DNA from: a virus
Virus record (IMG/VR): IMGVR_UViG_3300036770_007174
Coordinates: 28,336-92,335 of that record
Strand: one strand, 5' to 3'
DNA: 64,000 nucleotides
The translations under genes were made by a program, and so were the position numbers. Of the stretch, positions 1 through 64,000 are shown piece after piece; the first letter of the stretch is position 1, and every line of letters starts with the position of its first letter. Under the pieces are notes generated by a model. It was not told where the DNA came from, made no database searches, and saw only the letters and a program-made list of their open reading frames with translations.

Positions 1-740
1 GTGGTAAGTTGATCTCCATGCTTGCTGCGAGCCCGGAAGTCATCGCAGCCTATCGGCATCGCTATGCCAACCAACAGAGCGAGATCGCGTCGTCAATCGC
101 CGGCCGCCCGATCGTGCGTCCATCTCATCTTGTGTTTCTTGGAACGACATCGCTCTACGGCGTCGGCTCGAGTCAGTATAACCGCCTACGGATGCCAGCC
201 GCTCAGCTGGGCGGCAGAGATAGCGAGCAACTGGCCTTCCTCGAACTTGGCCGGTCCGGCTCTTACGGAACGTCTCACTTCGGGTCCGCGACAGTCGAGG
301 CGCTAGTCTCGCTCGTTCAGCAATCCCTCACCGGCCAGCGCGTGAACAGCATTTTTGGCGAGGGGGTAAGCCCGAAACTGCGGAAGATCCGAGATGGTCT
401 GGACCGACTGAAACTGCCGACCGACGCGCTACTGATGCACGGCCGCCACCGCATCGTCTACGGCGTGCCGCTTATCCGGAACCTCCGCGAGTATCTGCTC
501 GGGATGGACAGGGAGCCGGATTACCTCTTCGACTTAAGTGATCCGAAAGCGGGAACGCGCGCTGTCGTGTCCTGGTGGATGGAGAGGTGGCTCGTCGCTC
601 GCCTTCAGAGCGACAACGCACTGCGGAAGGTGGCAAGCCACTCGCTTGTCCGTCCAATTCGACATGGAGCCCGAGTCGTGCTCCCCCCGGAGGACCCAAA
701 CCAGACGTCGCTTTTCGACGATCTATCGCAATTCAACTGA
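1..740 (+). CDS. druA: Druantia DruA-like (DUF4338) protein, 5'-truncated by window edge
   Basis: Frame is open to the window edge (GKLISML...). Motifs GKL(I/V)xxL and GTTSLYGVGSSQYNRL resemble DUF4338/DruA. Lies upstream of a DruE-like helicase. Confidence 0.65.
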   Translation, partial: GKLISMLAASPEVIAAYRHRYANQQSEIASSIAGRPIVRPSHLVFLGTTSLYGVGSSQYNRLRMPAAQLGGRDSEQLAFLELGRSGSYGTSHFGSATVEALVSLVQQSLTGQRVNSIFGEGVSPKLRKIRDGLDRLKLPTDALLMHGRHRIVYGVPLIRNLREYLLGMDREPDYLFDLSDPKAGTRAVVSWWMERWLVARLQSDNALRKVASHSLVRPIRHGARVVLPPEDPNQTSLFDDLSQFN

Positions 741-1053
741 CCCTAAGGGGATCTGTGGGCGGCCTGCACCGCACCGATCGCCTCCCGGCGGTCATGCAGA
801 AGCCGACGTCGAAACGTAGGCTGTCAGCCCATGATCACTGGGCGTCTAACCAGTTCATCTGATCTGCGACACGAAAGGATCGCCGGGCCGCGATAGCACC
901 TCCCTGGAGCAATGGATTTGCTTGCCAACCGAATACAGCGTGTTAAGCTCCTGCACGCCCTTACAGGGGTCCAGAAGGCGCTTAGGTGGGTTTTCGCATA
1001 TTGCTCCAAGGATCAACACCAGACTCCACGATAGCAAGCCATCCCGCTCGACA

Positions 1054-3912
1054 ATGACGGAAGACCTCAAGTACTGGCAGAAAAAACTTGAACGGCATTT
1101 CTCAAGTTTGCACCAAGCCAGAAAAGACAAGGGACTTCCTGTTTTCGCCCTTGAACATGGACTCAACGAGGGTGAAAGGCGAACGATATCCGGGCTTCTG
1201 AGATCGAGTTTACAGAATTACGAAGCGCCCGGACACAGTTGGCTTCTCTGGGTGATCTATGCTGCCGAGCAAGGCTACGATTATGACGGCGATGAGTATT
1301 GGCGAACATATCAGGCGCGAACGCCGCTTTGGACTGAACGTGCAGATCGTGAGGCTCTGCGCCGCTGGTATCAGAAATTTCATACGACATACGGAGGCAT
1401 AAAGCCAACCGGCTCTTGGGCGAGTTGGTTTTCTATTATTGCATGGCCGATCACCCATGCCTTGCTGCCGAGAGATCTTCAGTATCAGCTCGCTCGCGCG
1501 CTTTATCAACTTCGCTTTCCACTTGCGTCTCGGATCGACGAGCTGCCATCGGCCATCGGACATTACATCGCAACGGCGTCCATCGAGTCGAGTTCCCGCT
1601 TCCAGAACTTTCTTCAGCAGGAAGAGCTAGTTGGGCGCATAGCGCTCGCCCTGCTCGGCGGACACACTGGTGGGGAACAACAGTTCATATATCCCCCAAC
1701 GCTCGAGCGCATCGTAGAGGACATGCAGAGGGCGCGGGACGCGCGCGCCTGGTTGCGAGACGCTCGCCAGGCTGTCGAGAAGATCAGAATCAAGGGTGCC
1801 TTGCGCCACCCTCCGTTGAGGCGGGAGCACTCAGCCGGCGATCAACGAGCCAAGCACGAAGCGCAAGCGGCATCCTCTATCCGACCCAGCCTCACGCTCC
1901 GGCGCACATCTAAAACCGAATGGACGGTGGTCCTCGACCTGCCGAGTTTGCAACCGTTAGCCGATCTCAATCCTGAACTCAGGCTCTTTCTTCGTAGGAC
2001 ACGGTGCACTGTGGCTGGGTCGCCCGGCATGCTTCCCGCTGGGTGGCTGTTGTCAGGCAGCCAGCACCGGGTGGTTGTGCACTGGCCGCCGAGCAGCGCA
2101 CCAGTGGTGCGATTTGAAGAGAGAAACGACCTCCTCGAGCATCTCCTCCAAAGCGACGGACGAATTACAGCGGGTCCGTCATGGTTGTTTAAAGTGGGAT
2201 CAGATGGCCTTGCGCGTGAGGTTGTAGGTCGCGTTGTACGACCGGGAGAACGTTACATTGTCGTCTCTACATCACAGGTTACTGAGTCCTCGCTTCTGCG
2301 GCGGGTGAACCTCAAGTGCAGCGGTGCTGCTGCTTGGGAGTTCGATTTACCTCCTCAACTCTCCCCCGAGCACTTGGCATGGCTGCGTGAACTTAGCCTC
2401 TCACTGGCTCAAACGGTACGCATCTGGCCGGCTGGCCTTGCCGCGCGCCGATGGGATGGAGAAGGTTTCGCGGAATGGCTCGAAGGTGAAACACCGTGCA
2501 TTGCTCTTCACGCCGATCACCCGGTTTCTCATTTTGAACTGCAACTCGACGACGGCCAGCCAATCCGAGTCGCTCAGCCTCTGGCTGGGCAGCCGCTCTT
2601 CGTGGCACTTCCGGGCTTAGCGCGCGGCAGGCATCTTCTTGCCGTACGCGCTCAACGCGTCGACGTTACGGATCGAGGCGATCAGGCGCCTGCCGAGGGG
2701 TTTCTGTCGATCATCGTCCGCTTGCCCCGGCCTTGGGCAGCGGGAACCACGTCTCATAGTGGCCTTGTGGTGTCCACCAACCCTGCCGAACCAAGCTTGG
2801 ATCAGTTGTGGAAGGGCGACATCGAATTGCAGATTCTAGGCCCCTCAGGCAAGCGCGTTCGCGTGTTCCTTGAGCTAAACAACAGTTCTGGCGAGACACT
2901 CTCAACCGAACAGATAACGGATCTGTTGCTGCCAGTCGCGCCGGGCTCTTGTGCCCGCGCCATGAGCGAATTCTTGCGCAAAGAGCCGAGTCCTTGGTCA
3001 TACCTTAGCGCCAGCGGTGGCCACCTCCTTGTCGACGGCGAGGAGATGGGAACTCACCGTGTGCCCCTGCATCGAGACGTAAGTCCCTTGCGTTGGGTCT
3101 GGCCTGCAACGCAGCGCGCGACTGTGCTGCGCCTCGTCAACGATTGCGATAGCGCAGAGCCTCTCAGCGCTAGTTTCTATCCGTTCGAGACACCCATTGA
3201 GGGAAAGTCGCTAGCGCCTGCTCTCGTGACAGAGGCATGGACGCCGGAAGGAACGGGTGGCCTCTGCGTCGCTTCCTGCGGCGGTCACCGCCAAACACTT
3301 GTTGTAAGTATGCCTCAGGTAAGGGGCGGACTAGCTGGCCTTTTGATCGAGCCGACTATCCATAGGTTGCCACCTGGCGAAGCTGCCCTAGCGGCCTTGC
3401 TGGACTTGATTTCTGCCTGGTCCGGAGCTCGCGTCGTGGGACCGCTGGCCTCCGACAGGCGCACGAGAGTCGTGAACCGCCTCCGAGAGTATGTCCTTCG
3501 CCACCTATATGGGGCTGAGTGGGTACAAGCTGAAGCAAGTTATGAACGGTCGCAAAGGACAGAGCCGAACCTGCGACGATTGGCTGAGCAAATCGGCGGT
3601 AACCCCGCGTTTGGCTTCGTTCTCGCTCGCGATTTGGGAAGATACCGGAGCATGGACCCTAGCTTGCTGCTGAGCAGTCTGGCCGCCCTGGCCGGCCGCT
3701 ACGGAGTAGCTTCTTACGATGCTTGTAAGGCGGCGATAGAACTCTGTGGGGGCCTTGAGCGAGGGGCGGTCTGGACGCGTCCTGTGCTCGAGCGCCTCCT
3801 GGCCGATGTAAGATCATGTCCGACGATCCTCAGGGGCGTACGGTTTGTCGCTGTCGCCAAGCCGATACCATCGTCCGAGCAGTCGCGCGGCACGGCCCAC
3901 GTGCGCAGATGA
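1054..3912 (+). CDS. Large (~952 aa) hypothetical protein, Druantia accessory subunit (possible DruB-DruC fusion)
   Basis: Long ORF with likely ATG at 1054 (MTEDLKYW). Position between DruA-like and DruD/DruE-like genes. Stop overlaps the next start (ATGA). Confidence 0.55.
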   Translation: MTEDLKYWQKKLERHFSSLHQARKDKGLPVFALEHGLNEGERRTISGLLRSSLQNYEAPGHSWLLWVIYAAEQGYDYDGDEYWRTYQARTPLWTERADREALRRWYQKFHTTYGGIKPTGSWASWFSIIAWPITHALLPRDLQYQLARALYQLRFPLASRIDELPSAIGHYIATASIESSSRFQNFLQQEELVGRIALALLGGHTGGEQQFIYPPTLERIVEDMQRARDARAWLRDARQAVEKIRIKGALRHPPLRREHSAGDQRAKHEAQAASSIRPSLTLRRTSKTEWTVVLDLPSLQPLADLNPELRLFLRRTRCTVAGSPGMLPAGWLLSGSQHRVVVHWPPSSAPVVRFEERNDLLEHLLQSDGRITAGPSWLFKVGSDGLAREVVGRVVRPGERYIVVSTSQVTESSLLRRVNLKCSGAAAWEFDLPPQLSPEHLAWLRELSLSLAQTVRIWPAGLAARRWDGEGFAEWLEGETPCIALHADHPVSHFELQLDDGQPIRVAQPLAGQPLFVALPGLARGRHLLAVRAQRVDVTDRGDQAPAEGFLSIIVRLPRPWAAGTTSHSGLVVSTNPAEPSLDQLWKGDIELQILGPSGKRVRVFLELNNSSGETLSTEQITDLLLPVAPGSCARAMSEFLRKEPSPWSYLSASGGHLLVDGEEMGTHRVPLHRDVSPLRWVWPATQRATVLRLVNDCDSAEPLSASFYPFETPIEGKSLAPALVTEAWTPEGTGGLCVASCGGHRQTLVVSMPQVRGGLAGLLIEPTIHRLPPGEAALAALLDLISAWSGARVVGPLASDRRTRVVNRLREYVLRHLYGAEWVQAEASYERSQRTEPNLRRLAEQIGGNPAFGFVLARDLGRYRSMDPSLLLSSLAALAGRYGVASYDACKAAIELCGGLERGAVWTRPVLERLLADVRSCPTILRGVRFVAVAKPIPSSEQSRGTAHVRR

Positions 3913-4973
3913 TTAAGGTTGTTGAGGATCAAGACGTGACCCGACTGGCGCGCGGCGATCTTCGGTTGGCGCAGGCCGGTGGAATCGATGATGGCTACAT
4001 CGCCGGAGCGCTGCGCCGTCTCGCCGGCTTCCTGTGCCCATGCTCGCCAAAGACCTTGCTTCGATCAATGGTGGAAAGCCACCGCGGCCTTGCAGGAGCG
4101 CCCGAAGATTTTGCTGCTCGTGTTGAAGACGTTCTTGAAGCGCTGGTAGCTGTTGGCGACCTGCTTGAGTTGCGCGACGTGACTACTCTCGACGAGACCG
4201 TCAAGGCAACATGGGTGTTTGCCGCGCCTCCTTCCTTCGTGCTGCGGCCATCAGGCAGTGCGTACATTCTTGGGCTCGCAATGGACGAGGCAACGCCGCT
4301 GCCGGGAGACCTGCTGCAGAGGCTGCAGGTGCGCGGCGCGACGCGCACGATCGGTTCCCTGCCGGGCGAGGACCTTGGGAGCCTGCTCCGCAGGCTCAGC
4401 CTGCGCGAGTTGTCGAGTGAGGCCTGGCTGCGGCATCCAAAGCGCGAGGAACCCGGGGCGTTGGTGGCGGCGCTAAATGCGCAACTCGATCGCCAGCGTC
4501 CGGCTGGCGAGTTGGCGGAGTTGCGCGTCTTGGACGGCGCGCGCCGTGCGCGGAGTTATCGGAACCGCTGGTGTGAGCCAGGATCGCTCACCGGCCGCTT
4601 CATCGTTCGTCGCCCGCAGGCCTATGGCGCCGATCTGTGGGCATACGCAGAGCTTGACGAAGGCAGAGCCGTCAAAGCGCTCGATTTTCCGCCCCCAGGA
4701 AGCCGCTGGCGAGGCTGCGACTTGGCCTGGCGCGCCCAGATGGCAATGGATGCTCTCAATGGTGACCATCAGCGCTACCGGCAGACATCGGAAAATGGCA
4801 CTGCGACCTTCGATTTTTTCTCGCCAATTCCGGACTGGGCACGGCGGCGCCTTGCCTGCATTGGGGAGCAAGTCGAGTCAGAAGCCAGCTTGCTCTGTTT
4901 TCGGATTCCCGAAAATGAGGCGCCCGCAGAAGAAGCCTTTCTTCAAGAATTTCTCTTCCTGAGACGCGAATAG
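3909..4973 (+). CDS. ~354 aa hypothetical protein, DruD-like by size and position
   Basis: ATG at 3909 overlaps the TGA of the previous gene; ends 21 bp before the helicase. Confidence 0.55.
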   Translation: MIKVVEDQDVTRLARGDLRLAQAGGIDDGYIAGALRRLAGFLCPCSPKTLLRSMVESHRGLAGAPEDFAARVEDVLEALVAVGDLLELRDVTTLDETVKATWVFAAPPSFVLRPSGSAYILGLAMDEATPLPGDLLQRLQVRGATRTIGSLPGEDLGSLLRRLSLRELSSEAWLRHPKREEPGALVAALNAQLDRQRPAGELAELRVLDGARRARSYRNRWCEPGSLTGRFIVRRPQAYGADLWAYAELDEGRAVKALDFPPPGSRWRGCDLAWRAQMAMDALNGDHQRYRQTSENGTATFDFFSPIPDWARRRLACIGEQVESEASLLCFRIPENEAPAEEAFLQEFLFLRRE

Positions 4974-4994
4974 AGACCACGGAGACGGACGCAG

Positions 4995-7900
4995 ATGACA
5001 CGGACGATCCAAGAGACTATCGACGAACTACACGCGTCCTTGAAGGATTACATTGAGGCGACATATCACATCGGGGACGCTAAGCTGATTGGCCAGAGAC
5101 GCAGGCTACTCAGCCAAGTCGGCGTCACCCGTCAGGTGCCTTACTTAGAGTCGACGCCGCGCTATTGTCTCGGAGAACGGTTCTGCAACATGGCTGGCTT
5201 GCCTCCCGCCGCCCTTGCGGTGTACGAGGCGCTCGCGACGGCCAAGGACGGTAAGCCACGGCTATTGTTCGACCCGCCGTACCGGCACCAAGCTGAAGCC
5301 ATCCGCCACGCTCTGATCGGCGGGAAGAACCTGATGGTCATGACCGGTACCGGCTCGGGGAAAACCGAATCCTTTCTTCTTCCCATCCTTGGCAAGTTTG
5401 CGCATGAGGCTGCCGAACGGCCCAAAGCGTTCAGTCAGCATGCAGTGCGCGCCATCCTGCTCTACCCGATGAATGCGCTCGTCAACGATCAACTCGGTCG
5501 GCTGCGTGCTCTATTCGGCGACCCGCGCCTCGTCCGCATGTTCAGCAAGTGGTCAGGCAGGCCGCCGACCTTCGCGAGGTACACCAGCCGGACACCCTAT
5601 GCAGGGGTACGGACGGCAAAGCGAGACGGCAAGAAACTGGCGTCGTTCGAAGAGTTCTTCGTCGAGATCGAGAGGCAAGCGGCGGACGGCGCGCCCGACG
5701 AGCAGGCTGCAGCGCGCAAGCTTCGTGACCAGCTCAAGGCGCGCGGGAAGTGGCCGGCAAAGCCGGATCTAGCCGAGTGGTTTGGCCCCAAGAACGGTCG
5801 TTGGGTTGATCAAAAGACCAAGGCTTTCTTGCGGGCTGTTACCTTACCCGGTGATTCCGAACTTCTGACGCGCCACGAGGTGCAGGAGGCAGCGCCTGAC
5901 CTCCTGGTCACCAACTATTCCATGTTGGAATACATGCTCATGCGGCCGATCGAGCGGCCGATTTTCGACCAGACCCGTGCGTGGCTCGCTGGAAACCCGC
6001 ACGAGAAGATCACCGTGGTGCTCGACGAGGCCCACCTTTACCGTGGCGCCGGAGGGGCCGAGGTCGCCCTGCTTCTACGCCGGTTGCGAGATCGTCTCGA
6101 CATCACGCCTGATCGGTTCCAGGTCATCTGCGCAACCGCAAGCTTCGGTAGCCGCGAATACGCGAGAGACTTCGGCTCGCAGTTGACCGGCGTGCCAGCG
6201 GAGACCATTGAACCGGTCACAGGCGATCTTGATCTACGAGCGCACGCCGCTCCAGGTACTCAGGACGACGCCGCGGCTTTAGCAAACCTAGATCTCGAGC
6301 GCTTCTACTCAGCCGACGCGAGAGAGCGCGCCGACGCAATCACTCCCCTGCTCGCCTACCGATCTACCGAAGCGACAGGCAACGTCGAACGGGATCTGCA
6401 TGCGGCGCTCGCAGACTTTGAGCCGCTCGGACTCTTGGTAAACCTTACTATGAAGGCCGCGCGTGCAGTGGCGAGTCTCGGTCCGGCTCTTTTCCCGGAC
6501 AGCCCTGGCATCGCCGACCGGGCAGTGACGGCCTTACTGGCCCTCGGTAGCGTCGCTCGGGAGACACCGGACGCTGCCGGCCTTCTCCCATGCCGCATCC
6601 ACAATTTCTACCGCGGGCTGCCAGGCCTGTGGGTGTGCATGGATCCTAATTGCACGGAAATTGCGACCAACGAACGGTCTGGATTATGCGGACGCATGTA
6701 CAGTCAGCCGCGCGAGGCCTGTGGATGCGGCGCGCGAGTATTGCAGTTCTATACATGCAGGAACTGTGGCGCGGCCCATGCGCGAGCATACACCGATGAC
6801 GTCGACCGGCCAAACGCGCTTTGGCCCGAACCGGGTCGTAAATTGAAGATGCAAGGTGGCGAAACCAGCCCATTGCTCGACCTAGACCTCCTACTCGAGG
6901 AGCCACGCCTCGCCGAGTTGGCAGAAATTGCAGACTACGATCTCGAGACAGGACGGCTTAACCCAGCAGTACTTGGAGAACGTCGACGATCAGTTTATAT
7001 TCGCAAGGATCGCATAGCGCCGGCGGCTGGCGACGATGGCGAAGTCGACACTCGGCTGGAAGTAAGAGGCCAATTCATCCCGTGCGCCGTGTGCGGCGAG
7101 AGTGCCGCGTTCGGTAGGTCGTCTGTTCAGGATCACCAAACGAAGGGCGATCAACCGTTCCAGGCACTGGTCGCGCGCCAAATTCAGGTGCAACCGCCCG
7201 GGCCGCAGCCTTCAACGACCTTTGCGCCACTGCGCGGCCGGAAGGTCCTAGTCTTCTCAGACTCGCGTCAGGTCGCTGCGCGACTGGCGCCTAATCTGCA
7301 AATGTACTCCGTGCGTGATGCACTTCGTTCGCTGATCGTGTGGGGGTTCAACCGCCTACGCAAACATCCGCTCGTCACGGGCATGCTTAACCTCGACGAC
7401 CTGTATCTCGCTACGCTGCTTGCGTCGCGCAGCCTGGGAGTTCGCCTTCGACCGGAGCTAAAGGCCGGCGAGAGCTTCGCGGCCGATGCAGTTGTCGAGG
7501 CGGCCGTGAAGGATGGCGCACTCAGCGATGACCAAAAGCTCCAAATGCTTTGGATGGAAATTCGCAGCGACACACCCCCTGAAGCTCTACTCGACGACAT
7601 CGTCAAGACAGTACGGGACCGCTATCTCGGGCTTGAGGCTTTGGCGCTAGCATCCGTGCGCGAAATCGCTAGCAAGACGAAGGATCTACACGCCCTGCCA
7701 CCTATCAGCGGCATCGCAAGTACGAATGACGAGAAGGTGGCACTCGCCCGTGCTTGGTTGCGGTGCTGGCGGTCCGAGGGCTTCTGGTTGAACGCGATGC
7801 CACCGACTTGGCACAAAGTCAAAGTGCGGGCGCGCAAAGGGTCGTTCCAGGCAATGCGCAAGATCTTGCCAGACAAAGGAGCCCACAAGATCTTTGAGAA

Positions 7901-10535
7901 AGCCTGGCATCCTGCGCTAATGTCCATCTTCACTACAGAAATGGAAAGCGGCTACCGGCGTCTGGCTGGGAAGAATCTCTCGCTCGAACTCGACGGGCTT
8001 TGGGTGCGCTGCGCCTCCTGCCGTTCCGTGCACCGGCCCGTACCGAAAATCCCGCACTGCTTGGATTGCGGCGCGGCAGGCGTCGTCCCGCTCGACCCGA
8101 GTTCCGACAAGGTTTTCACAGCACGCAAGGGTTACTACCGGGGCCCAGTGACCGCAGCCATGGGCAATCCGGCGCTTCCGCCCATGGCGCTGGTTGCTGC
8201 CGAGCACACAGCGCAGTTGAACGCACCGCAAAGCGAGGACGTGTTCTCCAAGGCGGAAGAGAATGAGCTGCTGTTCCAAGATGTCGAACTGTCCTGGGGA
8301 AACGGCGGAAAGCGCATAACGGCCATTGACGTGCTCTCGAGCACCACAACGATGGAAGTCGGTATTGATATCGGCGCCCTGTCGGGCGTTGCGCTTCGCA
8401 ACATGCCGCCGGGACGGGCGAACTACCAGCAGCGAGCTGGTAGAGCCGGCCGGCGTGGTAACGCGGTTGCGACCGTCGTCGCTTTCGGCAGCGCCGACAG
8501 TCACGACGAGCACTACTTCAGCAAGCCTGACGCCATGATTGCTGGGCCGGTTGTCGATCCGAAGCTCACGCTGGAAAACCCCGATATAGCTCGCCGCCAC
8601 ATACGAGCCTTCCTCTTACAGAGATACCATCAGGACAGAATTCTCGCTTTCGACCCCGCCGCAAATCCCGACCTCTTCTCAGTTCTCGGTACCGTTTCGG
8701 ACTTTCAGAGCGTGACTGCGCGGCTCAACCGGACGGACTTTGCCAAGTGGCTCGCCCAGCACGCGTCCGTGCTGAGGGAGCGCGTCGCAAGTTGGATTCC
8801 AGACAAACTGAGTGAAGCTGACCGCAAACAACTTCTCGAAAACATGGCGGCAGATTGCCTCGACGCGATCGACGAAGCGCTCGGCGGGACTGCGCCGACT
8901 GGACAGAAGATACTGGAGGATGCGGGAGCGGGGGACACCTCTGAAGAGGAAGGAGAAGCACCTCCAGAGGCAGGCGAGGAGACGTCCGGGCAAAAGACGC
9001 TCAACGGGAAACTGCTCGACCGTCTGCTCTACAAAGGGGTGCTTCCCCGCTATGCATTCCCAACTGACGTCGCGGCCTTCAGTGTCTTCGACGTTGATCG
9101 ATCGACTTCCCACCGGCCGGTCATGAAATTCGCGCCGTCCCAGAGCTTGCCGGTGGCGCTTTCACAATACGCCCCTGGCAAACAAGTTTGGATCTCCGGA
9201 AAGTGCTATACTTCGGGAGCGGTTTATTCGCCTATGGCGGAGGACCGCTATCGTGCTTGGCAGAACCGTAGGCTCTACCGGGAATGCGTAGAGTGCAGTT
9301 TCGCTGAGACGGTACCGGTAGACGCGGGCGTCAAGACGGGCGATTCTCACGACTGCTACGCCTGTGGTGCGCTCGGCTCATTCGGCCCGACGCGATACTG
9401 GCTTCGACCGCCAGGTTTCGCACATCCGGCTTATGCGCCTGAGGTCACGTCGCCGGACGACATGCCCGAGACCGCGTATGCGACACGCGCCAAACTGACC
9501 ATGCCGACCCCGGCGGACAGCGCGAAATGGATTGACGTGAACGGCCGCATACGCGTGATGGCCGACCGCAAGCACCTTCTCGTATCGAACACCGGTCCGC
9601 GACGGGACGGTTACGACTACTGTACCAAGTGCGGCCGAATTGAAGCGTCTGCCGAAGCGTCTGGCGTGTTGGCCGGACCCCACCAGAAGCCGTTCCCGGA
9701 CGAGAAAGAGCAAACCTGCCCGGGCGCTGGTACGACGCGCCACCTGATGTTGGGGACAGACTTCATCACGGATATCGCCTTGCTCTCGCTGCGAGTGGCA
9801 GCACCCTTGAAGTTGAAGCCAGGCTTCTACCCCACCGACGTCGCCCTTCGAACGGTGAGCGAGGCGCTGGCCAAGGCCGCTTGCGAGATGCTTGAGATCG
9901 AAGCGGGCGAACTGCTGGCGGAATACAGACCGGCACTGACGCCAGGCGGCCGGAATGGCTTGGAGGCCGAGATCTTCCTCTACGACACGCTACCTGGCGG
10001 TGCCGGCTTCGCAAGCCAACTGACGAGCAGAGGGGAAGAACTGTTTCAGCGTGCACTTTCGCTGATGAAGTGCTGCCCAGAGGGCTGCGACGCATCGTGT
10101 TACCGATGCCTACGCAGCTTCAAAAACAAGTTCGAGCACACCGTCCTAGACCGACATGTCGGCGCCGAATTGGTCGAGTATCTCATGAATGGAGAAATGC
10201 GGCCCTTTGACGCAAGGCGCATCAGGGCTTCGACTGAACTGCTGCTGAAGGACTTGCAGCGGCAGGCCGATGGCACCCGCTTCGAACTGGAGAAGGAGTT
10301 CGACATACCTGGCGTCGGTAAGGTCACCGTCCCAATCTTGGCGACGCGCTCAACAGGAGACCAGTTTGCGATTGCTCTAACCGGTGCACTGACGAATGAG
10401 CATCCGGCAGATCCAGCCATCGCTCGCATGCGCGAGGAGTGGGACGCACTCCGCGTGGTCACTGTGAATGAGTTGCTTGTTCGTGGGAATCTGCCTGCGG
10501 CAACGCGAGGTGTTTTGAGTCAGTTTGCGCAGTGA
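4995..10535 (+). CDS. druE: DEAD/DEAH-box helicase with C-terminal DUF1998 (Druantia DruE-like)
   Basis: Walker A GTGSGKT, YPMNAL, DEAH, SAT-like CATAS, TTTMEVGIDIG, QRAGRAGRR, several CxxC pairs, and the DUF1998 signature YDTLPGGAG...C...CDASCYRCL; 1846 aa. Confidence 0.85.
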   Translation: MTRTIQETIDELHASLKDYIEATYHIGDAKLIGQRRRLLSQVGVTRQVPYLESTPRYCLGERFCNMAGLPPAALAVYEALATAKDGKPRLLFDPPYRHQAEAIRHALIGGKNLMVMTGTGSGKTESFLLPILGKFAHEAAERPKAFSQHAVRAILLYPMNALVNDQLGRLRALFGDPRLVRMFSKWSGRPPTFARYTSRTPYAGVRTAKRDGKKLASFEEFFVEIERQAADGAPDEQAAARKLRDQLKARGKWPAKPDLAEWFGPKNGRWVDQKTKAFLRAVTLPGDSELLTRHEVQEAAPDLLVTNYSMLEYMLMRPIERPIFDQTRAWLAGNPHEKITVVLDEAHLYRGAGGAEVALLLRRLRDRLDITPDRFQVICATASFGSREYARDFGSQLTGVPAETIEPVTGDLDLRAHAAPGTQDDAAALANLDLERFYSADARERADAITPLLAYRSTEATGNVERDLHAALADFEPLGLLVNLTMKAARAVASLGPALFPDSPGIADRAVTALLALGSVARETPDAAGLLPCRIHNFYRGLPGLWVCMDPNCTEIATNERSGLCGRMYSQPREACGCGARVLQFYTCRNCGAAHARAYTDDVDRPNALWPEPGRKLKMQGGETSPLLDLDLLLEEPRLAELAEIADYDLETGRLNPAVLGERRRSVYIRKDRIAPAAGDDGEVDTRLEVRGQFIPCAVCGESAAFGRSSVQDHQTKGDQPFQALVARQIQVQPPGPQPSTTFAPLRGRKVLVFSDSRQVAARLAPNLQMYSVRDALRSLIVWGFNRLRKHPLVTGMLNLDDLYLATLLASRSLGVRLRPELKAGESFAADAVVEAAVKDGALSDDQKLQMLWMEIRSDTPPEALLDDIVKTVRDRYLGLEALALASVREIASKTKDLHALPPISGIASTNDEKVALARAWLRCWRSEGFWLNAMPPTWHKVKVRARKGSFQAMRKILPDKGAHKIFEKAWHPALMSIFTTEMESGYRRLAGKNLSLELDGLWVRCASCRSVHRPVPKIPHCLDCGAAGVVPLDPSSDKVFTARKGYYRGPVTAAMGNPALPPMALVAAEHTAQLNAPQSEDVFSKAEENELLFQDVELSWGNGGKRITAIDVLSSTTTMEVGIDIGALSGVALRNMPPGRANYQQRAGRAGRRGNAVATVVAFGSADSHDEHYFSKPDAMIAGPVVDPKLTLENPDIARRHIRAFLLQRYHQDRILAFDPAANPDLFSVLGTVSDFQSVTARLNRTDFAKWLAQHASVLRERVASWIPDKLSEADRKQLLENMAADCLDAIDEALGGTAPTGQKILEDAGAGDTSEEEGEAPPEAGEETSGQKTLNGKLLDRLLYKGVLPRYAFPTDVAAFSVFDVDRSTSHRPVMKFAPSQSLPVALSQYAPGKQVWISGKCYTSGAVYSPMAEDRYRAWQNRRLYRECVECSFAETVPVDAGVKTGDSHDCYACGALGSFGPTRYWLRPPGFAHPAYAPEVTSPDDMPETAYATRAKLTMPTPADSAKWIDVNGRIRVMADRKHLLVSNTGPRRDGYDYCTKCGRIEASAEASGVLAGPHQKPFPDEKEQTCPGAGTTRHLMLGTDFITDIALLSLRVAAPLKLKPGFYPTDVALRTVSEALAKAACEMLEIEAGELLAEYRPALTPGGRNGLEAEIFLYDTLPGGAGFASQLTSRGEELFQRALSLMKCCPEGCDASCYRCLRSFKNKFEHTVLDRHVGAELVEYLMNGEMRPFDARRIRASTELLLKDLQRQADGTRFELEKEFDIPGVGKVTVPILATRSTGDQFAIALTGALTNEHPADPAIARMREEWDALRVVTVNELLVRGNLPAATRGVLSQFAQ

Positions 10536-10565
10536 GGTCTAGCCTGGGAGCGCGCGGCAAACCTA

Positions 10566-12557
10566 ATGATCCACATTATCGGTGTCCGTGAAGGGCAGGA
10601 ATATGAGGCCGCCGTCCACCTTCGGAGGCTTCTCTTAAATCTCTGGCCGGATTTGGCGCAAAGCAAAGATGATGTTGTCAAGATATTTGTTGGCTTTAAG
10701 ATGTACGGTTACAAAGTCGAGGATCTCGACCTTGTTGTCATTGGCAGATTTTCTGCTCCCCGACCATTTGACATCGAGTTTCAGTTCTACCCGAGAGATG
10801 GCGATCCGTTTGTGCCAAGGAGCGCCAGCATAGCGAATTTTGCGCTCGTCATTGAGGTTAAGTCGCATGACGCGAGCGGCGTCCGCTTTGAAAACAAAGT
10901 CGCATCAGTGCGCTACATCCGGAATGGACGCGCAGTCTGGGAGTGCGTGACTGAAAAAAATCGCATGCAGATGTTCGAATTTAAGAAGTACCTTGGACGG
11001 CAGGGACTTGGAAAAGTTCATGTTCAGGATTTGGTCCTTTTCACGGGGCTGCGTGAGAGCGACCTCCCGAAGCGTCCGCACAATTGCGTAGCAGGGGACG
11101 CGAGCTTTGAGCGCGTTCTAAACGTGCTCGGGCAAATCTCGCGGCCAATCCGGCATGGTACTCAGGTAAACCTGATTTTCGGGTCCGACGACGCCTTTCA
11201 GGATCTGCTATGCTCGGATTTTCCGTTGTTTGATGAAATCGAGCCAACGTCGCTCGACCGGCGAAGGATGGACATGATCGCCCGCCGAGCGCTGCCAGAT
11301 GAGTGGCTCGACGATCTTGGGGAGCGCCAGATTGTCCTGAGAGGCCGCGGAGGCGTCGGGAAGACCGTCCTCCTCCTGCAGATGGCCTACCGCGCGTTCG
11401 AGTCCAGGCAAATGCGTTCATTGGTTTTGACATTCAACAAGGCTTTGGTCGCGGACCTGAGGCGCACCATGGCATTGCTCGGAGTACCACATAGTGCCGA
11501 GAAGGGCGGAATTGCTGTCGAAACCGCACACGCGTTCTTTGGGCGCTTGATGCGAGGTTTAGGTATCATTGAAAATTACGAGGGCTATCTCGAAGGCTAC
11601 ACCGCGCTCAAAGCGACACTTCTCACGTATCTCCAGACGGAAGCGATTAGCCGCGACGACATAAACAGTCTGCTTTCGGGTCAGTCGCTGGATTTCGACT
11701 GGGATCTGGTTCTTGTTGATGAGGGCCAGGATTGGCCGGCCGACGAGATTGAAATCTTGCGCACCATTTACGGCGAATCAAAGATGGTCGTATCGGATGG
11801 TGTTGATCAGTTTGTCCGCGAATCTGTCGCAGACTGGTCGCGGGGGCTGGCTAAGTCAGCCACGAAATCGCGGCGGCTGACACGCTGCATGCGCATGAAG
11901 GCTAACCTAGCGACCTTTGTTGGCGAGATGGCGGAGGAACTCCAACTTTCAGGTTGGGACCTAGAGCCGAACGCTATGGCAGTTGGCGGCAAAGTGGTTG
12001 TGTTCGAAGGCGACCTGGCATCCAGCCCGATGGTCATTCAGCGGCTCACGGCGGAAGCAGTCGCTTTAGGCAACCACCCCGTCGATATGCTTGCGTGCGT
12101 GCCGCCATCGATGGTCGATCCGACGGCGGATGGTCAGGTCTGCAGGCCCGCCGCCTTGTTTGCGGCCGCTGGCGGTTGCGTTTGGGACGGCACGTCGCGA
12201 GATGTGCGCGAGCATTTTCCGACAGAGCGCCAGCAATTGCGCTTTGTCCAATACGACTCCTGTCGTGGGCTGGAAGGATGGGCGACTATCAACTACGCAC
12301 TTGACGAGCTATGGGAATATAAGCGCGGTCAATGGCTTGCTGGTGACTACCGAACTGACGGGCTCGACAAATCTCCAGACGAATTGGCAGAACTTCATGC
12401 TTCGAGATGGCTGATGATCCCGCTGACTCGCGCCATCGATACATTGGTGGTGAACGTTGGCACGAATGAGAGCGCCGTGAAAACGATGCTTCGGAGAGTT
12501 GCGAAGAGGCGGGGTGACTTCATCGAATGGATTACCAGTGGCGAGCACTTGGCGTGA
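10566..12557 (+). CDS. NERD-like PD-(D/E)XK nuclease fused to SF1 (UvrD-like) helicase
   Basis: N-terminal DLDLVV...IEVK nuclease motif, Walker A GRGGVGKT, Walker B VDEGQD, C-terminal SCRGLE and LTRA motifs. Confidence 0.8.
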   Translation: MIHIIGVREGQEYEAAVHLRRLLLNLWPDLAQSKDDVVKIFVGFKMYGYKVEDLDLVVIGRFSAPRPFDIEFQFYPRDGDPFVPRSASIANFALVIEVKSHDASGVRFENKVASVRYIRNGRAVWECVTEKNRMQMFEFKKYLGRQGLGKVHVQDLVLFTGLRESDLPKRPHNCVAGDASFERVLNVLGQISRPIRHGTQVNLIFGSDDAFQDLLCSDFPLFDEIEPTSLDRRRMDMIARRALPDEWLDDLGERQIVLRGRGGVGKTVLLLQMAYRAFESRQMRSLVLTFNKALVADLRRTMALLGVPHSAEKGGIAVETAHAFFGRLMRGLGIIENYEGYLEGYTALKATLLTYLQTEAISRDDINSLLSGQSLDFDWDLVLVDEGQDWPADEIEILRTIYGESKMVVSDGVDQFVRESVADWSRGLAKSATKSRRLTRCMRMKANLATFVGEMAEELQLSGWDLEPNAMAVGGKVVVFEGDLASSPMVIQRLTAEAVALGNHPVDMLACVPPSMVDPTADGQVCRPAALFAAAGGCVWDGTSRDVREHFPTERQQLRFVQYDSCRGLEGWATINYALDELWEYKRGQWLAGDYRTDGLDKSPDELAELHASRWLMIPLTRAIDTLVVNVGTNESAVKTMLRRVAKRRGDFIEWITSGEHLA

Positions 12558-12859
12558 AGGGATCAGGCTAGGGTCACCTCAGCTTATCTATGTCGTCTTG
12601 AAGACTGGTTCAGAATGTCTGCGCGAGGGTCGCGGTGGAGCTTCCGTCCTTGCCACGAGAAGGGCTCGGCTGACGCTGGTGACATCAGCTAACGCGACAG
12701 CGATCACGGGGCGAAAGAGAACCGCGGAAACGTCCCGTGCGGTGTTCTCGACGGTCTCTCGGCTGTACGCGGATCGTTGATGGGACCGGGGTGTCAGGAC
12801 CAAAGCAGAGATCGCTTGGTATGCGATCGGAGCGCATAGCGTCCTTCGCGTAAAGCGGC

Positions 12860-13090
12860 AACCCAGAGAATGTTGGTCCCCGGCTTCGACCGCCGCTCCA
12901 ATGACCACCACCCCACCTTTCTCTCCAGGCGGATGGGCCACGTAGAACCCCAAGAAATTTGGGGGTTTTTCGCGTGGGGTTGGGGGTGGCTTGGGCGCCA
13001 GAACCCCGCTTTCGCTCTCCGGAGGGGCATTTCTCTCCGAAGCTTGGGGGTAGGCGGATTTACACCCAAGGTTTCAACACGCTGAAATCA
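12860..13090. repeat. Cluster of short direct repeats and palindromes, candidate mobile-element end/att region
   Basis: TTTCTCTCC at 12918 and 13030, TTTCGCTCTCC at 13010; imperfect inverted repeat AACCCCAA..TTGGGGGTT at ~12946-12967; TTTCA-N6-TGAAA at 13072-13087. Confidence 0.4.
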
Positions 13091-13228
13091 GGACATTTTT
13101 TTCAAGGAGCACCTTGGGAGTTGCGTGTGTCGACTGGCCGGGTGGATGCGCTGCAAGACGAATGATTCAGTCCCAAGCGGCATAGCCTTCTTCTGGGTCA
13201 CGTCCCCGCTAATCGTGTAGAATATGCC

Positions 13229-15526
13229 ATGTCGAATCGATTCGCAGCGGCCGCGCGACCCATGCTCGCGCTAAACGCGATCCGCCTCAGTCATCCGGAA
13301 ACGCCGCTTCCTGCGGCGTTGGTTCCGTTCGAGCGGACGCAGTTCCATGCCTATCTGGACCGGCCTGCCCAGGACGTGTTCGCAACTCGGCACGGCGAGA
13401 CGGACATGGCGATAGTACCTCTCAAGGGCGCAGCGGAACTACCGGGCCCATTGAGTAAGTTGCCTGTTGCCGAAAACATAAGGCTATTCGCAACTCTAGC
13501 CCGCGAATCCGTATTCCGGCATCTTCTGACTTTGCCTAGCAGCTACCGTGTAGTCAGCCGCCGACCACCGATTGTTGAGTCCGCAAAGCAGGATAACGTC
13601 ATTCCGCCATCAATTGGGCTGCCTGCCTGGCTCAAGAAGCGCACGGCTTTGGTCTTCGAGACACGGATAGTTAAGCATCCCAGCGAAGCGCCCTATGTCG
13701 TATTGACTTGCAGCAACCGGCTTCGAAACGTGATCGAAGCAGATTGCGGTCAGTTGCACAGCATCGGCGTCCCTCTGGTAGGAAACTACGTCTCTGCCTG
13801 GACCGACGATCCTGATCCGAAAGTGGCCAAACGTCTCCGTCTTGCTGGGCGAGTGATCGCCAACGATGGCGCTGTTCTAAAACTTGCGGATTTTGGTAGT
13901 GGCCCTGAAGAACTGGCCATCAATTCGGCCTTCCTTGAACCGACTCGCGCCAATTTCAATGCGGTCGTGCTAGCATTAATGCAGGGCCGGGCAGAGCGAG
14001 TGCTTAAGGAAGTTCAGGAGGCCGAAGGCGGGCTCCGGGCAGGTAAGGCGAGTCTCGACGCTATTCAGTCCGCGTTACGATATTTTGGCCGGGCCGGCCT
14101 CCATATCGCACATGAGGTGCCACTGCGGTTCGAGAGCTTACTCGACCAGAGCGACCGGGCCGTGTTTCCGCCTATTGAAATGTTCCCGAGGCCGACTTTT
14201 GCATTTGATCCGAGCGGTTCTCGCAACGACAATTGGCCGCAGAGGCAACTCGATGCGACCGGGCCATACGATAGAGCAACCTTCGAGCGGAAGCGACCCA
14301 GGATAGCCGTCATCTGCGAGTCGCGCCGGCGCGGCAATGTATCGGAGACAATCGCTCACTTCCTTGAAGGTCTCCCCGACGTCAAATCGCACAAGGGGCT
14401 CGTTCCTCATGGGACAGGGCTACTTGGTCGTTTCAGACTCCAGAAGCCTCAAGTTGAGTTCTTCGAGGCCAACGACGACACCGCCTCTGCCTATGCTGAA
14501 GCAGCGCGAAACGCTCTGTCGGTGGCAGCCAATCGAAATCAACCTTGGGATCTCGCAATAATACAAGTGCAAAGAGCTTGGAAGGACAGGCTCCCAAACA
14601 ATAGTCCCTACTGGTCAGCGAAGGCCACTTTCCTGCGGCGGGACGTGCCCGTACAAGCTATGTCATCCGAAATGCTTCAATTAAGCGATTTTGAATATGC
14701 ATGCGCGCTGGCAAACGCCAGTTTAGCCACTTACGCGAAACTTGGCGGCACTCCTTGGCTGTTGAAGGCCCGGCCCTCGACGGATCACGAGCTGATATTT
14801 GGCCTTGGGTCTCATACTCGCAAGGAAGGCAGGCGGGGTGCCGGGGAACGGATCGTGGGGATCACCACGGTGTTCTCCAGCCAAGGCACCTATCTACTTG
14901 ACGCTCGAACCGCAGCGGTGCCGTTCGAACGCTACCCAGAGGCCTTGCGCGATACGCTGGTCACGGCGGTCGAGCGTGTGCGCAAAGAAGAGGCGTGGCG
15001 CGCTGGCGATACGGTACGCTTGGTGTTCCACGCATTTACCCAGCTCCGCCAAGAAACCGCCGACGCAGTAGTGGCCGCCGTGGCGAGCATGGGCCTTGCT
15101 GGCGTGAAGTTTGCTTTTCTCCATGTGGTCGAAGACCATCCATTCACGGCTTTCGATCATTCCTCGCCGACCGGGAGAGGTGCCTATGGTCCCGAGCGAG
15201 GTCAGGCAATTGAGCTGAACGAACATGAATGGCTACTCGCCCTCACAGGCCGGGATCAGATCAAGGCAGCATTCCAGGGCATCCCCGATCCCGTGCTGCT
15301 ACGCTTGCACGAAAAATCTACATTCCGTGATATGAGAACCTTGACACGACAGGTATCTGACTTCGCCTGTCATTCTTGGCGGACCTACGATCGTGTCCGA
15401 CTTCCTATCACACTTCTCTACGCCGATGAGATTGCAAAGCAATTGGCCGGCCTTGAGCGAACACCAGGGTGGGATCCAGATGCTGCGGTGGTTGGTCCGG
15501 TGATGCGCAGACCTTGGTTCTTGTGA
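13229..15526 (+). CDS. ago: Long-B prokaryotic Argonaute (RsAgo-like), catalytically inactive PIWI
   Basis: MID motif YWSAK...VPVQ...YAKLGGTPW; PIWI segments ELIFGLG, VGITTVF, GDTVRLVFHA, DHPF, STF, SWR, PITLLY, C-terminal WFL, closely matching Rhodobacter sphaeroides Ago as I recall it. Two Asp positions of the DEDX tetrad are replaced. Confidence 0.93.
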   Translation: MSNRFAAAARPMLALNAIRLSHPETPLPAALVPFERTQFHAYLDRPAQDVFATRHGETDMAIVPLKGAAELPGPLSKLPVAENIRLFATLARESVFRHLLTLPSSYRVVSRRPPIVESAKQDNVIPPSIGLPAWLKKRTALVFETRIVKHPSEAPYVVLTCSNRLRNVIEADCGQLHSIGVPLVGNYVSAWTDDPDPKVAKRLRLAGRVIANDGAVLKLADFGSGPEELAINSAFLEPTRANFNAVVLALMQGRAERVLKEVQEAEGGLRAGKASLDAIQSALRYFGRAGLHIAHEVPLRFESLLDQSDRAVFPPIEMFPRPTFAFDPSGSRNDNWPQRQLDATGPYDRATFERKRPRIAVICESRRRGNVSETIAHFLEGLPDVKSHKGLVPHGTGLLGRFRLQKPQVEFFEANDDTASAYAEAARNALSVAANRNQPWDLAIIQVQRAWKDRLPNNSPYWSAKATFLRRDVPVQAMSSEMLQLSDFEYACALANASLATYAKLGGTPWLLKARPSTDHELIFGLGSHTRKEGRRGAGERIVGITTVFSSQGTYLLDARTAAVPFERYPEALRDTLVTAVERVRKEEAWRAGDTVRLVFHAFTQLRQETADAVVAAVASMGLAGVKFAFLHVVEDHPFTAFDHSSPTGRGAYGPERGQAIELNEHEWLLALTGRDQIKAAFQGIPDPVLLRLHEKSTFRDMRTLTRQVSDFACHSWRTYDRVRLPITLLYADEIAKQLAGLERTPGWDPDAAVVGPVMRRPWFL

Positions 15527-16728
15527 CCTGCGGTCCCACCATTCCCCAAATTAGGGCTGGTTTAGTTGCAGCAGCTGAACCGACCTCTTCAACAGCCGTC
15601 CACGTCCAAGCTCTTAGGGCATGGCTCCTAGACGACTATGAGCGATTGGCAAAGCTGTCGGCGGAGGCAGCCACCAATTTTAATGCGGGTGCCGGGCGAT
15701 CTGTCCGGCATGTCGCGACCCTTGGCTATATGGCCGCGACCGGGCGACAATTTGTCCAGCTTCAACCTGTCCTGGCTGAAGGCCTCGCATGGTTGGGAGA
15801 GCGCACATGGTTTCGGCCAAATCAAGCGCATACCTTGGAAGCAGACGGTGTTGCTGCACTCGGTGTGGCACTCGGTATCCGCGACCGCCACTCGAGCTCC
15901 CGAGCAGACTGGCTGCAGAGTCTTGTTGTAAGGAGCGCTAGGTCGCCCGACCTTTCAGTTCTTGACCGAGCACTATTTATCGCTGCGGCGCACGTGATTG
16001 GTGCGGATGGGCGCCAAGACAGCGCTATGATGCTCCCAGAGGCTCGGTTGGCGCTCTCGCGGCTCGATCTCGGTACTATCGATGATACCTGCTACATGGA
16101 GGCTTGGCGCCGGATCCTACACTTCGACGCAGGAGAGCAGATGGTGCCAGAAGCGGTGTTACTGCTTAAGGCATTCGACTCGCTGATGGAGCGGACCTTA
16201 CCGACCCGCTTGGGGCGCCTTGACCCGCGAGACGTACTGCATGTGCTAGAAGGAGTGGGGCGTTCATTTAGACGGTGGAGCTGGGAGACTGTCCCTCGGA
16301 CCCGAAGATCTGCAGCCGCACGTTGGGAGATCGAAAACGAGTACCACGTTCAGAACGTATTGTGGGCGGTGCTGGCACCCCTGTTCCCAGATTTGAACGA
16401 CGAAGAAACGTTAGCTCCAATAGGTCAGAAGAGTCCGCGGGTCGATCTCACTATTCCTAGTCTTGGAACTGTTGTGGAGGTGAAGTTCATGCGAATTACG
16501 ACCTCTTTTCAAGATGTAATTGAGGAGATCGCTGCTGACGCAAGTCTCTACGCGACAGACCCCCGTTGGACGTCGATTATTCCATTCGTGTGGGATGACT
16601 CAAGGCGTATGGAGGAGCACCAGAAGCTAGTTGCGGGGCTCAAGCAGCTTCCGGGCGTCATCGGTGCTGTCGTTGTCTCACGCCCAGGAAAGATGGGCCG
16701 ACCAAATGAAGATTCGTCAAGAGATTGA
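15523..16728 (+). CDS. Argonaute-associated PD-(D/E)XK nuclease (C-terminal DpnII/MboI-like REase domain)
   Basis: GTG at 15523 overlaps the Ago stop (GTGA). C-terminal ENEYHVQ...DEE...RVD...VVEVK...EEIAAD..LY motif set; N-terminal ~240 aa of unknown, helical-looking sequence. Confidence 0.8.
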   Translation: MTCGPTIPQIRAGLVAAAEPTSSTAVHVQALRAWLLDDYERLAKLSAEAATNFNAGAGRSVRHVATLGYMAATGRQFVQLQPVLAEGLAWLGERTWFRPNQAHTLEADGVAALGVALGIRDRHSSSRADWLQSLVVRSARSPDLSVLDRALFIAAAHVIGADGRQDSAMMLPEARLALSRLDLGTIDDTCYMEAWRRILHFDAGEQMVPEAVLLLKAFDSLMERTLPTRLGRLDPRDVLHVLEGVGRSFRRWSWETVPRTRRSAAARWEIENEYHVQNVLWAVLAPLFPDLNDEETLAPIGQKSPRVDLTIPSLGTVVEVKFMRITTSFQDVIEEIAADASLYATDPRWTSIIPFVWDDSRRMEEHQKLVAGLKQLPGVIGAVVVSRPGKMGRPNEDSSRD

Positions 16729-16987
16729 CGACAACGCCGCTCTTTCATGGCGTCGCTTCCCCGGTGATGGCGTAACCCCTCTGCCAGTGGTCGACATGCC
16801 CGCGCCCTTAGCGGGGCGCCGGAGATGGTTATCGGATCAGTCGTTTACGCCCGGTTTCCAGGACACGCACGGGCTCCGCCGCAATCCGCCTGAACTCACT
16901 GATTTCGACCAAGAATGCGGTTTCCCTGAGCGTTGCTTCGCGGACTCTCCCCGCGTAGTGTGCGAAGCAGGTGACGGAGAGATTCGC

Positions 16988-18856
16988 ATGGCGCGGGCGA
17001 GAAGGATCGCGGAGTCGGGTGGTAACGCCGCCCAACTGACGCGGACCGAGCGAGCCGAGGCGCTGATAGCATCTGTCCGGGCGGATGGTATCGACATGGC
17101 CCGTGCCATCGCGCGAGAAGTGGCCGAGGGGTGGTTTGACACCAAGGCCGAGTCCGTTATCGACATAGTCGCATTCGACTTGACTCTTCCTGTCCTTTCT
17201 ACTGCGACCGCTGAACAGGCGCGCGCCCTAGGGCGTGACCTGGCCGATTTGGCGATTGGTGAGGCCATTAGCGAGATCGGACGCATCTACACGCGCTCAC
17301 TGCCTGCCGACCATCGATCTGCGCATGGTGTCTATTACACTCCGCCCACCCTGGTTCAGCGGCTTCTGGACCGCGCCGAGGGCGCTGGTGTGGATTGGCT
17401 TACCGCCAGGGTAATCTCACCATCATGCGGCGCAGGTGCCTTCCTAGTCGAGGACGCTGCCCGGATGGTTGCGGCGATGGACGGGGCCGAACCGGCGATC
17501 GTCGTCGCGTCTGTCGGGGCACGCCTCCGCGGATGGGATATCGACCCCTTCGCTGTGTGGTTGTCTCAGGTCGCCGTCGAGGCTGTGGTGTTGCCGCAGG
17601 TCGTCGCGTCTGGCAAGCGATTGCCTCCCATCACCGAGCGCCGCGATAGCCTCATGGATGACTGGGGCGGGCATGTCGGTGCCTACGACCTGGTCAACGA
17701 CAACCCCGCCTTCGGTAAGGTCACCAAGACGGACGCGATCACCGAACGTTTCGCCCGAAGTCAGAAGGGCCACATTAACCTGTACGGGTTGTTCATAGAC
17801 GTAGCGGTCCACCTGGCTAAACCTAGAGGCGGCGTCATCGCCTATTTGACGCCGACCTCCTATCTCGGTGGCAACTACTTCGCCCAGCTTCGTTCACTGC
17901 TGGTGTCGGAGGCTCGCCCAGCTAGCATTGACCTCGTCGAGAGTCGCCAGGAAGTGTTCCCGGATGTTCTCCAGGAGGTGGCCCTCTCCGTATTCGTGCG
18001 TGGCCGCCGGTCGCTGACGGCCTCATGCGCTGTGGTGCATGTCGAGCCAACCGGCCTCCGGATCCAAGATGTCGGACCGCTGGTCGTACCAAAGGACTTG
18101 CGGGGCCCTTGGATAATTGCCCGAGACCCTACCAGTGTGCCGTTGGTAGCGGCGATGCAGAAAATGGACGCCCGCCTCCTTGACTGGGGTTGGACAGTAA
18201 AGACTGGGCCATTGGTGCCCCACAAGAACGCAGAGCGCATGCAAGACGCTCCTGGACCGGGACGTGTGCCAGTTATCTGGGCCGAAAGCATCTCGGCGAT
18301 CGGGGGGCGCTTCTCCATCGTCTGCGGTCGTCCGGGCCGAAAAGCATGGTATGCCGCAAGGCAGGGGAAAGACAGCAACGTCAGCACTGGCGCCGCCCTC
18401 TTGCTCCAGCGGACGACGGCGAAGGAGCAGCATCGCAGGCTGATCGGCGCCGTCATGTCGCAGGCGGCGGTCGATGCGGTTGGCGGGCGGGTTGCAGTGG
18501 AGAACCACGTCAATATGCTGTTGCCTACGGGGCCGAAGCCGCAGGTGTCGCTGGCCAGGCTTGCCGCATTTTTTGCTTCGGAAGCAGCCGACCGGGCGTT
18601 CCGATGCATCAGCGGATCCGTCGCCGTCAGCGCAACCGAGTTGGAAGCGTTGCCTCTGCCTAAAGTAGGTGATCTTATAAAGGCGCTCGCCGCCCCAGAG
18701 TCGGAGGCAGCTCTGCTCCGCCTTTACGGGATCCAGCATGGCGAAACTTGCGAAGCCACTGACGAAGAAGGCCACGGTCACACCGAAGAAGGCCCTGCTC
18801 CAGGAAGGGCCGCTGCCGCCGCTTCTGCCGGTCGACGAAATCAGGACGCGGCTTGA
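16988..18856 (+). CDS. N6-adenine DNA methyltransferase, gamma class (M.PstI/M.BsuBI/Eco57I-like)
   Basis: GVYYTPP, PSCGAGAFL, GWDIDP, NPAF (motif IV variant), NLYGLF, LLQRTTAKEQ, ENHVN; GGAGA RBS before ATG 16988. Confidence 0.85.
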   Translation: MARARRIAESGGNAAQLTRTERAEALIASVRADGIDMARAIAREVAEGWFDTKAESVIDIVAFDLTLPVLSTATAEQARALGRDLADLAIGEAISEIGRIYTRSLPADHRSAHGVYYTPPTLVQRLLDRAEGAGVDWLTARVISPSCGAGAFLVEDAARMVAAMDGAEPAIVVASVGARLRGWDIDPFAVWLSQVAVEAVVLPQVVASGKRLPPITERRDSLMDDWGGHVGAYDLVNDNPAFGKVTKTDAITERFARSQKGHINLYGLFIDVAVHLAKPRGGVIAYLTPTSYLGGNYFAQLRSLLVSEARPASIDLVESRQEVFPDVLQEVALSVFVRGRRSLTASCAVVHVEPTGLRIQDVGPLVVPKDLRGPWIIARDPTSVPLVAAMQKMDARLLDWGWTVKTGPLVPHKNAERMQDAPGPGRVPVIWAESISAIGGRFSIVCGRPGRKAWYAARQGKDSNVSTGAALLLQRTTAKEQHRRLIGAVMSQAAVDAVGGRVAVENHVNMLLPTGPKPQVSLARLAAFFASEAADRAFRCISGSVAVSATELEALPLPKVGDLIKALAAPESEAALLRLYGIQHGETCEATDEEGHGHTEEGPAPGRAAAAASAGRRNQDAA

Positions 18857-19874
18857 GGCGATCTTTCCTCCCGGCATCCAATCGCGCGAGTTTGTAATCA
18901 GGGAGAACGCGGCCAAGACGGTCCTCGCGTCGCTTGTCGTGGGCGCCATCGAGGGGCGTGGCCGGTGGCTCGCGCCTCGCCATATCTATCGGCTTCGTCA
19001 GTCGGTCGTTGAGGCAACTGATCCAGCGGATAGGCTGGCCTACTATCGCCGGGTGCCGAGGGCGTCAGAGGAGGCGGCCTACGCTGACAATAGTCGCGAG
19101 GGGGCCAGGGACGAGGCCATACGTCGAGGCCTGATACCGCTAAATGCGATGGTGCTAAGGACCGATGTCAGCGTGACATCGATGGAGGGACGCTATGCGC
19201 TGACGGAGGACTTCACGCGCCTGTTCGACCCAGCGTTGAAGGACGCAGCCTTCGATGCTGCCGCAAGAGCATGGCAGGGCAAATACCTGTCGGGCGCCGC
19301 GCTCGCCCGGGCAGCGGTCCTCCAGGGAATTGACGCCGGGGGTGTAGAGATCGCTCTGCCACAGGGTGGTGCCGTGGTGCTTCCTGCCGGTGAAAGCCCC
19401 GTCATGACGAAGCACGTGGTGGAGCAGTTCGCGAAACGTTTCTTGGTCAACCCGGTTGTAGTTTGGATCAGCGACAGCCGCGAGAAGGTATACCAGCACG
19501 ACACACTCGTGAAGGCGATGCAGGTGCAAATGGACGCCGCACGGCTGCTACCCGATGTGGTCCTCGTCGACCTTGCTCCCCCGGGCAGACAAGGACGTCT
19601 CCTTGTCGTCTTTGTGGAGGTTGTCTTTTCAGATGGTCCGGTGGACGAAGGAAGGCGCGAGCAGCTCTGGAAACTCCTGGAGGCAAGCCCGAAGGGCTAC
19701 AAGCCCGAAGATGCGGCTTATGTTACAGTCTACACGGACAGGACCAGTTCCCGCCCCGCCGCCAGGGCACCGCGTGAACTGGCCTGGAATTCATTTGCAT
19801 GGTTCGTTACAGAACCGGACTGCATCGTTCAGTACAGGGGTGGGCCGCCGGTCATGCTGGCATCGTTGCTTTGA
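18738..19874 (+). CDS. BsuBI/PstI-family type II restriction endonuclease
   Basis: YADNSRE..RDE N-terminal motif; LPDVVLVD...FVEVV.SDGPV catalytic region; LAWNSFAWF; overlaps the 3' end of the MTase. Confidence 0.85.
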   Translation: MAKLAKPLTKKATVTPKKALLQEGPLPPLLPVDEIRTRLEAIFPPGIQSREFVIRENAAKTVLASLVVGAIEGRGRWLAPRHIYRLRQSVVEATDPADRLAYYRRVPRASEEAAYADNSREGARDEAIRRGLIPLNAMVLRTDVSVTSMEGRYALTEDFTRLFDPALKDAAFDAAARAWQGKYLSGAALARAAVLQGIDAGGVEIALPQGGAVVLPAGESPVMTKHVVEQFAKRFLVNPVVVWISDSREKVYQHDTLVKAMQVQMDAARLLPDVVLVDLAPPGRQGRLLVVFVEVVFSDGPVDEGRREQLWKLLEASPKGYKPEDAAYVTVYTDRTSSRPAARAPRELAWNSFAWFVTEPDCIVQYRGGPPVMLASLL

Positions 19875-20042
19875 CACGTTTTCGTCGGAGACCCTTACCC
19901 TGGATGACTGCGAGTGCGATGCTATTGACGGTTGGGTGACGACGAAGATCCGCCTCCGGGCGCCCCAGTGCGATGGCTACGGCGGTCAGCATGACGACGG
20001 CGCTGGCGATGACGATGATGGTCGCTTGCAGTTCCCGCAGAA

Positions 20043-20426
20043 CTACTCGCCAGATACTGGTTTGCTCCACTGCACTCCCACCCCCTTCATCAGCGCTGGC
20101 AACGTCACCCCCTCCTCCTGCCGCCCCTCCAGGATCGCCTCCACGATCGCAGGCGCAAGCAGCGTCAGCCGCAACACGTCGCCGACGTATGTCCGGTCCA
20201 GCTTTTCGGCCCGCGCGATATCGGAGACGGAGGCGTAGGTGCCGTCGTCCAGAAGCCGCTTCCACCGGAAGGCCCGCCCCAGCGCCTTCAGCAGCGACGG
20301 ATCGGCGTTGGTCGCAAACTGCCGCGGCGCGGTGGTCAGCACGGACCCTTCCGGCGACACCACCACCTTCCGCCCGCCCCGCTTCCGGATCGCCAGCGGC
20401 ACCCGCACTGTCACCGTGTCGGCCAT
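20043..20426 (-). CDS. Recombinase-associated HTH protein
   Basis: RKRGGRK and ALGRAFRW...RLTLLAPAIVEAIL.GRQ pattern typical of the ORF downstream of DUF2924-linked recombinases; overlaps the recombinase stop. Confidence 0.75.
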   Translation of the reverse strand: MADTVTVRVPLAIRKRGGRKVVVSPEGSVLTTAPRQFATNADPSLLKALGRAFRWKRLLDDGTYASVSDIARAEKLDRTYVGDVLRLTLLAPAIVEAILEGRQEEGVTLPALMKGVGVQWSKPVSGE

Positions 20427-21760
20427 CAGGCTGCCTCGCGCATTGCGTCGCTACCCCGCAGGTCCCGCACCAGGCTCGACAGCCCGTCGACCCGCAGCTT
20501 GATGTCCGCGCCGGTCGGGCCAATGGTCACCCGCTCCACCAGCAGCTGCACCAGCCGTGCCTGCTCGGCCGGGAACAGCTCATCCCACATCGGCTCTAGC
20601 TGCTCCAGCGCCTCGCGGACCTCGGCCTCAGTCACGTCTGGCGCCTCCTCGCGGCAGGCTTTCCAGGTGCCAACGATCACCTCCGGCTGCCGCACCAGAG
20701 CCCGGACCTGGGCAAGCACCACCTGCTCGATCTCGGCTGCGGCAATGCGACGTACGATGTCCGGGTTGGTGGTGTTCTGATCCTTCAGCACCGCCTGCGC
20801 CACGTAGTAGCGGTACTGCCTGCCGCCCTTGCGCGTGTGCGTCGGCGACAGGGCACGACCATCCAGCCCGAAGATCAGGCCCTTCAGCAGCGCCGGCGAT
20901 TGCGCCCGGGCCTGGTTGGCCCTGACTCGCGGGCTGACCTGCAGCACGGCGTGCGCCCGATCCCAGAGGTCCCGAGACACAATGGCCTCGTGCTCGCCAG
21001 CGTGAATCCTCCCCTTGTGCGGCGCCTCGCCCAGGTAGGTCCGGTTGGCGAGTAGCCGGTAGAGGTAACCCTTGTCGATCGGCATCCCGGTCTTCGACAG
21101 GACGCCCTGCTGCCGCAGTTCCTGGGCCAGCTTTGTGGCGGACCTAAGCACGACGAACCGCTCGAAGATCGCCCGCACCTGCCGGGCCTCGCTCTCGACC
21201 ACGATAAGCTTGCGGGCCTCGACCCGATAGCCGAGCGGCACCTTCCCGCCCATCCACATGCCGCGGGCGCGGGACGCGGCGAACTTGTCCCTGATTCTCT
21301 CGCCAATCAATTCTCTTTCGAACTGAGCAAAGCTGAGCAGGATGTTCAGCGTCAGTCGGCCCATCGAGGTCGTTGTGTTAAAGGATTGAGTGACGCTCAC
21401 AAACGTGACGTTGTGCGCCTCCATGGTCTCGACGAGCTTCGCGAAATCCGTCAGCGAGCGGCTGAGCCGATCGATCTTGTGAACCACAATGACATCGATC
21501 CGCCCTTGCTCGATATCGGCCAGTAGCCGCTTCAGCGCCGGACGCTCCAGGGTGCCGCCCGAGAAGCCTCCGTCATCGTAGTAGTCCGGCACCTCGATCC
21601 AGCCTTCCTGGCGCTGGCTGGCGATGTACGCAGCGCAGGCATCGCGCTGGGCGTCCAGCGTGTTGAACTCCTTCTCCAGCCCCTCGTCGGTGCTCTTGCG
21701 GGTGTAGATGGCGCAGCGGATCTTGCGGATCTGCGCGGTGGCCGCGGATTTCTTGCTCAT
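20426..21760 (-). CDS. Large serine recombinase (resolvase + recombinase domains)
   Basis: CAIYTRKS catalytic Ser motif, DRLSRS, TTSMGRLTLNILLSFAQFERE, PLGY; ATG at 21760. Confidence 0.93.
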   Translation of the reverse strand: MSKKSAATAQIRKIRCAIYTRKSTDEGLEKEFNTLDAQRDACAAYIASQRQEGWIEVPDYYDDGGFSGGTLERPALKRLLADIEQGRIDVIVVHKIDRLSRSLTDFAKLVETMEAHNVTFVSVTQSFNTTTSMGRLTLNILLSFAQFERELIGERIRDKFAASRARGMWMGGKVPLGYRVEARKLIVVESEARQVRAIFERFVVLRSATKLAQELRQQGVLSKTGMPIDKGYLYRLLANRTYLGEAPHKGRIHAGEHEAIVSRDLWDRAHAVLQVSPRVRANQARAQSPALLKGLIFGLDGRALSPTHTRKGGRQYRYYVAQAVLKDQNTTNPDIVRRIAAAEIEQVVLAQVRALVRQPEVIVGTWKACREEAPDVTEAEVREALEQLEPMWDELFPAEQARLVQLLVERVTIGPTGADIKLRVDGLSSLVRDLRGSDAMREAA

Positions 21761-22227
21761 GCCAGCCCCCGTTGGTTCTTGAGGCCGAAGAAGGTGAAGC
21801 CGTTCCACCGGGTGCCGGTGATGGCGCGGGCGACGGCCGACAGGGACTGGTACGGCCGCCCCTCCCATCCATAGCCGTTGGCGAGCACGGTCACTGTTTG
21901 CTCCACCCCTTTCCACTCGCGGATGAGGCGGGTGCCAGCGATCGGCTTATCCTGGTGGCGGATGCGGCGGATGATGGCGTTGCCACCGTCCAGCTGCTCG
22001 CCGATGGCCTCGAGCTTCGCCACCGTCTCGGGCTTGAGGCCGCCGTATGCAAGCTCCTGTATGCGGTAAGATAGCCGGCTCTGGATATACGTCCGGCTGA
22101 AGGGCGGCGGCTCCTTGCCGAACAGCTCACGCCATTGCTGCTTCAGCTGGGCGATGGGCATGGCGTGCAGCGCGGCCAGCCGCGCCAGGACCGTGTCCTT
22201 GGGGATGGAAGTGATCAACGTGGTCAT
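21757..22227 (-). CDS. DUF2924 domain protein
   Basis: YRIQELAYGGL, GTRLIREWKG, SLSAVARAITGTRWNGFTFFGL; directly upstream of the recombinase. Confidence 0.9.
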   Translation of the reverse strand: MTTLITSIPKDTVLARLAALHAMPIAQLKQQWRELFGKEPPPFSRTYIQSRLSYRIQELAYGGLKPETVAKLEAIGEQLDGGNAIIRRIRHQDKPIAGTRLIREWKGVEQTVTVLANGYGWEGRPYQSLSAVARAITGTRWNGFTFFGLKNQRGLA

Positions 22228-22448
22228 GCGACTCCCTTTCTCTTGGGGTTCGCATGGACGCGCTGCCGGGCGGTGGAGTGTAGGCGAATGTCTCCACGCT
22301 CCCGAGCCTGGGCGGGGCTGTTTGCACTTTCCGCGGCCATGCGGCTGCGCAGCCGCAGGATGCCCAAGGCGAGGATGGCGCAGACCTCGCGGAGGTCGGG
22401 CGGCAGTAGGGTCGGGAGGGCAATCGAAGGGCGCTGCGGGGTGTGCAT
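22224..22448 (-). CDS. Small hypothetical protein, first gene of the recombinase operon
   Basis: EVCAILALGILRLRSR pattern; stop overlaps the DUF2924 start. Confidence 0.6.
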   Translation of the reverse strand: MHTPQRPSIALPTLLPPDLREVCAILALGILRLRSRMAAESANSPAQARERGDIRLHSTARQRVHANPKRKGVA

Positions 22449-22491
22449 CGCGCTACGATACACATTGGCACGCCGTCGGGGAGTGCGTATT

Positions 22492-22503
22492 TGTAGCGCT
22501 ACA
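22492..22503. promoter_or_regulatory. Perfect 12-bp palindrome TGTAGCGCTACA, candidate repressor operator (OL-like)
   Basis: Lies between the repressor stop and the recombinase operon; degenerate copies occur in the cI-cro gap. Confidence 0.65.
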
Positions 22504-22526
22504 TGATGCGCCGCGGATTCGGCGCG

Positions 22527-23303
22527 TTACGACCCGATCTGCCGTCCCAGCCAGATCACGCGCCCAACCACGGTGAGGTCCTCCGGACGTATCCCGTGCT
22601 GCGCCTCGTATGCCTTGTTGTCCGACAGCACGACCAAATGTTTGCTCGCGAGATCGACCTGCAGTCGCTTCACCTGCAATCCACCATCGGTGCGAATGAC
22701 GTAGATGCCATCCTTCCGCTGGGGCCGCTTCTGCCCGAAGTCGACCAGTACCGTGTCCCCCTGGCGCAGGGTTGGCTCCATCGAATCGCCGTCGACGGCG
22801 ATCACGGCCAAGTCCTCGAGTGGTGCTGCGGTCACCGAGCGCACCCACTCTTCGCGAAAGGCGATGCGGTAGATCACCGTCTCGTTGTCAATTTCGCGGC
22901 CAGGGCCGGCCGAAGCGCGTGTGTCGTAGACTGGCAAGAGCGCCCAGGAGTCCCCTCCCATGCTGACGATCTCAGCGGGGAGGTTGCCAGCAGACGGTGA
23001 TCGTGGTGCCCGCGGCTTGCGGCTTGTCCGCTGATCCAGAAGGGCGGAGGCCTGCTCAGCGGTTGTGACCGCGCCTTGCAGTGCCGGCGCATCCTTGCCG
23101 AACAGCAGCGCCTGCCAGGTGATCCCCAATGCGGCGGCCAACTCGCGTGCTGCCCGCGGCGTCAGGGGGCGCCGCCCGCTTTCATAGGCTCGATAAGTGG
23201 CCTCCGGAACGCCTGACATGCGCGCCAGTTCGGCGCCACTGCCAATGCCATGCTCCTCCCGGAGCCGCTTGAGACGGTCTGCTGTCGATTCCATGCGTTG
23301 CAT
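22527..23303 (-). CDS. Phage CI-like repressor (XRE HTH + S24 peptidase)
   Basis: N-terminal HTH (ELARMSGV..TYRAYESG), ASAG cleavage site, GDSMEP catalytic Ser, VKRL Lys, VVGRV. Confidence 0.92.
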   Translation of the reverse strand: MQRMESTADRLKRLREEHGIGSGAELARMSGVPEATYRAYESGRRPLTPRAARELAAALGITWQALLFGKDAPALQGAVTTAEQASALLDQRTSRKPRAPRSPSAGNLPAEIVSMGGDSWALLPVYDTRASAGPGREIDNETVIYRIAFREEWVRSVTAAPLEDLAVIAVDGDSMEPTLRQGDTVLVDFGQKRPQRKDGIYVIRTDGGLQVKRLQVDLASKHLVVLSDNKAYEAQHGIRPEDLTVVGRVIWLGRQIGS

Positions 23304-23305
23304 TA

Positions 23306-23376
23306 TGTAGCGCTTTCTGCGCGCTTGTGTAGCCCTAAAATTTTCCTACTTCAAGTCTTGTGAATGTGCCGCGACA
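23306..23376. promoter_or_regulatory. Divergent cI/cro control region with three operator-like 12-mers
   Basis: TGTAGCGCTTTC (23306), TGTAGCCCTAAA (23328), TGTGCCGCGACA (23365): 9, 10 and 9 of 12 matches to TGTAGCGCTACA. Confidence 0.6.
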
Positions 23377-23393
23377 GTCTGTATCTGTTGCGC

Positions 23394-23717
23394 ATGAGCC
23401 CCAGCGCATCCCTCCGGTCCGCAGCCGCCGTCAGCGACCCCGCCACCACCGGCGATGAGGTGCGACGCCGTGCGGTGGCAGCGCCGGTCATCCCGCCGCG
23501 CAGCTTCGCCGAGGTGATCGCCCTGTGGCCGAGCGCCGCGGAGCTGGCCGAGGTCCTCGATGTCGAGGCGGTCACCGTGCGGGCCTGGCGCAAGCGCGGC
23601 ATCCCCGCCCGCTACTGGACCGCGGTCGCCCGGGTCGCGCGCCTCAGCAACCGCCCGGTGGATGAGCGGCTGCTGGCCGAGATCGCGTCCATCCGCAGGA
23701 GCCGCGTCCATGGGTAA
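23394..23717 (+). CDS. Cro-like HTH protein
   Basis: Divergent from cI; AELAEVLDV..TVRAWRKRGIP..YW HTH. Confidence 0.75.
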   Translation: MSPSASLRSAAAVSDPATTGDEVRRRAVAAPVIPPRSFAEVIALWPSAAELAEVLDVEAVTVRAWRKRGIPARYWTAVARVARLSNRPVDERLLAEIASIRRSRVHG

Positions 23718-24132
23718 GGCATCGCGCGACAAGGGGCTGCGCCGCGAGCGGGCCATCGTCGAGATCCACACCAAGTCAGGGTTGCGGGCCGAGCGCGTGC
23801 CGCTCTCCGGAGCCAGCCGCTACCGCGGGAATGGTGCGGATGTTGACCTCTACATACGTGGCACCCAGCCGCTGAAGTCCGAGGTCAAGGCGCGCGGCGA
23901 GGGCACCGGCTTCCGCACGCTGGAGCGCTGGCTCGGGGACAACGACGCTCTGTTTCTCTGGCGCGACCGTGCCGCCCCCTTCGTGGTGCTGCCCCTGCAC
24001 GTCTGGCTCGAGGTCGCCGGGCGCAGCGCCCGCGCGGATGCGGATGGCGATGTCGATCGGCGGGAGCGCCGACGCGGTGTCGAACTCGGTCCGGTCGCGC
24101 CCACCGATCCCATCGCCCGCCAGGTTGCCTGA
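23710..24132 (+). CDS. Hjc-like PD-(D/E)XK endonuclease (putative Holliday junction resolvase)
   Basis: SRDKGLRRER, RVPLSGA, ADVD, SEVK. Confidence 0.75.
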   Translation: MGKASRDKGLRRERAIVEIHTKSGLRAERVPLSGASRYRGNGADVDLYIRGTQPLKSEVKARGEGTGFRTLERWLGDNDALFLWRDRAAPFVVLPLHVWLEVAGRSARADADGDVDRRERRRGVELGPVAPTDPIARQVA

Positions 24133-24159
24133 CCCCAGCCCCGCCACCCAGGAGTTTCC

Positions 24160-24636
24160 ATGACGAGCAACCGCACCACCCTGGCCGAGCTGCGCACCAT
24201 GGACGTGCAGCAGCTGGCCGCCCTCCCCATCGATCATCTCGCCCTGCTCGCAGACGACGTCGCCACGCTCAAGTCCGATGCCAAGACGCTCGGCGACAAG
24301 CTCGCCACCGCGCTGCACAGCCGCTTCGGCGACCACGCCGCGGTCACCCGGCGCATTGAGGGCAAGGACACCGGCCGCGTGCGGTTCCAGGTCGGCGGCT
24401 TCGAGATCGTCGCTGATCTGCCGAAGCGCACCGAATGGGACCAGAGCCGGCTGCGGGACGCCGTGGCCGTCCTGCGCGGCTGGGGCGAGGACCCCACCGA
24501 CTATGTGGCGGTCGAGATGAGCGTCCCCGAGAGCCGCTACGCCGCCTGGCCACCGCGCATCCGCGCCCTGTTCGAACCGGCCCGCACCGTGGGCACCGGA
24601 CGACCGACCTACACCCTCAGGAGCACCGAGCCATGA
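24160..24636 (+). CDS. Conserved phage hypothetical protein
   Basis: AGGAG RBS; GKDTG, LPKR.EWDQ, VPESRY.AWP pattern of phage early genes. Confidence 0.7.
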   Translation: MTSNRTTLAELRTMDVQQLAALPIDHLALLADDVATLKSDAKTLGDKLATALHSRFGDHAAVTRRIEGKDTGRVRFQVGGFEIVADLPKRTEWDQSRLRDAVAVLRGWGEDPTDYVAVEMSVPESRYAAWPPRIRALFEPARTVGTGRPTYTLRSTEP

Positions 24637-24839
24637 ATTCCTTCGTCCCCCTCGGCCAGCGCGTCCGCGACGCCGGCGACCAAGCCGTGCCGATGCTGGT
24701 CGACATCATCATCAAGGCCGCCGCGCAGGCGGGCATGGCCCTCGATGCCCTGAGCGAAGAGATCACCTCGCGGGACCTCGAGGAGGTCGACCGCCGGCTG
24801 ACCAACGTGCTGCGCATCCTGCTGACGGGAGAGAAGTGA
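24633..24839 (+). CDS. Hypothetical protein
   Basis: Overlapping start/stop junctions with both neighbours. Confidence 0.55.
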   Translation: MNSFVPLGQRVRDAGDQAVPMLVDIIIKAAAQAGMALDALSEEITSRDLEEVDRRLTNVLRILLTGEK

Positions 24840-25021
24840 TGCACGAGTTGCGCATCCAGGTCGCCATTCCCCTGGCGGGCGACGCCATGGCCAGGGCCAA
24901 GGACGTCGCGGCCTTTGAGCCGACGCTGGACAGCTTCACCGAGGCCGTCGCGCGCGCCGGCGGGCAGATCGAGGTGGACGTCGTTAAGGCCAAGTCGCGG
25001 CCGAGCCGGGAGGTGGTGTGA
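24836..25021 (+). CDS. Hypothetical protein
   Basis: Overlapping junctions within the operon. Confidence 0.55.
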   Translation: MMHELRIQVAIPLAGDAMARAKDVAAFEPTLDSFTEAVARAGGQIEVDVVKAKSRPSREVV

Positions 25022-25806
25022 TGGCCATTTCCCTTGCATCCCTCCGGCGCGGTGGTGAAGCACAGCCGCCCCGGCTCCTGGTCTATGGCGTCGCCGGTGT
25101 CGGCAAGACCAAGCTCGCGGCGGCCGCACCCAACCCGGTGTTCCTGCAGACCGAGGATGGGCTCGGTGGCATCGACGCCGCGACCTTCGGCGTGCTGCGC
25201 AGCTACGGCGACGTCCAGGACGCGCTGGACGTGTTGTATGGCCAGTCGCACGATTTCCAGACGGTGGTGCTCGACAGCCTCGACTGGCTGGAGCCGATGA
25301 TCTGGCAGCACACCTGCGCGATCCAGCCCACCCCGTGGGCGTCGATCGAGCAGCCGGGCTTCGGCAAGGGCTACACCGCCGCGGTCGATACCTGGCGCGG
25401 CTTCCTCGACGGGCTGAACCTGCTGCGCAATGAGCGTGGCATGGGCGTGATCCTGATCGCCCATGCCGACATCAAGCGCTTCGACAGCCCTGAGACTGAA
25501 CCCTACGACCGGTACCAGCCCAAGCTGCACGCCCGCGCCGCGGCGCTGGTGCAGGAGCACGTCGATGCCGTGCTGTTCGCCAACTACCGGATCAGCACGC
25601 TCAAGTCCGACGCCGGCTTCGGCAAGAAGGTCGTGCGTGGCGTGAGCGGCGGCGACCGGCTGCTCCACACCACCGAGCGACCCGCATACCTCGCCAAGAA
25701 CCGCTTCGGCCTGCCCGACACATTGGCCCTCGACTGGCCGGCGCTCGCCGCGGGCATCCCCTTCTACACCGGAGAGACCGCGGCCGCCGCGGAGGAGGTC
25801 CACTGA
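25021..25806 (+). CDS. AAA_24 / Sak4-like phage ATPase (recombination)
   Basis: YGVAGVGKT, TEDG, LDSLDWLE, GFGKGY, LIAH, AKNR. Confidence 0.88.
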   Translation: MAISLASLRRGGEAQPPRLLVYGVAGVGKTKLAAAAPNPVFLQTEDGLGGIDAATFGVLRSYGDVQDALDVLYGQSHDFQTVVLDSLDWLEPMIWQHTCAIQPTPWASIEQPGFGKGYTAAVDTWRGFLDGLNLLRNERGMGVILIAHADIKRFDSPETEPYDRYQPKLHARAAALVQEHVDAVLFANYRISTLKSDAGFGKKVVRGVSGGDRLLHTTERPAYLAKNRFGLPDTLALDWPALAAGIPFYTGETAAAAEEVH

Positions 25807-25807
25807 C

Positions 25808-26347
25808 ATGGCCCAGCTCAACCAGCATTTCGACGCCAACACAGTTGAGCCAGCCGCGCCCTACGAGCTGCTCCCGCCCGGGCGATACGTCGCGCAGATT
25901 GTGCAGAGCGAGATGCGCCCGACCAAGGCCGGCAACGGCCAGCTGCTCTGGCTCGAGCTCGATGTGCTCGAAGGCGCCCACCAGGGCCGCAAGATCTGGG
26001 ATCAGCTCAACCTGGTGAATCCGAACCAGCAGACGGTGGAGATCGCGCAGCGTGCGCTGTCTGCGATCTGCCATGCGGTGGGGCAGCTCCAGGTCAGCGA
26101 CAGCGAGCAGCTACACCTGCGGCCGCTCCAGGTGACGGTCGCGGTCGAGCCCGACAGCCGGGACAAGCATCTTCAGCCGCACGAGCAGCGCAAGCAGAAC
26201 AAGATCAAGGGCTATGCTCCGCTCGGTCCTGCGGCCGCCGCGCGTCCCCCTGTGCCGCAGTCGAGCGCGCCGCGCACGGCTCCTCCCCCGCCGCGTCCGG
26301 CGCCGGCAGCGGCAGCCACCACCCCGCCCTGGCGCCGTGCGGGCTGA
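25808..26347 (+). CDS. DUF669 protein (phage single-stranded DNA-binding-like)
   Basis: LPPGRY, GRKIWDQLNL, NKIKGY, Pro/Ala-rich tail ending PPW; follows Sak4. Confidence 0.85.
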   Translation: MAQLNQHFDANTVEPAAPYELLPPGRYVAQIVQSEMRPTKAGNGQLLWLELDVLEGAHQGRKIWDQLNLVNPNQQTVEIAQRALSAICHAVGQLQVSDSEQLHLRPLQVTVAVEPDSRDKHLQPHEQRKQNKIKGYAPLGPAAAARPPVPQSSAPRTAPPPPRPAPAAAATTPPWRRAG

Positions 26348-26349
26348 CC

Positions 26350-27279
26350 ATGGTCGCTCTGCCTCCTCCCCCCGAACTGACCGTCGCGGCGATCTATGCC
26401 GCGTACGAAGCCGACAGCGCCGATGGGTATCGCGCCCATCTCGGCGCGTCGGTGATCGGGGGCACCTGTGACCGGGCCATCTGGTATGGCTTCCGGTGGG
26501 CAGGCCGGGCGCGGCACACCGGCCGGCTGCTGCGGTTGTTCGAGACCGGGAATTTGGCGGAGGCGCGCTTCGTCGCCAATCTCCGCCGCATCGGTGTCAC
26601 CGTGCTCGACCTCGACCCGAGCACCGGACGGCAGTGGACGCTTCGCGACGCCACGGGCCACTTCGGTGGCAGCATGGACGCGGTGGCCATCGGCCTGCCG
26701 GAGGCGCCGAAGACCTGGCACGTCTGCGAGTTCAAGACGCATAGCGAGAAGTCGTTCCTCGCCCTGCAGAAGGACGGCGTCGCCGCCTCGAAGCCAGCAC
26801 ACTGGACGCAGATGCAGGTCTATATGCACCTCGCCGGCCTCGATCGGGCCTTCTATCTCGCGGTCAACAAGAATACCGACGAGCTCTACCAGGAGCGCGT
26901 GCGCGCCGACGGGGAGGCTGGCCTCCGCCTCCTGGCCAAGGCCGAGCGCATCATCCTGGCGGCGCGCCCACCGGCCCGCATCAGCGACGATCCCACCTGG
27001 TGGCAATGCCGGTTCTGCGACCACCATGCGCTCTGCCACGGCGATGCCATGCCGGAGCGCCATTGCCGCTCCTGCCTCCACAGCACACCGGTCGCAGACG
27101 GCCAGTGGCACTGTGCCCGGCACGCGTGCCTGCTGTCGCTGGACGACCAGCGCCGCGGTTGTGCCGCCCACCTGCTGATCCCCGACCTGGTCCCAGGCCT
27201 GCAGACCGATGTCGGTGAGGACTGGGTGAGCTATCGCATGTCGGACGGCGCGGAATGGCGCGACGGGGTGCCAGCATGA
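26350..27279 (+). CDS. Cas4/RecB-like PD-(D/E)XK exonuclease with Cys clusters
   Basis: HLGASVIG..CDR.IWY, GSMD, EFKT, QMQVYM, CRFCD...C, CRSC. Confidence 0.85.
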   Translation: MVALPPPPELTVAAIYAAYEADSADGYRAHLGASVIGGTCDRAIWYGFRWAGRARHTGRLLRLFETGNLAEARFVANLRRIGVTVLDLDPSTGRQWTLRDATGHFGGSMDAVAIGLPEAPKTWHVCEFKTHSEKSFLALQKDGVAASKPAHWTQMQVYMHLAGLDRAFYLAVNKNTDELYQERVRADGEAGLRLLAKAERIILAARPPARISDDPTWWQCRFCDHHALCHGDAMPERHCRSCLHSTPVADGQWHCARHACLLSLDDQRRGCAAHLLIPDLVPGLQTDVGEDWVSYRMSDGAEWRDGVPA

Positions 27280-28859
27280 CCATTTCCCTGCGCCCATATC
27301 AGCGCGCCGCCGTTGACGCGCTATATGCCTACTTCGCCGAGCACACCGGCAACCCGCTGGTCATCATGCCAACCGGGACCGGCAAGTCCGTCGTCATCGC
27401 CGGCTTCATCCGACAGGCCATTGAAAGCTACCGCGACACGCGGGTGCTGGTCCTGACCCACGTCAAGGAGCTGATCCAACAGAATTTCCTGGCGCTGATG
27501 CGCGCCTGGCCCGAGGCGCCTGCCGGCATCTACTCAGCGGGTCTCTCCCGCCGCGACATCCGCGCGCAGATCCTGTTCGCCGGAATCCAGTCGATCCACC
27601 GCCACGCCTACAAGGTGCAGCGGTGCGACCTGGTGTTGATCGACGAGGCGCACCTGCTCGGCCGCAGCGACAGCGGCATGTATCGCTCCTTCCTGACCCA
27701 ACTGAACGAGATCAATGCCGGCATGCTGAAGGTCGTCGGCTTCACCGCTACGCCCTACCGCCTGGACAGCGGGATGCTGCACGAGGGCAAGGATCGGCTA
27801 TTCACCGACATCGCCTACGAGGTGCCGGTGCTGGACATGATCCAGCAGGGATACCTCTCGCCGGTCGTCCCGAAGCAGACCGACACCCAGCTCGATGTCG
27901 CCGGCGTCGGCAGCCGCGGCGGCGAGTTCATCGCCAAAGACCTCGAAGCTGCCGTGGATCGCGACGAGGTCACGCAGGCAGCCGTCTCCGAGATCGTGCA
28001 GCATGGCGAGGGGCGCGGCTCCTGGCTGGTGTTCTGCGCGGGCGTTGCTCATGCCCTCCACGTCCGTGACGCGATCCGCGAGCACGGCATCACCTGCGAG
28101 ACCGTCACCGGCGACACCCCGGGGCCCGAGCGCGATCGTATCCTCGCTGCTTTCAAGGCGGGGCGGCTGCGCTGCGTCACCAACGCCAACGTGCTGACCA
28201 CCGGATTCGACGCCCCCGGCGTGGACCTCATCGCCCTGCTACGCCCCACCAAAAGTGTCGGCCTCTATGTCCAGATGGTTGGCCGCGGCACCCGCCTCGC
28301 CGAGGGCAAGGAAGATTGCCTGGTCCTCGACTTCGCCGGCAACACGGCTCGGCACGGTCCGATCGACATGGTCGACGGCAGGAAGAAGGAACCCGCCGGC
28401 GACGGCGCGGCGCCCATCAAGGTCTGTCCCGACTGCCAGACCATCAACCACGCCAGCACGCGGCAGTGCATCGAATGCGATCACGAGTTCCCGCCGCCGG
28501 TTGTGAATGTGTCGGCAGTCGCCGCAACTAATGCGCTGCTGTCAACGCAAATCCAAGCCACATGGTGCGATGTGACCGGCGTCAGCTACGCCGTCCACGA
28601 GAAGCCCGGCAAGCCGGCCTCACTTCGCGTCACCTATGAAAGTGGGCTGGCGCGGCACAGTGAATGGGTGTGCTTCGAGCATACCGGCTTTCCACGACAG
28701 AAGGCCGTGGCGTGGTGGCGACATCGTGCGCCGCACTTGCCGGCACCCTCCACCGTCCAGGAGGCGATGCGGCACCAAGACGACCTTCGACAGCCCATCG
28801 CCATCCAGACCCGCCCGGCGGGCCAGTACATCGAGATCGTCAGCATGAGGTTCGTGTGA
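27276..28859 (+). CDS. SF2 DEAD/DEAH helicase (RadD-like) with zinc finger
   Basis: LRPYQ, PTGTGKS, DEAH, TAT, LTTGFD, QMVGRG.R, CPDC...CIEC. Confidence 0.9.
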   Translation: MTISLRPYQRAAVDALYAYFAEHTGNPLVIMPTGTGKSVVIAGFIRQAIESYRDTRVLVLTHVKELIQQNFLALMRAWPEAPAGIYSAGLSRRDIRAQILFAGIQSIHRHAYKVQRCDLVLIDEAHLLGRSDSGMYRSFLTQLNEINAGMLKVVGFTATPYRLDSGMLHEGKDRLFTDIAYEVPVLDMIQQGYLSPVVPKQTDTQLDVAGVGSRGGEFIAKDLEAAVDRDEVTQAAVSEIVQHGEGRGSWLVFCAGVAHALHVRDAIREHGITCETVTGDTPGPERDRILAAFKAGRLRCVTNANVLTTGFDAPGVDLIALLRPTKSVGLYVQMVGRGTRLAEGKEDCLVLDFAGNTARHGPIDMVDGRKKEPAGDGAAPIKVCPDCQTINHASTRQCIECDHEFPPPVVNVSAVAATNALLSTQIQATWCDVTGVSYAVHEKPGKPASLRVTYESGLARHSEWVCFEHTGFPRQKAVAWWRHRAPHLPAPSTVQEAMRHQDDLRQPIAIQTRPAGQYIEIVSMRFV

Positions 28860-29458
28860 TGTCCGCACCATGGAGAAGGCCAACAGACACGGCGCCTGCG
28901 CCGCCGGTCCCGATGACCGAGGCAGAAAAGGTGGCCGACAAGAAGAGAAGGAATCGGGAAGCGCAGGAGCGATATCGCGAGGCGAATCGCGAGAAGATCC
29001 TGGCGAGGCAAAGGGAATACCGCGCCGCCAACCCAGAGAAGACCCGACTGCAGCGAGAGCAGTCGATGAAGCGCTGGAAGGAACGTAATCCGGAGAAGGC
29101 CATCGCCAAGTACGTTCTGCGGTACGAAGCCGTTGGGGATCGCGAGCGTGCGGCGTCCCGGCTGCGGGCGCAGGAGAGACGCGAGCGGGATCGCGAGGCC
29201 GCGCGGGAATATGACCGGAAGTATCGAGCCGAAAACTTGGAGCGGATGAGAGCTCAGGCACGTGCACGTTACGCGCGCAGAAAGCAGTTGAAGGCGGCCG
29301 GTGGCAATGCGCAGCGAACCGATGGCATGCCGGACGTGTGGGAATCCAGCACGGCACTGGGACTGGTTCCGCCGCGAGCGCGGCCTGCGGGCGCACTGGA
29401 CCGTGCCGACCTGCTCGCGGGTGTGCCTCGAGATCCGGAAGGAGCGGCGGATGGTTGA
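28859..29458 (+). CDS. Basic helical-repeat protein (YREANREK-type repeats)
   Basis: ATG overlaps the helicase stop; repeats RYREANREK, EYRAANPEK, RWKERNPEK, KYRAENLER. Confidence 0.6.
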   Translation: MSAPWRRPTDTAPAPPVPMTEAEKVADKKRRNREAQERYREANREKILARQREYRAANPEKTRLQREQSMKRWKERNPEKAIAKYVLRYEAVGDRERAASRLRAQERRERDREAAREYDRKYRAENLERMRAQARARYARRKQLKAAGGNAQRTDGMPDVWESSTALGLVPPRARPAGALDRADLLAGVPRDPEGAADG

Positions 29459-29672
29459 TCCAAACGAGTTCGAACTCGCCGCCATGCGCCGCGCTGGCGA
29501 GGCCGCGGGCGAGTTCATCGACGCCCTCGGCCGCACCGACATGGCGCGGTGGACGCCGGCGGAGTGGGTCAGCTTCGTGGAAACGATCTGCGGCGCGTAC
29601 GTCGATGCGCTGATCGACCAACAGGTCGCGGTCAATGCCGCGGCGACCAAGGTGCAAGGGCTGCCGGGATGA
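29307..29672 (+). CDS. DUF6511-like phage protein
   Basis: CRTC...CSRVC zinc motif plus ELAAM...GEFID.LG.TD; sits before the primase. Confidence 0.7.
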   Translation: MRSEPMACRTCGNPARHWDWFRRERGLRAHWTVPTCSRVCLEIRKERRMVDPNEFELAAMRRAGEAAGEFIDALGRTDMARWTPAEWVSFVETICGAYVDALIDQQVAVNAAATKVQGLPG

Positions 29673-31999
29673 GCGAGCCGAGCTTCATGGCCCGGTTCGG
29701 CGCCCAGTTGGTGGACAACGGCTACGCGGTGATCCCGATTATGCCGGGCAGCAAGGTGCCCGGCCGGTTCACCAGGGGACGCTGGCTCCCCTACACCGGA
29801 TGGACGAAGCACGCCGATCGCGCCACCACGCTCGACGAGATCGAGATCTGGTCGTCCTGGCCGGACTGCGGCGTCGGCATCGCGACCGGCGGCACGGTGG
29901 CACTCGACATCGATGTGCCCGATGCCCCTACCGCGCATGCGCTCACCGACTTGGCCGTCCAGCATCTCGGCGCGACGCCGTGCCTGCGGATCGGCCAGGC
30001 ACCGAAGCGGCTGCTGCTCTACCGGACCGAGAGACCCTTCGCCGGGCGGAAGCGGGCCCCGCTAGAGGTCCTCGCCCACGGCCAGCAGTTCGTCGCCTAC
30101 GCCATCCACCCCGGCACCGGGCAACCCTATTCCTGGCCCGATGAGAACCCGCTCGACGTGCCCTGGGACGCATTGCCGGTGTTCACTGAGGAGCAGGTTC
30201 TGGCATGGCTCGATGCCGCCCATGCGGCGGTGCCATCCGACCTGAGGCCCAAATCCCTCGCCGGCGCGGCCGCCCCCACGGTCTGGCGTGGTCCATCCGA
30301 TCCCCGCGGCACCTATGACGCCGTCGCCGCCGCACTCGCCTGGATCCCAAACGACGATCTCGACGGGCATTCCTGGATCACCATCGGCAACGCCATCAAG
30401 GCGGCTCTGGGGGAGGAGGGGCGGCAGTTGTGGCTCGACTGGTCGAAGTCGAGCGCCAAGTCGGGCGCCTCGGGGCGAGGCGATACGCCGGAGCGCCGCT
30501 GGGCCACCCTGCGGCCGCACAGCGTCGGCGCCGGCAGGATCTATGGCCTGGCCATCGACCGCGGTTGGGTGCCGCCGCCCGAGGTCACGCTGAATGGCGA
30601 CGCTGCCGAGCGGGCAAAGGAGGCACACCCCGCATCCGCGTTTCTGAAGAGGCTGGCACACAGCACGCAGCAACCAGACAAGCCCCTCCCCTACCGCGTC
30701 CCTCCCGAATTGCTGGCGGTGGATGGTGCGCTGAAGCTGTTCGTCGATTACGCCACCGCCACGGCTGTCAGCCCGCAGCCCTTCCTCGCCCTTGGCGCCG
30801 CTCTCTGCCTGGCCGGCACCCTGGCTGGCCGCCGCTACTGCACGCCGACGGATCTGCGCAGCAACCTCTATGCCGTGGGCATTGCCGACAGCGGTGGCGG
30901 CAAGGATCACGCCCGGCGCTGTACAAAGCGCGTGCTGCTGGCCGCCCACCTGGAACGATACCTCGGCGGCGAGGACCTCGCCTCTTCGGCAGGGCTGCTG
31001 TCGTCCTTGCAGCTGCACCCGGCCCGGCTGTTCCAGCTGGACGAATTCGGCCAGTTCCTGAAGCTTGTGCTGGCGCCGCGCGCACCCTTCCACAAAGCCG
31101 CGATCTGGTCCGAACTCACCAAGCTCTACACCTCGGCGGCAGAGCCCTACATCGGCACCGAGTACGCCGACCAGGGCAAGCGTCCGCGCGTGACCATCGA
31201 GCAACCCTGTGCCTGCCTGTGGGGTGTGACCGTCCCTGGCCCGTTCTGGACGGCGCTGGAAGGTGGGGCCCTGGCCGATGGCTCGCTCGCCCGATTCCTG
31301 GTGTTCCTCACGGAGGACGACTACCCGGAGCGCAACGAGACGCCTGCCGCGTTGGACCCTCCTGCGGAACTGATCGCCGCTCTCCAAGCCATCGCCGCCG
31401 GTGCCGTGGATCATGACTACGGCGGGAACCTCGCTTCCATCATGGAGGCGAACGCCGCCATCAGGCCCTACACGGTGCCCCTGACGCCAGGAGCCGTGAC
31501 CGCGATGGCGGCGGTGCGACGAGAGGCGACGGCGAAACTCCGCGCCCATCGCGGCACTCCGGCCACGGCGCTATTCGGGCGCCAGGCTGAGAACACGGCG
31601 AAGCTGGCACTGCTGGCCGCCGTCAGCCGCAACCCGGCGCGGCCCGTCACCGAGGCGCACGACGTCACCTGGGCAGCGCGCCTGGTGGAGCACTGCATCG
31701 CCACCATGCTGCGGGAAGCCGATCGGCGCGTCGCCGACACCCCGGCGGAGAGCCGCGTGAAGAAAGTGCTCGAGGTGATCCGTGCCGCAGGGAGGATCAG
31801 CCGGAGCGACTTCGCGCGAAAGACCCAGTTCCTCACCCGGCACGAGCGCGAGGAGGCAGTGACCCTACTGCTGGAGAGCCGGCAGATCGCCCTCGTCGAA
31901 GTGCCGGGCGCGAAGGGGCCGGCCACAGGGTGGCTGTCGGCAGTGCCGGACCTTGAAGAGTTGGCCGAGATTGAAGGGAGGGCACGTGCAGGTGTCTGA
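29669..31999 (+). CDS. Phage replication protein: Prim-Pol + PriCT-2 + DUF3987-type helicase domain
   Basis: GY.VIPI.PGSK.P, ALDID, IHP.TG.PY.W, WITIG.A, WSKSS.K, SGGGK, DEFG, GSLARFL. Confidence 0.87.
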   Translation: MSEPSFMARFGAQLVDNGYAVIPIMPGSKVPGRFTRGRWLPYTGWTKHADRATTLDEIEIWSSWPDCGVGIATGGTVALDIDVPDAPTAHALTDLAVQHLGATPCLRIGQAPKRLLLYRTERPFAGRKRAPLEVLAHGQQFVAYAIHPGTGQPYSWPDENPLDVPWDALPVFTEEQVLAWLDAAHAAVPSDLRPKSLAGAAAPTVWRGPSDPRGTYDAVAAALAWIPNDDLDGHSWITIGNAIKAALGEEGRQLWLDWSKSSAKSGASGRGDTPERRWATLRPHSVGAGRIYGLAIDRGWVPPPEVTLNGDAAERAKEAHPASAFLKRLAHSTQQPDKPLPYRVPPELLAVDGALKLFVDYATATAVSPQPFLALGAALCLAGTLAGRRYCTPTDLRSNLYAVGIADSGGGKDHARRCTKRVLLAAHLERYLGGEDLASSAGLLSSLQLHPARLFQLDEFGQFLKLVLAPRAPFHKAAIWSELTKLYTSAAEPYIGTEYADQGKRPRVTIEQPCACLWGVTVPGPFWTALEGGALADGSLARFLVFLTEDDYPERNETPAALDPPAELIAALQAIAAGAVDHDYGGNLASIMEANAAIRPYTVPLTPGAVTAMAAVRREATAKLRAHRGTPATALFGRQAENTAKLALLAAVSRNPARPVTEAHDVTWAARLVEHCIATMLREADRRVADTPAESRVKKVLEVIRAAGRISRSDFARKTQFLTRHEREEAVTLLLESRQIALVEVPGAKGPATGWLSAVPDLEELAEIEGRARAGV

Positions 32000-32013
32000 A
32001 AACGCTACCAACC

Positions 32014-32171
32014 ACTACTTTTCAACTCTTCACGCGCGCGCATATCGCGGACGGAAGGGTACGTGCGGGAGAACCCCGTTTGAAGAGTTGAATAGTAGTA
32101 TATATAGAAATTATATAATTATATCAGCTCCCTACGGGACTCCCACCCCCCCACACGTCACTACTCTTCAA
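32014..32171. other. Candidate phage replication origin
   Basis: 19-bp inverted repeat (32014-32032 / 32081-32099, 1 mismatch), adjacent nearly pure A/T tract ~32091-32124, partial third copy at 32160. Confidence 0.65.
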
Positions 32172-32194
32172 GGGCGGCATCCCAGGGGGCGGTC

Positions 32195-32422
32195 GTGAGC
32201 ATCCCTGGCGCACCCCGTCCGCCACGGTCCAGCCTGCATCGCGCCGGCAGCCCCACCAGCACCGCAGACCTCGAAGCCATGCGTGCAGCTGCCTGGCACC
32301 GCCATGGCGTGGCCGCCCTGCCCATCCACGACATTACCGACCCCTGGCTGCGCCAGGCCATCACCAACGAAGCCACCCGCCGCTGGGGGCGTCGCAAGGA
32401 GGGACAGACCGATGGCCGCTAG
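32195..32422 (+). CDS. Small phage hypothetical protein
   Basis: MR..AW..HGV...DPWLRQ....A.RRWG pattern; overlaps the next gene. Confidence 0.6.
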   Translation: MSIPGAPRPPRSSLHRAGSPTSTADLEAMRAAAWHRHGVAALPIHDITDPWLRQAITNEATRRWGRRKEGQTDGR

Positions 32423-32960
32423 GAAGAACCGCCGGAAGAGCCCTGTCATCCTGGAGGACCTGTCCAAGCCATCGCAGTGGCGGTTGCAGCATGGCTCCTT
32501 CTCCGAGCCAGTCCGTGAGCCAGACCCGGAGAGCGGCGTGCCCCGGGCGCATCGCTATGCCATCGACACGCTCGGCACCATGCTCGGTAACGGCACGATC
32601 ACCGCCGAGATGCACGACGCGGGTGCGCTGTTCCGCCGGCACTTCCGTGCCGCCGCACTCGATCCGCTGCGTGGCATGTCGCTGCTCAAGATCCCGGGCG
32701 GCAGCGGCGACTCCCTCACCGAGCAGCAGCACTCCGGCCGGCGACGCGTGGCCGAGGCCATGGAAGCATTGGGCGGCTTCAACAGCGCCGGCGCATCCTG
32801 CGTCTGGCACGTGGTCGGCCTAGAATTCTCGATCACCGAATGGGCGCGCCGCCACGGGTGGGGTGGACGTCCGGTCGGCGCGACACAGGCCCAGGGCATG
32901 CTGGTCGTGGCGCTCGGTGTGTTGGCCGGTCACTATGGATTGACTCGATCCATCCAATAG
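32412..32960 (+). CDS. Putative late-gene regulator (DUF6456-like HTH)
   Basis: Last gene of the early operon; CVWHVVGLE.SI.EWA...GW...L..ALG.LA.HYG. Confidence 0.65.
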   Translation: MAARKNRRKSPVILEDLSKPSQWRLQHGSFSEPVREPDPESGVPRAHRYAIDTLGTMLGNGTITAEMHDAGALFRRHFRAAALDPLRGMSLLKIPGGSGDSLTEQQHSGRRRVAEAMEALGGFNSAGASCVWHVVGLEFSITEWARRHGWGGRPVGATQAQGMLVVALGVLAGHYGLTRSIQ

Positions 32961-33007
32961 GACGGAATTGATTCTTAGGTGACATCACGTCGCACTCCGC
33001 ACCTCGA

Positions 33008-34015
33008 ATGAACAATATCATGATGGCTAGCACAGCACAGAATAGACGCCCTCAACGGCTCATCTTAGACACCAATGTGTGGCGATACATCGTAGACGGT
33101 AATGCCATTCCAAACTTACTGAAACACACCCGAAAATATGATGTGGACATCCTAATCACACCTAGTGTTCTGTACGAAGCAATTAGGTCTGTAGATATTA
33201 ATCTCCGCCAAAATCTTGTTTCTTCGATGACTATGCAGAAGTGGTGCCGCCTCATGCCTGAGGCATTTTCTGAAAGCCAAGAATTGTTGGAGGAAATTCG
33301 ACGCGTTAGACCAGATTGGTTAAAAATTCCAAAGCAACCTCAGAAATTCATCCGACTGCGATATGATTGGAGTCGAAGGAGCGGAGGATTTTGGGATCGT
33401 GCACGATTTAATACTGACCAAGAGGCTTCTTATATTTTTATGAGCAACGGCGACCTGGAAATTGCACGCGAAGGGGCGCGCAACCGACGTGATGACTTGA
33501 AAAACTCGTCGTGGAAAGAGTCGCATCCATTGAAAGACGTGTGGGTCGATTTGCCTGTGCGCCCCGCGGGGTGGGCCAATAAGCCTGTTGAGGCCTGGCG
33601 AGCATTGGGTTGGATGGCGACAGGTAATGCCATATCGCGCGGGGATCATCCTTATCGTGAATGGCTATCAGACTTCGTTGATTTAGATAAGATTCAATTC
33701 GATTCGACAGGATGGGTCAAACTATGGCTTTCCGACATCGGTTTGCACAGAATGCCACGCGCTTGGCTTCGATGGGCATTTGAGCATTTACAACAGTTCA
33801 GAAAAGTCACCGATGGCGCGCCATGCGACGTTCAGCTCGCGACATACTTGCTCGATGCCGATTGTGTCGTTTCAGCCGACAAGACCTTCATCCAGTTGGT
33901 AGAGCGTGTCCGAACCGAGGCTCCGTTCACCATCGCTAGGGGCATATGCGTGCCAGGTGGCATTCCAGGGATAAAAGCGCTCTTTGAAGTGATGTCGACG
34001 TGCGGGCAGCGCTAA
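33008..34015 (+). CDS. PIN-domain-like protein, lower-GC moron
   Basis: LILDTNVW at the N-terminus, VLYE, and CDVQ...VSADK acidic residues at the C-terminus; AT-richer codon use than neighbours. Confidence 0.65.
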   Translation: MNNIMMASTAQNRRPQRLILDTNVWRYIVDGNAIPNLLKHTRKYDVDILITPSVLYEAIRSVDINLRQNLVSSMTMQKWCRLMPEAFSESQELLEEIRRVRPDWLKIPKQPQKFIRLRYDWSRRSGGFWDRARFNTDQEASYIFMSNGDLEIAREGARNRRDDLKNSSWKESHPLKDVWVDLPVRPAGWANKPVEAWRALGWMATGNAISRGDHPYREWLSDFVDLDKIQFDSTGWVKLWLSDIGLHRMPRAWLRWAFEHLQQFRKVTDGAPCDVQLATYLLDADCVVSADKTFIQLVERVRTEAPFTIARGICVPGGIPGIKALFEVMSTCGQR

Positions 34016-34140
34016 ATCTGTCGAGCGCTACATCTTCGCACTCCCCAGCAAAACTGGGATCATGTAGTTTCTCGATAGTCGCTGTTGGTGGGCCACCGGC
34101 CCCGACGGCATTGAGCCTACCCAACCTGCATCGATCCCAT

Positions 34141-34183
34141 GGTTCCTTCCTGGGCCGGATCGATGCGGGGGGACTGCGCGCGA
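34141..34183 (+). other. Candidate cos site (cosQ/cosN-like)
   Basis: GGTTCCTTCC followed by GCG|GGGGGACTGCGC|GCG resembles lambda GGGTCCTTTCC...ACG|GGGCGGCGACCT|CGCG; the phage has a GpA-type terminase. Confidence 0.5.
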
Positions 34184-34314
34184 TAGACCCCTAGCGCCAG
34201 GTCTCAATTTTGGTGCGCGGTGCGCAGACACCACCAATCAGCCCGCGGAATTCCGCCACTTCTGACCGCGCCTTTCCGCGCGCGGTTCGCACTCACTGCA
34301 ACCCGGATGTTCCC

Positions 34315-35784
34315 ATGCCCGTACCCTGGATGGCCGCGAAGATCGTGCTGCGTCCGGTGGGGGAACTGCGCGCGCACGCCGGCAACGCCCGGCTGCATTC
34401 GGCAGAGCAGATCGACCAGATCAAGGCCAGCATGCTCGCCTTCGGCTTCACCAACCCGCTTCTGGTGGATGAGCATGGCGTGCTGATCGCCGGTCACGGC
34501 CGCCTCGAAGCGGCACAGGCGCTCGGCATCGCCAAGGTGCCGGTGGTCGTGCTGAAGCACCTGTCGCCGGCGCAGAAGGACGCCCTGCGGCTCGCCGACA
34601 ACCGCATCGCCGAGAACGCCACCTGGGATCAGGCACTGCTGCGCGATGCGCTGGCCGGGCTGCAGCAGGCGGGCGAGCTCGATCTCGTGGCCATCGGCTT
34701 CTCGCAGGACGAGATCAGCGCGATCCTGGCCGCCGCGGACCAAGCCGTCACCGATGGCGATGCGCGAGACGAGCCGGAGAGCACCGATGTCGATGGGCCG
34801 GGTGCGACGGCGGCGGGCGGCGATGGCGACGACGAAGATCCCGCCGATGCCGCGCCGGAGCCGCCGCGCCAGGCTGTTGCCCGCGTCGGCGATGTCTGGT
34901 GCCTCGGGGATCATCGATTGGCCTGCGGCGACAGCACCGACCCGGCCATCATCGCCCGCCTGATGCGCGGCGAGGGAGCGGCGCTGCTGTTCACCTCCCC
35001 GCCGTATGGCAGCCAGAGGAACTACACCACCGGTGGCATCGGCGACTGGGATACGCTGATGCGCGGCGTGTTCCAGCACGCCGGCGAGGCCCTGCCCGCC
35101 GATGGCCAGATCCTGGTGAACCTCGGGCTCACCCATCGCGACAACGAGTGGCACCCCTATTGGCAGGGCTGGATCGAGTGGATGCGCACGATCGGCTGGC
35201 GTAGGTTCGGCTGGTATGTCTGGGACCAGGGTCCTGGCCTGCCCGGCGACTGGAATGGTCGCCTCGCGCCCAGCTTCGAGTTCCTGTTCCACTTCAACCG
35301 ACAGGCCCGCAAGGCGAACAAGATCATCCCGTGCAAATGGGCCGGCGATCCGCTGCTGATGTCCGGACTGCGCCGGGCAGACGGCACGATGAGCGGCAAC
35401 TCACATGAGGGGCGGCCGATCCAGGAATTCCGCATTCCGGACAACGTGGTGCGCATCACCCGGCACAAGGAGCGGGGCATCGAGGTCGAGCACCCAGCGG
35501 TGTTCCCGGTGAAGCTGCCGGCCTTCGTCATGGAGGCGTTCTCCCAGCCCGGCGACGTGGTGTTCGAGCCCTTCTCCGGGTCCGGGACCACCATCCTGGC
35601 CGGCCAGCGCACCGGACGAGTGATCCGGGCGATCGAACTGGCGCCGGCCTATGTCGATCTCGCCATCACGCGGTGGCGGCAGAACCATCCCGATCTGCCA
35701 GTCACCCTCGACGGCGACGGGCGGGGCTATGACGCCGTGGCCGCGGAACGCACCAAGGTGATGGAGGCCGCCGATGCAGCTTGA
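34315..35784 (+). CDS. ParB-N domain + beta-class DNA methyltransferase (SPPY)
   Basis: NARLHS..QI, AGHGRL, LADN; TSPPY, HPAVFP, EPFSGSGTT. Confidence 0.9.
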   Translation: MPVPWMAAKIVLRPVGELRAHAGNARLHSAEQIDQIKASMLAFGFTNPLLVDEHGVLIAGHGRLEAAQALGIAKVPVVVLKHLSPAQKDALRLADNRIAENATWDQALLRDALAGLQQAGELDLVAIGFSQDEISAILAAADQAVTDGDARDEPESTDVDGPGATAAGGDGDDEDPADAAPEPPRQAVARVGDVWCLGDHRLACGDSTDPAIIARLMRGEGAALLFTSPPYGSQRNYTTGGIGDWDTLMRGVFQHAGEALPADGQILVNLGLTHRDNEWHPYWQGWIEWMRTIGWRRFGWYVWDQGPGLPGDWNGRLAPSFEFLFHFNRQARKANKIIPCKWAGDPLLMSGLRRADGTMSGNSHEGRPIQEFRIPDNVVRITRHKERGIEVEHPAVFPVKLPAFVMEAFSQPGDVVFEPFSGSGTTILAGQRTGRVIRAIELAPAYVDLAITRWRQNHPDLPVTLDGDGRGYDAVAAERTKVMEAADAA

Positions 35785-37033
35785 TCTTGCTGTCATCTCC
35801 ATGCCGGTGGCGTCGTTGGTGCCGTATGCCGCCAACGCCCGCACGCATTCCGATGCGCAAGTTGGCCAGATCGCGGCCTCCATCGCCGAGTTTGGCTTCG
35901 TGAACCCGGTGCTGGTCGATGCGGCGGGCGTGCTGGTCGCGGGCCACGGCCGAGTGCTGGCCGCGAAGCGGCTCGGCCTGGCCTCCGTGCCGGCGATCCG
36001 CCTGGCGCACCTGACGGAGGCGCAAGCCCGTGCCCTTCGGCTTACCGACAACCAGATCGCGCTCAACTCCGGCTGGGACGAGGCGCTGCTGGCGACTGAA
36101 CTCGCGCGCATCCGGGAGGACGGCTTCGATCTTGCGCTGCTCGGCTTCGATCAGGCGGCACTCGACGCGCTGCTGGCCGAAGCTGGGCTGGATGGCGGTG
36201 CCGGCAACGGGACGGACGAGGACGCGCCGGCGCCGGAACCGCCGACTCAGCCGACGACGCGCCCCGGCGATCTGTGGCGGCTCGGGCGGCACCGCCTGCT
36301 CTGCGGCGACGCCACCAATGCTGCCGACGTGCAGCGCCTTCTGGCAGGAGCCAAGCCGCACCTCCTGGTGAGCGACCCGCCGTATGGGGTGGAGTACGAT
36401 CCGACCTGGCGCAACGCGGCCGGCGTGTCCGCCACCGCCCGGGTGGGTCATGTGCCGAACGACCACCGCGCCGACTGGCGCGAAGCCTGGGCGCTGTTCC
36501 CCGGGGACGTGGCCTACATCTGGCATGCCGGGCGCAACTCACGCGTCGTCGCCGAGAGCTTGGAGGCCGCCGGCTTCGGCATCCGCTCCCAGATCATTTG
36601 GGCAAAGTCCCGGCTGGTGCTCGGGCGCGGCGACTATCACTGGCAGCACGAGCCCTGTTTCTACGCCGTCCGCGACGGCAAGACCGGTCACTGGCAGGGG
36701 GCGCGGGATCAGACGACGCTATGGACAGTTGCCACCGCCAGCGGCGACGAAGACGCGGCCACGGTGCATGGCACCCAGAAGCCAGTCGAGGTGATGCGCC
36801 GGCCGATGCTGAACAACAGCGAGCCGGGCCAGGCGGTGTATGAGCCGTTCTGCGGCAGCGGCACCACGGTCATCGCCGCCGAGACAGCGGGGCGGGTGTG
36901 CCTGGCGATGGAGATCAGCCCCGACTACTGCGACGTGGCGGTGCTGCGCTGGCGGGCCTTTGCCGGCGAGCCCGCTATCCTTGAGGGAGAAGACCGGACG
37001 TTCGACGACATTGCCTGCCTCCGGACCGCCTGA
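35774..37033 (+). CDS. ParB-N domain + beta-class DNA methyltransferase (DPPY)
   Basis: NARTHS..QV, AGHGR; SDPPY, HGTQKPV, EPFCGSGTT. Confidence 0.9.
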   Translation: MQLDLAVISMPVASLVPYAANARTHSDAQVGQIAASIAEFGFVNPVLVDAAGVLVAGHGRVLAAKRLGLASVPAIRLAHLTEAQARALRLTDNQIALNSGWDEALLATELARIREDGFDLALLGFDQAALDALLAEAGLDGGAGNGTDEDAPAPEPPTQPTTRPGDLWRLGRHRLLCGDATNAADVQRLLAGAKPHLLVSDPPYGVEYDPTWRNAAGVSATARVGHVPNDHRADWREAWALFPGDVAYIWHAGRNSRVVAESLEAAGFGIRSQIIWAKSRLVLGRGDYHWQHEPCFYAVRDGKTGHWQGARDQTTLWTVATASGDEDAATVHGTQKPVEVMRRPMLNNSEPGQAVYEPFCGSGTTVIAAETAGRVCLAMEISPDYCDVAVLRWRAFAGEPAILEGEDRTFDDIACLRTA

Positions 37034-37040
37034 CGTCTGT

Positions 37041-38393
37041 TCAGGCGGTGTCCTTCAGCCGAGATGGCCACCTGGGATGCCGATCGTCGACGATCAGGGC
37101 ATGCCGATGGCGGTAGCGGCCATTACCAAGGAGCACGACATCTCCTGCATCGCGCAGGTGCGGATCGTCTTCCCCTGCTGCGACATGCTCATGCTCGACC
37201 TCTTCGGGATCATCAGCTGGCCAGAGCCATGCCGCACCGGACGTGCCGACTAGGGCAAGGAGTGCCAAGGCGGCGAATGCGACGGGAATGCCGGGACCGG
37301 CCCCCAGCCAACCTGCCAATGGATAGGTCAAGAGCCAGCAGGCGTGGCTGAGCGCGAACTGGGCTGCGAAAAGAGCAGGCCGATCGCCAGGATGCGCCGA
37401 TCGGCGCAGGAGGCGCCCTGAGGGGGTCAGCACCAAGCCGTTGCCGATGCCGAGCACGAACCATAGCGGCAGAAGTATCGCCCAGTGACCGGCAGCCCAT
37501 GGACCAACTGCCATTCCGAGTATCAAGAGGGTCGCGCCCATGAGCATTGCCGCCCGATCCGGGGCGTGCATCAGGAGTCGAGGCAGGATCAGTGCCGCGA
37601 CGATGGAGCCCGCCCCATAGCTCGCGAAGGTGAAGGCGACTTCCCTGTCGGTCAGGCCAAGCCCTCCGCGGACTACCACCACGGTATTGACGATGACCAT
37701 GGCCCCCGCCGCCGCGACGGCAAGATTGAATGCCAGCAACCCGCGCAGCCGAGGCGTCGCCAGGTAGATGCGCGCGCCTCGGGTCACGCGCCGCCATGCC
37801 CCCTCTTCCTCGATTGCCGGCTTCGGCGAGGGGAGGAGGACTGTGATCACCAGCGCCGCCGATGCAATGAAGCCGAGGACCGTTCCTGCAAACAGCCAAT
37901 GAAACCCGATGACGCTCAGCAGCGCGGCCGCCAGGAGCGGGCTGACCAGTGCTTCCGTGTCGTAGGCGAGGCGGGAAAGCGACAGCGCCTTGGTATATTC
38001 CGCCTCGTCAGGTAGCACGTCTGGAATCGTGGCCTGGAATGTTGGCGTGAACGCTGCCGATCCACATTGCAGGATTGCGATCAGCACATACACCTGCCAG
38101 ATCTCTGTCACGAACGGCAACGCGACTGCGACCAGCGCCCGCATAAGGTCAAGCGCGACCAGCAAGGTCCGCCTGGGCACGAGATGGGTGAAGGCTCCCG
38201 CCACGGGCGCGACGGAGACATACGCCACCATCTTGATTGCCAGGGCGGTGCCCAACACCGCACCCGCATCGGCCCCAGCGAGTTCAAAGGCCAATAGCCC
38301 AAGCGCCACTGTGGCGAGCCCTGTTCCGAGCAGAGAGAGGAGTTGGGCAGCATAGAGGTGCCGATATGTCCGATCGGTCAGTGGCGACAGCAT
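37041..38393 (-). CDS. nreB: MFS transporter, NreB-like nickel efflux protein
   Basis: About 12 hydrophobic segments; YRHLY.AQ..SL.GTGL.TVALGLLA, AAQFALSHACWL.TYPLAGW, His-rich C-terminus HEH...HRH...DDRHPRWP. Confidence 0.8.
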   Translation of the reverse strand: MLSPLTDRTYRHLYAAQLLSLLGTGLATVALGLLAFELAGADAGAVLGTALAIKMVAYVSVAPVAGAFTHLVPRRTLLVALDLMRALVAVALPFVTEIWQVYVLIAILQCGSAAFTPTFQATIPDVLPDEAEYTKALSLSRLAYDTEALVSPLLAAALLSVIGFHWLFAGTVLGFIASAALVITVLLPSPKPAIEEEGAWRRVTRGARIYLATPRLRGLLAFNLAVAAAGAMVIVNTVVVVRGGLGLTDREVAFTFASYGAGSIVAALILPRLLMHAPDRAAMLMGATLLILGMAVGPWAAGHWAILLPLWFVLGIGNGLVLTPSGRLLRRSAHPGDRPALFAAQFALSHACWLLTYPLAGWLGAGPGIPVAFAALALLALVGTSGAAWLWPADDPEEVEHEHVAAGEDDPHLRDAGDVVLLGNGRYRHRHALIVDDRHPRWPSRLKDTA

Positions 38394-38697
38394 GGATGGG
38401 CCTCTCCCTGGTCGCGCCTCTCACAAGGCATGGTGCAAACCAGCCGCTTAAGGACGAACACTGGCACCACGATCTACGGGCGCGCGCCGCTTTCCGACAA
38501 GGCTGAGTACGGTGATGGCGCCAGCGACAGGCAACATCCAGTCTTGTGGCATCGCCAGCAGGACGGCCGCTGACCCGCCACTTCGCCCGTCAGTGTGCCG
38601 ACAACCGCAGGCTGACTGCAACGCACACCGAGGCCCGTCATAGTTGGAGGCTTATTGCGGTGAGGCGTTGCTTTTCGTGAACTTATCGAGGAGGAAT

Positions 38698-38726
38698 GCC
38701 GCCGTCTGCGGTAAGCAAACGGCGGC
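38698..38726 (-). terminator. Stem-loop downstream of the DUF3489 gene
   Basis: GCCGCCGTCTGC-GGTAA-GCAAACGGCGGC, 12-bp stem with 1 mismatch; no clear U tract. Confidence 0.35.
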
Positions 38727-38744
38727 GTCGGGCGAGGGTCGTTG

Positions 38745-39560
38745 TCAGTGGGCGATGGCGTAAACGGTGTAGGAGCCCTTCGCCCCCTCCTTGTTGGGCC
38801 CGACCATCCGCACTCGCTCCAGGGTGCTGACCTGAACACCCTTCTTCTTCAACCCGGCCAGGAAGCCGCGGACCGTATGGCTGGCCCAGCCGGTCGCCTC
38901 GGCGATCTGCGCGACCGTGGCGCCTTCCTCTCGGCGCAGCATCTCCAACACCGCCTGCTGCTTTGTGCCCTCGCGCGGCTTGCGCGGGGCGCCGGGGTTG
39001 CTGGCGGGGCGGCCCGACTTGGTGGCCAGGGCGGCGCGAAGGGCATCCATCGGGGCCTCGAGGGCTGCGATGATGTCCGACTCGCGGTTGGCCTCATTCA
39101 TCCAGGCGGCCAGCACCGCCGCGGCGGCGTCGCGCAGGCTGGCGCGCGGGGCGGGCACGGGTGCGCCCTGGGCGGCTTCCAGGGCGTCGGCCACCGCGAG
39201 GGCTTCTGCCAGCACCGAAGCCGCGTCCGGCGCCGTGGGCGCGTCCGTGGCGGGGGTGTCAGTCTCGTCGTCCTCGGCCGGCTCGCTGCCCGGGGGGGCC
39301 ATGTTCAGAGCGCGGAAGCCGTCGTCGGTCATGCGAAGCCCTATGCTGCAGCGCAGGTCGGCGTCGCTCTCGTCCGTCCGCCACGCCAGGGGGTGATTGA
39401 GTGCGACCGCGTCCTCGATCAGCAGCCCCTGCTTGAGCAGGCTGCGCACCACCGCGTTGCGCGCGGCGGCGAGCAGGTGGTTGGGGGGCTCGACCAGCCG
39501 GTCGTCGCGGGTGGCGGCCTTGTTGAGTAGGACCAGGGCGGTGTCGGAAAGCTTGGCCAT
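38745..39560 (-). CDS. DUF3489 domain protein
   Basis: KLSDT..., PREGTKQ..V.EMLRR.EGAT...TGW..HTVRG. Confidence 0.85.
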   Translation of the reverse strand: MAKLSDTALVLLNKAATRDDRLVEPPNHLLAAARNAVVRSLLKQGLLIEDAVALNHPLAWRTDESDADLRCSIGLRMTDDGFRALNMAPPGSEPAEDDETDTPATDAPTAPDAASVLAEALAVADALEAAQGAPVPAPRASLRDAAAAVLAAWMNEANRESDIIAALEAPMDALRAALATKSGRPASNPGAPRKPREGTKQQAVLEMLRREEGATVAQIAEATGWASHTVRGFLAGLKKKGVQVSTLERVRMVGPNKEGAKGSYTVYAIAH

Positions 39561-39658
39561 TGGGGTTCTCCCTCTCGCGCCCCTGACCACCAGGGGCTGC
39601 TACTGCCTGGAGCCCCGCCGGGCGGAACCCGGTCGGGGCGGTGGCGGAGGGAGGCGCG

Positions 39659-40030
39659 TCAGTCGGCGGTGCTGGCCTCGATCTCGGCGTGGATGGCGAA
39701 GCCAGTGAGGTAGGGCAGCCCGCGGGGGATGCCGGTCTCGTGGGCGGTGCGGGCGCTGATGCGCCAAGCCATCCACCGCGCGGTGGCGGCCTCGATCGCG
39801 TCCGCGATCACCTTGCCCGTGGCCAGCTCGTTGGCGACGTCGTCGGCGAACTGGCGGCCATGGCGGCTGTCCAGGAAGGCGGCCACCGTCTCGGCGGGGA
39901 GCTGCGTGGCGTCGCTGATGGTGTTGATGGCGATGGGCCAGGCGATCTCGGGGTCACCCTGGTGGTTGATCGTGCCGTAGAAGCCCCAGTCCTTGTTCTT
40001 GCTCTTGGGGGCGGTGTTGTTGCTGGCCAT
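39659..40030 (-). CDS. Conserved phage hypothetical protein
   Basis: WGFYGT, FLDSRHGRQFADDV, GIPRGLPYLTG; AGGAG RBS. Confidence 0.7.
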   Translation of the reverse strand: MASNNTAPKSKNKDWGFYGTINHQGDPEIAWPIAINTISDATQLPAETVAAFLDSRHGRQFADDVANELATGKVIADAIEAATARWMAWRISARTAHETGIPRGLPYLTGFAIHAEIEASTAD

Positions 40031-40206
40031 CTGTGCTGCTCCTGCCTGGCGGGGCTTGGTCCCCTGCGCGTGATGGACACTTCGCGCTGGGGCGCGGCAG
40101 AGCCAACTCAGAATGTGCGCAGAATGATTGCTATCTGCGGCGCTGGCCGATCACATCGTGACGCAGGCAGCATCATCGCTTGATCGAGCGGCGGGAGGTC
40201 GCCGCC

Positions 40207-40746
40207 ATGCCGGAATTCACCCCGTCCACGCGAGAACTGGCCCGCCGCATCGGCGTCACTGAGACCGCCCTGCGCAAGGCAGAAGCCAAGGGCCGCATCG
40301 AGCGCGAGCCGGATGGCCAGTGGGATGTGGAGAAGACCCGCCGCCGGATGATCGAGACCGCGGACCCGGTGCGGTCGCCCCTGGCCGGTGCGGTGGGGGC
40401 TGGCACGACGCAGGCCGGGTTGTCGGGCGATGCCACGCCCTATGCCCGGCTGCGCGTTGCCCAACTGGCGCTCAAGGTTGAAGCCCAGCGCATGGCGCTG
40501 GATGAAGACAAAGGCCGGCTGCTTGACGCGGCGGCGGCCAATGCCGCCATCGACGAGATTGCCGGCGCCATGCGGGACGCGCTGCTGAACTGGCCCGCCC
40601 GGGTGTCCGGCCTGATCGCCGCCGACCTCGGGGTGGAGCCGCACCTGGTGCAGACCGTGCTGCAGCAGCACGTCGCCGATCTATTGACGGAGGCCGCAGA
40701 TCGCTTCGATCCCCCAGGCCTCGGAAACCGCGGCGCGGACCGCTGA
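40207..40746 (+). CDS. Terminase small subunit (Nu1-like)
   Basis: N-terminal wHTH (RELARRIGVTETALRKA..GRI), coiled coil, RDALLNWPAR; precedes the large subunit. Confidence 0.8.
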   Translation: MPEFTPSTRELARRIGVTETALRKAEAKGRIEREPDGQWDVEKTRRRMIETADPVRSPLAGAVGAGTTQAGLSGDATPYARLRVAQLALKVEAQRMALDEDKGRLLDAAAANAAIDEIAGAMRDALLNWPARVSGLIAADLGVEPHLVQTVLQQHVADLLTEAADRFDPPGLGNRGADR

Positions 40747-40771
40747 GCATGTCCGGCGTCGCGCAGGCGCC

Positions 40772-42670
40772 ATGCTGCGTCCACCGCCGCAACTCACAGT
40801 CAGCCAATGGGCCGATCAGCACCGGGTGCTGAGCACCCGCGCCTCGTCGGAGCCGGGGCCGTGGCGCACATCGCGGACCCCATATCTCCGGGACATCATG
40901 GATGCGCTCTCCGCGGTGCATCCCGCCCGGCGCGTGGTGTTCATGAAAGGCGCGCAGGTCGGCGCTTCCGAAGGGGGCAATTGCTGGTTGGGCTACATCA
41001 TGCACCACGTCCCGGCGCCGGTGCTGGCGGTGCAGCCAACCGTGGAACTGGCCAAGCGGTTCAGCCGGCAGAGGATCGATCCCCTGTTGGAGGAGACGCC
41101 CGCCCTGCGCGAGCGGGTGGCGCCGGCGCGGGCCAGGGACAGCGGCAACACCATGCTGTCCAAGGAGTTCCCGGGCGGCATTCTGGTGCTGACCGGCGCC
41201 AACTCGGCGGTGGGGCTGCGCTCGATGACGGCGCGGTTCCTGTTCCTCGACGAGGTCGATGCCTATCCCGGCGACGTCGAAGGAGAAGGCGACCCCATCG
41301 CTCTGGCCGAGGCCCGCGCTCGAACCTTCGGCTGGCGGCGCAAGGCGTATCTGGTCTCGACACCGACCATCGCCGGGCGCAGCCGGATCGAGCGGGAGTA
41401 TCAGGCCAGCGACCAGCGGCGGTTCTTCGTGCCGTGCCCGCACTGCCATGCGATGCAGTGGCTTCGGTTCGAGCGGCTGATCTGGGAGAAGGGCAACCCG
41501 GCCTCAGCGGTCTATCACTGCGAGGCCTGCGACACGCCGATCGGCGAGCACCACAAGACGGCGATGCTGGCCGACGGCGAGTGGCGCGCGACGGCGGAGG
41601 CGTCCGACCCGCACACGGTCGGTTACCACATCTCGGCGCTCTACTCGCCGGTAGGCTGGCTTTCGTGGGAGCAGATCGCGCGGGACTGGGAGGCGGCGCA
41701 GGGCAAGGCGGAGGACCTCAAGACCTTCCGCAACACCGTGCTGGGCGAGACCTGGCAGGAGCACGGCGAGGCGCCCGATTGGGAGCGGCTGGTCGAGCGG
41801 CGGGAGGATTTCCCGCTCGCCACCGTCCCACCGGGCGTGCTGGTGCTCACCGCCGGAGTTGACGCGCAGGACGACCGCATCGAGGTCGATGTGTGGGGCT
41901 GGGCCGAGGGATACACGTCCTGGCTCATCGACCATGTGGTGATTGCCGGCAGTCCGCGGGAGCGGGCGCCGTGGGACGAGCTGGCGAAGCTACTGGCGCG
42001 GGACTGGCCACGCGGCGGAGGCGGGATGCGCATCGCCAAGGTCTGCGTCGACACCGGCGGCCGGGACACGGCGTCGGTCTATGGCCACCTGCGCCATCTC
42101 CGGGATCCGCGCATTGCGCCGACCAAGGGCGTGGAGGGCTGGAACCGAGCACAGCCGGTGCAGGGACCGACGCTCGTGGACGCCCTGGTGAACGGCCAGA
42201 AGTTGCGCCGCGGGTTGAAGCTCTGGACGGTATCGGTCTCGACCTGGAAGGCGGACCTGTATCGCCGGCTCTGGCTCGGACGCGGCGACGCGGACGAGTT
42301 CCCCGAGGGTTGGGTGCATCTGCCGCGGGGGATTGAAGTCGAATGGGTGAAGCAGCTGGTCGCCGAGCAACTGCGCTCGACAAAGGACCGGCGAGGCTTC
42401 GCCCGGCAGGAGTGGTCGAAGCTCCGGGAGCGGAACGAGGCGCTGGATTGCGCGGTGCTGGCGCGCGCCGCGCTATGGCTGCTCGGTGCCGATCGCTACG
42501 GCGAGCGGTTCTGGCAGCGGTTGCGGGAGGAACTGGCTGATGCTCCGGTGCTGGTGCACCAGCTTCCCGCCGCTGAGAAGCAAGCAGTGCCGGCCCCGCT
42601 GGCACCCAGCAACGCGCAGCCGATGCGACCGCGCAACTGGCTTGGTGCTCGCTCCGGCTGGCTGCGCTGA
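40772..42670 (+). CDS. terL: Terminase large subunit, lambda GpA family
   Basis: TPYL, KGAQVGASE, LDEVD, STPT, VPCPHC, AGVD, DTGG, NEALD. Confidence 0.95.
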   Translation: MLRPPPQLTVSQWADQHRVLSTRASSEPGPWRTSRTPYLRDIMDALSAVHPARRVVFMKGAQVGASEGGNCWLGYIMHHVPAPVLAVQPTVELAKRFSRQRIDPLLEETPALRERVAPARARDSGNTMLSKEFPGGILVLTGANSAVGLRSMTARFLFLDEVDAYPGDVEGEGDPIALAEARARTFGWRRKAYLVSTPTIAGRSRIEREYQASDQRRFFVPCPHCHAMQWLRFERLIWEKGNPASAVYHCEACDTPIGEHHKTAMLADGEWRATAEASDPHTVGYHISALYSPVGWLSWEQIARDWEAAQGKAEDLKTFRNTVLGETWQEHGEAPDWERLVERREDFPLATVPPGVLVLTAGVDAQDDRIEVDVWGWAEGYTSWLIDHVVIAGSPRERAPWDELAKLLARDWPRGGGGMRIAKVCVDTGGRDTASVYGHLRHLRDPRIAPTKGVEGWNRAQPVQGPTLVDALVNGQKLRRGLKLWTVSVSTWKADLYRRLWLGRGDADEFPEGWVHLPRGIEVEWVKQLVAEQLRSTKDRRGFARQEWSKLRERNEALDCAVLARAALWLLGADRYGERFWQRLREELADAPVLVHQLPAAEKQAVPAPLAPSNAQPMRPRNWLGARSGWLR

Positions 42671-42681
42671 GGAGCACCATC

Positions 42682-42915
42682 ATGAACCCAGATGCACTGG
42701 CGTGGGCCATCGCCCAACCCATCGGCAACCGCTGGCGCGGCCTAGTCGATGCCTACACCGGCGGCACCACCCGCGTCACCTTCGAGGGCCGCACCGTCGA
42801 GTATCGGTCGCTTGCCGAGATCGCCCAGGCGCTGGCCGCCGGCTATGCCGCCGAGAACCAGGCGCAACGCCGTCCCTGCGTGACCCTGGCCCGCTTCACC
42901 CGCGACGGCGGCTGA
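42682..42915 (+). CDS. Head completion protein (gpW-like)
   Basis: G..RV.FEGRTVEYRS; located between terminase and portal. Confidence 0.8.
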   Translation: MNPDALAWAIAQPIGNRWRGLVDAYTGGTTRVTFEGRTVEYRSLAEIAQALAAGYAAENQAQRRPCVTLARFTRDGG

Positions 42916-42933
42916 CTGACTGGAGACCACCGC

Positions 42934-43113
42934 ATGTCGGAGGACGATGTCGCGCAGAAACTCGCCGTGCACGAGGCAATCTGCGCCGAGCGCTGGAAGC
43001 AGGCCGAGGGGCGTCTCAAGCGGATCGAGCTCGTGCTGATCGCCATCGTCTTCCTGCTGCTGCTCGGCGAAGACACGGCGCTCGAGGTCGTGAAGCGACT
43101 CGTGGCGAAGTAG
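42934..43113 (+). CDS. 59-aa single-TM protein (HEAICAERW motif), possibly lysis-related
   Basis: Not in the ORF track. GGAG RBS; MSEDDVAQKLAVHEAICAERWKQAEGRLKRIELVLIAIVFLLLLGEDTALEVVKRLVAK. Confidence 0.65.
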   Translation: MSEDDVAQKLAVHEAICAERWKQAEGRLKRIELVLIAIVFLLLLGEDTALEVVKRLVAK

Positions 43114-43130
43114 GGGACGAGATAGCGGCA

Positions 43131-43247
43131 TCAGCCGCGGAACAAGTACTTCAACAGCGCCGCAATGGCCACGATGATTAGGATGAGGACGAGGATACCC
43201 ACAAGGCCCATTCCCCAACCCGCATGGCCGTCCATCATCTGATACAT
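43131..43247 (-). CDS. 38-aa membrane peptide (antisense moron)
   Basis: MYQMMDGHAGWGMGLVGILVLILIIVAIAALLKYLFRG; lower GC than flanks. Confidence 0.55.
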   Translation of the reverse strand: MYQMMDGHAGWGMGLVGILVLILIIVAIAALLKYLFRG

Positions 43248-43394
43248 TTCGATCCATCTCCGGGCGCTGAGTTGAGGTCTGACTGTGAGCAGCACAGGAC
43301 CCGACGGCAAGAATATTTCTGTGCTCTCGATGAACACTTTCACCGGAGGCGAGATGACCCTCTCTTGCGCTGGCGGGCTTCCATGAGATCAGGA

Positions 43395-44873
43395 ATGAGC
43401 GGACGCCTCCGCGAGGCCTGGCGCGCTCTGCGTGGCTACGCTGCAGCCCAGGACGCCCGCGCGTCCACCTGGGCGGCCTCCGGTGGCAGCGCCAACAGCG
43501 AGGTGGCGAGCGCATCGAGCACCATTACCCGCCGCGCCCGCGATGCCGTCCGGAATGACCCCTACGCCGCCCGTATTATCGACCTCTGGACCGGCAACGC
43601 CGTCGGCGCCGGTATCACCACCCGCTGGCCCGACAAGAAGCACGCCGATGCCTGGCGGCGATGGGCCGAGAGCACCGCCTGCGACGCCGAGGGACGACTC
43701 GACCTCTATGGGCTGCAGGCGCTGGTGATGCGCTCCGTGGTCGAGAGCGGTGAATGCCTGGTTCGGCTGCTCACCAGCGAGCCGACATCCGTCAACCCCA
43801 TTGGCCTGCGGTTGCAGGTGCTGGAGAGCGACCATCTCGACGCCAGCCGGACCGGCACGATCGGCGGCGCTATCACTGTGCAGGGCATTAGCCTCGATGC
43901 CACCGGCGCACCGGCAGCGTACTGGCTGTTCCCGCAGCATCCGGGCGCCAGCTGGTATCTGGCTGGCATGAGCCAGAGCAGCGTGCCGATCCCTGCCAGC
44001 GAGGTACTGCACATCTATCGCAAGCGCAGACCCGGTCAGCTACGCGACGTGTCCTGGCTGGCACCGATCTTGCTGCGGCTGCGCGACCTCGGCGACTACG
44101 AGGCCGCCCTGTTGATGAAGGCCAAGATCGAGGCGTGCCTCGCCGCCGTGGTGACGGAGGAGGGTGATGAGGTGCTCACCGGTCCCGCGGCGGGTCTGCT
44201 GAAGGACGCGCAGGGCCGCACGGTAGAAGCCTTCGAGCCGGGGATGATCCTGTATCGCCGCGGCAGCGGCAGCGTCGAAGTGGTCAACCCATCCGGCGGT
44301 GGCAGCCACACCGCCTTCGCGCGGCGGGCGCTGGAAGCGGCCTCGGTCGGCGCCGGACTGACCTACGATCAAGTGTCCGGCGACCTCACGGCCGCCAACT
44401 ACTCCAGCCTGCGGGCGGGCAAGATCGAGTTCCGCCGGCTTTGCGAGCAGGTGCAGTACGGCATGCTGATCCCGATGCTGGTGCGGCCCATCGCCGACCG
44501 TTTTCATCAGCAGGGTGCGCTGCTGGGCCTTTGGGGCGCGGAGATGCCGCCCGATTTCGCGCATGTCCCACCGGCGCACGAGATGATCGATCCGCTGAAG
44601 GACACCACGGCGTTGATCGCCCAGGTGCGCGCCGGCTTCGTGCCGCAGCCCGAGGCTGTGGGCTCCTTCGGCTACGACTTCCGCCAGGCGGTGGAGATGA
44701 TCCGCGAGGCCAATGGACTGCTCGACGACGCCGGTATCTCGCTCGACAGCGATCCCCGCCGCGTCGCCAAGTCGGGATCCGCGCAGGACGCGGCCCAAAT
44801 GGCGGCCATCGAGATCGCCGCGACAGGTGCCGCGATGCCGGCGCAGACGCAGGCCCCGCAACCTCAAGGCTGA
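43395..44873 (+). CDS. Portal protein, lambda family
   Basis: RARD.VRND, ESGE, RPGQLR..S, SGDL...NYSS.R.G, IDPLKD. Confidence 0.93.
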   Translation: MSGRLREAWRALRGYAAAQDARASTWAASGGSANSEVASASSTITRRARDAVRNDPYAARIIDLWTGNAVGAGITTRWPDKKHADAWRRWAESTACDAEGRLDLYGLQALVMRSVVESGECLVRLLTSEPTSVNPIGLRLQVLESDHLDASRTGTIGGAITVQGISLDATGAPAAYWLFPQHPGASWYLAGMSQSSVPIPASEVLHIYRKRRPGQLRDVSWLAPILLRLRDLGDYEAALLMKAKIEACLAAVVTEEGDEVLTGPAAGLLKDAQGRTVEAFEPGMILYRRGSGSVEVVNPSGGGSHTAFARRALEAASVGAGLTYDQVSGDLTAANYSSLRAGKIEFRRLCEQVQYGMLIPMLVRPIADRFHQQGALLGLWGAEMPPDFAHVPPAHEMIDPLKDTTALIAQVRAGFVPQPEAVGSFGYDFRQAVEMIREANGLLDDAGISLDSDPRRVAKSGSAQDAAQMAAIEIAATGAAMPAQTQAPQPQG

Positions 44874-44877
44874 CACC

Positions 44878-46989
44878 ATGACCGAACCCATCGAACCGGG
44901 CGGGAGCGATCCCGCACCGGTGACGACGCATGCCAATCGACTTCCCACCGATGGGCAGTCGATCACCGCCGCCCGCGCTCTCTCGGCACCGGCGACCGTC
45001 AACCGCGCCGCGCGCACCGTCGAGGTGGTGTGGTCCACAGGCGCCCGTGCCCGCAACTTCGTCCCACCCCTTGGCCTGATCACCGAGGAACTCGACATGT
45101 CGCCCAACGCGGTGCGCATGCAGGGGCTGCGAGATGGCGGGACCCCGGTGCTCAACACCCACCGCAGTGGTGATGCCCGCGACGTCGTGGGACGCGTGAT
45201 CGCCGCGCGGCTGGAAGCCGGCCGCGGCATTGCCACGCTGCAGTTCTCGTCCGCGGCCGATGTCGAGCCGCTGTGGCAGCGCATCGCCGACGGCACGCTG
45301 CGCAGCGTCAGCGTCGGCTATCGCGTGCACCGCTACGAGCCGATCCCGGATTCGGTCGCCGGCACCGTACATCGCGCCGTCGATTGGGAGCCCTACGAGA
45401 TCTCCGTTGTCCCGCTGCCGGTCGATCCAGCCGCCGCCGTGCGCGGCGCCAGTGACACCCCGCCCATGCCGGCCATCGAGCCGGTCATCCCCGATCCCGC
45501 CCTCACGATCACCCAGGAGACGACCATGCCGGACCCGGCAGACGCCGCGCCGACCACCACTGCCACTGGCCAGGAGGCCAATCCGACCATGCCCCCCAAC
45601 ACTGCGACTGCACCCACGGCGTCGGCGGCCCCGGCCACGACGTCGCCCCCGGCGCCCGACCTCGATGCCATCCGTGCCGAGGCCGATCGCGCTGCCACCG
45701 AGCGCATCGCCAGCTATGACCCCGTGCTCACCGCCGCCCGCGGCCTGCTGCCGGACGAGCAGATCGATGCCCAGCGCCAGGCCGCCATCCGCGAGCGGAT
45801 CTCCACTGACGTGCTGCGGGGCCGGTTGTGGGATGCCTTCGCCCGGCAGGGGCGGAGCACGCCGCCGACGCTGCCGGCCAATCCGGCTGCAGGTCCGGGC
45901 GCCCAGGACCCCGAGAGCGTCCGCGACGCCATGGCCGAGGCGCTGGCCGTGCGCGCCATGCCCGGCTACCAGCCGGCCGGCGGGGCAGCGGGACGCCACA
46001 GCGAGTTCCTCGGCTGGCGCCCCTCCGACATGGTGCGGGAACTGCTGACGCTGCGCGGCGAGCGCCAGGTGCCGCGCGATCCCGTCCGTCTCGCCGAGCG
46101 TGCCTTCCACACCACCAGCGACTTCCCGGCCCTGCTCTCGGCCGCGGCCAACAAGATGCTGCTCGCCGCCTACGCGCCGGCCGCCCCCAGCTACCGCCAG
46201 GTCTTCCTGCGGCGCGACTTCCGCGACTTCAAGCCGCACCGCCACCTGCGGATCGGCGACTTCCCAGTGCTCCAGCCGCTGCTGGAGAACGGCGAGATCC
46301 AGGCCGGTACCATGTCCGAGAGCCAGGAGATCGTGCTGCTGCAGACCTTCGCCCGGCGCATTCGCGTGACCCGGCAGATGCTGGTCAACGACGACCTGGG
46401 TGCGTTCACCGATTTCGCCGCGATGATCGGCCGGCGCGTCGCCGACTTCGAGAATGCCACCGCCTATGGGCTGATGAACCTCGCCAACGGCGACGGTCCG
46501 ACGTTGCTCACCGGCAGCGCACCGGTGTTCGCCACCGCGGCGACGCGGGCCAACAAGGCGGCCTCCGGCACGGCGCTGGACGAGACCAACATCGGCAAGG
46601 GCCGCGAGGCGATCATGAAGCAGCGCTCGCTCGACGGGCTGCCGATCGCGCTCGGCCGCAGCATGCGCGTGCTGGTGGGGCCGGCGCTCGAACTCGCGGC
46701 GCTGAGGCTGACCACCTCGATCACCCCGGCGAACTCCGGCAGCGTGAACCCCTATGTCGGGCTGCTGCAGCCGGTGGTGGAGCCGCTGATCCCGGCCAAC
46801 CGCTGGTATCTCTTCGCCGAGCCCCCGACGACGCCGGTCTATGTCTACGGCTACCTCAATGGCGCCGAGGGGCCGCAGGTCACCACCGGCCCCGTCTCGG
46901 GCGTCGATGGCGTCGAAGTGTCGGTGATCTTCGACTTCGGGGTGGGTGCCATCGACTGGCGCGGCGCCTGGTTCAACCCCGGCACCTGA
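44878..46989 (+). CDS. Prohead protease / major capsid protein fusion
   Basis: N-terminal protease (LNTH, VSVGY, WEPYEISVVP), Pro/Ala/Thr linker, capsid part (TTSDFP, DFK, NDDLGAF, DFG.GAIDWRG). Confidence 0.92.
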   Translation: MTEPIEPGGSDPAPVTTHANRLPTDGQSITAARALSAPATVNRAARTVEVVWSTGARARNFVPPLGLITEELDMSPNAVRMQGLRDGGTPVLNTHRSGDARDVVGRVIAARLEAGRGIATLQFSSAADVEPLWQRIADGTLRSVSVGYRVHRYEPIPDSVAGTVHRAVDWEPYEISVVPLPVDPAAAVRGASDTPPMPAIEPVIPDPALTITQETTMPDPADAAPTTTATGQEANPTMPPNTATAPTASAAPATTSPPAPDLDAIRAEADRAATERIASYDPVLTAARGLLPDEQIDAQRQAAIRERISTDVLRGRLWDAFARQGRSTPPTLPANPAAGPGAQDPESVRDAMAEALAVRAMPGYQPAGGAAGRHSEFLGWRPSDMVRELLTLRGERQVPRDPVRLAERAFHTTSDFPALLSAAANKMLLAAYAPAAPSYRQVFLRRDFRDFKPHRHLRIGDFPVLQPLLENGEIQAGTMSESQEIVLLQTFARRIRVTRQMLVNDDLGAFTDFAAMIGRRVADFENATAYGLMNLANGDGPTLLTGSAPVFATAATRANKAASGTALDETNIGKGREAIMKQRSLDGLPIALGRSMRVLVGPALELAALRLTTSITPANSGSVNPYVGLLQPVVEPLIPANRWYLFAEPPTTPVYVYGYLNGAEGPQVTTGPVSGVDGVEVSVIFDFGVGAIDWRGAWFNPGT

Positions 46990-47042
46990 GCCTGCGCCGG
47001 CAACGCCCGGCTGATCCTCATCTCCATCCTCATCGTCACGCG

Positions 47043-47075
47043 GACGGGCGGCCTTCGGGTCGCCCGTCGCGTTTT
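47043..47075 (+). terminator. Rho-independent terminator after the capsid gene
   Basis: GACGGGCGGCC-TTCG-GGTCGCCCGTC followed by GCGTTTT. Confidence 0.7.
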
Positions 47076-47089
47076 CGGAGTGTCTCAGC

Positions 47090-47431
47090 ATGAAGAACTT
47101 CGTCCAGCCGGGCCTCTCGGTCTCGCTGCCCATGCCGTACGACCGCACCTCTGGCCAAGGCGTGCTCGTCGGTGCCCTGTTCGGTGTCGTCGCGGTCGAT
47201 GCGCTTTCCGGTGTCACCGCCGATGTCGCGGTGAACGGCGTGTTCGATATCACCAAGGAGGCGCCGCTGGTGATTGCCGTCGGCGCCCGGGTGTTCTGGG
47301 ACAATACCAACCGCCGGGTCACCACCACCGCCACCGGCAACGTCGCCATCGGCCATGCCGTCGCCGCTGCGGCGTCGGCCGACACCACGGTGCGGGTCCG
47401 TCTCTCCGGCTCCACCGCGGCAGGCACCTGA
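47090..47431 (+). CDS. DUF2190 capsid cement/decoration protein
   Basis: MKNFVQPG, SGQGVLVG.LFGV, GVF, V.WDNT. Confidence 0.88.
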   Translation: MKNFVQPGLSVSLPMPYDRTSGQGVLVGALFGVVAVDALSGVTADVAVNGVFDITKEAPLVIAVGARVFWDNTNRRVTTTATGNVAIGHAVAAAASADTTVRVRLSGSTAAGT

Positions 47432-47457
47432 CGCCGCCTCACCTCAGGAACCCCGCC

Positions 47458-47634
47458 ATGACCTATCTGATCGCCCGCTTCCGCGAGGCCAGCACCTATG
47501 GTGCGCTCACCGGCGTCTTCGCCGCGCTCGGCCTGCATTTCGATCCCGGCGTGATGCAGAACATCACCCTCATCGGCACTGGCATCGCCGGCCTGCTCGG
47601 CATCCTGCTCCGCGACCGGGGGGCCGGCGCATGA
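47458..47634 (+). CDS. Putative holin (2 TM)
   Basis: 58 aa, RFREASTY + two hydrophobic segments; overlaps the endolysin start. Confidence 0.65.
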   Translation: MTYLIARFREASTYGALTGVFAALGLHFDPGVMQNITLIGTGIAGLLGILLRDRGAGA

Positions 47635-48011
47635 TGACGGCCCGCGACAAGGCCCGGCTCGCCGGCGTGCATCCCGACCTGGTGGCCGTCGTCGAGGCGG
47701 CGCGCCAGCTTCTGCCCTTCATCGTGGTGGAGGGGATGCGCACGCGCGAGCGCCAGGCCCAGCTGGTGAAGGCCGGCGCCAGCCGAACGATGGACAGCCG
47801 CCACCTCACCGGTCACGCCGTCGATCTCGCCCCGACGGTGGCAGGCAAGGTCCGCTGGGATTGGCCGTTATTTTTTCCTATGGCCAAGGCGATGAAGGAC
47901 GCGGCCCAGGCCCGCGGCGTTGCCCTGGTCTGGGGTGGCGACTGGCCGAAGTTCCGCGACGGTCCGCACTTCGAACTCAACCGCGATGCCTATCCGGCGG
48001 GGAGGGGCTGA
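47631..48011 (+). CDS. Endolysin, M15 (L-Ala-D-Glu) peptidase
   Basis: LAGVHPDL, EGMRT.ERQ, SRHLTGHAVD, WGGDW..FRDGPHFEL. Confidence 0.92.
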   Translation: MMTARDKARLAGVHPDLVAVVEAARQLLPFIVVEGMRTRERQAQLVKAGASRTMDSRHLTGHAVDLAPTVAGKVRWDWPLFFPMAKAMKDAAQARGVALVWGGDWPKFRDGPHFELNRDAYPAGRG

Positions 48012-49375
48012 TGTCGGCCTTCGCCTCCATGTTGGCCGCTGTGCACGCTGACACCAACATCGGCACGCCGGCCGACTTCCGCCGCCCGCCCGGCCCCTGG
48101 GTGCCGGCCCGCGTCGTTCTGTCCCGGCCGACCGACACCATCGGCGGGCTGGGCGGCATCGCGACCCGGGCCGGCAGCCTGGCCGCCGCTCTCCTGGCCG
48201 GCGACATCGCGCCGCTCGTGCCGCGGCGGGGCGATGAGCTGCTGCTCGACGGCAGGGTGCGCAGCATCGAGACCGCCGAACCCGACCCGCTCGGCCTGTC
48301 CTGGCGCCTGGTCCTGTCCGATCTGCTCTCCGAGGCCGCGCCCGACCCGGTGATCGGCGCCATCCGCTACGATGCCTGGGACGTGCCGTCCTCCGGCCTG
48401 ACCCAGGCGGAACAGGCCGCGCTGTCGCAGACGGGCTTCACGCACCGTGCGCCCTTCTGGGCCGCGGTCGCTGGCAGCAGCGTGACCCTCCCGGCGGCGA
48501 CCCAGGCGCGCATGGACGCCGAGATCGCCCATGCGGCCGCCGCGGGCCTTGCCTTCTGGGCCTTCCTCGGCTGGGACCCGTCCACCCCGGAGATCACCGC
48601 GCTGAACCTCTACCGGTCGAGCAGCCGGCGCGGCGACATCGGCTTCTGCATGATCGAGAACATGCAGGGCCTTTACTATCTCGGGACCTGGCTGCCGAAC
48701 GTCGCCCGCACGATCGCGCTCATGGCCGAGCCCGGCTACCGGAAGGTCTTCGGCACCCGCCCGCTGCTGTTCATCAACTCCATGTCCGATGCCGACATCA
48801 TGGCGCGCTTCGGCAGCATGGACGCCACCGCAACGGTGCTCGACGGCATCCGCGAGCACTGCGTCCTCGCGGGTGTGGGCGACCCCTACATCGTCATGAT
48901 GGACGGGTGGCACACCCGCGCCGCCGCCCTGGCCGGCTATGGTGCCGATGCCGCCTCGTCCTATGCCGCGATCGGGCAGATCGCCGCGCCGACGCCCTAC
49001 ATCTCCCTGATGGCCGCGGCCGAGCAGTGGCGCATCGATGCCGCGGCGCTGGGCGTGGATGTGGTGCCGCCGCTGACCTTCGGCTGGGACTACCGGCCGC
49101 GCATCGGCGGACCGCCCGCCTGGTTTGGCGCCGCGGCGACCGGCGATCCCAACGCCCACTGGCTGCCGCCGACCCCCGACGAGATCGCACGGCATGCGGC
49201 CGATGCCGTCGCATGGCTGCGCGCCAACGAACCTGCCGCTCCGGCGCAGATCGCGATTGCCTATGCCTGGAACGAGTTCAGCGAGGGCGGCTGGCTCTGC
49301 CCGACCTTCCTGGCCGGGGAGCCGGCCGGCGACACCGCGCGCATCGCCGCCCTGGCGACCGTCCTCAAGCGATAG
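48011..49375 (+). CDS. Head-tail joining protein fused to a GH99/WbsX-like glycoside hydrolase domain
   Basis: N-terminal ~105 aa (MSAF..., PRRGDEL.LDG..., D.LGL.WRL) like head-closure proteins; C-terminal AIRYDAW, RPLLFI, GWDYRPR, YAWNEFSEGGWLCPT. Confidence 0.7.
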   Translation: MSAFASMLAAVHADTNIGTPADFRRPPGPWVPARVVLSRPTDTIGGLGGIATRAGSLAAALLAGDIAPLVPRRGDELLLDGRVRSIETAEPDPLGLSWRLVLSDLLSEAAPDPVIGAIRYDAWDVPSSGLTQAEQAALSQTGFTHRAPFWAAVAGSSVTLPAATQARMDAEIAHAAAAGLAFWAFLGWDPSTPEITALNLYRSSSRRGDIGFCMIENMQGLYYLGTWLPNVARTIALMAEPGYRKVFGTRPLLFINSMSDADIMARFGSMDATATVLDGIREHCVLAGVGDPYIVMMDGWHTRAAALAGYGADAASSYAAIGQIAAPTPYISLMAAAEQWRIDAAALGVDVVPPLTFGWDYRPRIGGPPAWFGAAATGDPNAHWLPPTPDEIARHAADAVAWLRANEPAAPAQIAIAYAWNEFSEGGWLCPTFLAGEPAGDTARIAALATVLKR

Positions 49376-49398
49376 CCGCCCCCCGCAAGGAGACCCCC

Positions 49399-49620
49399 AT
49401 GCTGATCCGCTTCACCATGCCCTGCGTCCTGGGCACGACCGAGTACGCCTCCGACGCGGAGGCAGATCTGCCGCCCGAGGTGGCCAACATGGCGCTGATG
49501 CTGGGACGCGGCGTGCGCGCGATGCCGGAGCCACAGTCTGCGCCGCCGCAGTCGGCACCGGAGGAGCCGACCGCCGCCACCCCGGTGCCCGATGAGAGCG
49601 CCGGGGCAGAGCAGACCTGA
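49399..49620 (+). CDS. Hypothetical protein
   Basis: AAGGAG RBS, 73 aa. Confidence 0.6.
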   Translation: MLIRFTMPCVLGTTEYASDAEADLPPEVANMALMLGRGVRAMPEPQSAPPQSAPEEPTAATPVPDESAGAEQT

Positions 49621-49635
49621 CGGACGCCGCATCCC

Positions 49636-50085
49636 ATGGCGACCCCCCTGCGCGAGGCGGCGCTCGCTGCCGTCGCGGCGCGGCTGCGCGCGCAGATGCC
49701 CGACGTGGCGCTCGATCGCGCCCGGCGCAGCGCCATCGATGCCGATCGCGAGCGCCTGCCGCGCCTCATCCTGCGCGGCGAGGACATCGAGGCCGACGAC
49801 ACCCAGGAGCCCGGCCGCACGCACTACCGGATCGGCTTCGCGGTCGTCGCCGTCACGCGCGCCGGCTCGGACCTGGACCTCGAACAGGCGCTGTCATCGC
49901 TGCACGCGCGCATCGTCGCCGCCCTGGCCGGCTGGGTGCCGGACATCTGGGGTCTCGGCGACGTGGCCGAGCAGGGCGCGGAGTTCGTCCTCTACGACGC
50001 CGAGGACAGCGCCAAGCCGGCCGGCGAGTGCGTCGCGCGCTTCTCCATGCGCGCCGAGGCACCGAGCGGCAGTGCCACCCTCTGA
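49636..50085 (+). CDS. Tail completion/terminator protein
   Basis: 149 aa, starts TPLREAALAAV; immediately before the tail tube gene. Confidence 0.65.
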   Translation: MATPLREAALAAVAARLRAQMPDVALDRARRSAIDADRERLPRLILRGEDIEADDTQEPGRTHYRIGFAVVAVTRAGSDLDLEQALSSLHARIVAALAGWVPDIWGLGDVAEQGAEFVLYDAEDSAKPAGECVARFSMRAEAPSGSATL

Positions 50086-50133
50086 CCCCGTCCTCTGTCG
50101 CCTCCCATCCCCTGGCGTTGAAAGGCCCGGCCC

Positions 50134-51300
50134 ATGACCACCTCCACGGTTCGCTCCAAGTTCGCGGCGTTCGCGGTGAAGCTCGAAACCCTGCCGGGCC
50201 AGGACGCCATCGGCGGCACCCCGGCAACCGGCGACTGGGTGCTCGGCGAGATCGAGTGGGACTACGATCCGCAGACGATCGAGAACCCGGAGATCACCGG
50301 CAGCCTCGATCGCGCACCGGGGATCGTCGGCGGGCTGCGCCCGAGGTTGCGCATCCGGGTGCCGCTGCGCGGCTCCGGCGGCTCCATGCCTCCGCCGGAC
50401 TGGGGCAAGCTGATGCAGTGCTGCGCCTACAGCGAGACGTTGACCCCGGCACCGATCGGCGCGCCGACGGCCGCCGTCGCCGGCACCCAGCTTTCCATCA
50501 CGGCGGGCGCGCCCTTCGGCACCACCCCGAACCAGTATCGCGGCATGCCGCTGCTGGCCTCCGGCGACCAGACCTTCACCACGGCGATCATCGGCTACAC
50601 CGGCGCCAAGGTGATCTTCCTCGGGGAAATGCGGGCCGTGGCCCCCACCACCGCCACCCTGATCCAGATCCCGGTGCACAATCTCTACGCGCCGACCTCG
50701 GACGAGGCGGTCTACAAGACCTGCACCATCTATGCCTATGTCGACGGCTACAACTGGCGGTTCGGCGGATGCGTCGGCACCTGGTCGCTGGAACTGACCA
50801 CCGGCGGCATCGGCATGCTGACCTTCGAGATGCGCGGCCAGATGCTCGCCAAGACCGGCGCCGCGCTGCCCACCGGATGGAACACCGTCATCCGCCCGGC
50901 CGCGCCGCGCTTCGTGGCCGGGCGCGCGCAGCTCAACTACGTCCTCGCGCGGTGTCGCAGCCTGACCTTCAACGCCGGCGTCGGCGTCACCCTGCCCGAC
51001 AACCCCGAGGCCATCGAGGGCTACGATCCCGCCGTGCCGATCGAGCGCGCCAGCGGCGGCAGCATCGACCCCCTCAAGGACACCGTGAACGGCACCCAGC
51101 TCTACGACAATTTCCGCTCCGGCGCCGGCATGTCGCTGTTCGCGGTCGTGGGCAGCATGCCGGGCAACCGCTTCATCATCACGGCACCCAATGTGCGCGC
51201 GCAGGGCATGCGCCATGGCCAGCGCGAGGGGTTGATGACCGACGAGATCCCCTTCGCCTGCAGCGGCGTCGACTCTGCGCTGTACCTCGCCGCCTTCTGA
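50134..51300 (+). CDS. Major tail tube protein
   Basis: 388 aa beta-rich; VKLET..G.D, V.LRGSG, PDWG.L...C, GCVG.W; precedes chaperones. Confidence 0.78.
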   Translation: MTTSTVRSKFAAFAVKLETLPGQDAIGGTPATGDWVLGEIEWDYDPQTIENPEITGSLDRAPGIVGGLRPRLRIRVPLRGSGGSMPPPDWGKLMQCCAYSETLTPAPIGAPTAAVAGTQLSITAGAPFGTTPNQYRGMPLLASGDQTFTTAIIGYTGAKVIFLGEMRAVAPTTATLIQIPVHNLYAPTSDEAVYKTCTIYAYVDGYNWRFGGCVGTWSLELTTGGIGMLTFEMRGQMLAKTGAALPTGWNTVIRPAAPRFVAGRAQLNYVLARCRSLTFNAGVGVTLPDNPEAIEGYDPAVPIERASGGSIDPLKDTVNGTQLYDNFRSGAGMSLFAVVGSMPGNRFIITAPNVRAQGMRHGQREGLMTDEIPFACSGVDSALYLAAF

Positions 51301-51321
51301 TCCCCCACCCCGGAGCCCATC

Positions 51322-51897
51322 ATGGTCCCTGTCTTCACCCGGCGCGAGGCCGAGCGCTTCACGCCGCCCGGCTCGCCGCGCACGTACATCCTGGCCCCGC
51401 TCACCTTTCGCGAGCGGCAGGCCTTCCGCGCCGAGATGGCGCGCGAGGGCGGGCTCTATCCGCCGCGCGCGCAGCTTCTCGACGCGCTGCGCGAGGCGGT
51501 GCGCGAGGCCTCGCCCGGCAACGCCGACGAACTGGTCGCGCATATCGACGCGGCCGAGGCCGATCCCGACGGCGAGGACCGCGCGGTGCAGCAGCGCCTC
51601 GCCACGATCGAGGCGGCCTGCGCCGGCATCCCGGTCTATGCCACGCTGATCGCGGCGCGGCAGCGCTATGCCGGCATGCTGCCCTGGGTTGCCGCCCGCC
51701 ATGCGCTGCGCGGCTGGGAGGGCGACGGGCTGCCGCCCTTCCTGCGCCAGGGCGGCACGGTCCCGGCCGATCTGCTCGACCTGCTGCCGGGCGACGAGAT
51801 CGAGGCGGTGGGAAACCGCGCGGCCGAACTGATGCAGCCGGACCGGAGTGCGGAGGGAAACTCCGCACCGCCCTCGTCCTCGCCCGTGATCCCCTGA
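51322..51897 (+). CDS. Tail assembly chaperone (gpG-like)
   Basis: Between tube and tape measure; LRGWEG; ends just after the slippery G GGA AAC. Confidence 0.75.
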   Translation: MVPVFTRREAERFTPPGSPRTYILAPLTFRERQAFRAEMAREGGLYPPRAQLLDALREAVREASPGNADELVAHIDAAEADPDGEDRAVQQRLATIEAACAGIPVYATLIAARQRYAGMLPWVAARHALRGWEGDGLPPFLRQGGTVPADLLDLLPGDEIEAVGNRAAELMQPDRSAEGNSAPPSSSPVIP

Positions 51898-52169
51898 TCT
51901 GCCAGGGCGGTCTGCGTCCACCCGAGGGCGGCGACTGGATCGTCGCAGGTCAGGTCTGGGCGGAGAATCCACGCATCGTCTTGGACGGCGCCTGGGCGGC
52001 CTTCGTGCGACTGTGGGCGTCCTGCCGCGCCGGCATGGGCGGCATCGCCTGCTGGCCGGATGCGGGCGGCGTGGCCGACCAGGCGGCCTGGGTGGTCGAT
52101 GCTTTCGCCACCCTGGGGGCCATCGACGCGGACCTCGACGAGGACGAGCGGCGGCGCCGCGGAGGCTGA
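51855..52169 (+). CDS. Tail assembly chaperone extension (gpT-like), expressed by -1 frameshift
   Basis: The -1 frame is open from GGGAAAC (51855-51861) to TGA 52169 and encodes WPDAGGVADQAAWVVDAF. Confidence 0.75.
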   Translation, partial: GKLRTALVLARDPLICQGGLRPPEGGDWIVAGQVWAENPRIVLDGAWAAFVRLWASCRAGMGGIACWPDAGGVADQAAWVVDAFATLGAIDADLDEDERRRRGG

Positions 52170-52170
52170 C

Positions 52171-52929
52171 ATGGCCATTGCGCCCCCAGGGATCGGCACC
52201 ACCACCCGCGCCGGCATCCGCGCGGCGATGGATGCGGAGATCGTCGCCATCGCCGCCGGACTGCGCCAGGCGGTGGCGCGCACCGGCCGGCAGGTCCAGC
52301 AGGAACTGCGCGCCCAGGCGCGGGCGGGCGGCTTCAAGGATGGCGGCCGGGCGATCGCCAATGCGTGGCGCCTGCGCATCTATCCCGCCGAGGGCACGGC
52401 CCCGCGCACGTGGCGGCCGGCGGCGCTCGTGCATTCTAACGCGCCCGAGATCGCCGACGCCTTCGACAAGGGCGTGCCCATCGTGGCCAAAGGGCAGCGC
52501 TGGCTCGTCTTCCCGACCGCCTGGAATGCGCGGCAAGGCCGTCGCGGGGCCTCGTCGCGCGGCGGGGTGCGGGTGACCCCGGCGCAGATGATGGCGGCCA
52601 AGGGCGACGCCTTCGTGATCCGCTCGAAGTCCAATCCCGCGGTGCGCCTCTGGTGCCTGCGCGTGCGCGAGGCGCGCGGCCTGTCGCGCCGCGCGCGCAA
52701 CCGCATCCGCCTCTGGGCCGGGCCGGCGGAGGTGCTCACCGGCAACCGCAAGGGGCGCCAGCAGGCCGCGCGCGACCTGCTCGACCGGGGGTTCGTGCCG
52801 ATGTTCCTGCTGATGAAGCGCGTTGCCGTGCGCAAGCGGCTCGACATCGAAGCCGTGCGGTCGCGGGCGGGCGGGATGTTCGCCGCCAATGCCATCGCCG
52901 AACTGCGGCGCGGAGGCGGTCCGGGATGA
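52171..52929 (+). CDS. Phage minor structural protein (DUF6441-like)
   Basis: Basic protein with AALVHS.AP.I..AF, WL.FPT, VPMFLL; overlaps the tape measure start. Confidence 0.7.
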   Translation: MAIAPPGIGTTTRAGIRAAMDAEIVAIAAGLRQAVARTGRQVQQELRAQARAGGFKDGGRAIANAWRLRIYPAEGTAPRTWRPAALVHSNAPEIADAFDKGVPIVAKGQRWLVFPTAWNARQGRRGASSRGGVRVTPAQMMAAKGDAFVIRSKSNPAVRLWCLRVREARGLSRRARNRIRLWAGPAEVLTGNRKGRQQAARDLLDRGFVPMFLLMKRVAVRKRLDIEAVRSRAGGMFAANAIAELRRGGGPG

Positions 52930-55900
52930 GCGGCAGCGCGCGCAACGTCTCGATCCGCGTCTCGGCCGAGGAGGTCGATTCGGCGCGGGCGCGCCTGGAA
53001 GCGCTCGGCGACGTGGGCGACCGCGCGCTGCGCCGGGTGGAGACCGCGGCCCAGGCGGCGGCCAACGCCTTCGCGGGCGTGGCCCGCCCGGCGGATGCCG
53101 AGGCGGTGCGCCGCCGCGGTGAGGACATCGCCGCCTATGGCGTCGAGCTCGACCGGCTGCGCGGCAAGTTTGACCCGCTCTTCGCCGCGCAGCAGCGCCA
53201 CAAGGCCCTGCTTGAGGAGATCGGCCGCGCCGAGCGCGTCGGCGCCATCGATGCCGTCACCGCCGCCGGCGCGCGGGACAAGGCCACACGCGGGTATCTT
53301 GACAGCACCGCAGCCTTGCGCGGCATGGCGCCCGCCGCCCAGGCCGCGGCGAATGCCCAGGTGCAGCTGGCGCGGACGGGCGAGCTGTCCGCCTACCAGC
53401 AGCGCATCCTGAACATGCAGCTGAGCGACGTGTTCCAGACGCTCGCGCTGGGCATGCCGCCCATGATGGTGTTCCTCCAGCAGGGGCCGCAGATCGTCGA
53501 TGTCTATGGCGGCGTCGGCAACACGCTTCGGGCGCTGACCGCCGCTGTCGGGGGACCGTTCGCGCTGGCCTTCGGGGTCGGGGCCGTGGCGGTCGGCGGC
53601 CTGGCCGCCCGCGCCGCGAGCCTGACCGGCGAGGCACGCACGCTGTCGGTCGCCCTGCGCGCCGTCGGCCGCGACGCCGAGATCGCCACCGCCGACCTGC
53701 AATCCTACATCCGGGCGCTGGAACAGCAGGGCGTCGCGCGCAGCGACGCGCGAGCCATCGTCGCCGACCTCGCCCGCACGCCCGGCCTCGCGGCGGGCGA
53801 TATCGGCCGCGCGGCGCGGCTGGCCCCGGACCTCGCCGCGGCGACCGGCACCGATGCGGCGGCAGCGGGCAAGCAGTTGGCCGACCTGTTCGCCTCGCCC
53901 GCCGACGGCATCCGCAAGCTCGACACCGCGCTCAACTTCCTGACCGCATCCCAAGCCGGGGCGATCCGCACCATGCTGGAGCATGGCGAGCGCACCAAGG
54001 CGGTCGACGTCGCCGTCGATGCCCTGACCAGGCGGATCGGCGGGCTGTCGCGGGACGCGCTCTCGCCGATGGGCACGGCGCTGCGCGACCTGTCGAGCAA
54101 CTGGACCACCTTCATGGACTCGGTCGCGCAGTCGCGGCCGATCGTCGCCCTGGTCGAGACGCTGAACCTCGCGGTCCAGGGCATCAGCTGGGCAGTCGGC
54201 TCGGCGCCGGCCGGGGAGCGCACCGATCGCGAGATTGCGCGGCTCGAAGGGTTGCTCGCCGGGACCGACAGTTATGGTGCGCCGAGCGTCGCCGGCGACG
54301 CCCGCCGCGTCATCGAGCAGCAGCTCGCCGACGCCCGCGCCCGCCGGATGATCCAGGGCGGCCCGGTCACCGGCGGTGCCGCGGCGGCACCTGAGCCGGG
54401 CGGCCGGATCGGGGGCAGCCCGATCGGCGAGCCGTCTCCCGGGCAGCTTGCCGCCCAGCAGAAGCAGGTCGATCTCCTCACGCAGTCCTGGCGCGACCAG
54501 CAGCGCGTGCTGGCGGCATCGATCCCGGACCGGGTGCGGGTGCGCGCGGAGATCGCCGCCGCGCGCGAGGCGGCCGAGAAGAACATCACCGGCGCGGCGC
54601 GCGAGGAGCTGATCCGCCGCCGCGTCGCCGAGGCGATCCGCGGCGAGGCCGATGCGCGCGGTCAGGAGATCGCCGCCATCACCCGCGAGGGGCAGGCCGC
54701 GCTGGCGCTGGCTCAGGCGTCCGAGCAGGGCCGCGCGGCGATGCTGCGCAGCAAGGCGGCGGCCGAGGCGCACGCGCAGGCGGCGACGCAGACCGCGGCG
54801 AACGAGCGCGTGCTGACCGAGGCGATCCTGAACCGTGGCGCGGCACAGGAGGCCGCCAGCGGTGCCGAGGCGGCGGTTGCGCTCAAGGAGCAGAATGAGG
54901 CGCTGCGCCGGCTGATCGACGCCGAGCGCCAGGGCGACCGCGCAGCCTTCCAGGCGGCGGTGGCCGAGCGCACGCGCGAGGCGACGCGGGCGATGGAGGC
55001 GCAGCGCGAGGTCGCGACCGACCCGGCGATCCGCGAGGCGTTGACGGCGCAGATCGATCTGGTCCGCCGCCGCACCGAGGAGCAGGCGGCGCTCAACGCC
55101 GAGTTAGCGCAGGCCCGTCGTCTCTCCGCCGGGCGCCGCGAGCTCGAAGACCTGCGCGACCAGATCGACCTGCTTGGCGAAAGCGCTGCCGTGCGCGAGC
55201 GCGAACTGGCGACGCGGCGGGCGACCCGCCAGTTGGTCCAGGAGGGTGCCGATCCGGCGAACCTCACCGCGGCACAACGCGCCCTGGTCGATCAGGCCGC
55301 GGCGCTCGCCGACGCGAACACGCAGCTTCGCCAGCAGCGCGGCCTCTACGATGGCATCGCCGACAGTGCTGTGCAGGCCTTCGGGCGGGTCGGCGACGCA
55401 ATCACCCAGGCCTTCGTCGGGGGGCAGGGCGCCGCGGTGAACTGGGGCAACGTCACCCGCGGCGTGGTGTCCTCGGTGCTGTCCGAGATCGTGAAGCTCT
55501 CCCTCGTCAATCCGCTCCTCAACGCCGTCCTCGGCACCGAGCGCCCGTCCATGTTCTCGGCCGGCGGCGGCCTGGGCCTGTCGGACATCCTGAGCGGCGG
55601 CAGCCTGCTGGCGCGCGGCGCCGAGTTCCTGGGGTTCGACATCGCGGGCTCGCTCGGCCTCGGCGGCGGCAGCCTGTCGGGCAGCATCGGCACCGCGCTC
55701 TTCGGCGCGACCCCGCTCGGCCCGACCCTGAGCGGCGCGCCGCTCGCGGCCACGCCCGGCCTCTTCGGCACCTACGGCACCTCGCTCCTCGGCGGCTCGC
55801 AGCTGACCCTGAGCGGCGCCTTCGCCGGCATCGGCGGCGGCTTCGCGGCCGGCGCGATGCTCAACACCCTGCTCGGCCGCAGCCCCGCGCAGCAGACCAA

Positions 55901-56966
55901 TGGCATGATCGGCAGCGGCCTCGGGGCCTTGGGCGGCTTCCTGGTCGGCGGTCCGATCGGTGGGCTCATCGGCGGGCTTGCCGGCGGCGGGCTGGGCGGC
56001 CTGTTCGGGCCGGGCGAGTCGGTGCAGGGCTGGGGCTACTGGCTCGAAAGCCAGGACGGCCGCCTCAAGCCCATCGACCGCCGCTGGTTCAACGAGTCCG
56101 GCGCCCAGCACTTCGCCCATGCTGACCAGCAGGTCGCGGCCATCAACGCCCTGCTGGAGCAGAGCGGCCTGTCCGTGACCGGAGCCCGCAACGTCGGCGG
56201 CAACAAGAACGGTCCCGACCGTTCCTGGGGCGGCGCCGGCTCTTTCGAGGAGGCATTCGCCGACCTCCGCTTCACCGCCGCCAACGACGATGGCCTGAAC
56301 GCCGTCCTTGCCGGCCGGAGCTTCGCGGGACCGGCCGACCTGCAGACCATGCTGGCGGTCCGGGATACCATCCGCGGCCTGACGGCAACACCGGCCGAGA
56401 AGCTGGCTGACGCCATCGCGGCGGTGAACGCGCAGTTCGACGCCCTGACCGAGCAGGCGCGCAGATACGGTCTGGCCGAGACCGGCCTCGCCGAGGCCCG
56501 CAGCCGCGCCATCGCCGACGCGCAGGCCCAGGCAAACCCCGGCGCGCAGTCGCTGCTCGCCGACCTCGCCTTCGGCGGGCAGTCGGCGCTGGCGCCGGAG
56601 CAGCGCTACTTCGCCGCGCTGTCGCTGCTGAACGATGCGCGCGGGCGCTTGGGCTCGGGCGGGGACGTGGACTCCTTCGCGGCAACCGCGCGCCAGGTGC
56701 TGCCGGTGGCGCGCGACTTCCTCGGCACGTCGGACCGCTACGCCGGCCTAGTCGCCGATGTGGCCGGCGTGCTGTCGCGCGGCGGCGGGGACACGGCCGG
56801 GCTGGGCGCGCTGCTCCAGGCCCAGGCCGACGGCGGCGACGCGCTGCGCGAGACCTTCGCCCGCTACGGCGAGCGGCAGTTGGATGTCGCCACCGCAACC
56901 CTCGCCGAGTTCCGCCGCCTCGCCTCGGCGATCGAGGCCCTGCTCGCGCGGCGCACCGCCGCCTGA
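52926..56966 (+). CDS. Tail tape measure protein
   Basis: ~1346 aa, Ala-rich coiled coil; QLSDVF.TLA.G.PP..V.LQQGPQI (lambda-type TMP N-terminal motif); Gly-rich C-terminal part. Confidence 0.9.
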   Translation: MSGSARNVSIRVSAEEVDSARARLEALGDVGDRALRRVETAAQAAANAFAGVARPADAEAVRRRGEDIAAYGVELDRLRGKFDPLFAAQQRHKALLEEIGRAERVGAIDAVTAAGARDKATRGYLDSTAALRGMAPAAQAAANAQVQLARTGELSAYQQRILNMQLSDVFQTLALGMPPMMVFLQQGPQIVDVYGGVGNTLRALTAAVGGPFALAFGVGAVAVGGLAARAASLTGEARTLSVALRAVGRDAEIATADLQSYIRALEQQGVARSDARAIVADLARTPGLAAGDIGRAARLAPDLAAATGTDAAAAGKQLADLFASPADGIRKLDTALNFLTASQAGAIRTMLEHGERTKAVDVAVDALTRRIGGLSRDALSPMGTALRDLSSNWTTFMDSVAQSRPIVALVETLNLAVQGISWAVGSAPAGERTDREIARLEGLLAGTDSYGAPSVAGDARRVIEQQLADARARRMIQGGPVTGGAAAAPEPGGRIGGSPIGEPSPGQLAAQQKQVDLLTQSWRDQQRVLAASIPDRVRVRAEIAAAREAAEKNITGAAREELIRRRVAEAIRGEADARGQEIAAITREGQAALALAQASEQGRAAMLRSKAAAEAHAQAATQTAANERVLTEAILNRGAAQEAASGAEAAVALKEQNEALRRLIDAERQGDRAAFQAAVAERTREATRAMEAQREVATDPAIREALTAQIDLVRRRTEEQAALNAELAQARRLSAGRRELEDLRDQIDLLGESAAVRERELATRRATRQLVQEGADPANLTAAQRALVDQAAALADANTQLRQQRGLYDGIADSAVQAFGRVGDAITQAFVGGQGAAVNWGNVTRGVVSSVLSEIVKLSLVNPLLNAVLGTERPSMFSAGGGLGLSDILSGGSLLARGAEFLGFDIAGSLGLGGGSLSGSIGTALFGATPLGPTLSGAPLAATPGLFGTYGTSLLGGSQLTLSGAFAGIGGGFAAGAMLNTLLGRSPAQQTNGMIGSGLGALGGFLVGGPIGGLIGGLAGGGLGGLFGPGESVQGWGYWLESQDGRLKPIDRRWFNESGAQHFAHADQQVAAINALLEQSGLSVTGARNVGGNKNGPDRSWGGAGSFEEAFADLRFTAANDDGLNAVLAGRSFAGPADLQTMLAVRDTIRGLTATPAEKLADAIAAVNAQFDALTEQARRYGLAETGLAEARSRAIADAQAQANPGAQSLLADLAFGGQSALAPEQRYFAALSLLNDARGRLGSGGDVDSFAATARQVLPVARDFLGTSDRYAGLVADVAGVLSRGGGDTAGLGALLQAQADGGDALRETFARYGERQLDVATATLAEFRRLASAIEALLARRTAA

Positions 56967-57056
56967 TCCTGCTGCTCCACGTCCACCCTCCCAGGCGCTC
57001 GCGCGACGCCAGTGCGTCGCTGACGCGCCCTGGCGAAACCAAGGGGTTTCTCCGAC

Positions 57057-58253
57057 ATGCCGATCCCAGCATGGCGCGCGGCGCAGACCACCAACACGAC
57101 CGGCACCGGCACGCTGGTTCTGAACGCCGCCCCCACCGGCCGACGCGGATTCCAGACCGCCTTCGGCAGCGGCGCCATCCGGGTCTGCTACGTCATCCAG
57201 GGCACGACTTTCTGGGAGATTGGCCTGGGCGACTTCGACGGCGGCTCGCCCGGCAACCTCACCCGCGCGACGGTGCTGGCCTCCTCCAACTCCAACGCGC
57301 TCGTCTCGCTGCCCGCGGGCACCGCCGACGTGTTCGCCTTCCTCGATCCGGCATCGCGTGCGCTGCTGACGGGAACCGGCACGGTCAACCTGACGCTGGC
57401 CGACCTCGGCAACCTCGTCGCGTGGTCGGGCAGCAGCGCGGCCAGCGCCACCTTCCCGGCGATCGCCACCGTGCCGCCCGGCCAGGGGTTCCTCCTCATC
57501 AACGGCGGCACGGCCGCGTTGACGCTCGACCCGAACGCCGCCGAGCAGATCAACGGCGCGGCGACGCTGGTGCTCCAGCCCGGCGAGGCGGCCGACTGCT
57601 ACCGCGCCGGCTCTGCCTGGGTGGCGGTCGTCGCCACACCGCTGTCCGGCTTCTCCCGCAACGCCCGCTTCACCGCCTCCGGCTCATGGACCGTGCCGGC
57701 CGGCGTCACCCGCGCCGGGGTCCGCATCTGGGGCGGCGGCGGCGGCGGCGGGGGCAACGGCACCGCCGGAGCAGCGGGCGGAGGCGGCGGTGGCGGCTAC
57801 GCCGAGGACATCATCACCGGCCTCGTGCCCGGCGCGTCCATCGCCATCACCGTCGGTGCCGCCGGCACCGCGGGTGCCAACACCGGCACGGCCAGTTCGA
57901 ACAACGGCGGCGCCGGGGGCACCAGCAGCTTCGGTGCCTCGCTCTCGGCGACCGGCGGCACCGGCGGCGGCGGTTCGGCAAGCTCGGCCGGCGCCGCGGG
58001 CGTTGGCGGCAGCGGTTCAGGCGGTGGGTCCGGCGCGATCCTGGCCACCGGTGGCTCAGGCTCGGCCGGCACGGGTGCCGGCGCGGGCGCGATCGGCGGA
58101 CGCGGCGGCGAGGGCGCCATGGGCGGCGGCGGCGGCGGCACGTCCACCGGCACGGCGCTGGCCGGAGGCTTTCCTGGGGGTGCGGGAGGTGGCGGTGCCG
58201 GCACCAACATCGGCGCCGTCGGTGCCGCCGGCCTCGTCGTCATCGAGTTCTGA
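57057..58253 (+). CDS. Glycine-rich tail/fibre protein
   Basis: TTGTGT.L, WEIG.G, LTR.TVL.SSN N-terminus; FTASGSWTVPAGVT + Gly-rich domain ending GLVVIEF. Confidence 0.8.
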   Translation: MPIPAWRAAQTTNTTGTGTLVLNAAPTGRRGFQTAFGSGAIRVCYVIQGTTFWEIGLGDFDGGSPGNLTRATVLASSNSNALVSLPAGTADVFAFLDPASRALLTGTGTVNLTLADLGNLVAWSGSSAASATFPAIATVPPGQGFLLINGGTAALTLDPNAAEQINGAATLVLQPGEAADCYRAGSAWVAVVATPLSGFSRNARFTASGSWTVPAGVTRAGVRIWGGGGGGGGNGTAGAAGGGGGGGYAEDIITGLVPGASIAITVGAAGTAGANTGTASSNNGGAGGTSSFGASLSATGGTGGGGSASSAGAAGVGGSGSGGGSGAILATGGSGSAGTGAGAGAIGGRGGEGAMGGGGGGTSTGTALAGGFPGGAGGGGAGTNIGAVGAAGLVVIEF

Positions 58254-58264
58254 GGAGCATCGCC

Positions 58265-58675
58265 ATGTTGTGGGCACTTGTCGTGGACGGCACCGTGCGC
58301 GAGATCACCGACACCGATCCGGCCGGCCGCTACCATCCCTCGCTGCACTGGCAACCCTGCGACAGCGCGGTGCGCGAGGGCGATTTGTGGACCGGCGGGG
58401 CCTTCGCGCTGCCGCCGCCGGCCGATATACCGCTGCCGCGCACCGTGGCGGCGCTCGCCTTCCGCCGCCGCTTCACGCCCGAGGAGCGCGCCGCGATCAC
58501 GCTCGCCGCCTCCCGCGCGCTGGAGTCCGGCGATGCCACCTTGCAGATCTGGCTCGACGACCTGAACAGCGCCGCCGAGATCGATCTCGATGGCCCTGAT
58601 GTCGCTGCCGCCCTCGAGATGCTCGTGGCGAACGGCCTCCTGGCACCCGAGCGCAAGGCGGACCTGCTGGCATGA
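58265..58675 (+). CDS. Tail fibre assembly-like protein
   Basis: GAGGAG RBS; GRYHPSL.W, FRRRFT.EER.AI. Confidence 0.7.
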   Translation: MLWALVVDGTVREITDTDPAGRYHPSLHWQPCDSAVREGDLWTGGAFALPPPADIPLPRTVAALAFRRRFTPEERAAITLAASRALESGDATLQIWLDDLNSAAEIDLDGPDVAAALEMLVANGLLAPERKADLLA

Positions 58676-58833
58676 GCGAGACCGCCTTCGCGCCGCCCGG
58701 CACCGAGCCGCCTTCTGTGCTGCCGGCCGCACTCGCCCTGGCGGCGCTGGCCGCCCGTCCGCAGCGCGACGCCGGCGGCCAGCCGTCCGCAGCGGTGGTC
58801 CTCGTCGAGATCGACACAAGGGCCGCGGCATGA
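58672..58833 (+). CDS. 53-aa hypothetical protein
   Basis: ATGA overlaps at both ends; VVLVEI motif. Confidence 0.5.
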   Translation: MSETAFAPPGTEPPSVLPAALALAALAARPQRDAGGQPSAAVVLVEIDTRAAA

Positions 58834-60398
58834 CCGACACCTTCGCCCCGCCCGGTGTCTGGCCGCCCGCGGTCCTGCCGGCCGAATGGGTCACGGGCCA
58901 GGGCATCACCGTCCTGCGCATGGCGACCGCCGGCTGGATCAGCGGCCTGGACGACGATCCCGGCTCGACCCTCTGGCCCGCCCGCATCAAGGGCGATGTC
59001 GTGCTGTCGCAGACCGCCGCCGACGCGATCGGCATCGGCGGGCGGATCGCACTCGGCATCTCCGACATCGACCTGTGGGACGGCGACAATGCCCTGGCCG
59101 ACCTGATCCGCTACGGCGGCGCCGACGGACGCAACGCCGTCATCCGCGTCGTGCCCGCACGCTCGCCCGGCGCCTCCGACCTGGGCACGAAGCTCTCGGC
59201 CGCCACGATGCCCTTCCGCGGCATGGTCCGGACCATCGCCGCCACCGACGGTCGCGGCGCACGCCTCTCGCTCGCCGACATCGCCGAGCGCCTCGCCGTG
59301 CCGTTGCAGTCCACCCGCTACCTCGGCACCGGCGGGCTGGAAGGTCCGGCGGCACTCGTGGGCCGCCCCAAGCCGGTCTGCCTCGGCCGCATGTTCAACG
59401 CCGAGCCGGTTGCGCTCGGGAACATCGACCTGGGCGACGGCGCGCTGCCGACCTACCAGTCCCACTGGCGCGCGATCGCGTCCCATGATGCGGTGCGCAT
59501 CCGTGGCGTGGCCCAGACGCCGACGTTCACGGCGCCGGGCATCGGGCAGTTCCGTGACTGGCCTGCCCTGGGCGTGTTCCAGATCGGCGCCAGCCCGGAC
59601 GGCCCCGTCACCACCGATGTTCGCGGCGATGCCGTCCCTTTATATGTGTCCTCTACCGCTGGCATCGTCCGCCGCCTCGTGCAGTCGCTCGGTCCCGCCC
59701 TGGGCGACACCGAGATCGCCGCCGATGCCTTCGCCTTCGCCGATGTCGATCTGCCCGGCGAGGTCGGCTGGTTCCGCGGCGCGCAGGAGATCGGCGCGGC
59801 CGACGCCGCCACCGAGATCCTCGCCGGCGCGGGCGCCGTGCTGGCCGGCGGGCGTGGCGGGCAGCTGCGGCTCTTCGATCCGATCGCCGAGGCGCCGCCG
59901 CAGTTCGACATCCCCATGGCGTGGATCGCCGCTCTTCAGCCATTGCCGCTGCCAGCCACCCTGCGCCCGCCGCCGCGCGCCGTCGCCGTAGACTGGCGGC
60001 GCAACTGGTTCCCGCTGTCCGACCTCGCGGGCTCGGTCGCCGAAGCGGACCGCGCGCAGCTTGCCGGCCAGGCGTCCGGCCCGGCGCGCGCCGAGAGCGC
60101 CATCGTCACGTCCCGCGTCGCCCAGCAGCGCGATCTGCGCCTGCCCGGCCTCTACTGGGCCGAGGCCGATGCGCTGGCGCGCGCCGAACGGTGGCGCCGC
60201 TGGATCGAGTCCGGGCCGCGGCTCTTCGAGCTTGCGACCGACCGCTACCTCGGCGCCGTCGAATGCGGCGACATCGGCCGCGTGACCTACCCGGCCCACG
60301 GCCTGGAAGCCGGCGCGCTCTGCGTCGTCGTCGGCTGGCGCGAAGCGCTGGCCGGGCGCCGTCTTACCCTCACCGTCGCCACCCTTCCGGAAGGATAG
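58830..60398 (+). CDS. Tail tip/hub protein
   Basis: Y.GTGG.EG, GRPKP.CLG..FN.EP; ATG 58830; tail-tip position. Confidence 0.7.
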   Translation: MTDTFAPPGVWPPAVLPAEWVTGQGITVLRMATAGWISGLDDDPGSTLWPARIKGDVVLSQTAADAIGIGGRIALGISDIDLWDGDNALADLIRYGGADGRNAVIRVVPARSPGASDLGTKLSAATMPFRGMVRTIAATDGRGARLSLADIAERLAVPLQSTRYLGTGGLEGPAALVGRPKPVCLGRMFNAEPVALGNIDLGDGALPTYQSHWRAIASHDAVRIRGVAQTPTFTAPGIGQFRDWPALGVFQIGASPDGPVTTDVRGDAVPLYVSSTAGIVRRLVQSLGPALGDTEIAADAFAFADVDLPGEVGWFRGAQEIGAADAATEILAGAGAVLAGGRGGQLRLFDPIAEAPPQFDIPMAWIAALQPLPLPATLRPPPRAVAVDWRRNWFPLSDLAGSVAEADRAQLAGQASGPARAESAIVTSRVAQQRDLRLPGLYWAEADALARAERWRRWIESGPRLFELATDRYLGAVECGDIGRVTYPAHGLEAGALCVVVGWREALAGRRLTLTVATLPEG

Positions 60399-60420
60399 CC
60401 GAACAAGGAGTTCGTCAGAG

Positions 60421-62487
60421 ATGCCTGGTGCCTTCCTCTGGGACGAGCGCGTGGCCCGCGCCGCCGCGCTGTCGGCGATCGGCGCGCAGCCGGTCGCCTC
60501 GCTGCCGCTCTCCAACCTGCTCGATCCGCAGCCGCGCCACCGCACCCGCTGGCTCGGCTCGGCCGCTTCGGTGCTGGTGGATTTCGGCACGGACACGGCC
60601 ATCGATGCCGTCGCGCTGCTGTCCACCACCCTCGGCGCCGCCGATACCGTGCGCTGGCGCCTCGGCGCGCTGGAAGGGCTGGTCGAGGCGGCGGCGGTCT
60701 TCGACCTGCGGTTCACCTCGCCCGGCACCCTCGTGCTGCCCGCCGGCTGGTCGTTCAACCGCGGCTCCGCCGGCTGGCATTTCGACGCCAGCGGCACGCT
60801 GGTCCAGGCCGCGGCCGGCGCCCTGCGCTTCGAGCACAATCCGGCAACGCTCGCCTGCCGCGGCCTGCTGCTGGAGGAGGCGCGGACGAACCGCATCCGC
60901 AACCCGCGCGCCGAAGGCGCCGTGGCGGGATCGCCGGGCACCGCGCCGACCCACTGGGCGATCGCCGGCGGTGGAGGGGTCGTCCCCTCGGTCGTCGGCA
61001 CCGGGACCGAGACAGGCATCCCCTATATCGACGTGCGCTTCAGCGGCACGGCCAGCAGCACCGCCGACCTGTCCGTGAAGTTCGAGGGCAACACGACGGC
61101 AGCGGCGGCCAGCGGCCAGGTCTGGACCGGCTCGGCCTTCGTACGGCTGGTCGGCGGCAGCTTCGGCACGCCGATCCAGGCGCCGCAATTGATCATCCAG
61201 GAATACGACGGCGGCGGCAGCAGCATGATCCAGAGCGCGGGCGTGTGGAGCCCGCTGCCGACCGGCGGCGGCCTCGCCACCCAGCGGCGCGAGTTCTCCC
61301 GCACCCTCACCCACCCCTCGGCCGCCTTCGTGGGGCTGGTGTTCTACGCGCAGTACTGGGCAGGGCAGGCAGTCGACTTCACGCTGCGCATCGGGGCGCC
61401 GCAGTTGGAGCAGGGTGCCGCGGCGTCCTCGCCGATCCTGCCGCCGGTCGGCACGCCGGCGGCTGCAACCCGCGCGGTCGAGCAGGCGGGCGTCCTCGGC
61501 CTGTCCATCGGCGAAGCAACACTGCTGGTGCAATGCCAGGCGCACGGCGCGACGGCGACCATGGTTCCCGCGGGCTACTCGCCGCCGAGCAGCTTCAGCA
61601 ACGCCTCGTATTTCAGCATCAGCACGGGCGGCGGCTGCAACTGGACCGTCCTGTCCGGCGGGGCGGGCATGTCGGTCGGGATCTCGGGGAGCGTGAATGC
61701 GCCGGTCACGCTCGTCGGCGCCGCCTCGGCCGCGGGTGTGCGTTTCGCCCGCAACGGCGCGGCGACAGGCCATTCGAACCCCTATGCCGTGCCCGCGGGC
61801 ATGAACCGCGTCACGCTCGGCGGCGCGCCCTGGGGCGCGGGCCTGGGGAACACAGTCGGGATCGGCACCTACCAGCGCCTCGCCCTCTACGACTCGCGCC
61901 TGCTCGATGCGCAGGTCGCGGCCCTTGCCGGCACGGGATCGTCCCTGGTCGCGGCAGCGGTCGCGCACGACAGCGGCATCCTGGCCGCCGCGACCGAGCC
62001 GCCCTCGCAGGGCAATGTCGTGCTGCTGCGGTCCTCGGCCGCCACGGGGCGCCATCTGCTGGTCGACGTGGTCGCGCCGGGCGCTACCTGCATCGACATC
62101 GGTCGCCTCGTGGCGGGGCCGCTGTGGCGGGTGTCCCGCGCGGTTGCCTACGGGGTGCAGGAGGGTCGCGAGACGCTCGACCGGCGGGACCGCAATCCGC
62201 TGACCGGTGCCGAGTTCCCGGTGCCGGCCCTCACCAACCCGCGCGTCGCCCGCTTCACCCTGCCGTTGCTGAGCGCGGCCGAAATCCGCACCCAGCACCG
62301 AGCGCTCTTGGTCGCCCTGGGCGGCGCGGGCGAGGCGCTGTGGATACCGGAGACAAGCCTGCCCCTCGCCGAGCTCAACGCCCGATCCATCTGGGGCGCC
62401 GTCGCGGCGCCCGGAGAGGAGGCGCTTGCCATCCGCGACAGTCCGGCCGGCACGTCTCGCAGCTTCAGGATTGTGGAGAGGGTGTAG
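60421..62487 (+). CDS. Distal-tail-like protein with inserted lectin/carbohydrate-binding-like domains
   Basis: N-terminal SNLLDPQP and C-terminal IDIGRL.AG parts flank a ~430-aa insert (GLLLEEARTN, IGAPQLEQG, LamG-like ending RLALYDSRL). Confidence 0.65.
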   Translation: MPGAFLWDERVARAAALSAIGAQPVASLPLSNLLDPQPRHRTRWLGSAASVLVDFGTDTAIDAVALLSTTLGAADTVRWRLGALEGLVEAAAVFDLRFTSPGTLVLPAGWSFNRGSAGWHFDASGTLVQAAAGALRFEHNPATLACRGLLLEEARTNRIRNPRAEGAVAGSPGTAPTHWAIAGGGGVVPSVVGTGTETGIPYIDVRFSGTASSTADLSVKFEGNTTAAAASGQVWTGSAFVRLVGGSFGTPIQAPQLIIQEYDGGGSSMIQSAGVWSPLPTGGGLATQRREFSRTLTHPSAAFVGLVFYAQYWAGQAVDFTLRIGAPQLEQGAAASSPILPPVGTPAAATRAVEQAGVLGLSIGEATLLVQCQAHGATATMVPAGYSPPSSFSNASYFSISTGGGCNWTVLSGGAGMSVGISGSVNAPVTLVGAASAAGVRFARNGAATGHSNPYAVPAGMNRVTLGGAPWGAGLGNTVGIGTYQRLALYDSRLLDAQVAALAGTGSSLVAAAVAHDSGILAAATEPPSQGNVVLLRSSAATGRHLLVDVVAPGATCIDIGRLVAGPLWRVSRAVAYGVQEGRETLDRRDRNPLTGAEFPVPALTNPRVARFTLPLLSAAEIRTQHRALLVALGGAGEALWIPETSLPLAELNARSIWGAVAAPGEEALAIRDSPAGTSRSFRIVERV

Positions 62488-62499
62488 AGCGCGTGGCTC

Positions 62500-62978
62500 T
62501 TGTCGGGATGGCCGGAACAAGCGGTAGGGGTTGTATTCGACATCCTGGGGCCGATCGTCCCCCAGCACAGATCGGTGAAGGCGGCGTGCCGATCGCCGGC
62601 GAGGTCATTGACCCGCGCCACCACGTCAATCTCGCCTGGCACGGCGGCGGGCCTCAGCCGATCTTTCAGGCGTCGCTGGTGATCCCGGAGATGCCCGCGC
62701 GGGAATGGGACGTCCCGGCGGCTCCGGCATTGCACCCACCCGTGCCGGCAGTAATTGCCGCCTGGAAGGGCAAGGCGGCGGGGCGGGAGGCGGGGTTACT
62801 GGACGCCGTTGAGGACGCCGTCGCCGAGGCTGCGCCGCGAGTCCGAGATGCCTGGATGGGGGCCGCCGAATGGCAGCGTGGCAGCGACTTCCTCTCCGAC
62901 TTGGCCAATACACTGGGCCTTCTGGGCCTGAACGTCGGCCAAGTCGATCAACTGTTCCGGGTGGCAGATGCAATATGA
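62500..62978 (+). pseudogene. Probably frameshifted tail-associated gene
   Basis: Phage-like coding segments in two frames (VFDILGPIVP, then IDPRHHVN...VDQLFRVA) with no clean start. Confidence 0.45.
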
Positions 62979-63333
62979 AGTTGATAGTCCTTCATCAGAA
63001 TGATGACCCGACCGCTTGATCGCCTGCTAGAAGGGAGGTGTGCTTCCGCATGCACTGTTCTGGCAGACCCTCGCGGCGATCGCCTCGCTGCGTCAATCAC
63101 CGCCGCCGGCCCGATGCTGTGCGTGGCCACCAGTTTTGGTCGCGCACGTCAGCGACGGAAGATCCGCGTCACGTCCGCCACGGTGTTAGAAAATCCCGGG
63201 TCAGCTGCGGTGCTATTGGATCACGCAGCGGCGGTGACGATCTGCGGTGTGGGCGTATCGAGCAGCGACAGCAGCATGTTGCTCAGCAGGACCACCACGG
63301 CTCAAAGGGCCGCGAATTCCATTCAACTACTCA

Positions 63334-63942
63334 TTATCCTGGCTTCCCATCCGCGCGTGGACTAAGCAACAAAGGCGCGTGAACAACGAGGAACAATGCG
63401 AAGGCCGATACCCAGCACAGCGCAGCCACAATAAGCACGGGCAGTGCACCACCGCCCGCTCCGCTTCCAAAGGCGCGCAACAGCGCTGCGGCTAGCAGAA
63501 GCACGTAGGCAGCAACTGTCGCAGGCGCAGCTACAAGCGCGTGTCCAGTATGGCCGAGTGTCGCGCGTGTCATTACTGCGACAATCATCAGCGTCACCGC
63601 GCCCGCTAGTTGCAGGTGCAGCCATGCAGATGCCCAGGACGCGTCGGACAGCAGCGAAATGGCCTTGACCACGAGCGCGATCGGAATCAACGCATAGGCT
63701 AGGTGCAACACCCACAAAATCGGCCAACTTAGCGTGCGCAGCCCGTGCCAGCGTGACAGGCGCAGCGCCACCAGCCCTGCCGCGATGGCCGCGACCATTC
63801 CGGCTAATATGCCGCCCGGCGCGAAAACATCCACCACCGCAACAGCGGTCACAGCGAGGAGCGCACCGCGGTCTTGTACCGCCCGCGGTTTGTGAGACAC
63901 CGTGTTGAAGCCTATGCGGCCAGCGCGGGTGGATGAAACTGC
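63334..63942 (-). pseudogene. nnrS: NnrS-family membrane protein, C-terminal half only
   Basis: RLSRW, PILWVLHLAY, VMTRATLGHTG, PRADGKPG; in-frame TGA at 63943-63945 cuts off the N-terminal half. Confidence 0.75.
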
Positions 63943-64000
63943 TCATTCCTGATGGCGGCTGGTGGCCGGAAGCCGTGTCGCTCGATGAGCCACGTGGTGT

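What the first reader, a model, noticed from the sequence alone, without database searches (positions are those of the whole stretch)
13229..19874. Argonaute + nuclease + R-M cassette, possibly carried by a temperate phage
Seen: four co-oriented genes in two overlapping pairs (Ago/nuclease, MTase/REase) converging on the recombinase module, between it and the candidate element end. Known: inactive long-B pAgos act with co-encoded effectors, and DNA breaks can feed pAgo targeting. Inference: this is a phage-mobilised layered defence cassette in which R-M is the first line and Ago-nuclease the backup, possibly functionally coupled. Best candidate for an undescribed system in this window.
Basis: partly seen in the sequence, partly recalled or inferred. 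Interest (0 to 1): 0.8.

Follow-up and report, generated by a model that had tools for sequence, protein, structure and literature searches.

The report
Phage-borne Argonaute-nuclease plus restriction cassette
Two already-described bacterial immune systems, an inactive Argonaute with its partner DNase (BPAN) and a PstI-family restriction-modification pair, sit side by side in a variable "defence slot" next to the attachment site of a temperate phage; the pairing looks like stacking in a hotspot, not a new coupled system.

Summary
Four co-oriented genes form two overlapping pairs and converge on a serine integrase.

- **Genes 1-2** are a long-B pAgo plus bAgaN nuclease, the described BPAN system. 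Both match the solved EcAgo/EcbAgaN complex. The slicer tetrad is broken (G-E-F-D), the 5'-phosphate pocket is intact, and the nuclease D-EVK motif is intact.
- **Genes 3-4** are a BsuBI/PstI-family type II R-M pair. The methylase motif variants are common in its family.
- **"Undescribed coupled system" is not supported.**
  - bAgaN follows the pAgo in 72 of 80 genomes. A PstI-type methylase or nuclease lies nearby in 0 of 80.
  - DNA homology to the closest relatives covers only 13,228-16,700.
  - The R-M pair occurs alone in six viral contigs.
  - The two pairs differ in GC3.
- **"Carried by a temperate phage" is supported, more precisely than proposed.**
  - Window 12,868-13,090 is an intact attP-like site. 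It has a tRNA-Gly-like arm and a conserved 190-nt arm.
  - In a relative, that 190-nt arm abuts an intact tRNA-Gly.
  - In relatives, the slot between attP and the orf127/integrase module holds type I R-M, type III-like R-M plus BPAN, IetAS plus a LmuA-like gene, or a LmuA-like/PDC-M48B gene.

Verdict: a new instance of known systems in a phage defence hotspot. The scan had notes only on this same DNA, none on other DNA.

The parts
12868..13090 (+). attP-like site of the phage. The P arm (12868-12900) resembles the 3' end of tRNA-Gly and ends in GCTCCA (12895-12900). The P' arm (about 12901-13090) contains a terminator-like hairpin at 12948-12964.
   Evidence: 91% identical over 228 nt to G002, at the same place relative to the integrase. 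The core motif lies exactly 139 nt after GCTCCA in 7 loci. In L083 the P' arm abuts an intact tRNA-Gly(GCC), and in G001 a 3' half tRNA. Hairpin.
13229..15526 (+). Long-B prokaryotic Argonaute, catalytically inactive.
   Evidence: PADLOC pAgo_II 1e-222. EcAgo (PDB 23wq) 3e-107 over the full length; RsAgo 1e-67. Tetrad G527-E567-F603-D733 and MID Y461-K465-Q476-K504, mapped.
15469..16728 (+). bAgaN, the long-B pAgo-associated PD-(D/E)XK nuclease (helical N domain plus DpnII/MboI-like REase domain). The start is GTG 15469 or GTG 15523.
   Evidence: PADLOC Aga_Helical-REase 4e-119; Pfam DpnII-MboI 2.6e-48. EcbAgaN 8.6e-43. D326/E337/V338/K339 equal the D-EVK motif. Directly downstream of the pAgo in 72 of 80 genomes.
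16729..16987 (.). Spacer between the two modules (junction DNA).
   Evidence: Nucleotide homology with the closest BPAN relatives ends at 16,696-16,700. No promoter or terminator signal above background.
16988..18856 (+). Type II N6-adenine DNA methyltransferase (gamma class, Eco57I/TaqI-like).
   Evidence: PADLOC MTase_II 1.6e-156; Pfam Eco57I. Matches M.TaqI. Motif I SPSCGAGAFL and motif IV NPAF are common variants in the family.
18738..19874 (+). BsuBI/PstI-family type II restriction endonuclease.
   Evidence: Pfam BsuBI_PstI_RE 1.3e-31 (positions 1-153 of 154) plus the N-terminal HTH domain 2.4e-18; PADLOC REase_II 2.6e-77. Follows the methylase homologue in 6 of 6 viral contigs.
20043..20426 (-). 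orf127, a conserved small phage gene directly downstream of the integrase. It marks the inner edge of the variable slot.
   Evidence: Present after the integrase in most of the 80 related loci. Nucleotide homology to all relatives stops at window 20,064-20,085.
20426..21916 (-). Large serine integrase of the prophage.
   Evidence: Pfam Resolvase, Recombinase and Zn_ribbon_recom. PHROG 95 integrase 1e-102. 80 relatives in IMG/VR.
22527..23303 (-). CI-like repressor (context: the lysogeny module of the same phage).
   Evidence: PHROG 4 transcriptional repressor 2.3e-47.

Best explanation
The stretch holds two independent, already-described defence modules. They are stacked in the attachment-site-proximal cargo slot of a temperate siphophage of a high-GC bacterium, probably an alphaproteobacterium.

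**Module 1 (13229-16728): a BPAN system.** By homology to EcBPAN, the slicer-dead long-B pAgo loads 5'-phosphorylated small RNAs. When it pairs with invader DNA, it recruits the bAgaN dimer and releases its autoinhibition. bAgaN then degrades DNA non-specifically, which aborts the infection.

**Module 2 (16988-19874): a BsuBI/PstI-family type II R-M pair.** The methylase marks self DNA and the endonuclease cuts unmodified incoming DNA.

**Arrangement.** The slot lies between the phage attP (12868-13090, which targets the 3' end of tRNA-Gly) and the orf127/serine-integrase module. Related phages carry other defence systems at the same place. The lysogen therefore gains a first-line and an abortive-infection defence against competing phages. 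I see no evidence that the two modules need each other.

**Shown:** gene identities, motif states, conserved pairing within each module, lack of conserved linkage between modules, slot variability, and att structure.

**Inferred:** guide and target chemistry, the abortive-infection outcome, methylase specificity, expression from the prophage, and packaging of the cargo.
For: **BPAN identity**
- PADLOC pAgo_II 1e-222 and Aga_Helical-REase 4e-119.
- Both proteins hit the two chains of PDB 23wq, EcAgo at 3e-107 and EcbAgaN at 8.6e-43.
- The tetrad positions EcAgo G492/E532/Q568/D700 map to G527/E567/F603/D733.
- The 5'-phosphate pocket Y426/K430/Q441/K469 maps to Y461/K465/Q476/K504. All four are invariant in 12 homologues.
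- The nuclease motif D298/E309/V310/K311 maps to D326/E337/V338/K339.
- Mechanism of EcBPAN: PMC10620215 and PMC13535254.

**Modularity**
- bAgaN is directly downstream of the pAgo in 72 of 80 genome loci. The PstI-type MTase or REase is present in 0 of 80.
- Homology with the closest relatives (up to 87% aa) is limited to window 13,228-16,700.
- The MTase-REase pair occurs alone in 6 viral contigs.
- GC3 is 0.60/0.56 for the Ago pair, 0.69/0.70 for the R-M pair and 0.75-0.90 for the phage backbone.

**Phage slot**
- The integrase, repressor, replication, terminase and tail genes are phage genes.
- attP structure and the tRNA-Gly junctions.
- Slot contents in relatives: type III-like R-M plus BPAN (G001), a LmuA-like/PDC-M48B gene (G002), type I R-M plus PD-Lambda-2_B (L099) and IetAS plus a LmuA-like gene (L114).
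- A type I methylase gene cluster lies within 10 kb of orf127 in 12 loci, five of them with the specificity-subunit cluster; the ResIII/Mod pair is present in 5-6 loci.
- G002 independently links an A-like tail module, cargo, attP, cargo and the integrase on one contig.
Against: - No experiment shows expression, excision or packaging.
- The contig carries two related structural modules. It is therefore either a tandem double lysogen or an assembly path through two co-occurring phage variants, and the exact genome that owns the cassette is not settled.
- With the cargo on both sides of attP, a single genome would be about 58-66 kb. CheckV-based size expectations for relatives are inconsistent, so packaging capacity is uncertain.
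- Both phage-borne BPAN copies found (this one and G001) sit next to an R-M system. That is compatible with chance in an R-M-rich slot, but it does not exclude synergy.
- Methylase specificity is unknown, and CTGCAG is not depleted in the contig (39 observed, 48 expected).
Confidence: 0.75

Rival explanations
1. One reading: the four genes form one functionally coupled, undescribed layered system. R-M cleavage products feed or trigger the Ago-nuclease pair.
For: The genes are adjacent and co-oriented. The second phage-borne BPAN found (G001, pAgo 77% identical) also lies directly next to an R-M-like pair, ResIII helicase plus a type III methylase. DNA ends are known to feed guide acquisition in some active long-A pAgos (own knowledge).
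Against: - 0 of 80 pAgo homologues have a PstI-type R-M within 10 kb, while 72 of 80 keep bAgaN.
- The R-M partner differs in type and orientation between the two phage cases.
- Homology with relatives ends at the Ago-module borders.
- The two pairs have separate GC3 signatures.
- A 260-nt spacer separates the pairs.
- EcBPAN works without any R-M and uses transcriptome-derived 5'-P RNA guides.
- R-M is the commonest occupant of this slot anyway.
Confidence: 0.07
2. The cassette is not phage cargo. It belongs to a chromosomal or other integrative defence island that happens to lie between two prophages, and the conserved 190-nt segment is island or host DNA rather than a phage att arm.
For: - The low-GC block is 23 kb (contig 25,000-48,200) and compositionally foreign to the phage.
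- In G001 a P4-type tyrosine integrase lies just beyond the tRNA remnant, so tRNA-Gly is also used by other elements.
- Many IMG/VR provirus records end shortly after the integrase.
- A backbone of 43 kb is already a complete phage size.
Against: - The same tail-cargo-segment-cargo-integrase linkage occurs in an independent metagenome contig with different cargo.
- The segment keeps a fixed orientation and position relative to the integrase in 6 integrase-bearing loci. It is conserved across contigs from different sources, including a Brevundimonas MAG.
- In L093 the first cargo gene overlaps the conserved phage gene orf127.
- Tandem prophages at one attB leave no host DNA between them (inference).
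Confidence: 0.17
3. About the state of the DNA only. The 92-kb record is not a tandem double lysogen. It is an assembler's path through two co-occurring, free or replicating phage variants that share a near-identical early region. The intact attP then reflects circular or concatemeric phage DNA.
For: - The contig starts at the position homologous to window about 39,025. One turn of the circle would then be about 67 kb, followed by a second structural module that is 86% identical.
- No host genes are recognisable on the contig.
- IMG/VR classes it as linear viral.
- attP is intact rather than attL or attR.
Against: Tandem lysogens also give an intact attP at the junction. The sequence alone cannot decide between the two. 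Either way the cassette is inside a phage genome.
Confidence: 0.4

Closest known systems
EcBPAN (E. coli long-B pAgo EcAgo plus nuclease EcbAgaN; Song et al. 2023, PMC10620215; Liu et al. 2026, PMC13535254; PDB 23wq)
   Same: - Two-gene operon with overlapping reading frames.
- Full-length alignment of both proteins.
- Broken DEDX tetrad at the same two positions.
- Intact Y-K-Q-K 5'-phosphate pocket and C-terminal ...WFL.
- Intact D-EVK nuclease motif.
   Different: - The match to both EcBPAN chains is distant (EcAgo 3e-107, EcbAgaN 8.6e-43; no percent identity was computed).
- Third tetrad position is F603 instead of Q568.
- The nuclease N-terminal domain aligns only from residue 148.
- Here the pair sits next to attP of a temperate phage, not in a chromosomal context studied on plasmids.
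RsAgo (Rhodobacter sphaeroides long-B pAgo, PDB 5AWH/6D8P)
   Same: Same long-B clade, with RNA-guide/DNA-target architecture (E 1e-67 over residues 164-750). Also from an alphaproteobacterium.
   Different: RsAgo was studied mostly without its effector. The protein here is closer to EcAgo than to RsAgo.
PstI / BsuBI type II restriction-modification systems
   Same: The REase has both Pfam domains of the family. An adjacent gamma-class N6-adenine methylase precedes it in methylase-then-nuclease order, a pairing kept in 6 of 6 viral contigs.
   Different: The 119-nt gene overlap. Motif IV reads NPAF rather than NPPF; this is a frequent family variant (54 of 120). Recognition sequence is unknown, and CTGCAG is not avoided in the phage.
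Prophage and satellite defence hotspots (P2 and P4 of E. coli; Rousset et al. 2022, PMC9122126)
   Same: A fixed position bounded by conserved phage genes near the integrase. It carries a different defence system in each relative, in either orientation, with R-M frequent among them.
   Different: - A different phage lineage: serine integrase, tRNA-Gly attB, terminase related to Rhodobacter RcKemmy-like phages.
- The slot abuts attP, and a second cargo region lies on the other side of attP (Druantia here, Zorya in G002).
- It often holds two systems.
- A pAgo system is not among the hotspot cargos quoted in the passages of that paper that I read.

Membership tests
BPAN (long-B pAgo plus bAgaN) | Full-length pAgo (N-PAZ-MID-PIWI) of the long-B clade | tested here: met
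   PADLOC pAgo_II matches residues 14-765 against profile positions 2-724 of 724, E 1e-222. EcAgo aligns over 13-765 against 3-731.
BPAN (long-B pAgo plus bAgaN) | DEDX slicer tetrad disrupted | tested here: met
   G527-E567-F603-D733 against EcAgo G492-E532-Q568-D700. F603 and G527 are invariant in 12 homologues.
BPAN (long-B pAgo plus bAgaN) | MID pocket for a 5'-phosphate guide (Y/X-K-Q-K) plus the C-terminal carboxylate | tested here: met
   Y461, K465, Q476, K504 and the terminal L765 are all invariant.
BPAN (long-B pAgo plus bAgaN) | Downstream bAgaN with a PD-(D/E)XK D-EVK active site | tested here: met
   D326/E337/V338/K339. Pfam DpnII-MboI 2.6e-48.
BPAN (long-B pAgo plus bAgaN) | Conserved operonic pairing of the two genes | tested here: met
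   72 of 80 genome loci have the nuclease directly downstream, usually overlapping.
BPAN (long-B pAgo plus bAgaN) | RNA-guided DNA recognition activates collateral DNase and causes abortive infection | not testable with these tools
   Needs biochemistry and phage assays. Inferred from EcBPAN.
Type II R-M, BsuBI/PstI family | REase with the BsuBI_PstI_RE_N and BsuBI_PstI_RE domains | tested here: met
   2.4e-18 and 1.3e-31, with the catalytic domain covered over positions 1-153 of 154.
Type II R-M, BsuBI/PstI family | Cognate N6-adenine methylase with SAM motif I and catalytic motif IV | tested here: met
   SPSCGAGAFL and NPAF. S144 occurs in 24 of 120 homologues, A149 in 21 of 120 and NPAF in 54 of 120, so these are family variants and not decay.
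Type II R-M, BsuBI/PstI family | Recognition of CTGCAG | not testable with these tools
   Only an indirect check was possible: CTGCAG is not depleted (39 observed, 48 expected). Methylome data are needed.
Prophage defence hotspot | Same position, bounded by conserved phage features, with different cargo in relatives | tested here: met
   The orf127-to-attP slot measures 3.1-9.7 kb in six loci, each with different content.
Prophage defence hotspot | Cargo enriched in defence systems | tested here: met
   Type I, II and III R-M, BPAN, IetAS, LmuA-like and PDC-M48B genes, and PD-Lambda-2_B. Zorya and Druantia lie on the other side of attP.
Prophage defence hotspot | Cargo excised and packaged with the phage | not testable with these tools
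   The only support is in silico: attP is intact and flanked by cargo on contigs classed as viral.
Hypothetical coupled Ago-R-M system | Conserved co-occurrence of this pAgo clade with BsuBI/PstI R-M | tested here: not met
   0 of 80 genome loci and 0 of 4 close metagenome relatives. Neighbours are heterogeneous.

The most novel reading that the evidence does not exclude
The att-proximal slot of this phage family is selected to hold complementary pairs: an R-M first line plus an abortive back-up. In that reading, the phage-borne BPAN copies are functionally helped by the neighbouring R-M. For example, restriction and RecBCD processing could expose single-stranded invader DNA that the RNA-guided pAgo senses, so protection would be more than multiplicative.
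Probability: 0.07. Interest if true: 0.6.

Novelty: new member of a known kind. Interest (0 to 1): 0.3.

Why it matters
- The finding removes a candidate "undescribed system". Both halves are known families with intact motifs.
- It gives a clean natural example of a long-B pAgo/bAgaN system carried as cargo beside the attP of a temperate phage.
- It defines a new defence hotspot in a serine-integrase phage family that targets tRNA-Gly. In relatives the slot holds type I, II and III R-M, IetAS and LmuA-like genes. Druantia or Zorya lie across attP.
- Such slots are useful hunting grounds for new systems. The unannotated genes in the same slot of L083 and G002 are candidates.
- It raises a testable question: how does a prophage that carries an abortive, DNA-sensing Argonaute avoid triggering it during its own induction?

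Tried and rejected
1. Searching IMG/VR for close pAgo relatives with the single protein found nothing. The genome-contig scan with an alignment worked instead.
The metagenome scan returned only four short contigs.
3. The genome search 'relatives' is not available for a virus record.
4. A single-sequence REase scan of IMG/VR found nothing. The methylase alignment found six pairs.
5. Rfam found no RNA family in the att region. ARAGORN found no tRNA there either. The tRNA likeness only became clear from the alignment with L083.
6. L121, L123 and L159 looked like the same flank with different cargo. They turned out to be deletion derivatives of one arrangement, so I did not use them as evidence.
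7. CheckV completeness values imply inconsistent genome sizes (57-104 kb), so I rejected them as a packaging argument.
8. PstI-site avoidance is absent.
9. Another first-stage note suggested the methylase core motifs are degenerate. I rejected this: both variants are common among homologues.
10. I did not run structure prediction. The sequence matches to a solved complex were already decisive.
Full report
**1. What is there**

Between window 13,229 and 19,874 lie four + strand genes.

- The first (765 aa) is a prokaryotic Argonaute. PADLOC pAgo_II scores 1e-222 over the whole length. The Pfam Piwi match is weak, which is usual for this clade.
- The second (up to 419 aa) is a helical-domain plus DpnII/MboI-type nuclease (PADLOC Aga_Helical-REase 4e-119; Pfam 2.6e-48).
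- The third is a gamma-class N6-adenine methylase (PADLOC MTase_II 1.6e-156; Pfam Eco57I).
- The fourth is a BsuBI/PstI-family endonuclease with both family domains.

The pAgo stop overlaps possible nuclease starts: GTG 15469 gives 58 nt and GTG 15523 gives the 4-nt GTGA. The methylase most likely starts at ATG 16988, behind a GGAGAG. The endonuclease has only ATG 18738 as a start, 119 nt inside the methylase. The block converges on a 127-aa ORF and a large serine integrase on the - strand.

**2. The Ago-nuclease pair is the published BPAN system**

Both proteins hit the two chains of one solved complex, PDB 23wq: EcAgo at 3e-107 over the full length, and EcbAgaN at 8.6e-43. RsAgo is the next hit at 1e-67.

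The 2026 structural paper on EcBPAN (PMC13535254) gives the relevant residues. I mapped them through the alignments.

| Feature | EcBPAN residues | Here | Source calls |
|---|---|---|---|
| Slicer tetrad | G492-E532-Q568-D700 | G527-E567-F603-D733 (two of four acidic residues lost) | 18, 53 |
| 5'-phosphate pocket | Y426/K430/Q441/K469 | Y461/K465/Q476/K504, invariant in 12 homologues | 17, 72 |
| Nuclease D-EVK motif | D298/E309/V310/K311 | D326/E337/V338/K339 | 19, 56 |

The published mechanism is as follows. 5'-P RNA guides are taken from the transcriptome. Recognition of invader DNA recruits the autoinhibited nuclease dimer into an 8:8 complex. Non-specific DNA degradation and abortive infection follow. 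Here this mechanism is inferred by homology, not shown.

**3. The R-M pair is an ordinary type II system**

The methylase aligns with M.TaqI. Another first-stage note on this DNA suggested that both methylase core motifs are altered. I aligned 120 homologues. Motif I SPSCGAGAFL and motif IV NPAF are natural variants: S144 occurs in 24 of 120, A149 in 21 of 120, and NPAF in 54 of 120 against NPPF in 66 of 120. There is no sign of decay.

In six IMG/VR contigs a methylase homologue (40-46% identity) is followed by an endonuclease homologue (38-42%), with no Argonaute nearby. CTGCAG is not avoided in the contig (39 observed, 48 expected). If the enzyme keeps PstI specificity, the phage relies on methylation.

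**4. The two pairs are not linked elsewhere**

- I collected 80 genome loci encoding pAgo homologues (31-81% identity) with 10-kb flanks. bAgaN lies directly downstream in 72 of 80. A homologue of this methylase or endonuclease is present in 0 of 80.
- Representatives of the flanking-ORF clusters from 14 loci with close relatives (at least 57% identity) matched a changing mix. It includes BREX, Gabija, a type IIG enzyme, Shango, a dCTPase and TniQ.
- In four close metagenome relatives and two genome relatives, nucleotide homology to the window runs from about 13,228 to about 16,700 where the contig allows. That is exactly the two-gene Ago module.
- GC3 is 0.60/0.56 for the Ago pair, 0.69/0.70 for the R-M pair and 0.75-0.90 for the phage backbone. 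This points to separate acquisitions.

**5. Phage carriage**

- *Prophage next to the cassette.* To the right of the cassette lies a complete temperate-phage layout. It has a serine integrase, a CI-like repressor, a Cas4-type exonuclease, a helicase, a primase and a ParB-methylase. A large terminase, a tape-measure protein and tail genes follow.
- *The record as a whole.* The record is a 92-kb IMG/VR viral contig. Its first 25 kb, upstream of the window, is a second structural module. It is 86% identical in DNA to the first one from the terminase through the head genes.
- *Edge of the variable region.* Eighty related integrase loci share the integrase and, in most, the small ORF after it. Homology to the window stops at 20,064-20,085, and what follows varies.
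- *An independent contig with the same order.* One relative (G002, 47.5 kb) has tape measure (92-94%), tail and a 605-aa protein (87%). Then come 11 kb of cargo, a 228-nt segment 91% identical to window 12,861-13,088, and 4.6 kb of cargo. orf127 and the integrase (87%) complete the order.
- *The conserved segment is an att arm.* It begins with a 33-nt sequence that resembles the 3' end of tRNA-Gly and ends in GCTCCA (12,895-12,900). A conserved core follows exactly 139 nt later in seven loci. In L083 (integrase 90%) the same arm is joined to an intact tRNA-Gly(GCC). In G001 it is joined to the 3' half of that tRNA.
- *Interpretation.* I read the tRNA-joined form as attL. I read the form in the window, G002, L099, L114 and L003 as an intact attP. 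An intact attP is expected at a tandem-prophage junction or on free phage DNA.
- *Terminator.* The arm also carries a terminator-like hairpin at 12,948-12,964. After integration it would follow the tRNA gene.

The cassette therefore lies inside the phage genome, between attP and orf127/integrase.

**6. The slot is a defence hotspot**

| Locus | Slot length (kb) | Content between orf127 and the att arm |
|---|---|---|
| This window | 7.0 | BPAN plus type II R-M |
| G001 | 9.7 | ResIII helicase, type III methylase, then BPAN (pAgo 77%, opposite orientation) |
| G002 | 4.6 | A LmuA-like/PDC-M48B gene, plus ORFs with no PADLOC match |
| L099 | 8.6 | Type I R-M plus PD-Lambda-2_B |
| L114 | 7.4 | IetAS plus a LmuA-like gene |
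| L083 | 3.1 | Unannotated |

A type I methylase gene cluster lies within 10 kb downstream of orf127 in 12 loci (with the specificity-subunit cluster in five of them), and the ResIII/Mod pair in 5-6 loci. On the other side of attP the window has a MORC-like ATPase, Druantia genes and a 663-aa P-loop protein. G002 has type I Zorya there. This is the pattern described for P2/P4 hotspots (PMC9122126), here in a different phage lineage.

**7. What remains open**

- Whether the 92-kb record is a tandem double lysogen or an assembly path through two co-occurring variants cannot be decided from sequence.
- With cargo on both sides of attP, a genome would be about 58-66 kb. CheckV-derived size expectations are inconsistent, so packaging is unproven.
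- Both phage-borne BPAN copies neighbour an R-M system. Given how common R-M is in this slot, I treat that as chance, but synergy has not been tested.
- I put the coupled-system reading at about 7% and the 'not phage cargo' reading at about 17%.

**8. Verdict**

It is a new member of known kinds. Interest is modest, mainly for the hotspot and the phage-borne long-B Argonaute. Earlier notes of this scan concern the same DNA only; nothing similar was recorded on other DNA.

Noticed in passing
contig 25,428-29,075 and window 1-12,557: The cargo on the other side of attP holds several parts. There is a GHKL/MORC-like ATPase (PADLOC MzaB 6e-17), DruA, and a 996-aa ORF (922-3912) with no DruB or DruC hit. 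DruD, DruE and a 663-aa P-loop/helicase-like protein (10566-12557) with only weak hits follow. This is a Druantia type I variant with non-canonical middle genes.
   Followed up: partly
contig 1-25,004 versus window 39,110-62,824: The record has two related structural modules. They are 86% identical in DNA from terminase through the head genes and diverge in the tails. Both are followed by a conserved segment of about 290-490 nt and then by low-GC DNA. The record is either a tandem lysogen or an assembly through two phage variants.
   Followed up: partly
window 37041-38393 (-): An MFS transporter gene (Pfam MFS_1 3e-30) lies inside the prophage, between the ParB-methylase region and the DUF3489/small-terminase genes. 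It may be another moron.
   Followed up: no
window 33008-34015 (+): A sharp low-GC patch (0.49) in the early region holds a 335-aa ORF with no Pfam or PHROG match.
   Followed up: no
window 62,824-64,000: After the last tail gene of the second phage, GC drops to 0.63. A 212-aa ORF on the - strand runs off the contig end and has no Pfam or PADLOC match. This is probably the start of that phage's own cargo region.
   Followed up: partly
whole contig: CTCGAG is strongly under-represented (22 observed against 58.7 expected from a maximal-order Markov estimate), and GTCGAC as well (39 against 62). This may reflect avoidance of host or phage restriction systems with those sites.
   Followed up: no
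window 58935-59023 (-): ARAGORN calls an 89-nt tRNA-Ile inside a tail gene. It is probably a false positive.
   Followed up: no
L165 (G002) 5344-16248 and 3056-4861: The closest related phage contig carries type I Zorya (ZorA, ZorC and ZorD hits) on one side of attP. On the other side it has a LmuA-like/PDC-M48B gene plus a 244-aa partner. An 808-aa gene next to ZorA has no PADLOC hit.
   Followed up: partly
L169 3-365 and L019 4304-4897: Two further pAgo-bAgaN loci (76% and 40% pAgo identity) have a fragment of the same serine-integrase family within a few kb, in other arrangements. This Argonaute clade seems to travel repeatedly with this integrase family.
   Followed up: no
L164 (G001) 2942-4228: A P4-type tyrosine integrase lies just beyond the half tRNA-Gly that borders the phage arm. 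tRNA-Gly is therefore shared as an integration site by at least two kinds of element.
   Followed up: no
L165 1989-2392; L095 and L123: Partial duplications of orf127 occur downstream of the integrase in some relatives. This suggests that recombination at this gene helps to exchange cargo.
   Followed up: no

Follow-up and report, generated by a model that had tools for sequence, protein, structure and literature searches.

A gpFII-type head-tail joining protein with a C-terminal GH99/WbsX-like glycosidase barrel in a lambda-like late gene module

Enzymes by which virions degrade polysaccharides play a central part in host range and biofilm penetration as well as in the practical application of phages, and they are usually sought at the tail tip. 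In the window analysed here, i.e. the 64,000-nt stretch spanning positions 28,336 to 92,335 of the IMG/VR record IMGVR_UViG_3300036770_007174, one late gene encodes a head-tail joining domain which runs on into a glycosidase-type barrel. This raises the question of whether the fusion is genuine and, if so, what a domain of this kind would be doing at the neck of a virion.

The fused gene and its position in the late module

The gene lies between the head decoration and tail tube genes of a lambda-like TerL-portal-protease/MCP module and is accompanied by the following features:

47090..47431, + strand: head decoration (cement) protein gene, upstream (PF09956, phrog_122)
47640..48011, + strand: M15 peptidase (endolysin-like) gene, upstream (PF13539, phrog_465), the stop of which overlaps the FII start
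48011..49375, + strand: FII stopper with GH99-like barrel, whole gene, 454 aa plus stop
49592..50137, + strand: 181-aa gene, syntenic in L001-L004 and in a sibling module of the same record
50134..51300, + strand: tail tube protein, 388 aa (PF18906)
52653..56966, + strand: tape measure protein, 1437 aa (PF06791 TMP_2, E 2.6e-34)

It is a prophage late structural gene in the typical stopper position, and no other FII is found in the same late module. The 181-aa gene has no Pfam or PHROG match, and PF11367 finds nothing in it; by position, its product would be the tail terminator or tail completion protein contacting FII. The tape measure gene without a nearby sheath gene points to a long non-contractile tail. 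The M15 gene is found at the equivalent position in L001 and L002 as well as in the sibling module, and is absent from L003, L004 and L058.

The preliminary description had presented this locus as a single continuous ORF encoding domains of about 105 and 345 aa and had quoted two barrel motifs. In agreement with that reading, 48011..49375 is open throughout on the + strand, PF05354 covers aa 1-101, the fold matches cover aa 109-454, and both motifs, GWDYRPR (aa 358-364) and YAWNEFSEGGWLCPT (aa 418-432), are present. The DNA has a G+C content of 73%, at which long ORFs occur by chance, an example being the 401-aa antisense ORF at 47990-49195; it was rejected as a real gene, and the + frame is supported by homologues with E values down to 5e-261. 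The start ATG shares one base with the stop of the M15 peptidase ORF (TGATG), and the FII gene of the sibling module begins at the equivalent ATG. A TTG at 47861 was rejected as an alternative start, the homologues and the sibling beginning at MSAF, and so was a barrel-internal start, a convincing pair of ribosome-binding site and start being absent near 48330-48352.

The two domains and their junction

Within the fused protein, the following parts were delineated:

48011..48325, + strand: gpFII-type head-tail joining (stopper) domain, aa 1-105 (Pfam, NCBIfam, AF2, BFVD)
48326..48352, + strand: Pro-rich linker LSEAAPDPV, aa 106-114, 9 residues, beginning at the position of the sibling FII's stop codon
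48353..49372, + strand: (beta/alpha)8 barrel of GH99/GH71/WbsX-like glycoside-hydrolase fold, aa 115-454 (AF2, Foldseek, VIA)
49082..49102, + strand: GWDYRPR motif, aa 358-364, at a barrel strand end (conservation and GH99 alignment)
49262..49291, + strand: YAWNEFSEGG motif, aa 418-427, with the putative catalytic pair E422/E425 (conservation and GH99 alignment)

The N-terminal domain matches PF05354 with 37.7 bits against a cut-off of 26 (E 3.1e-9, profile positions 1-98 of 99) and the FII equivalog NF049848 of NCBIfam with 26.1 bits against a cut-off of 25 (positions 2-93 of 93). Its AF2 model comprises a helix (H2-13), six strands forming a beta-sandwich and a flexible hairpin at aa ~42-52, low pLDDT being confined to aa 42-52, and the BFVD fold matches carry the names 'Head Tail Attachment', 'closure knob' and 'head-tail joining' (TMt 0.5-0.7). 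A profile search of PDB chain sequences with the FII alignment (A3) returned chance matches only and did not reach gpFII. The earlier proposal that this is a head-tail joining domain would have failed had a gpFII-like fold been lacking; that fold is present by AF2 and BFVD, and Pfam and NCBIfam give the same type. The N-terminal helix, beta-sandwich and flexible hairpin are common to lambda gpFII (PMC10721106), and the likeness extends to the placement of the gene, which follows the head genes and precedes those for the tail terminator and tube, as well as to the gpA-terminase/lambda-portal type of the module. However, lambda gpFII is a 117-aa single domain, the C-terminal loop of which lies on the ring surface beside gpU (PMC10721106), whereas the protein described here runs on into a 340-aa barrel.

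A counterpart lacking this extension is found within the same 92-kb record, which contains a second late module whose head genes are about 90% identical. The FII protein of this sibling module is unfused, 105 aa long and 76% identical, ends in ...LSWRLILAET-stop and stops exactly at the junction; homology between the two genes is 80% across nt 1-305 and then ends. The barrel itself occurs once in the record. Since the sibling FII stops exactly where the linker begins, the barrel is an add-on to a working stopper, and the barrel-free sibling module offers a natural control.

The barrel was modelled with a pLDDT mostly above 90, and its Foldseek matches have E values of 5e-9 to 1e-6. The nearest solved folds (VIA) are 5ngw (Z 23.4), GH99 (Z 20-21.4) and GH71 (Z 18-19), superposition on the Bt, Bx and human GH99 structures giving an rmsd of 3.2-3.8 Å across 273-292 residues; the matches to 5ngw and GH99 span about 280-305 residues at a sequence identity of just 10-14%. 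The 5ngw entry is an unpublished structure titled 'glycoside hydrolase-like protein'. WbsX and GH99 clusters are likewise the neighbours of the barrel in the ESM Atlas. The two-domain monomer has an AF2 pTM of 0.88, and with so high a value the barrel may be packed against the FII sandwich.

In the barrel, E422 and E425 are each kept in 168 of 172 family members, G358, D360, R362 and P363 in 87-97% of them, and R119, D121, E171, R250, D313, Y318, D360, W420, N421, E422 and E425 in at least 90%; all fused forms retain the conserved polar residues. NEFSEG (aa 421-426) aligns with FNEWHEG of the bona fide GH99 in L138 in a weak profile alignment, and GWDYRPR aligns with GYID.R of GH99 in the weak global alignment of the 172-row profile. 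In global mode, hhalign of that profile against GH99 was consistent but weak (E 0.0016, probability 6.5%), and the 12-row barrel alignment (A1) gave no informative match with a single GH99. The residue-level equivalence to GH99 is drawn from this weak global profile alignment and from fold similarity. In the PDB titles, BxGH99 variants E333Q and E336Q and human MANEA variant E404Q are named, and in line with these we take the glutamates of the NEWHEG motif in the Bx and MANEA enzymes to be the catalytic ones.

Assignment to a named sequence family is another matter. PF16317 (GH99) gave no match to P0001 at E up to 1 and none across the whole record, a control genome and L138 both being matched. 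PF14307 (WbsX), the nearest named sequence family, reached 11.3 bits against a cut-off of 25.1 (E 0.24) on aa 387-432 only, and is passed by some members of the barrel family (P0156 with 31.4 bits, P0040 with 28.6 bits) and narrowly missed by others. Of the initial designation as a GH99/WbsX-like TIM barrel, the fold (Z 20-23) and the NExxEG match stand, with the correction that the protein reaches neither the GH99 nor the WbsX threshold of Pfam.

Recurrence of the fusion and relatives of the barrel

Whether the fusion was a one-off event had been left for checking, and the answer is that it recurs: the in-frame fusion was found, at 50-87% identity, in no fewer than 20 contigs or protein clusters that stem from different samples. 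Twelve homologues (P0002-P0013) match over the full length with 51-87% identity, each of them containing PF05354; among the contigs, the fusion is present in L001-L004, L058, L059, L144, L146 and L157. The recurring fusions sit in the same lambda-like siphovirus module, the hosts being apparently Alphaproteobacteria. Frameshifts were seen in some related contigs (L145, L059). A tblastn search of the INPHARED phages gave no informative match, and a search with the FII domain for longer proteins returned close relatives only, which is uninformative on other cargo of FII proteins.

The same barrel is found on other neck proteins of unrelated phages as well. In myovirus-like prophages it is attached to a gpU-fold terminator (fold Z 14.2 to 3fz2) whose gene immediately precedes that of the tail sheath. 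Further fusions involve Mu gp37-type terminators, which pass the PF08873 cut-off with 32.8 bits, Mu gp37 being a hexameric terminator (PMC11915804), and phrog_6774 is an additional partner of the neck-clade barrel. According to hhalign, there is no sequence relationship among the N-domain classes (FII, type B, gp37-like). All neck-fused barrels fall into one clade with a support of 0.994 in a midpoint-rooted tree computed with FastTree only, from a sample picked by a profile that included phage forms. The independent fusion of one barrel clade to tail terminators strengthens the case for display at the neck.

Beyond these phage forms, the barrel family comprises over 3000 clusters at 50% identity, for which NCBIfam gave no informative match, and PDB chain searches with the barrel (A1) and with P0029, by profile or sequence, returned chance matches only. 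In P0029, a WbsX domain and a barrel of this family stand in tandem, which makes the two distinct paralogous families; by sequence, the barrel is best placed in a separate, unnamed sister family distant from both WbsX and GH99. Sec- or Tat-like leaders are present on the cellular relatives, which are found together with CBM4_9, F5/8-C, SLH and sulfatase domains, and it is to this large family of signal-peptide-bearing exported cellular enzymes that the barrel belongs. In other viral contigs, stand-alone barrels adjoin tail fibre genes.

Possible role at the virion neck and comparison with known systems

The reading that we consider probable is that of an FII stopper with a C-terminal glycosidase-type barrel, which would place six glycan-cleaving, or at least glycan-binding, barrels on the neck ring. 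As in lambda, the N-terminal helix and beta-sandwich would form a hexameric ring beneath the adaptor, with the hairpin at aa ~42-56 inserted into the tail terminator ring. The chain, which in lambda ends in the surface loop touching the terminator, would here continue through the 9-residue linker into the barrel, so that six barrels would encircle the neck just under the capsid. Given that the GH99-type pair of glutamates and the invariant polar residues are kept and that the cellular relatives are exported, the barrel would most likely cleave, or at least bind, host surface polysaccharide (EPS, capsule or LPS O-chain). Primary receptor recognition is a less likely role, since the neck is a whole tail length away from the receptor-binding tip; the barrel might rather clear or transiently hold polysaccharide round the head-proximal part of the virion, or free progeny from debris. 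One must bear in mind that the neck is an unusual site for an enzyme acting on the cell surface, which counts against display. More tentatively, a single phage-specific GH99-like clade may have been captured once from exported bacterial glycosidases and shuffled onto the C-termini of FII, of gpU-fold and gp37-type terminators and of phrog_6774 in siphoviruses and myoviruses, producing a six-fold enzymatic collar that would degrade host exopolysaccharide at the head-tail junction.

A barrel displayed on the neck ring but lacking catalysis, with a role in lectin-like adhesion or as a structural collar akin to Ig-like/CBM decorations and lactococcal neck passage structures, is rather unlikely. 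Precedents are provided by the well-documented glycan-binding decorations of heads, tubes and necks (PMC13033339; PMC10684548); such a role would also accord with the missed Pfam thresholds and with the fact that no tested activity was found for any member of the barrel family. However, E422, E425 and the invariant polar residues are equally conserved in phage fusions and exported enzymes, and this conservation of putative catalytic residues counts against a binding-only module, which would be expected to relax them.

Improbable to a greater degree is that the barrel is not kept in the virion, being cut from FII or released at lysis to act as a soluble exit or lysis accessory beside the M15 peptidase. 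The endolysin-like M15 gene is immediately upstream and translationally coupled through the TGATG overlap, the linker is short, exposed and Pro-rich, and two 368-aa barrels (P0014 and P0015) without FII are nested within the FII clade, all of which would suit a soluble product. Yet the fusion is kept in the three contigs in which M15 is missing, terminator fusions of the same clade occur in phages without an M15 neighbour, and neither a cleavage motif nor an internal start is evident; as to P0014, its metagenomic close relatives are FII fusions, one of them with an assembly frameshift.

The old label of Pfam's nearest family, Glycosyltransferase WbsX, invites the view that the protein alters host glycans in lysogenic conversion or superinfection exclusion instead of acting from the virion, but this is very improbable for a late structural operon gene whose product is joined to a structural protein and whose barrel has the fold and motif of retaining glycoside hydrolases and cellular relatives that are exported rather than cytoplasmic. 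A sequencing, assembly or gene-calling artefact, or a functionless one-off stop loss, for which chance ORFs in high-G+C DNA and the frameshifts of related contigs might speak, is effectively refuted by the same in-frame architecture in those 20 or more independent contigs or clusters and by a junction placed exactly where FII homology ends.

A literature search found no description of a fusion between a neck protein and a glycosidase barrel, and the stopper-borne barrel favoured here, together with the attachment of the barrel to other neck-ring proteins, hints at an enzymatic collar round the necks of phages that had not been described before. If so, it would represent a new site and mode of action for virion-borne depolymerases, allowing the bulky head, for instance, to pass through capsule or biofilm behind the tail, or progeny to be released. 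Should neck rings bear active glycosidases, searches for depolymerases restricted to fibres and spikes would overlook one class of enzymes; stopper and terminator proteins, to which little structural diversity has been attributed, would become display platforms, and the unnamed exported GH99-like bacterial family would gain a tractable entry for substrate finding.

Among known enzymes, GH99 (BtGH99, BxGH99, human MANEA) and 5ngw share the (beta/alpha)8 fold with the barrel (Z 20-23), and the likeness to GH99 includes NExxEG with its two glutamates three residues apart as well as the RP, GxDxxxxY and GWD motifs. GH99 enzymes are, however, endo-alpha-1,2-mannosidases/mannanases of the Golgi or of gut bacteria, whereas the barrel belongs to a predicted virion protein without a PF16317 match. 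With the depolymerases of tail spikes and tail fibres it would have in common a virion-borne location and, presumably, host surface polysaccharide as the target; these sit at the tail tip or baseplate, while the barrel is predicted to lie at the other end, with a long tail in between, and it has a TIM-barrel fold behind a stopper domain in place of the trimeric beta-helix and tail adaptor of a tail spike. A parallel in location would be offered by the lactococcal neck passage structures, in which carbohydrate-binding or pectin-lyase-like domains are found at the head-tail junction (PMC10684548). Here, the presence of glycan-directed domains at the neck is deduced from the FII and terminator fusion partners. 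The neck passage proteins are separate accessories of other folds, docked on the connector mainly in phages of Gram-positive hosts, whereas in the proteins described here a covalent bond joins the putative glycan-directed domain to a core ring protein, the stopper or the terminator.

The fusion gene and its late operon

The gene at window 48011-49375 (+), proposed in the preliminary description to encode a head-tail joining protein fused to a GH99/WbsX-like glycosidase barrel on one continuous frame, was found to be a single ORF of 454 aa without interruption, and both quoted motifs were confirmed (GWDYRPR, aa 358-364; YAWNEFSEGGWLCPT, aa 418-432). Since the DNA of the window is ~73% G+C, long chance ORFs are common, and an antisense ORF of 401 aa is one of these; the plus frame is supported by strong homologues (E as low as 5e-261). 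The gene sits within a lambda-like late operon:

40772-42670, gpA-type large terminase
43224-44873, lambda-family portal
44713-46989, protease-major capsid fusion
47090-47431, head decoration protein
47274-48011, M15 peptidase (domain ~47640-48008)
48011-49375 (+), fusion gene
49592-50137, next gene, of unknown family, 181 aa
50134-51300, tail tube
after the tail tube, a 191-aa gene, then DUF6441
after these two, tape measure protein, 1437 aa

As a sheath gene is absent, the tail is taken to be of the siphovirus type. The protease-capsid gene is one 758-aa ORF (phrog_4523, 'major head and protease protein') in which a head maturation protease region and the major capsid protein are joined. Between the stop of the fusion gene and the start of the annotated 181-aa gene lie 216 nt (49376-49591) without an obvious gene. 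At 388 aa, the tail tube protein has the same length as that of the sibling module described below, and its Phage_tube_2 match (aa 12-350) covers 242 profile positions only, which indicates an insertion of ~100 aa. The M15 D-Ala-D-Ala carboxypeptidase/endolysin-like gene is placed between the decoration gene and that of the gpFII-type joining protein (FII, the stopper), and is translationally coupled to the latter, the ATG of the fusion gene sharing one base with the upstream stop (TGATG). Both sibling modules have this gene, as do viral contigs L001 and L002; L003, L004 and the bacterial contig L058 lack it. Such a position is strange for a lysis enzyme, and the M15 protein may be virion-associated.

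A second, sibling late module (record 1735 to ~25000) is located upstream of the window, which spans bases 28336-92335 of the 92,335-bp IMG/VR virus record. Comparison of loci L171:1735-20000 and L172 (record G000 bases 1-28400) with window 40772-64000 gave identities of 91% for the terminase, 92% for the portal, 85% for the protease-capsid, 96% for the decoration protein, 92.5% for M15, 76% for FII and 42-59% for the tail genes. The drop from ~90% to ~50% passes through FII, a pattern that fits an N-terminus oriented toward the head and a C-terminal part toward the tail. At record 8699-9016, the sibling FII comprises 105 aa and ends in ...LSWRLILAET-stop, the next gene beginning at 9019 after a 2-nt spacer; its DNA homology to the fusion gene (80%) extends across nt 1-305 and ends there, and the whole record contains a single copy of the barrel. 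Hence, the barrel is an addition placed exactly where an otherwise ordinary stopper ends. The 92-kb record probably either contains two related prophages in tandem or is a chimera produced by assembly; with two sibling modules, the CheckV value of 95% completeness for one virus seems doubtful.

The two domains of the fused protein

The N-terminal domain (aa 1-101) matches Pfam Phage_attach (PF05354; 37.7 bits, cut-off 26) and the NCBI FII equivalog NF049848 (26.1 bits, cut-off 25). In the AF2 model of the fusion protein (pLDDT 89.8, pTM 0.88) it is predicted to consist of an N-terminal helix, a six-strand sandwich and a single disordered stretch (aa 42-52). This modelled layout equals that of lambda gpFII, which in the virion structure is a hexamer with a helix (4-24), a sandwich, a hairpin (46-62) ordered only upon gpU binding and a C-terminal surface loop (108-117) touching gpU (PMC10721106). 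In addition, a Foldseek search against BFVD returned dozens of phage proteins of 100-130 aa (target-normalised TM 0.5-0.7) named head-tail attachment, closure knob or head-tail joining. The proposed FII fold is thus present, and the domain belongs to the gpFII family.

Residues ~109-454 are modelled as a (β/α)8 barrel (AF2, pLDDT mostly >90), which aligns with 5ngw, a 'glycoside hydrolase-like protein' (Z 23.4, 305 residues), with Bacteroides and human GH99 endo-α-mannosidases (Z 20-21.4), with GH71 α-1,3-glucanases (Z 18-19) and with other clan GH-A barrels (Z at most 16). In the ESM Atlas, it lies next to WbsX and GH99/WbsX clusters. By its putative mode of working the barrel is likened to GH99 and WbsX, but it falls below both family thresholds, failing the Pfam GH99 model by sequence and scoring 11.3 bits against the WbsX model (cut-off 25.1); no NCBIfam model covers the family. 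A barrel profile search retrieved 3278 clusters (50% identity) at E ≤ 1e-3 and 951 at E ≤ 1e-30, with more than 527 matches in genomes of Planctomycetota, Hydrogenedentota, Verrucomicrobiota, Armatimonadota, Chitinophagaceae, Bradyrhizobium and Acetobacteraceae. The majority of members have 340-400 aa and Sec- or Tat-like leaders, and some are joined to sulfatase, CBM4_9, F5/8-C, SLH or true WbsX domains. Fold, profile spread, leaders and fusions together place the barrel in a large, unnamed, exported family of carbohydrate-active type, sister to WbsX/GH99. In one 760-aa homologue (P0029) a true WbsX domain (97 bits) is followed by a barrel of the studied family; the two are therefore distinct paralogous families able to work in tandem.

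Thirteen residues (R119, D121, E171, R250, R281, D313, Y318, D360, Y418, W420, N421, E422 and E425) are each kept in at least 90% of 172 members; E422 and E425 are each found in 168 of the 172 and in every fused phage form. A bona fide GH99 of a Verrucomicrobiales genome (466 bits to PF16317) has ITSFNEWHEGTQIE, and a global profile alignment, weak in itself (E 0.0016, probability 6.5%), sets YAWNE422xxE425GG onto FNEWHEG and also aligns the RP, GxDxxxxY and GWD motifs. PDB titles cite the variants E333Q and E336Q of BxGH99 and E404Q of human MANEA. Taken together, the conserved glutamates, the aligned motifs and these titles make it likely, but not proven, that a GH99-like catalytic centre is retained.

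Recurrence of the fusion and barrels on other neck proteins

The same architecture was found in 12 protein clusters (P0002-P0013, 51-87% identity), in four viral contigs (L001-L004) with a conserved syntenic module, in two alphaproteobacterial MAG contigs (L058, Rhodospirillales, and L059) and in several metagenome contigs (L144, L146, L157), so that an artefact, whether a one-off or an error, is effectively excluded. The FII-barrel genes of L145 and L059 are frameshifted, most likely by assembly or sequencing errors, and the gene calls P0006 (394 aa) and P0027 (461 aa) are truncated versions of fused proteins.

The barrel also ends a 630-660-aa protein in ~12 myovirus-like viral contigs (L006-L010, L012, L013, L016-L020) and, likewise, in several Acetobacteraceae genomes (L118, L120, L136). 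At three of these loci the gene immediately precedes that of the tail sheath:

L017:9134-11089, terminator-barrel gene (type B)
L013:6296-8239, terminator-barrel gene (type B)
L020:8405-10336, terminator-barrel gene (type B)

The gene order in L017 is terminase, portal, scaffold, capsid, two small genes, barrel gene, tail sheath and tube. Its N-domain (phrog_13532), modelled alone (pLDDT 82), matches lambda gpU (Z 14.2, rmsd 2.5 Å, 124/129 residues) and the terminators of T5 (p142), phage Chi, pyocin (collar), GTA and Mu; it also resembles neck chains of phages 812, E217, Pa193 and P1, and carries an inserted domain of ~80 aa (~aa 97-174). By their predicted fold, the three proteins are gpU-fold tail terminators with a C-terminal GH99-like barrel. 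In P0038 and P0034, Mu Gp37 (PF08873, 32.8 bits, cut-off 25; phrog_490) is N-terminal to the barrel; Mu gp37 is a hexameric tail terminator (PMC11915804). P0037 and P0039 carry phrog_6774 (function unknown) with a neck-clade barrel.

In a FastTree phylogeny of 210 barrels, all 39 neck-fused sequences fall into a single 43-leaf clade (support 0.994), the FII-fused ones forming a subclade (0.999). The four remaining leaves are P0027 (the truncated type B call), P0036, and P0014 and P0015, both nested inside the FII subclade. Sister to the neck clade are three non-fused proteins (P0016, P0045, P0048), with Tat-like leaders in P0016 and P0045, the two whose N-termini were read. Stand-alone viral barrels are dispersed among cellular copies, and three adjoin tail-fibre/tail-protein genes:

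L029:9917-11065, stand-alone barrel
L031:9920-11011, stand-alone barrel
L034:9995-11074, stand-alone barrel

Their location points to separate acquisitions that serve at the tail end.

Proposed display of the barrels at the neck and their possible role

In the simplest reading, the neck would bear six barrels, attached to its stopper ring or, in the other lineages, to the terminator ring. Most likely the barrels have kept the ability to hydrolyse a polysaccharide of the host surface, or at least to bind one. At 1.5 Å per residue, the tape measure protein would give a long tail of ~200 nm (our own estimate), with the neck far from the receptor-binding tip; the barrels would accordingly be expected to clear or hold EPS/capsule around the head-proximal virion, or to release progeny, rather than to act in primary receptor binding. 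Among the rival explanations, a non-catalytic lectin or collar ranks first. Less probable is a barrel that is cleaved off or released, acting as a soluble enzyme alongside the adjacent M15 peptidase, and less probable still is a protein modifying glycans in lysogens.

No homologue was found among INPHARED phages, and the literature searched yielded no account of stopper or terminator ring proteins to which a glycosidase-type barrel is covalently fused. Head-tail joining proteins have been noted to show low structural diversity, and the lactococcal neck passage structures are built of separate accessory proteins at the neck with CBM or pectin-lyase-like ends (PMC10684548). The displayed barrels would resemble these structures in being glycan-directed and located at the neck; the lactococcal proteins, however, are separate accessories, whereas here the barrel is carried covalently on the ring protein.
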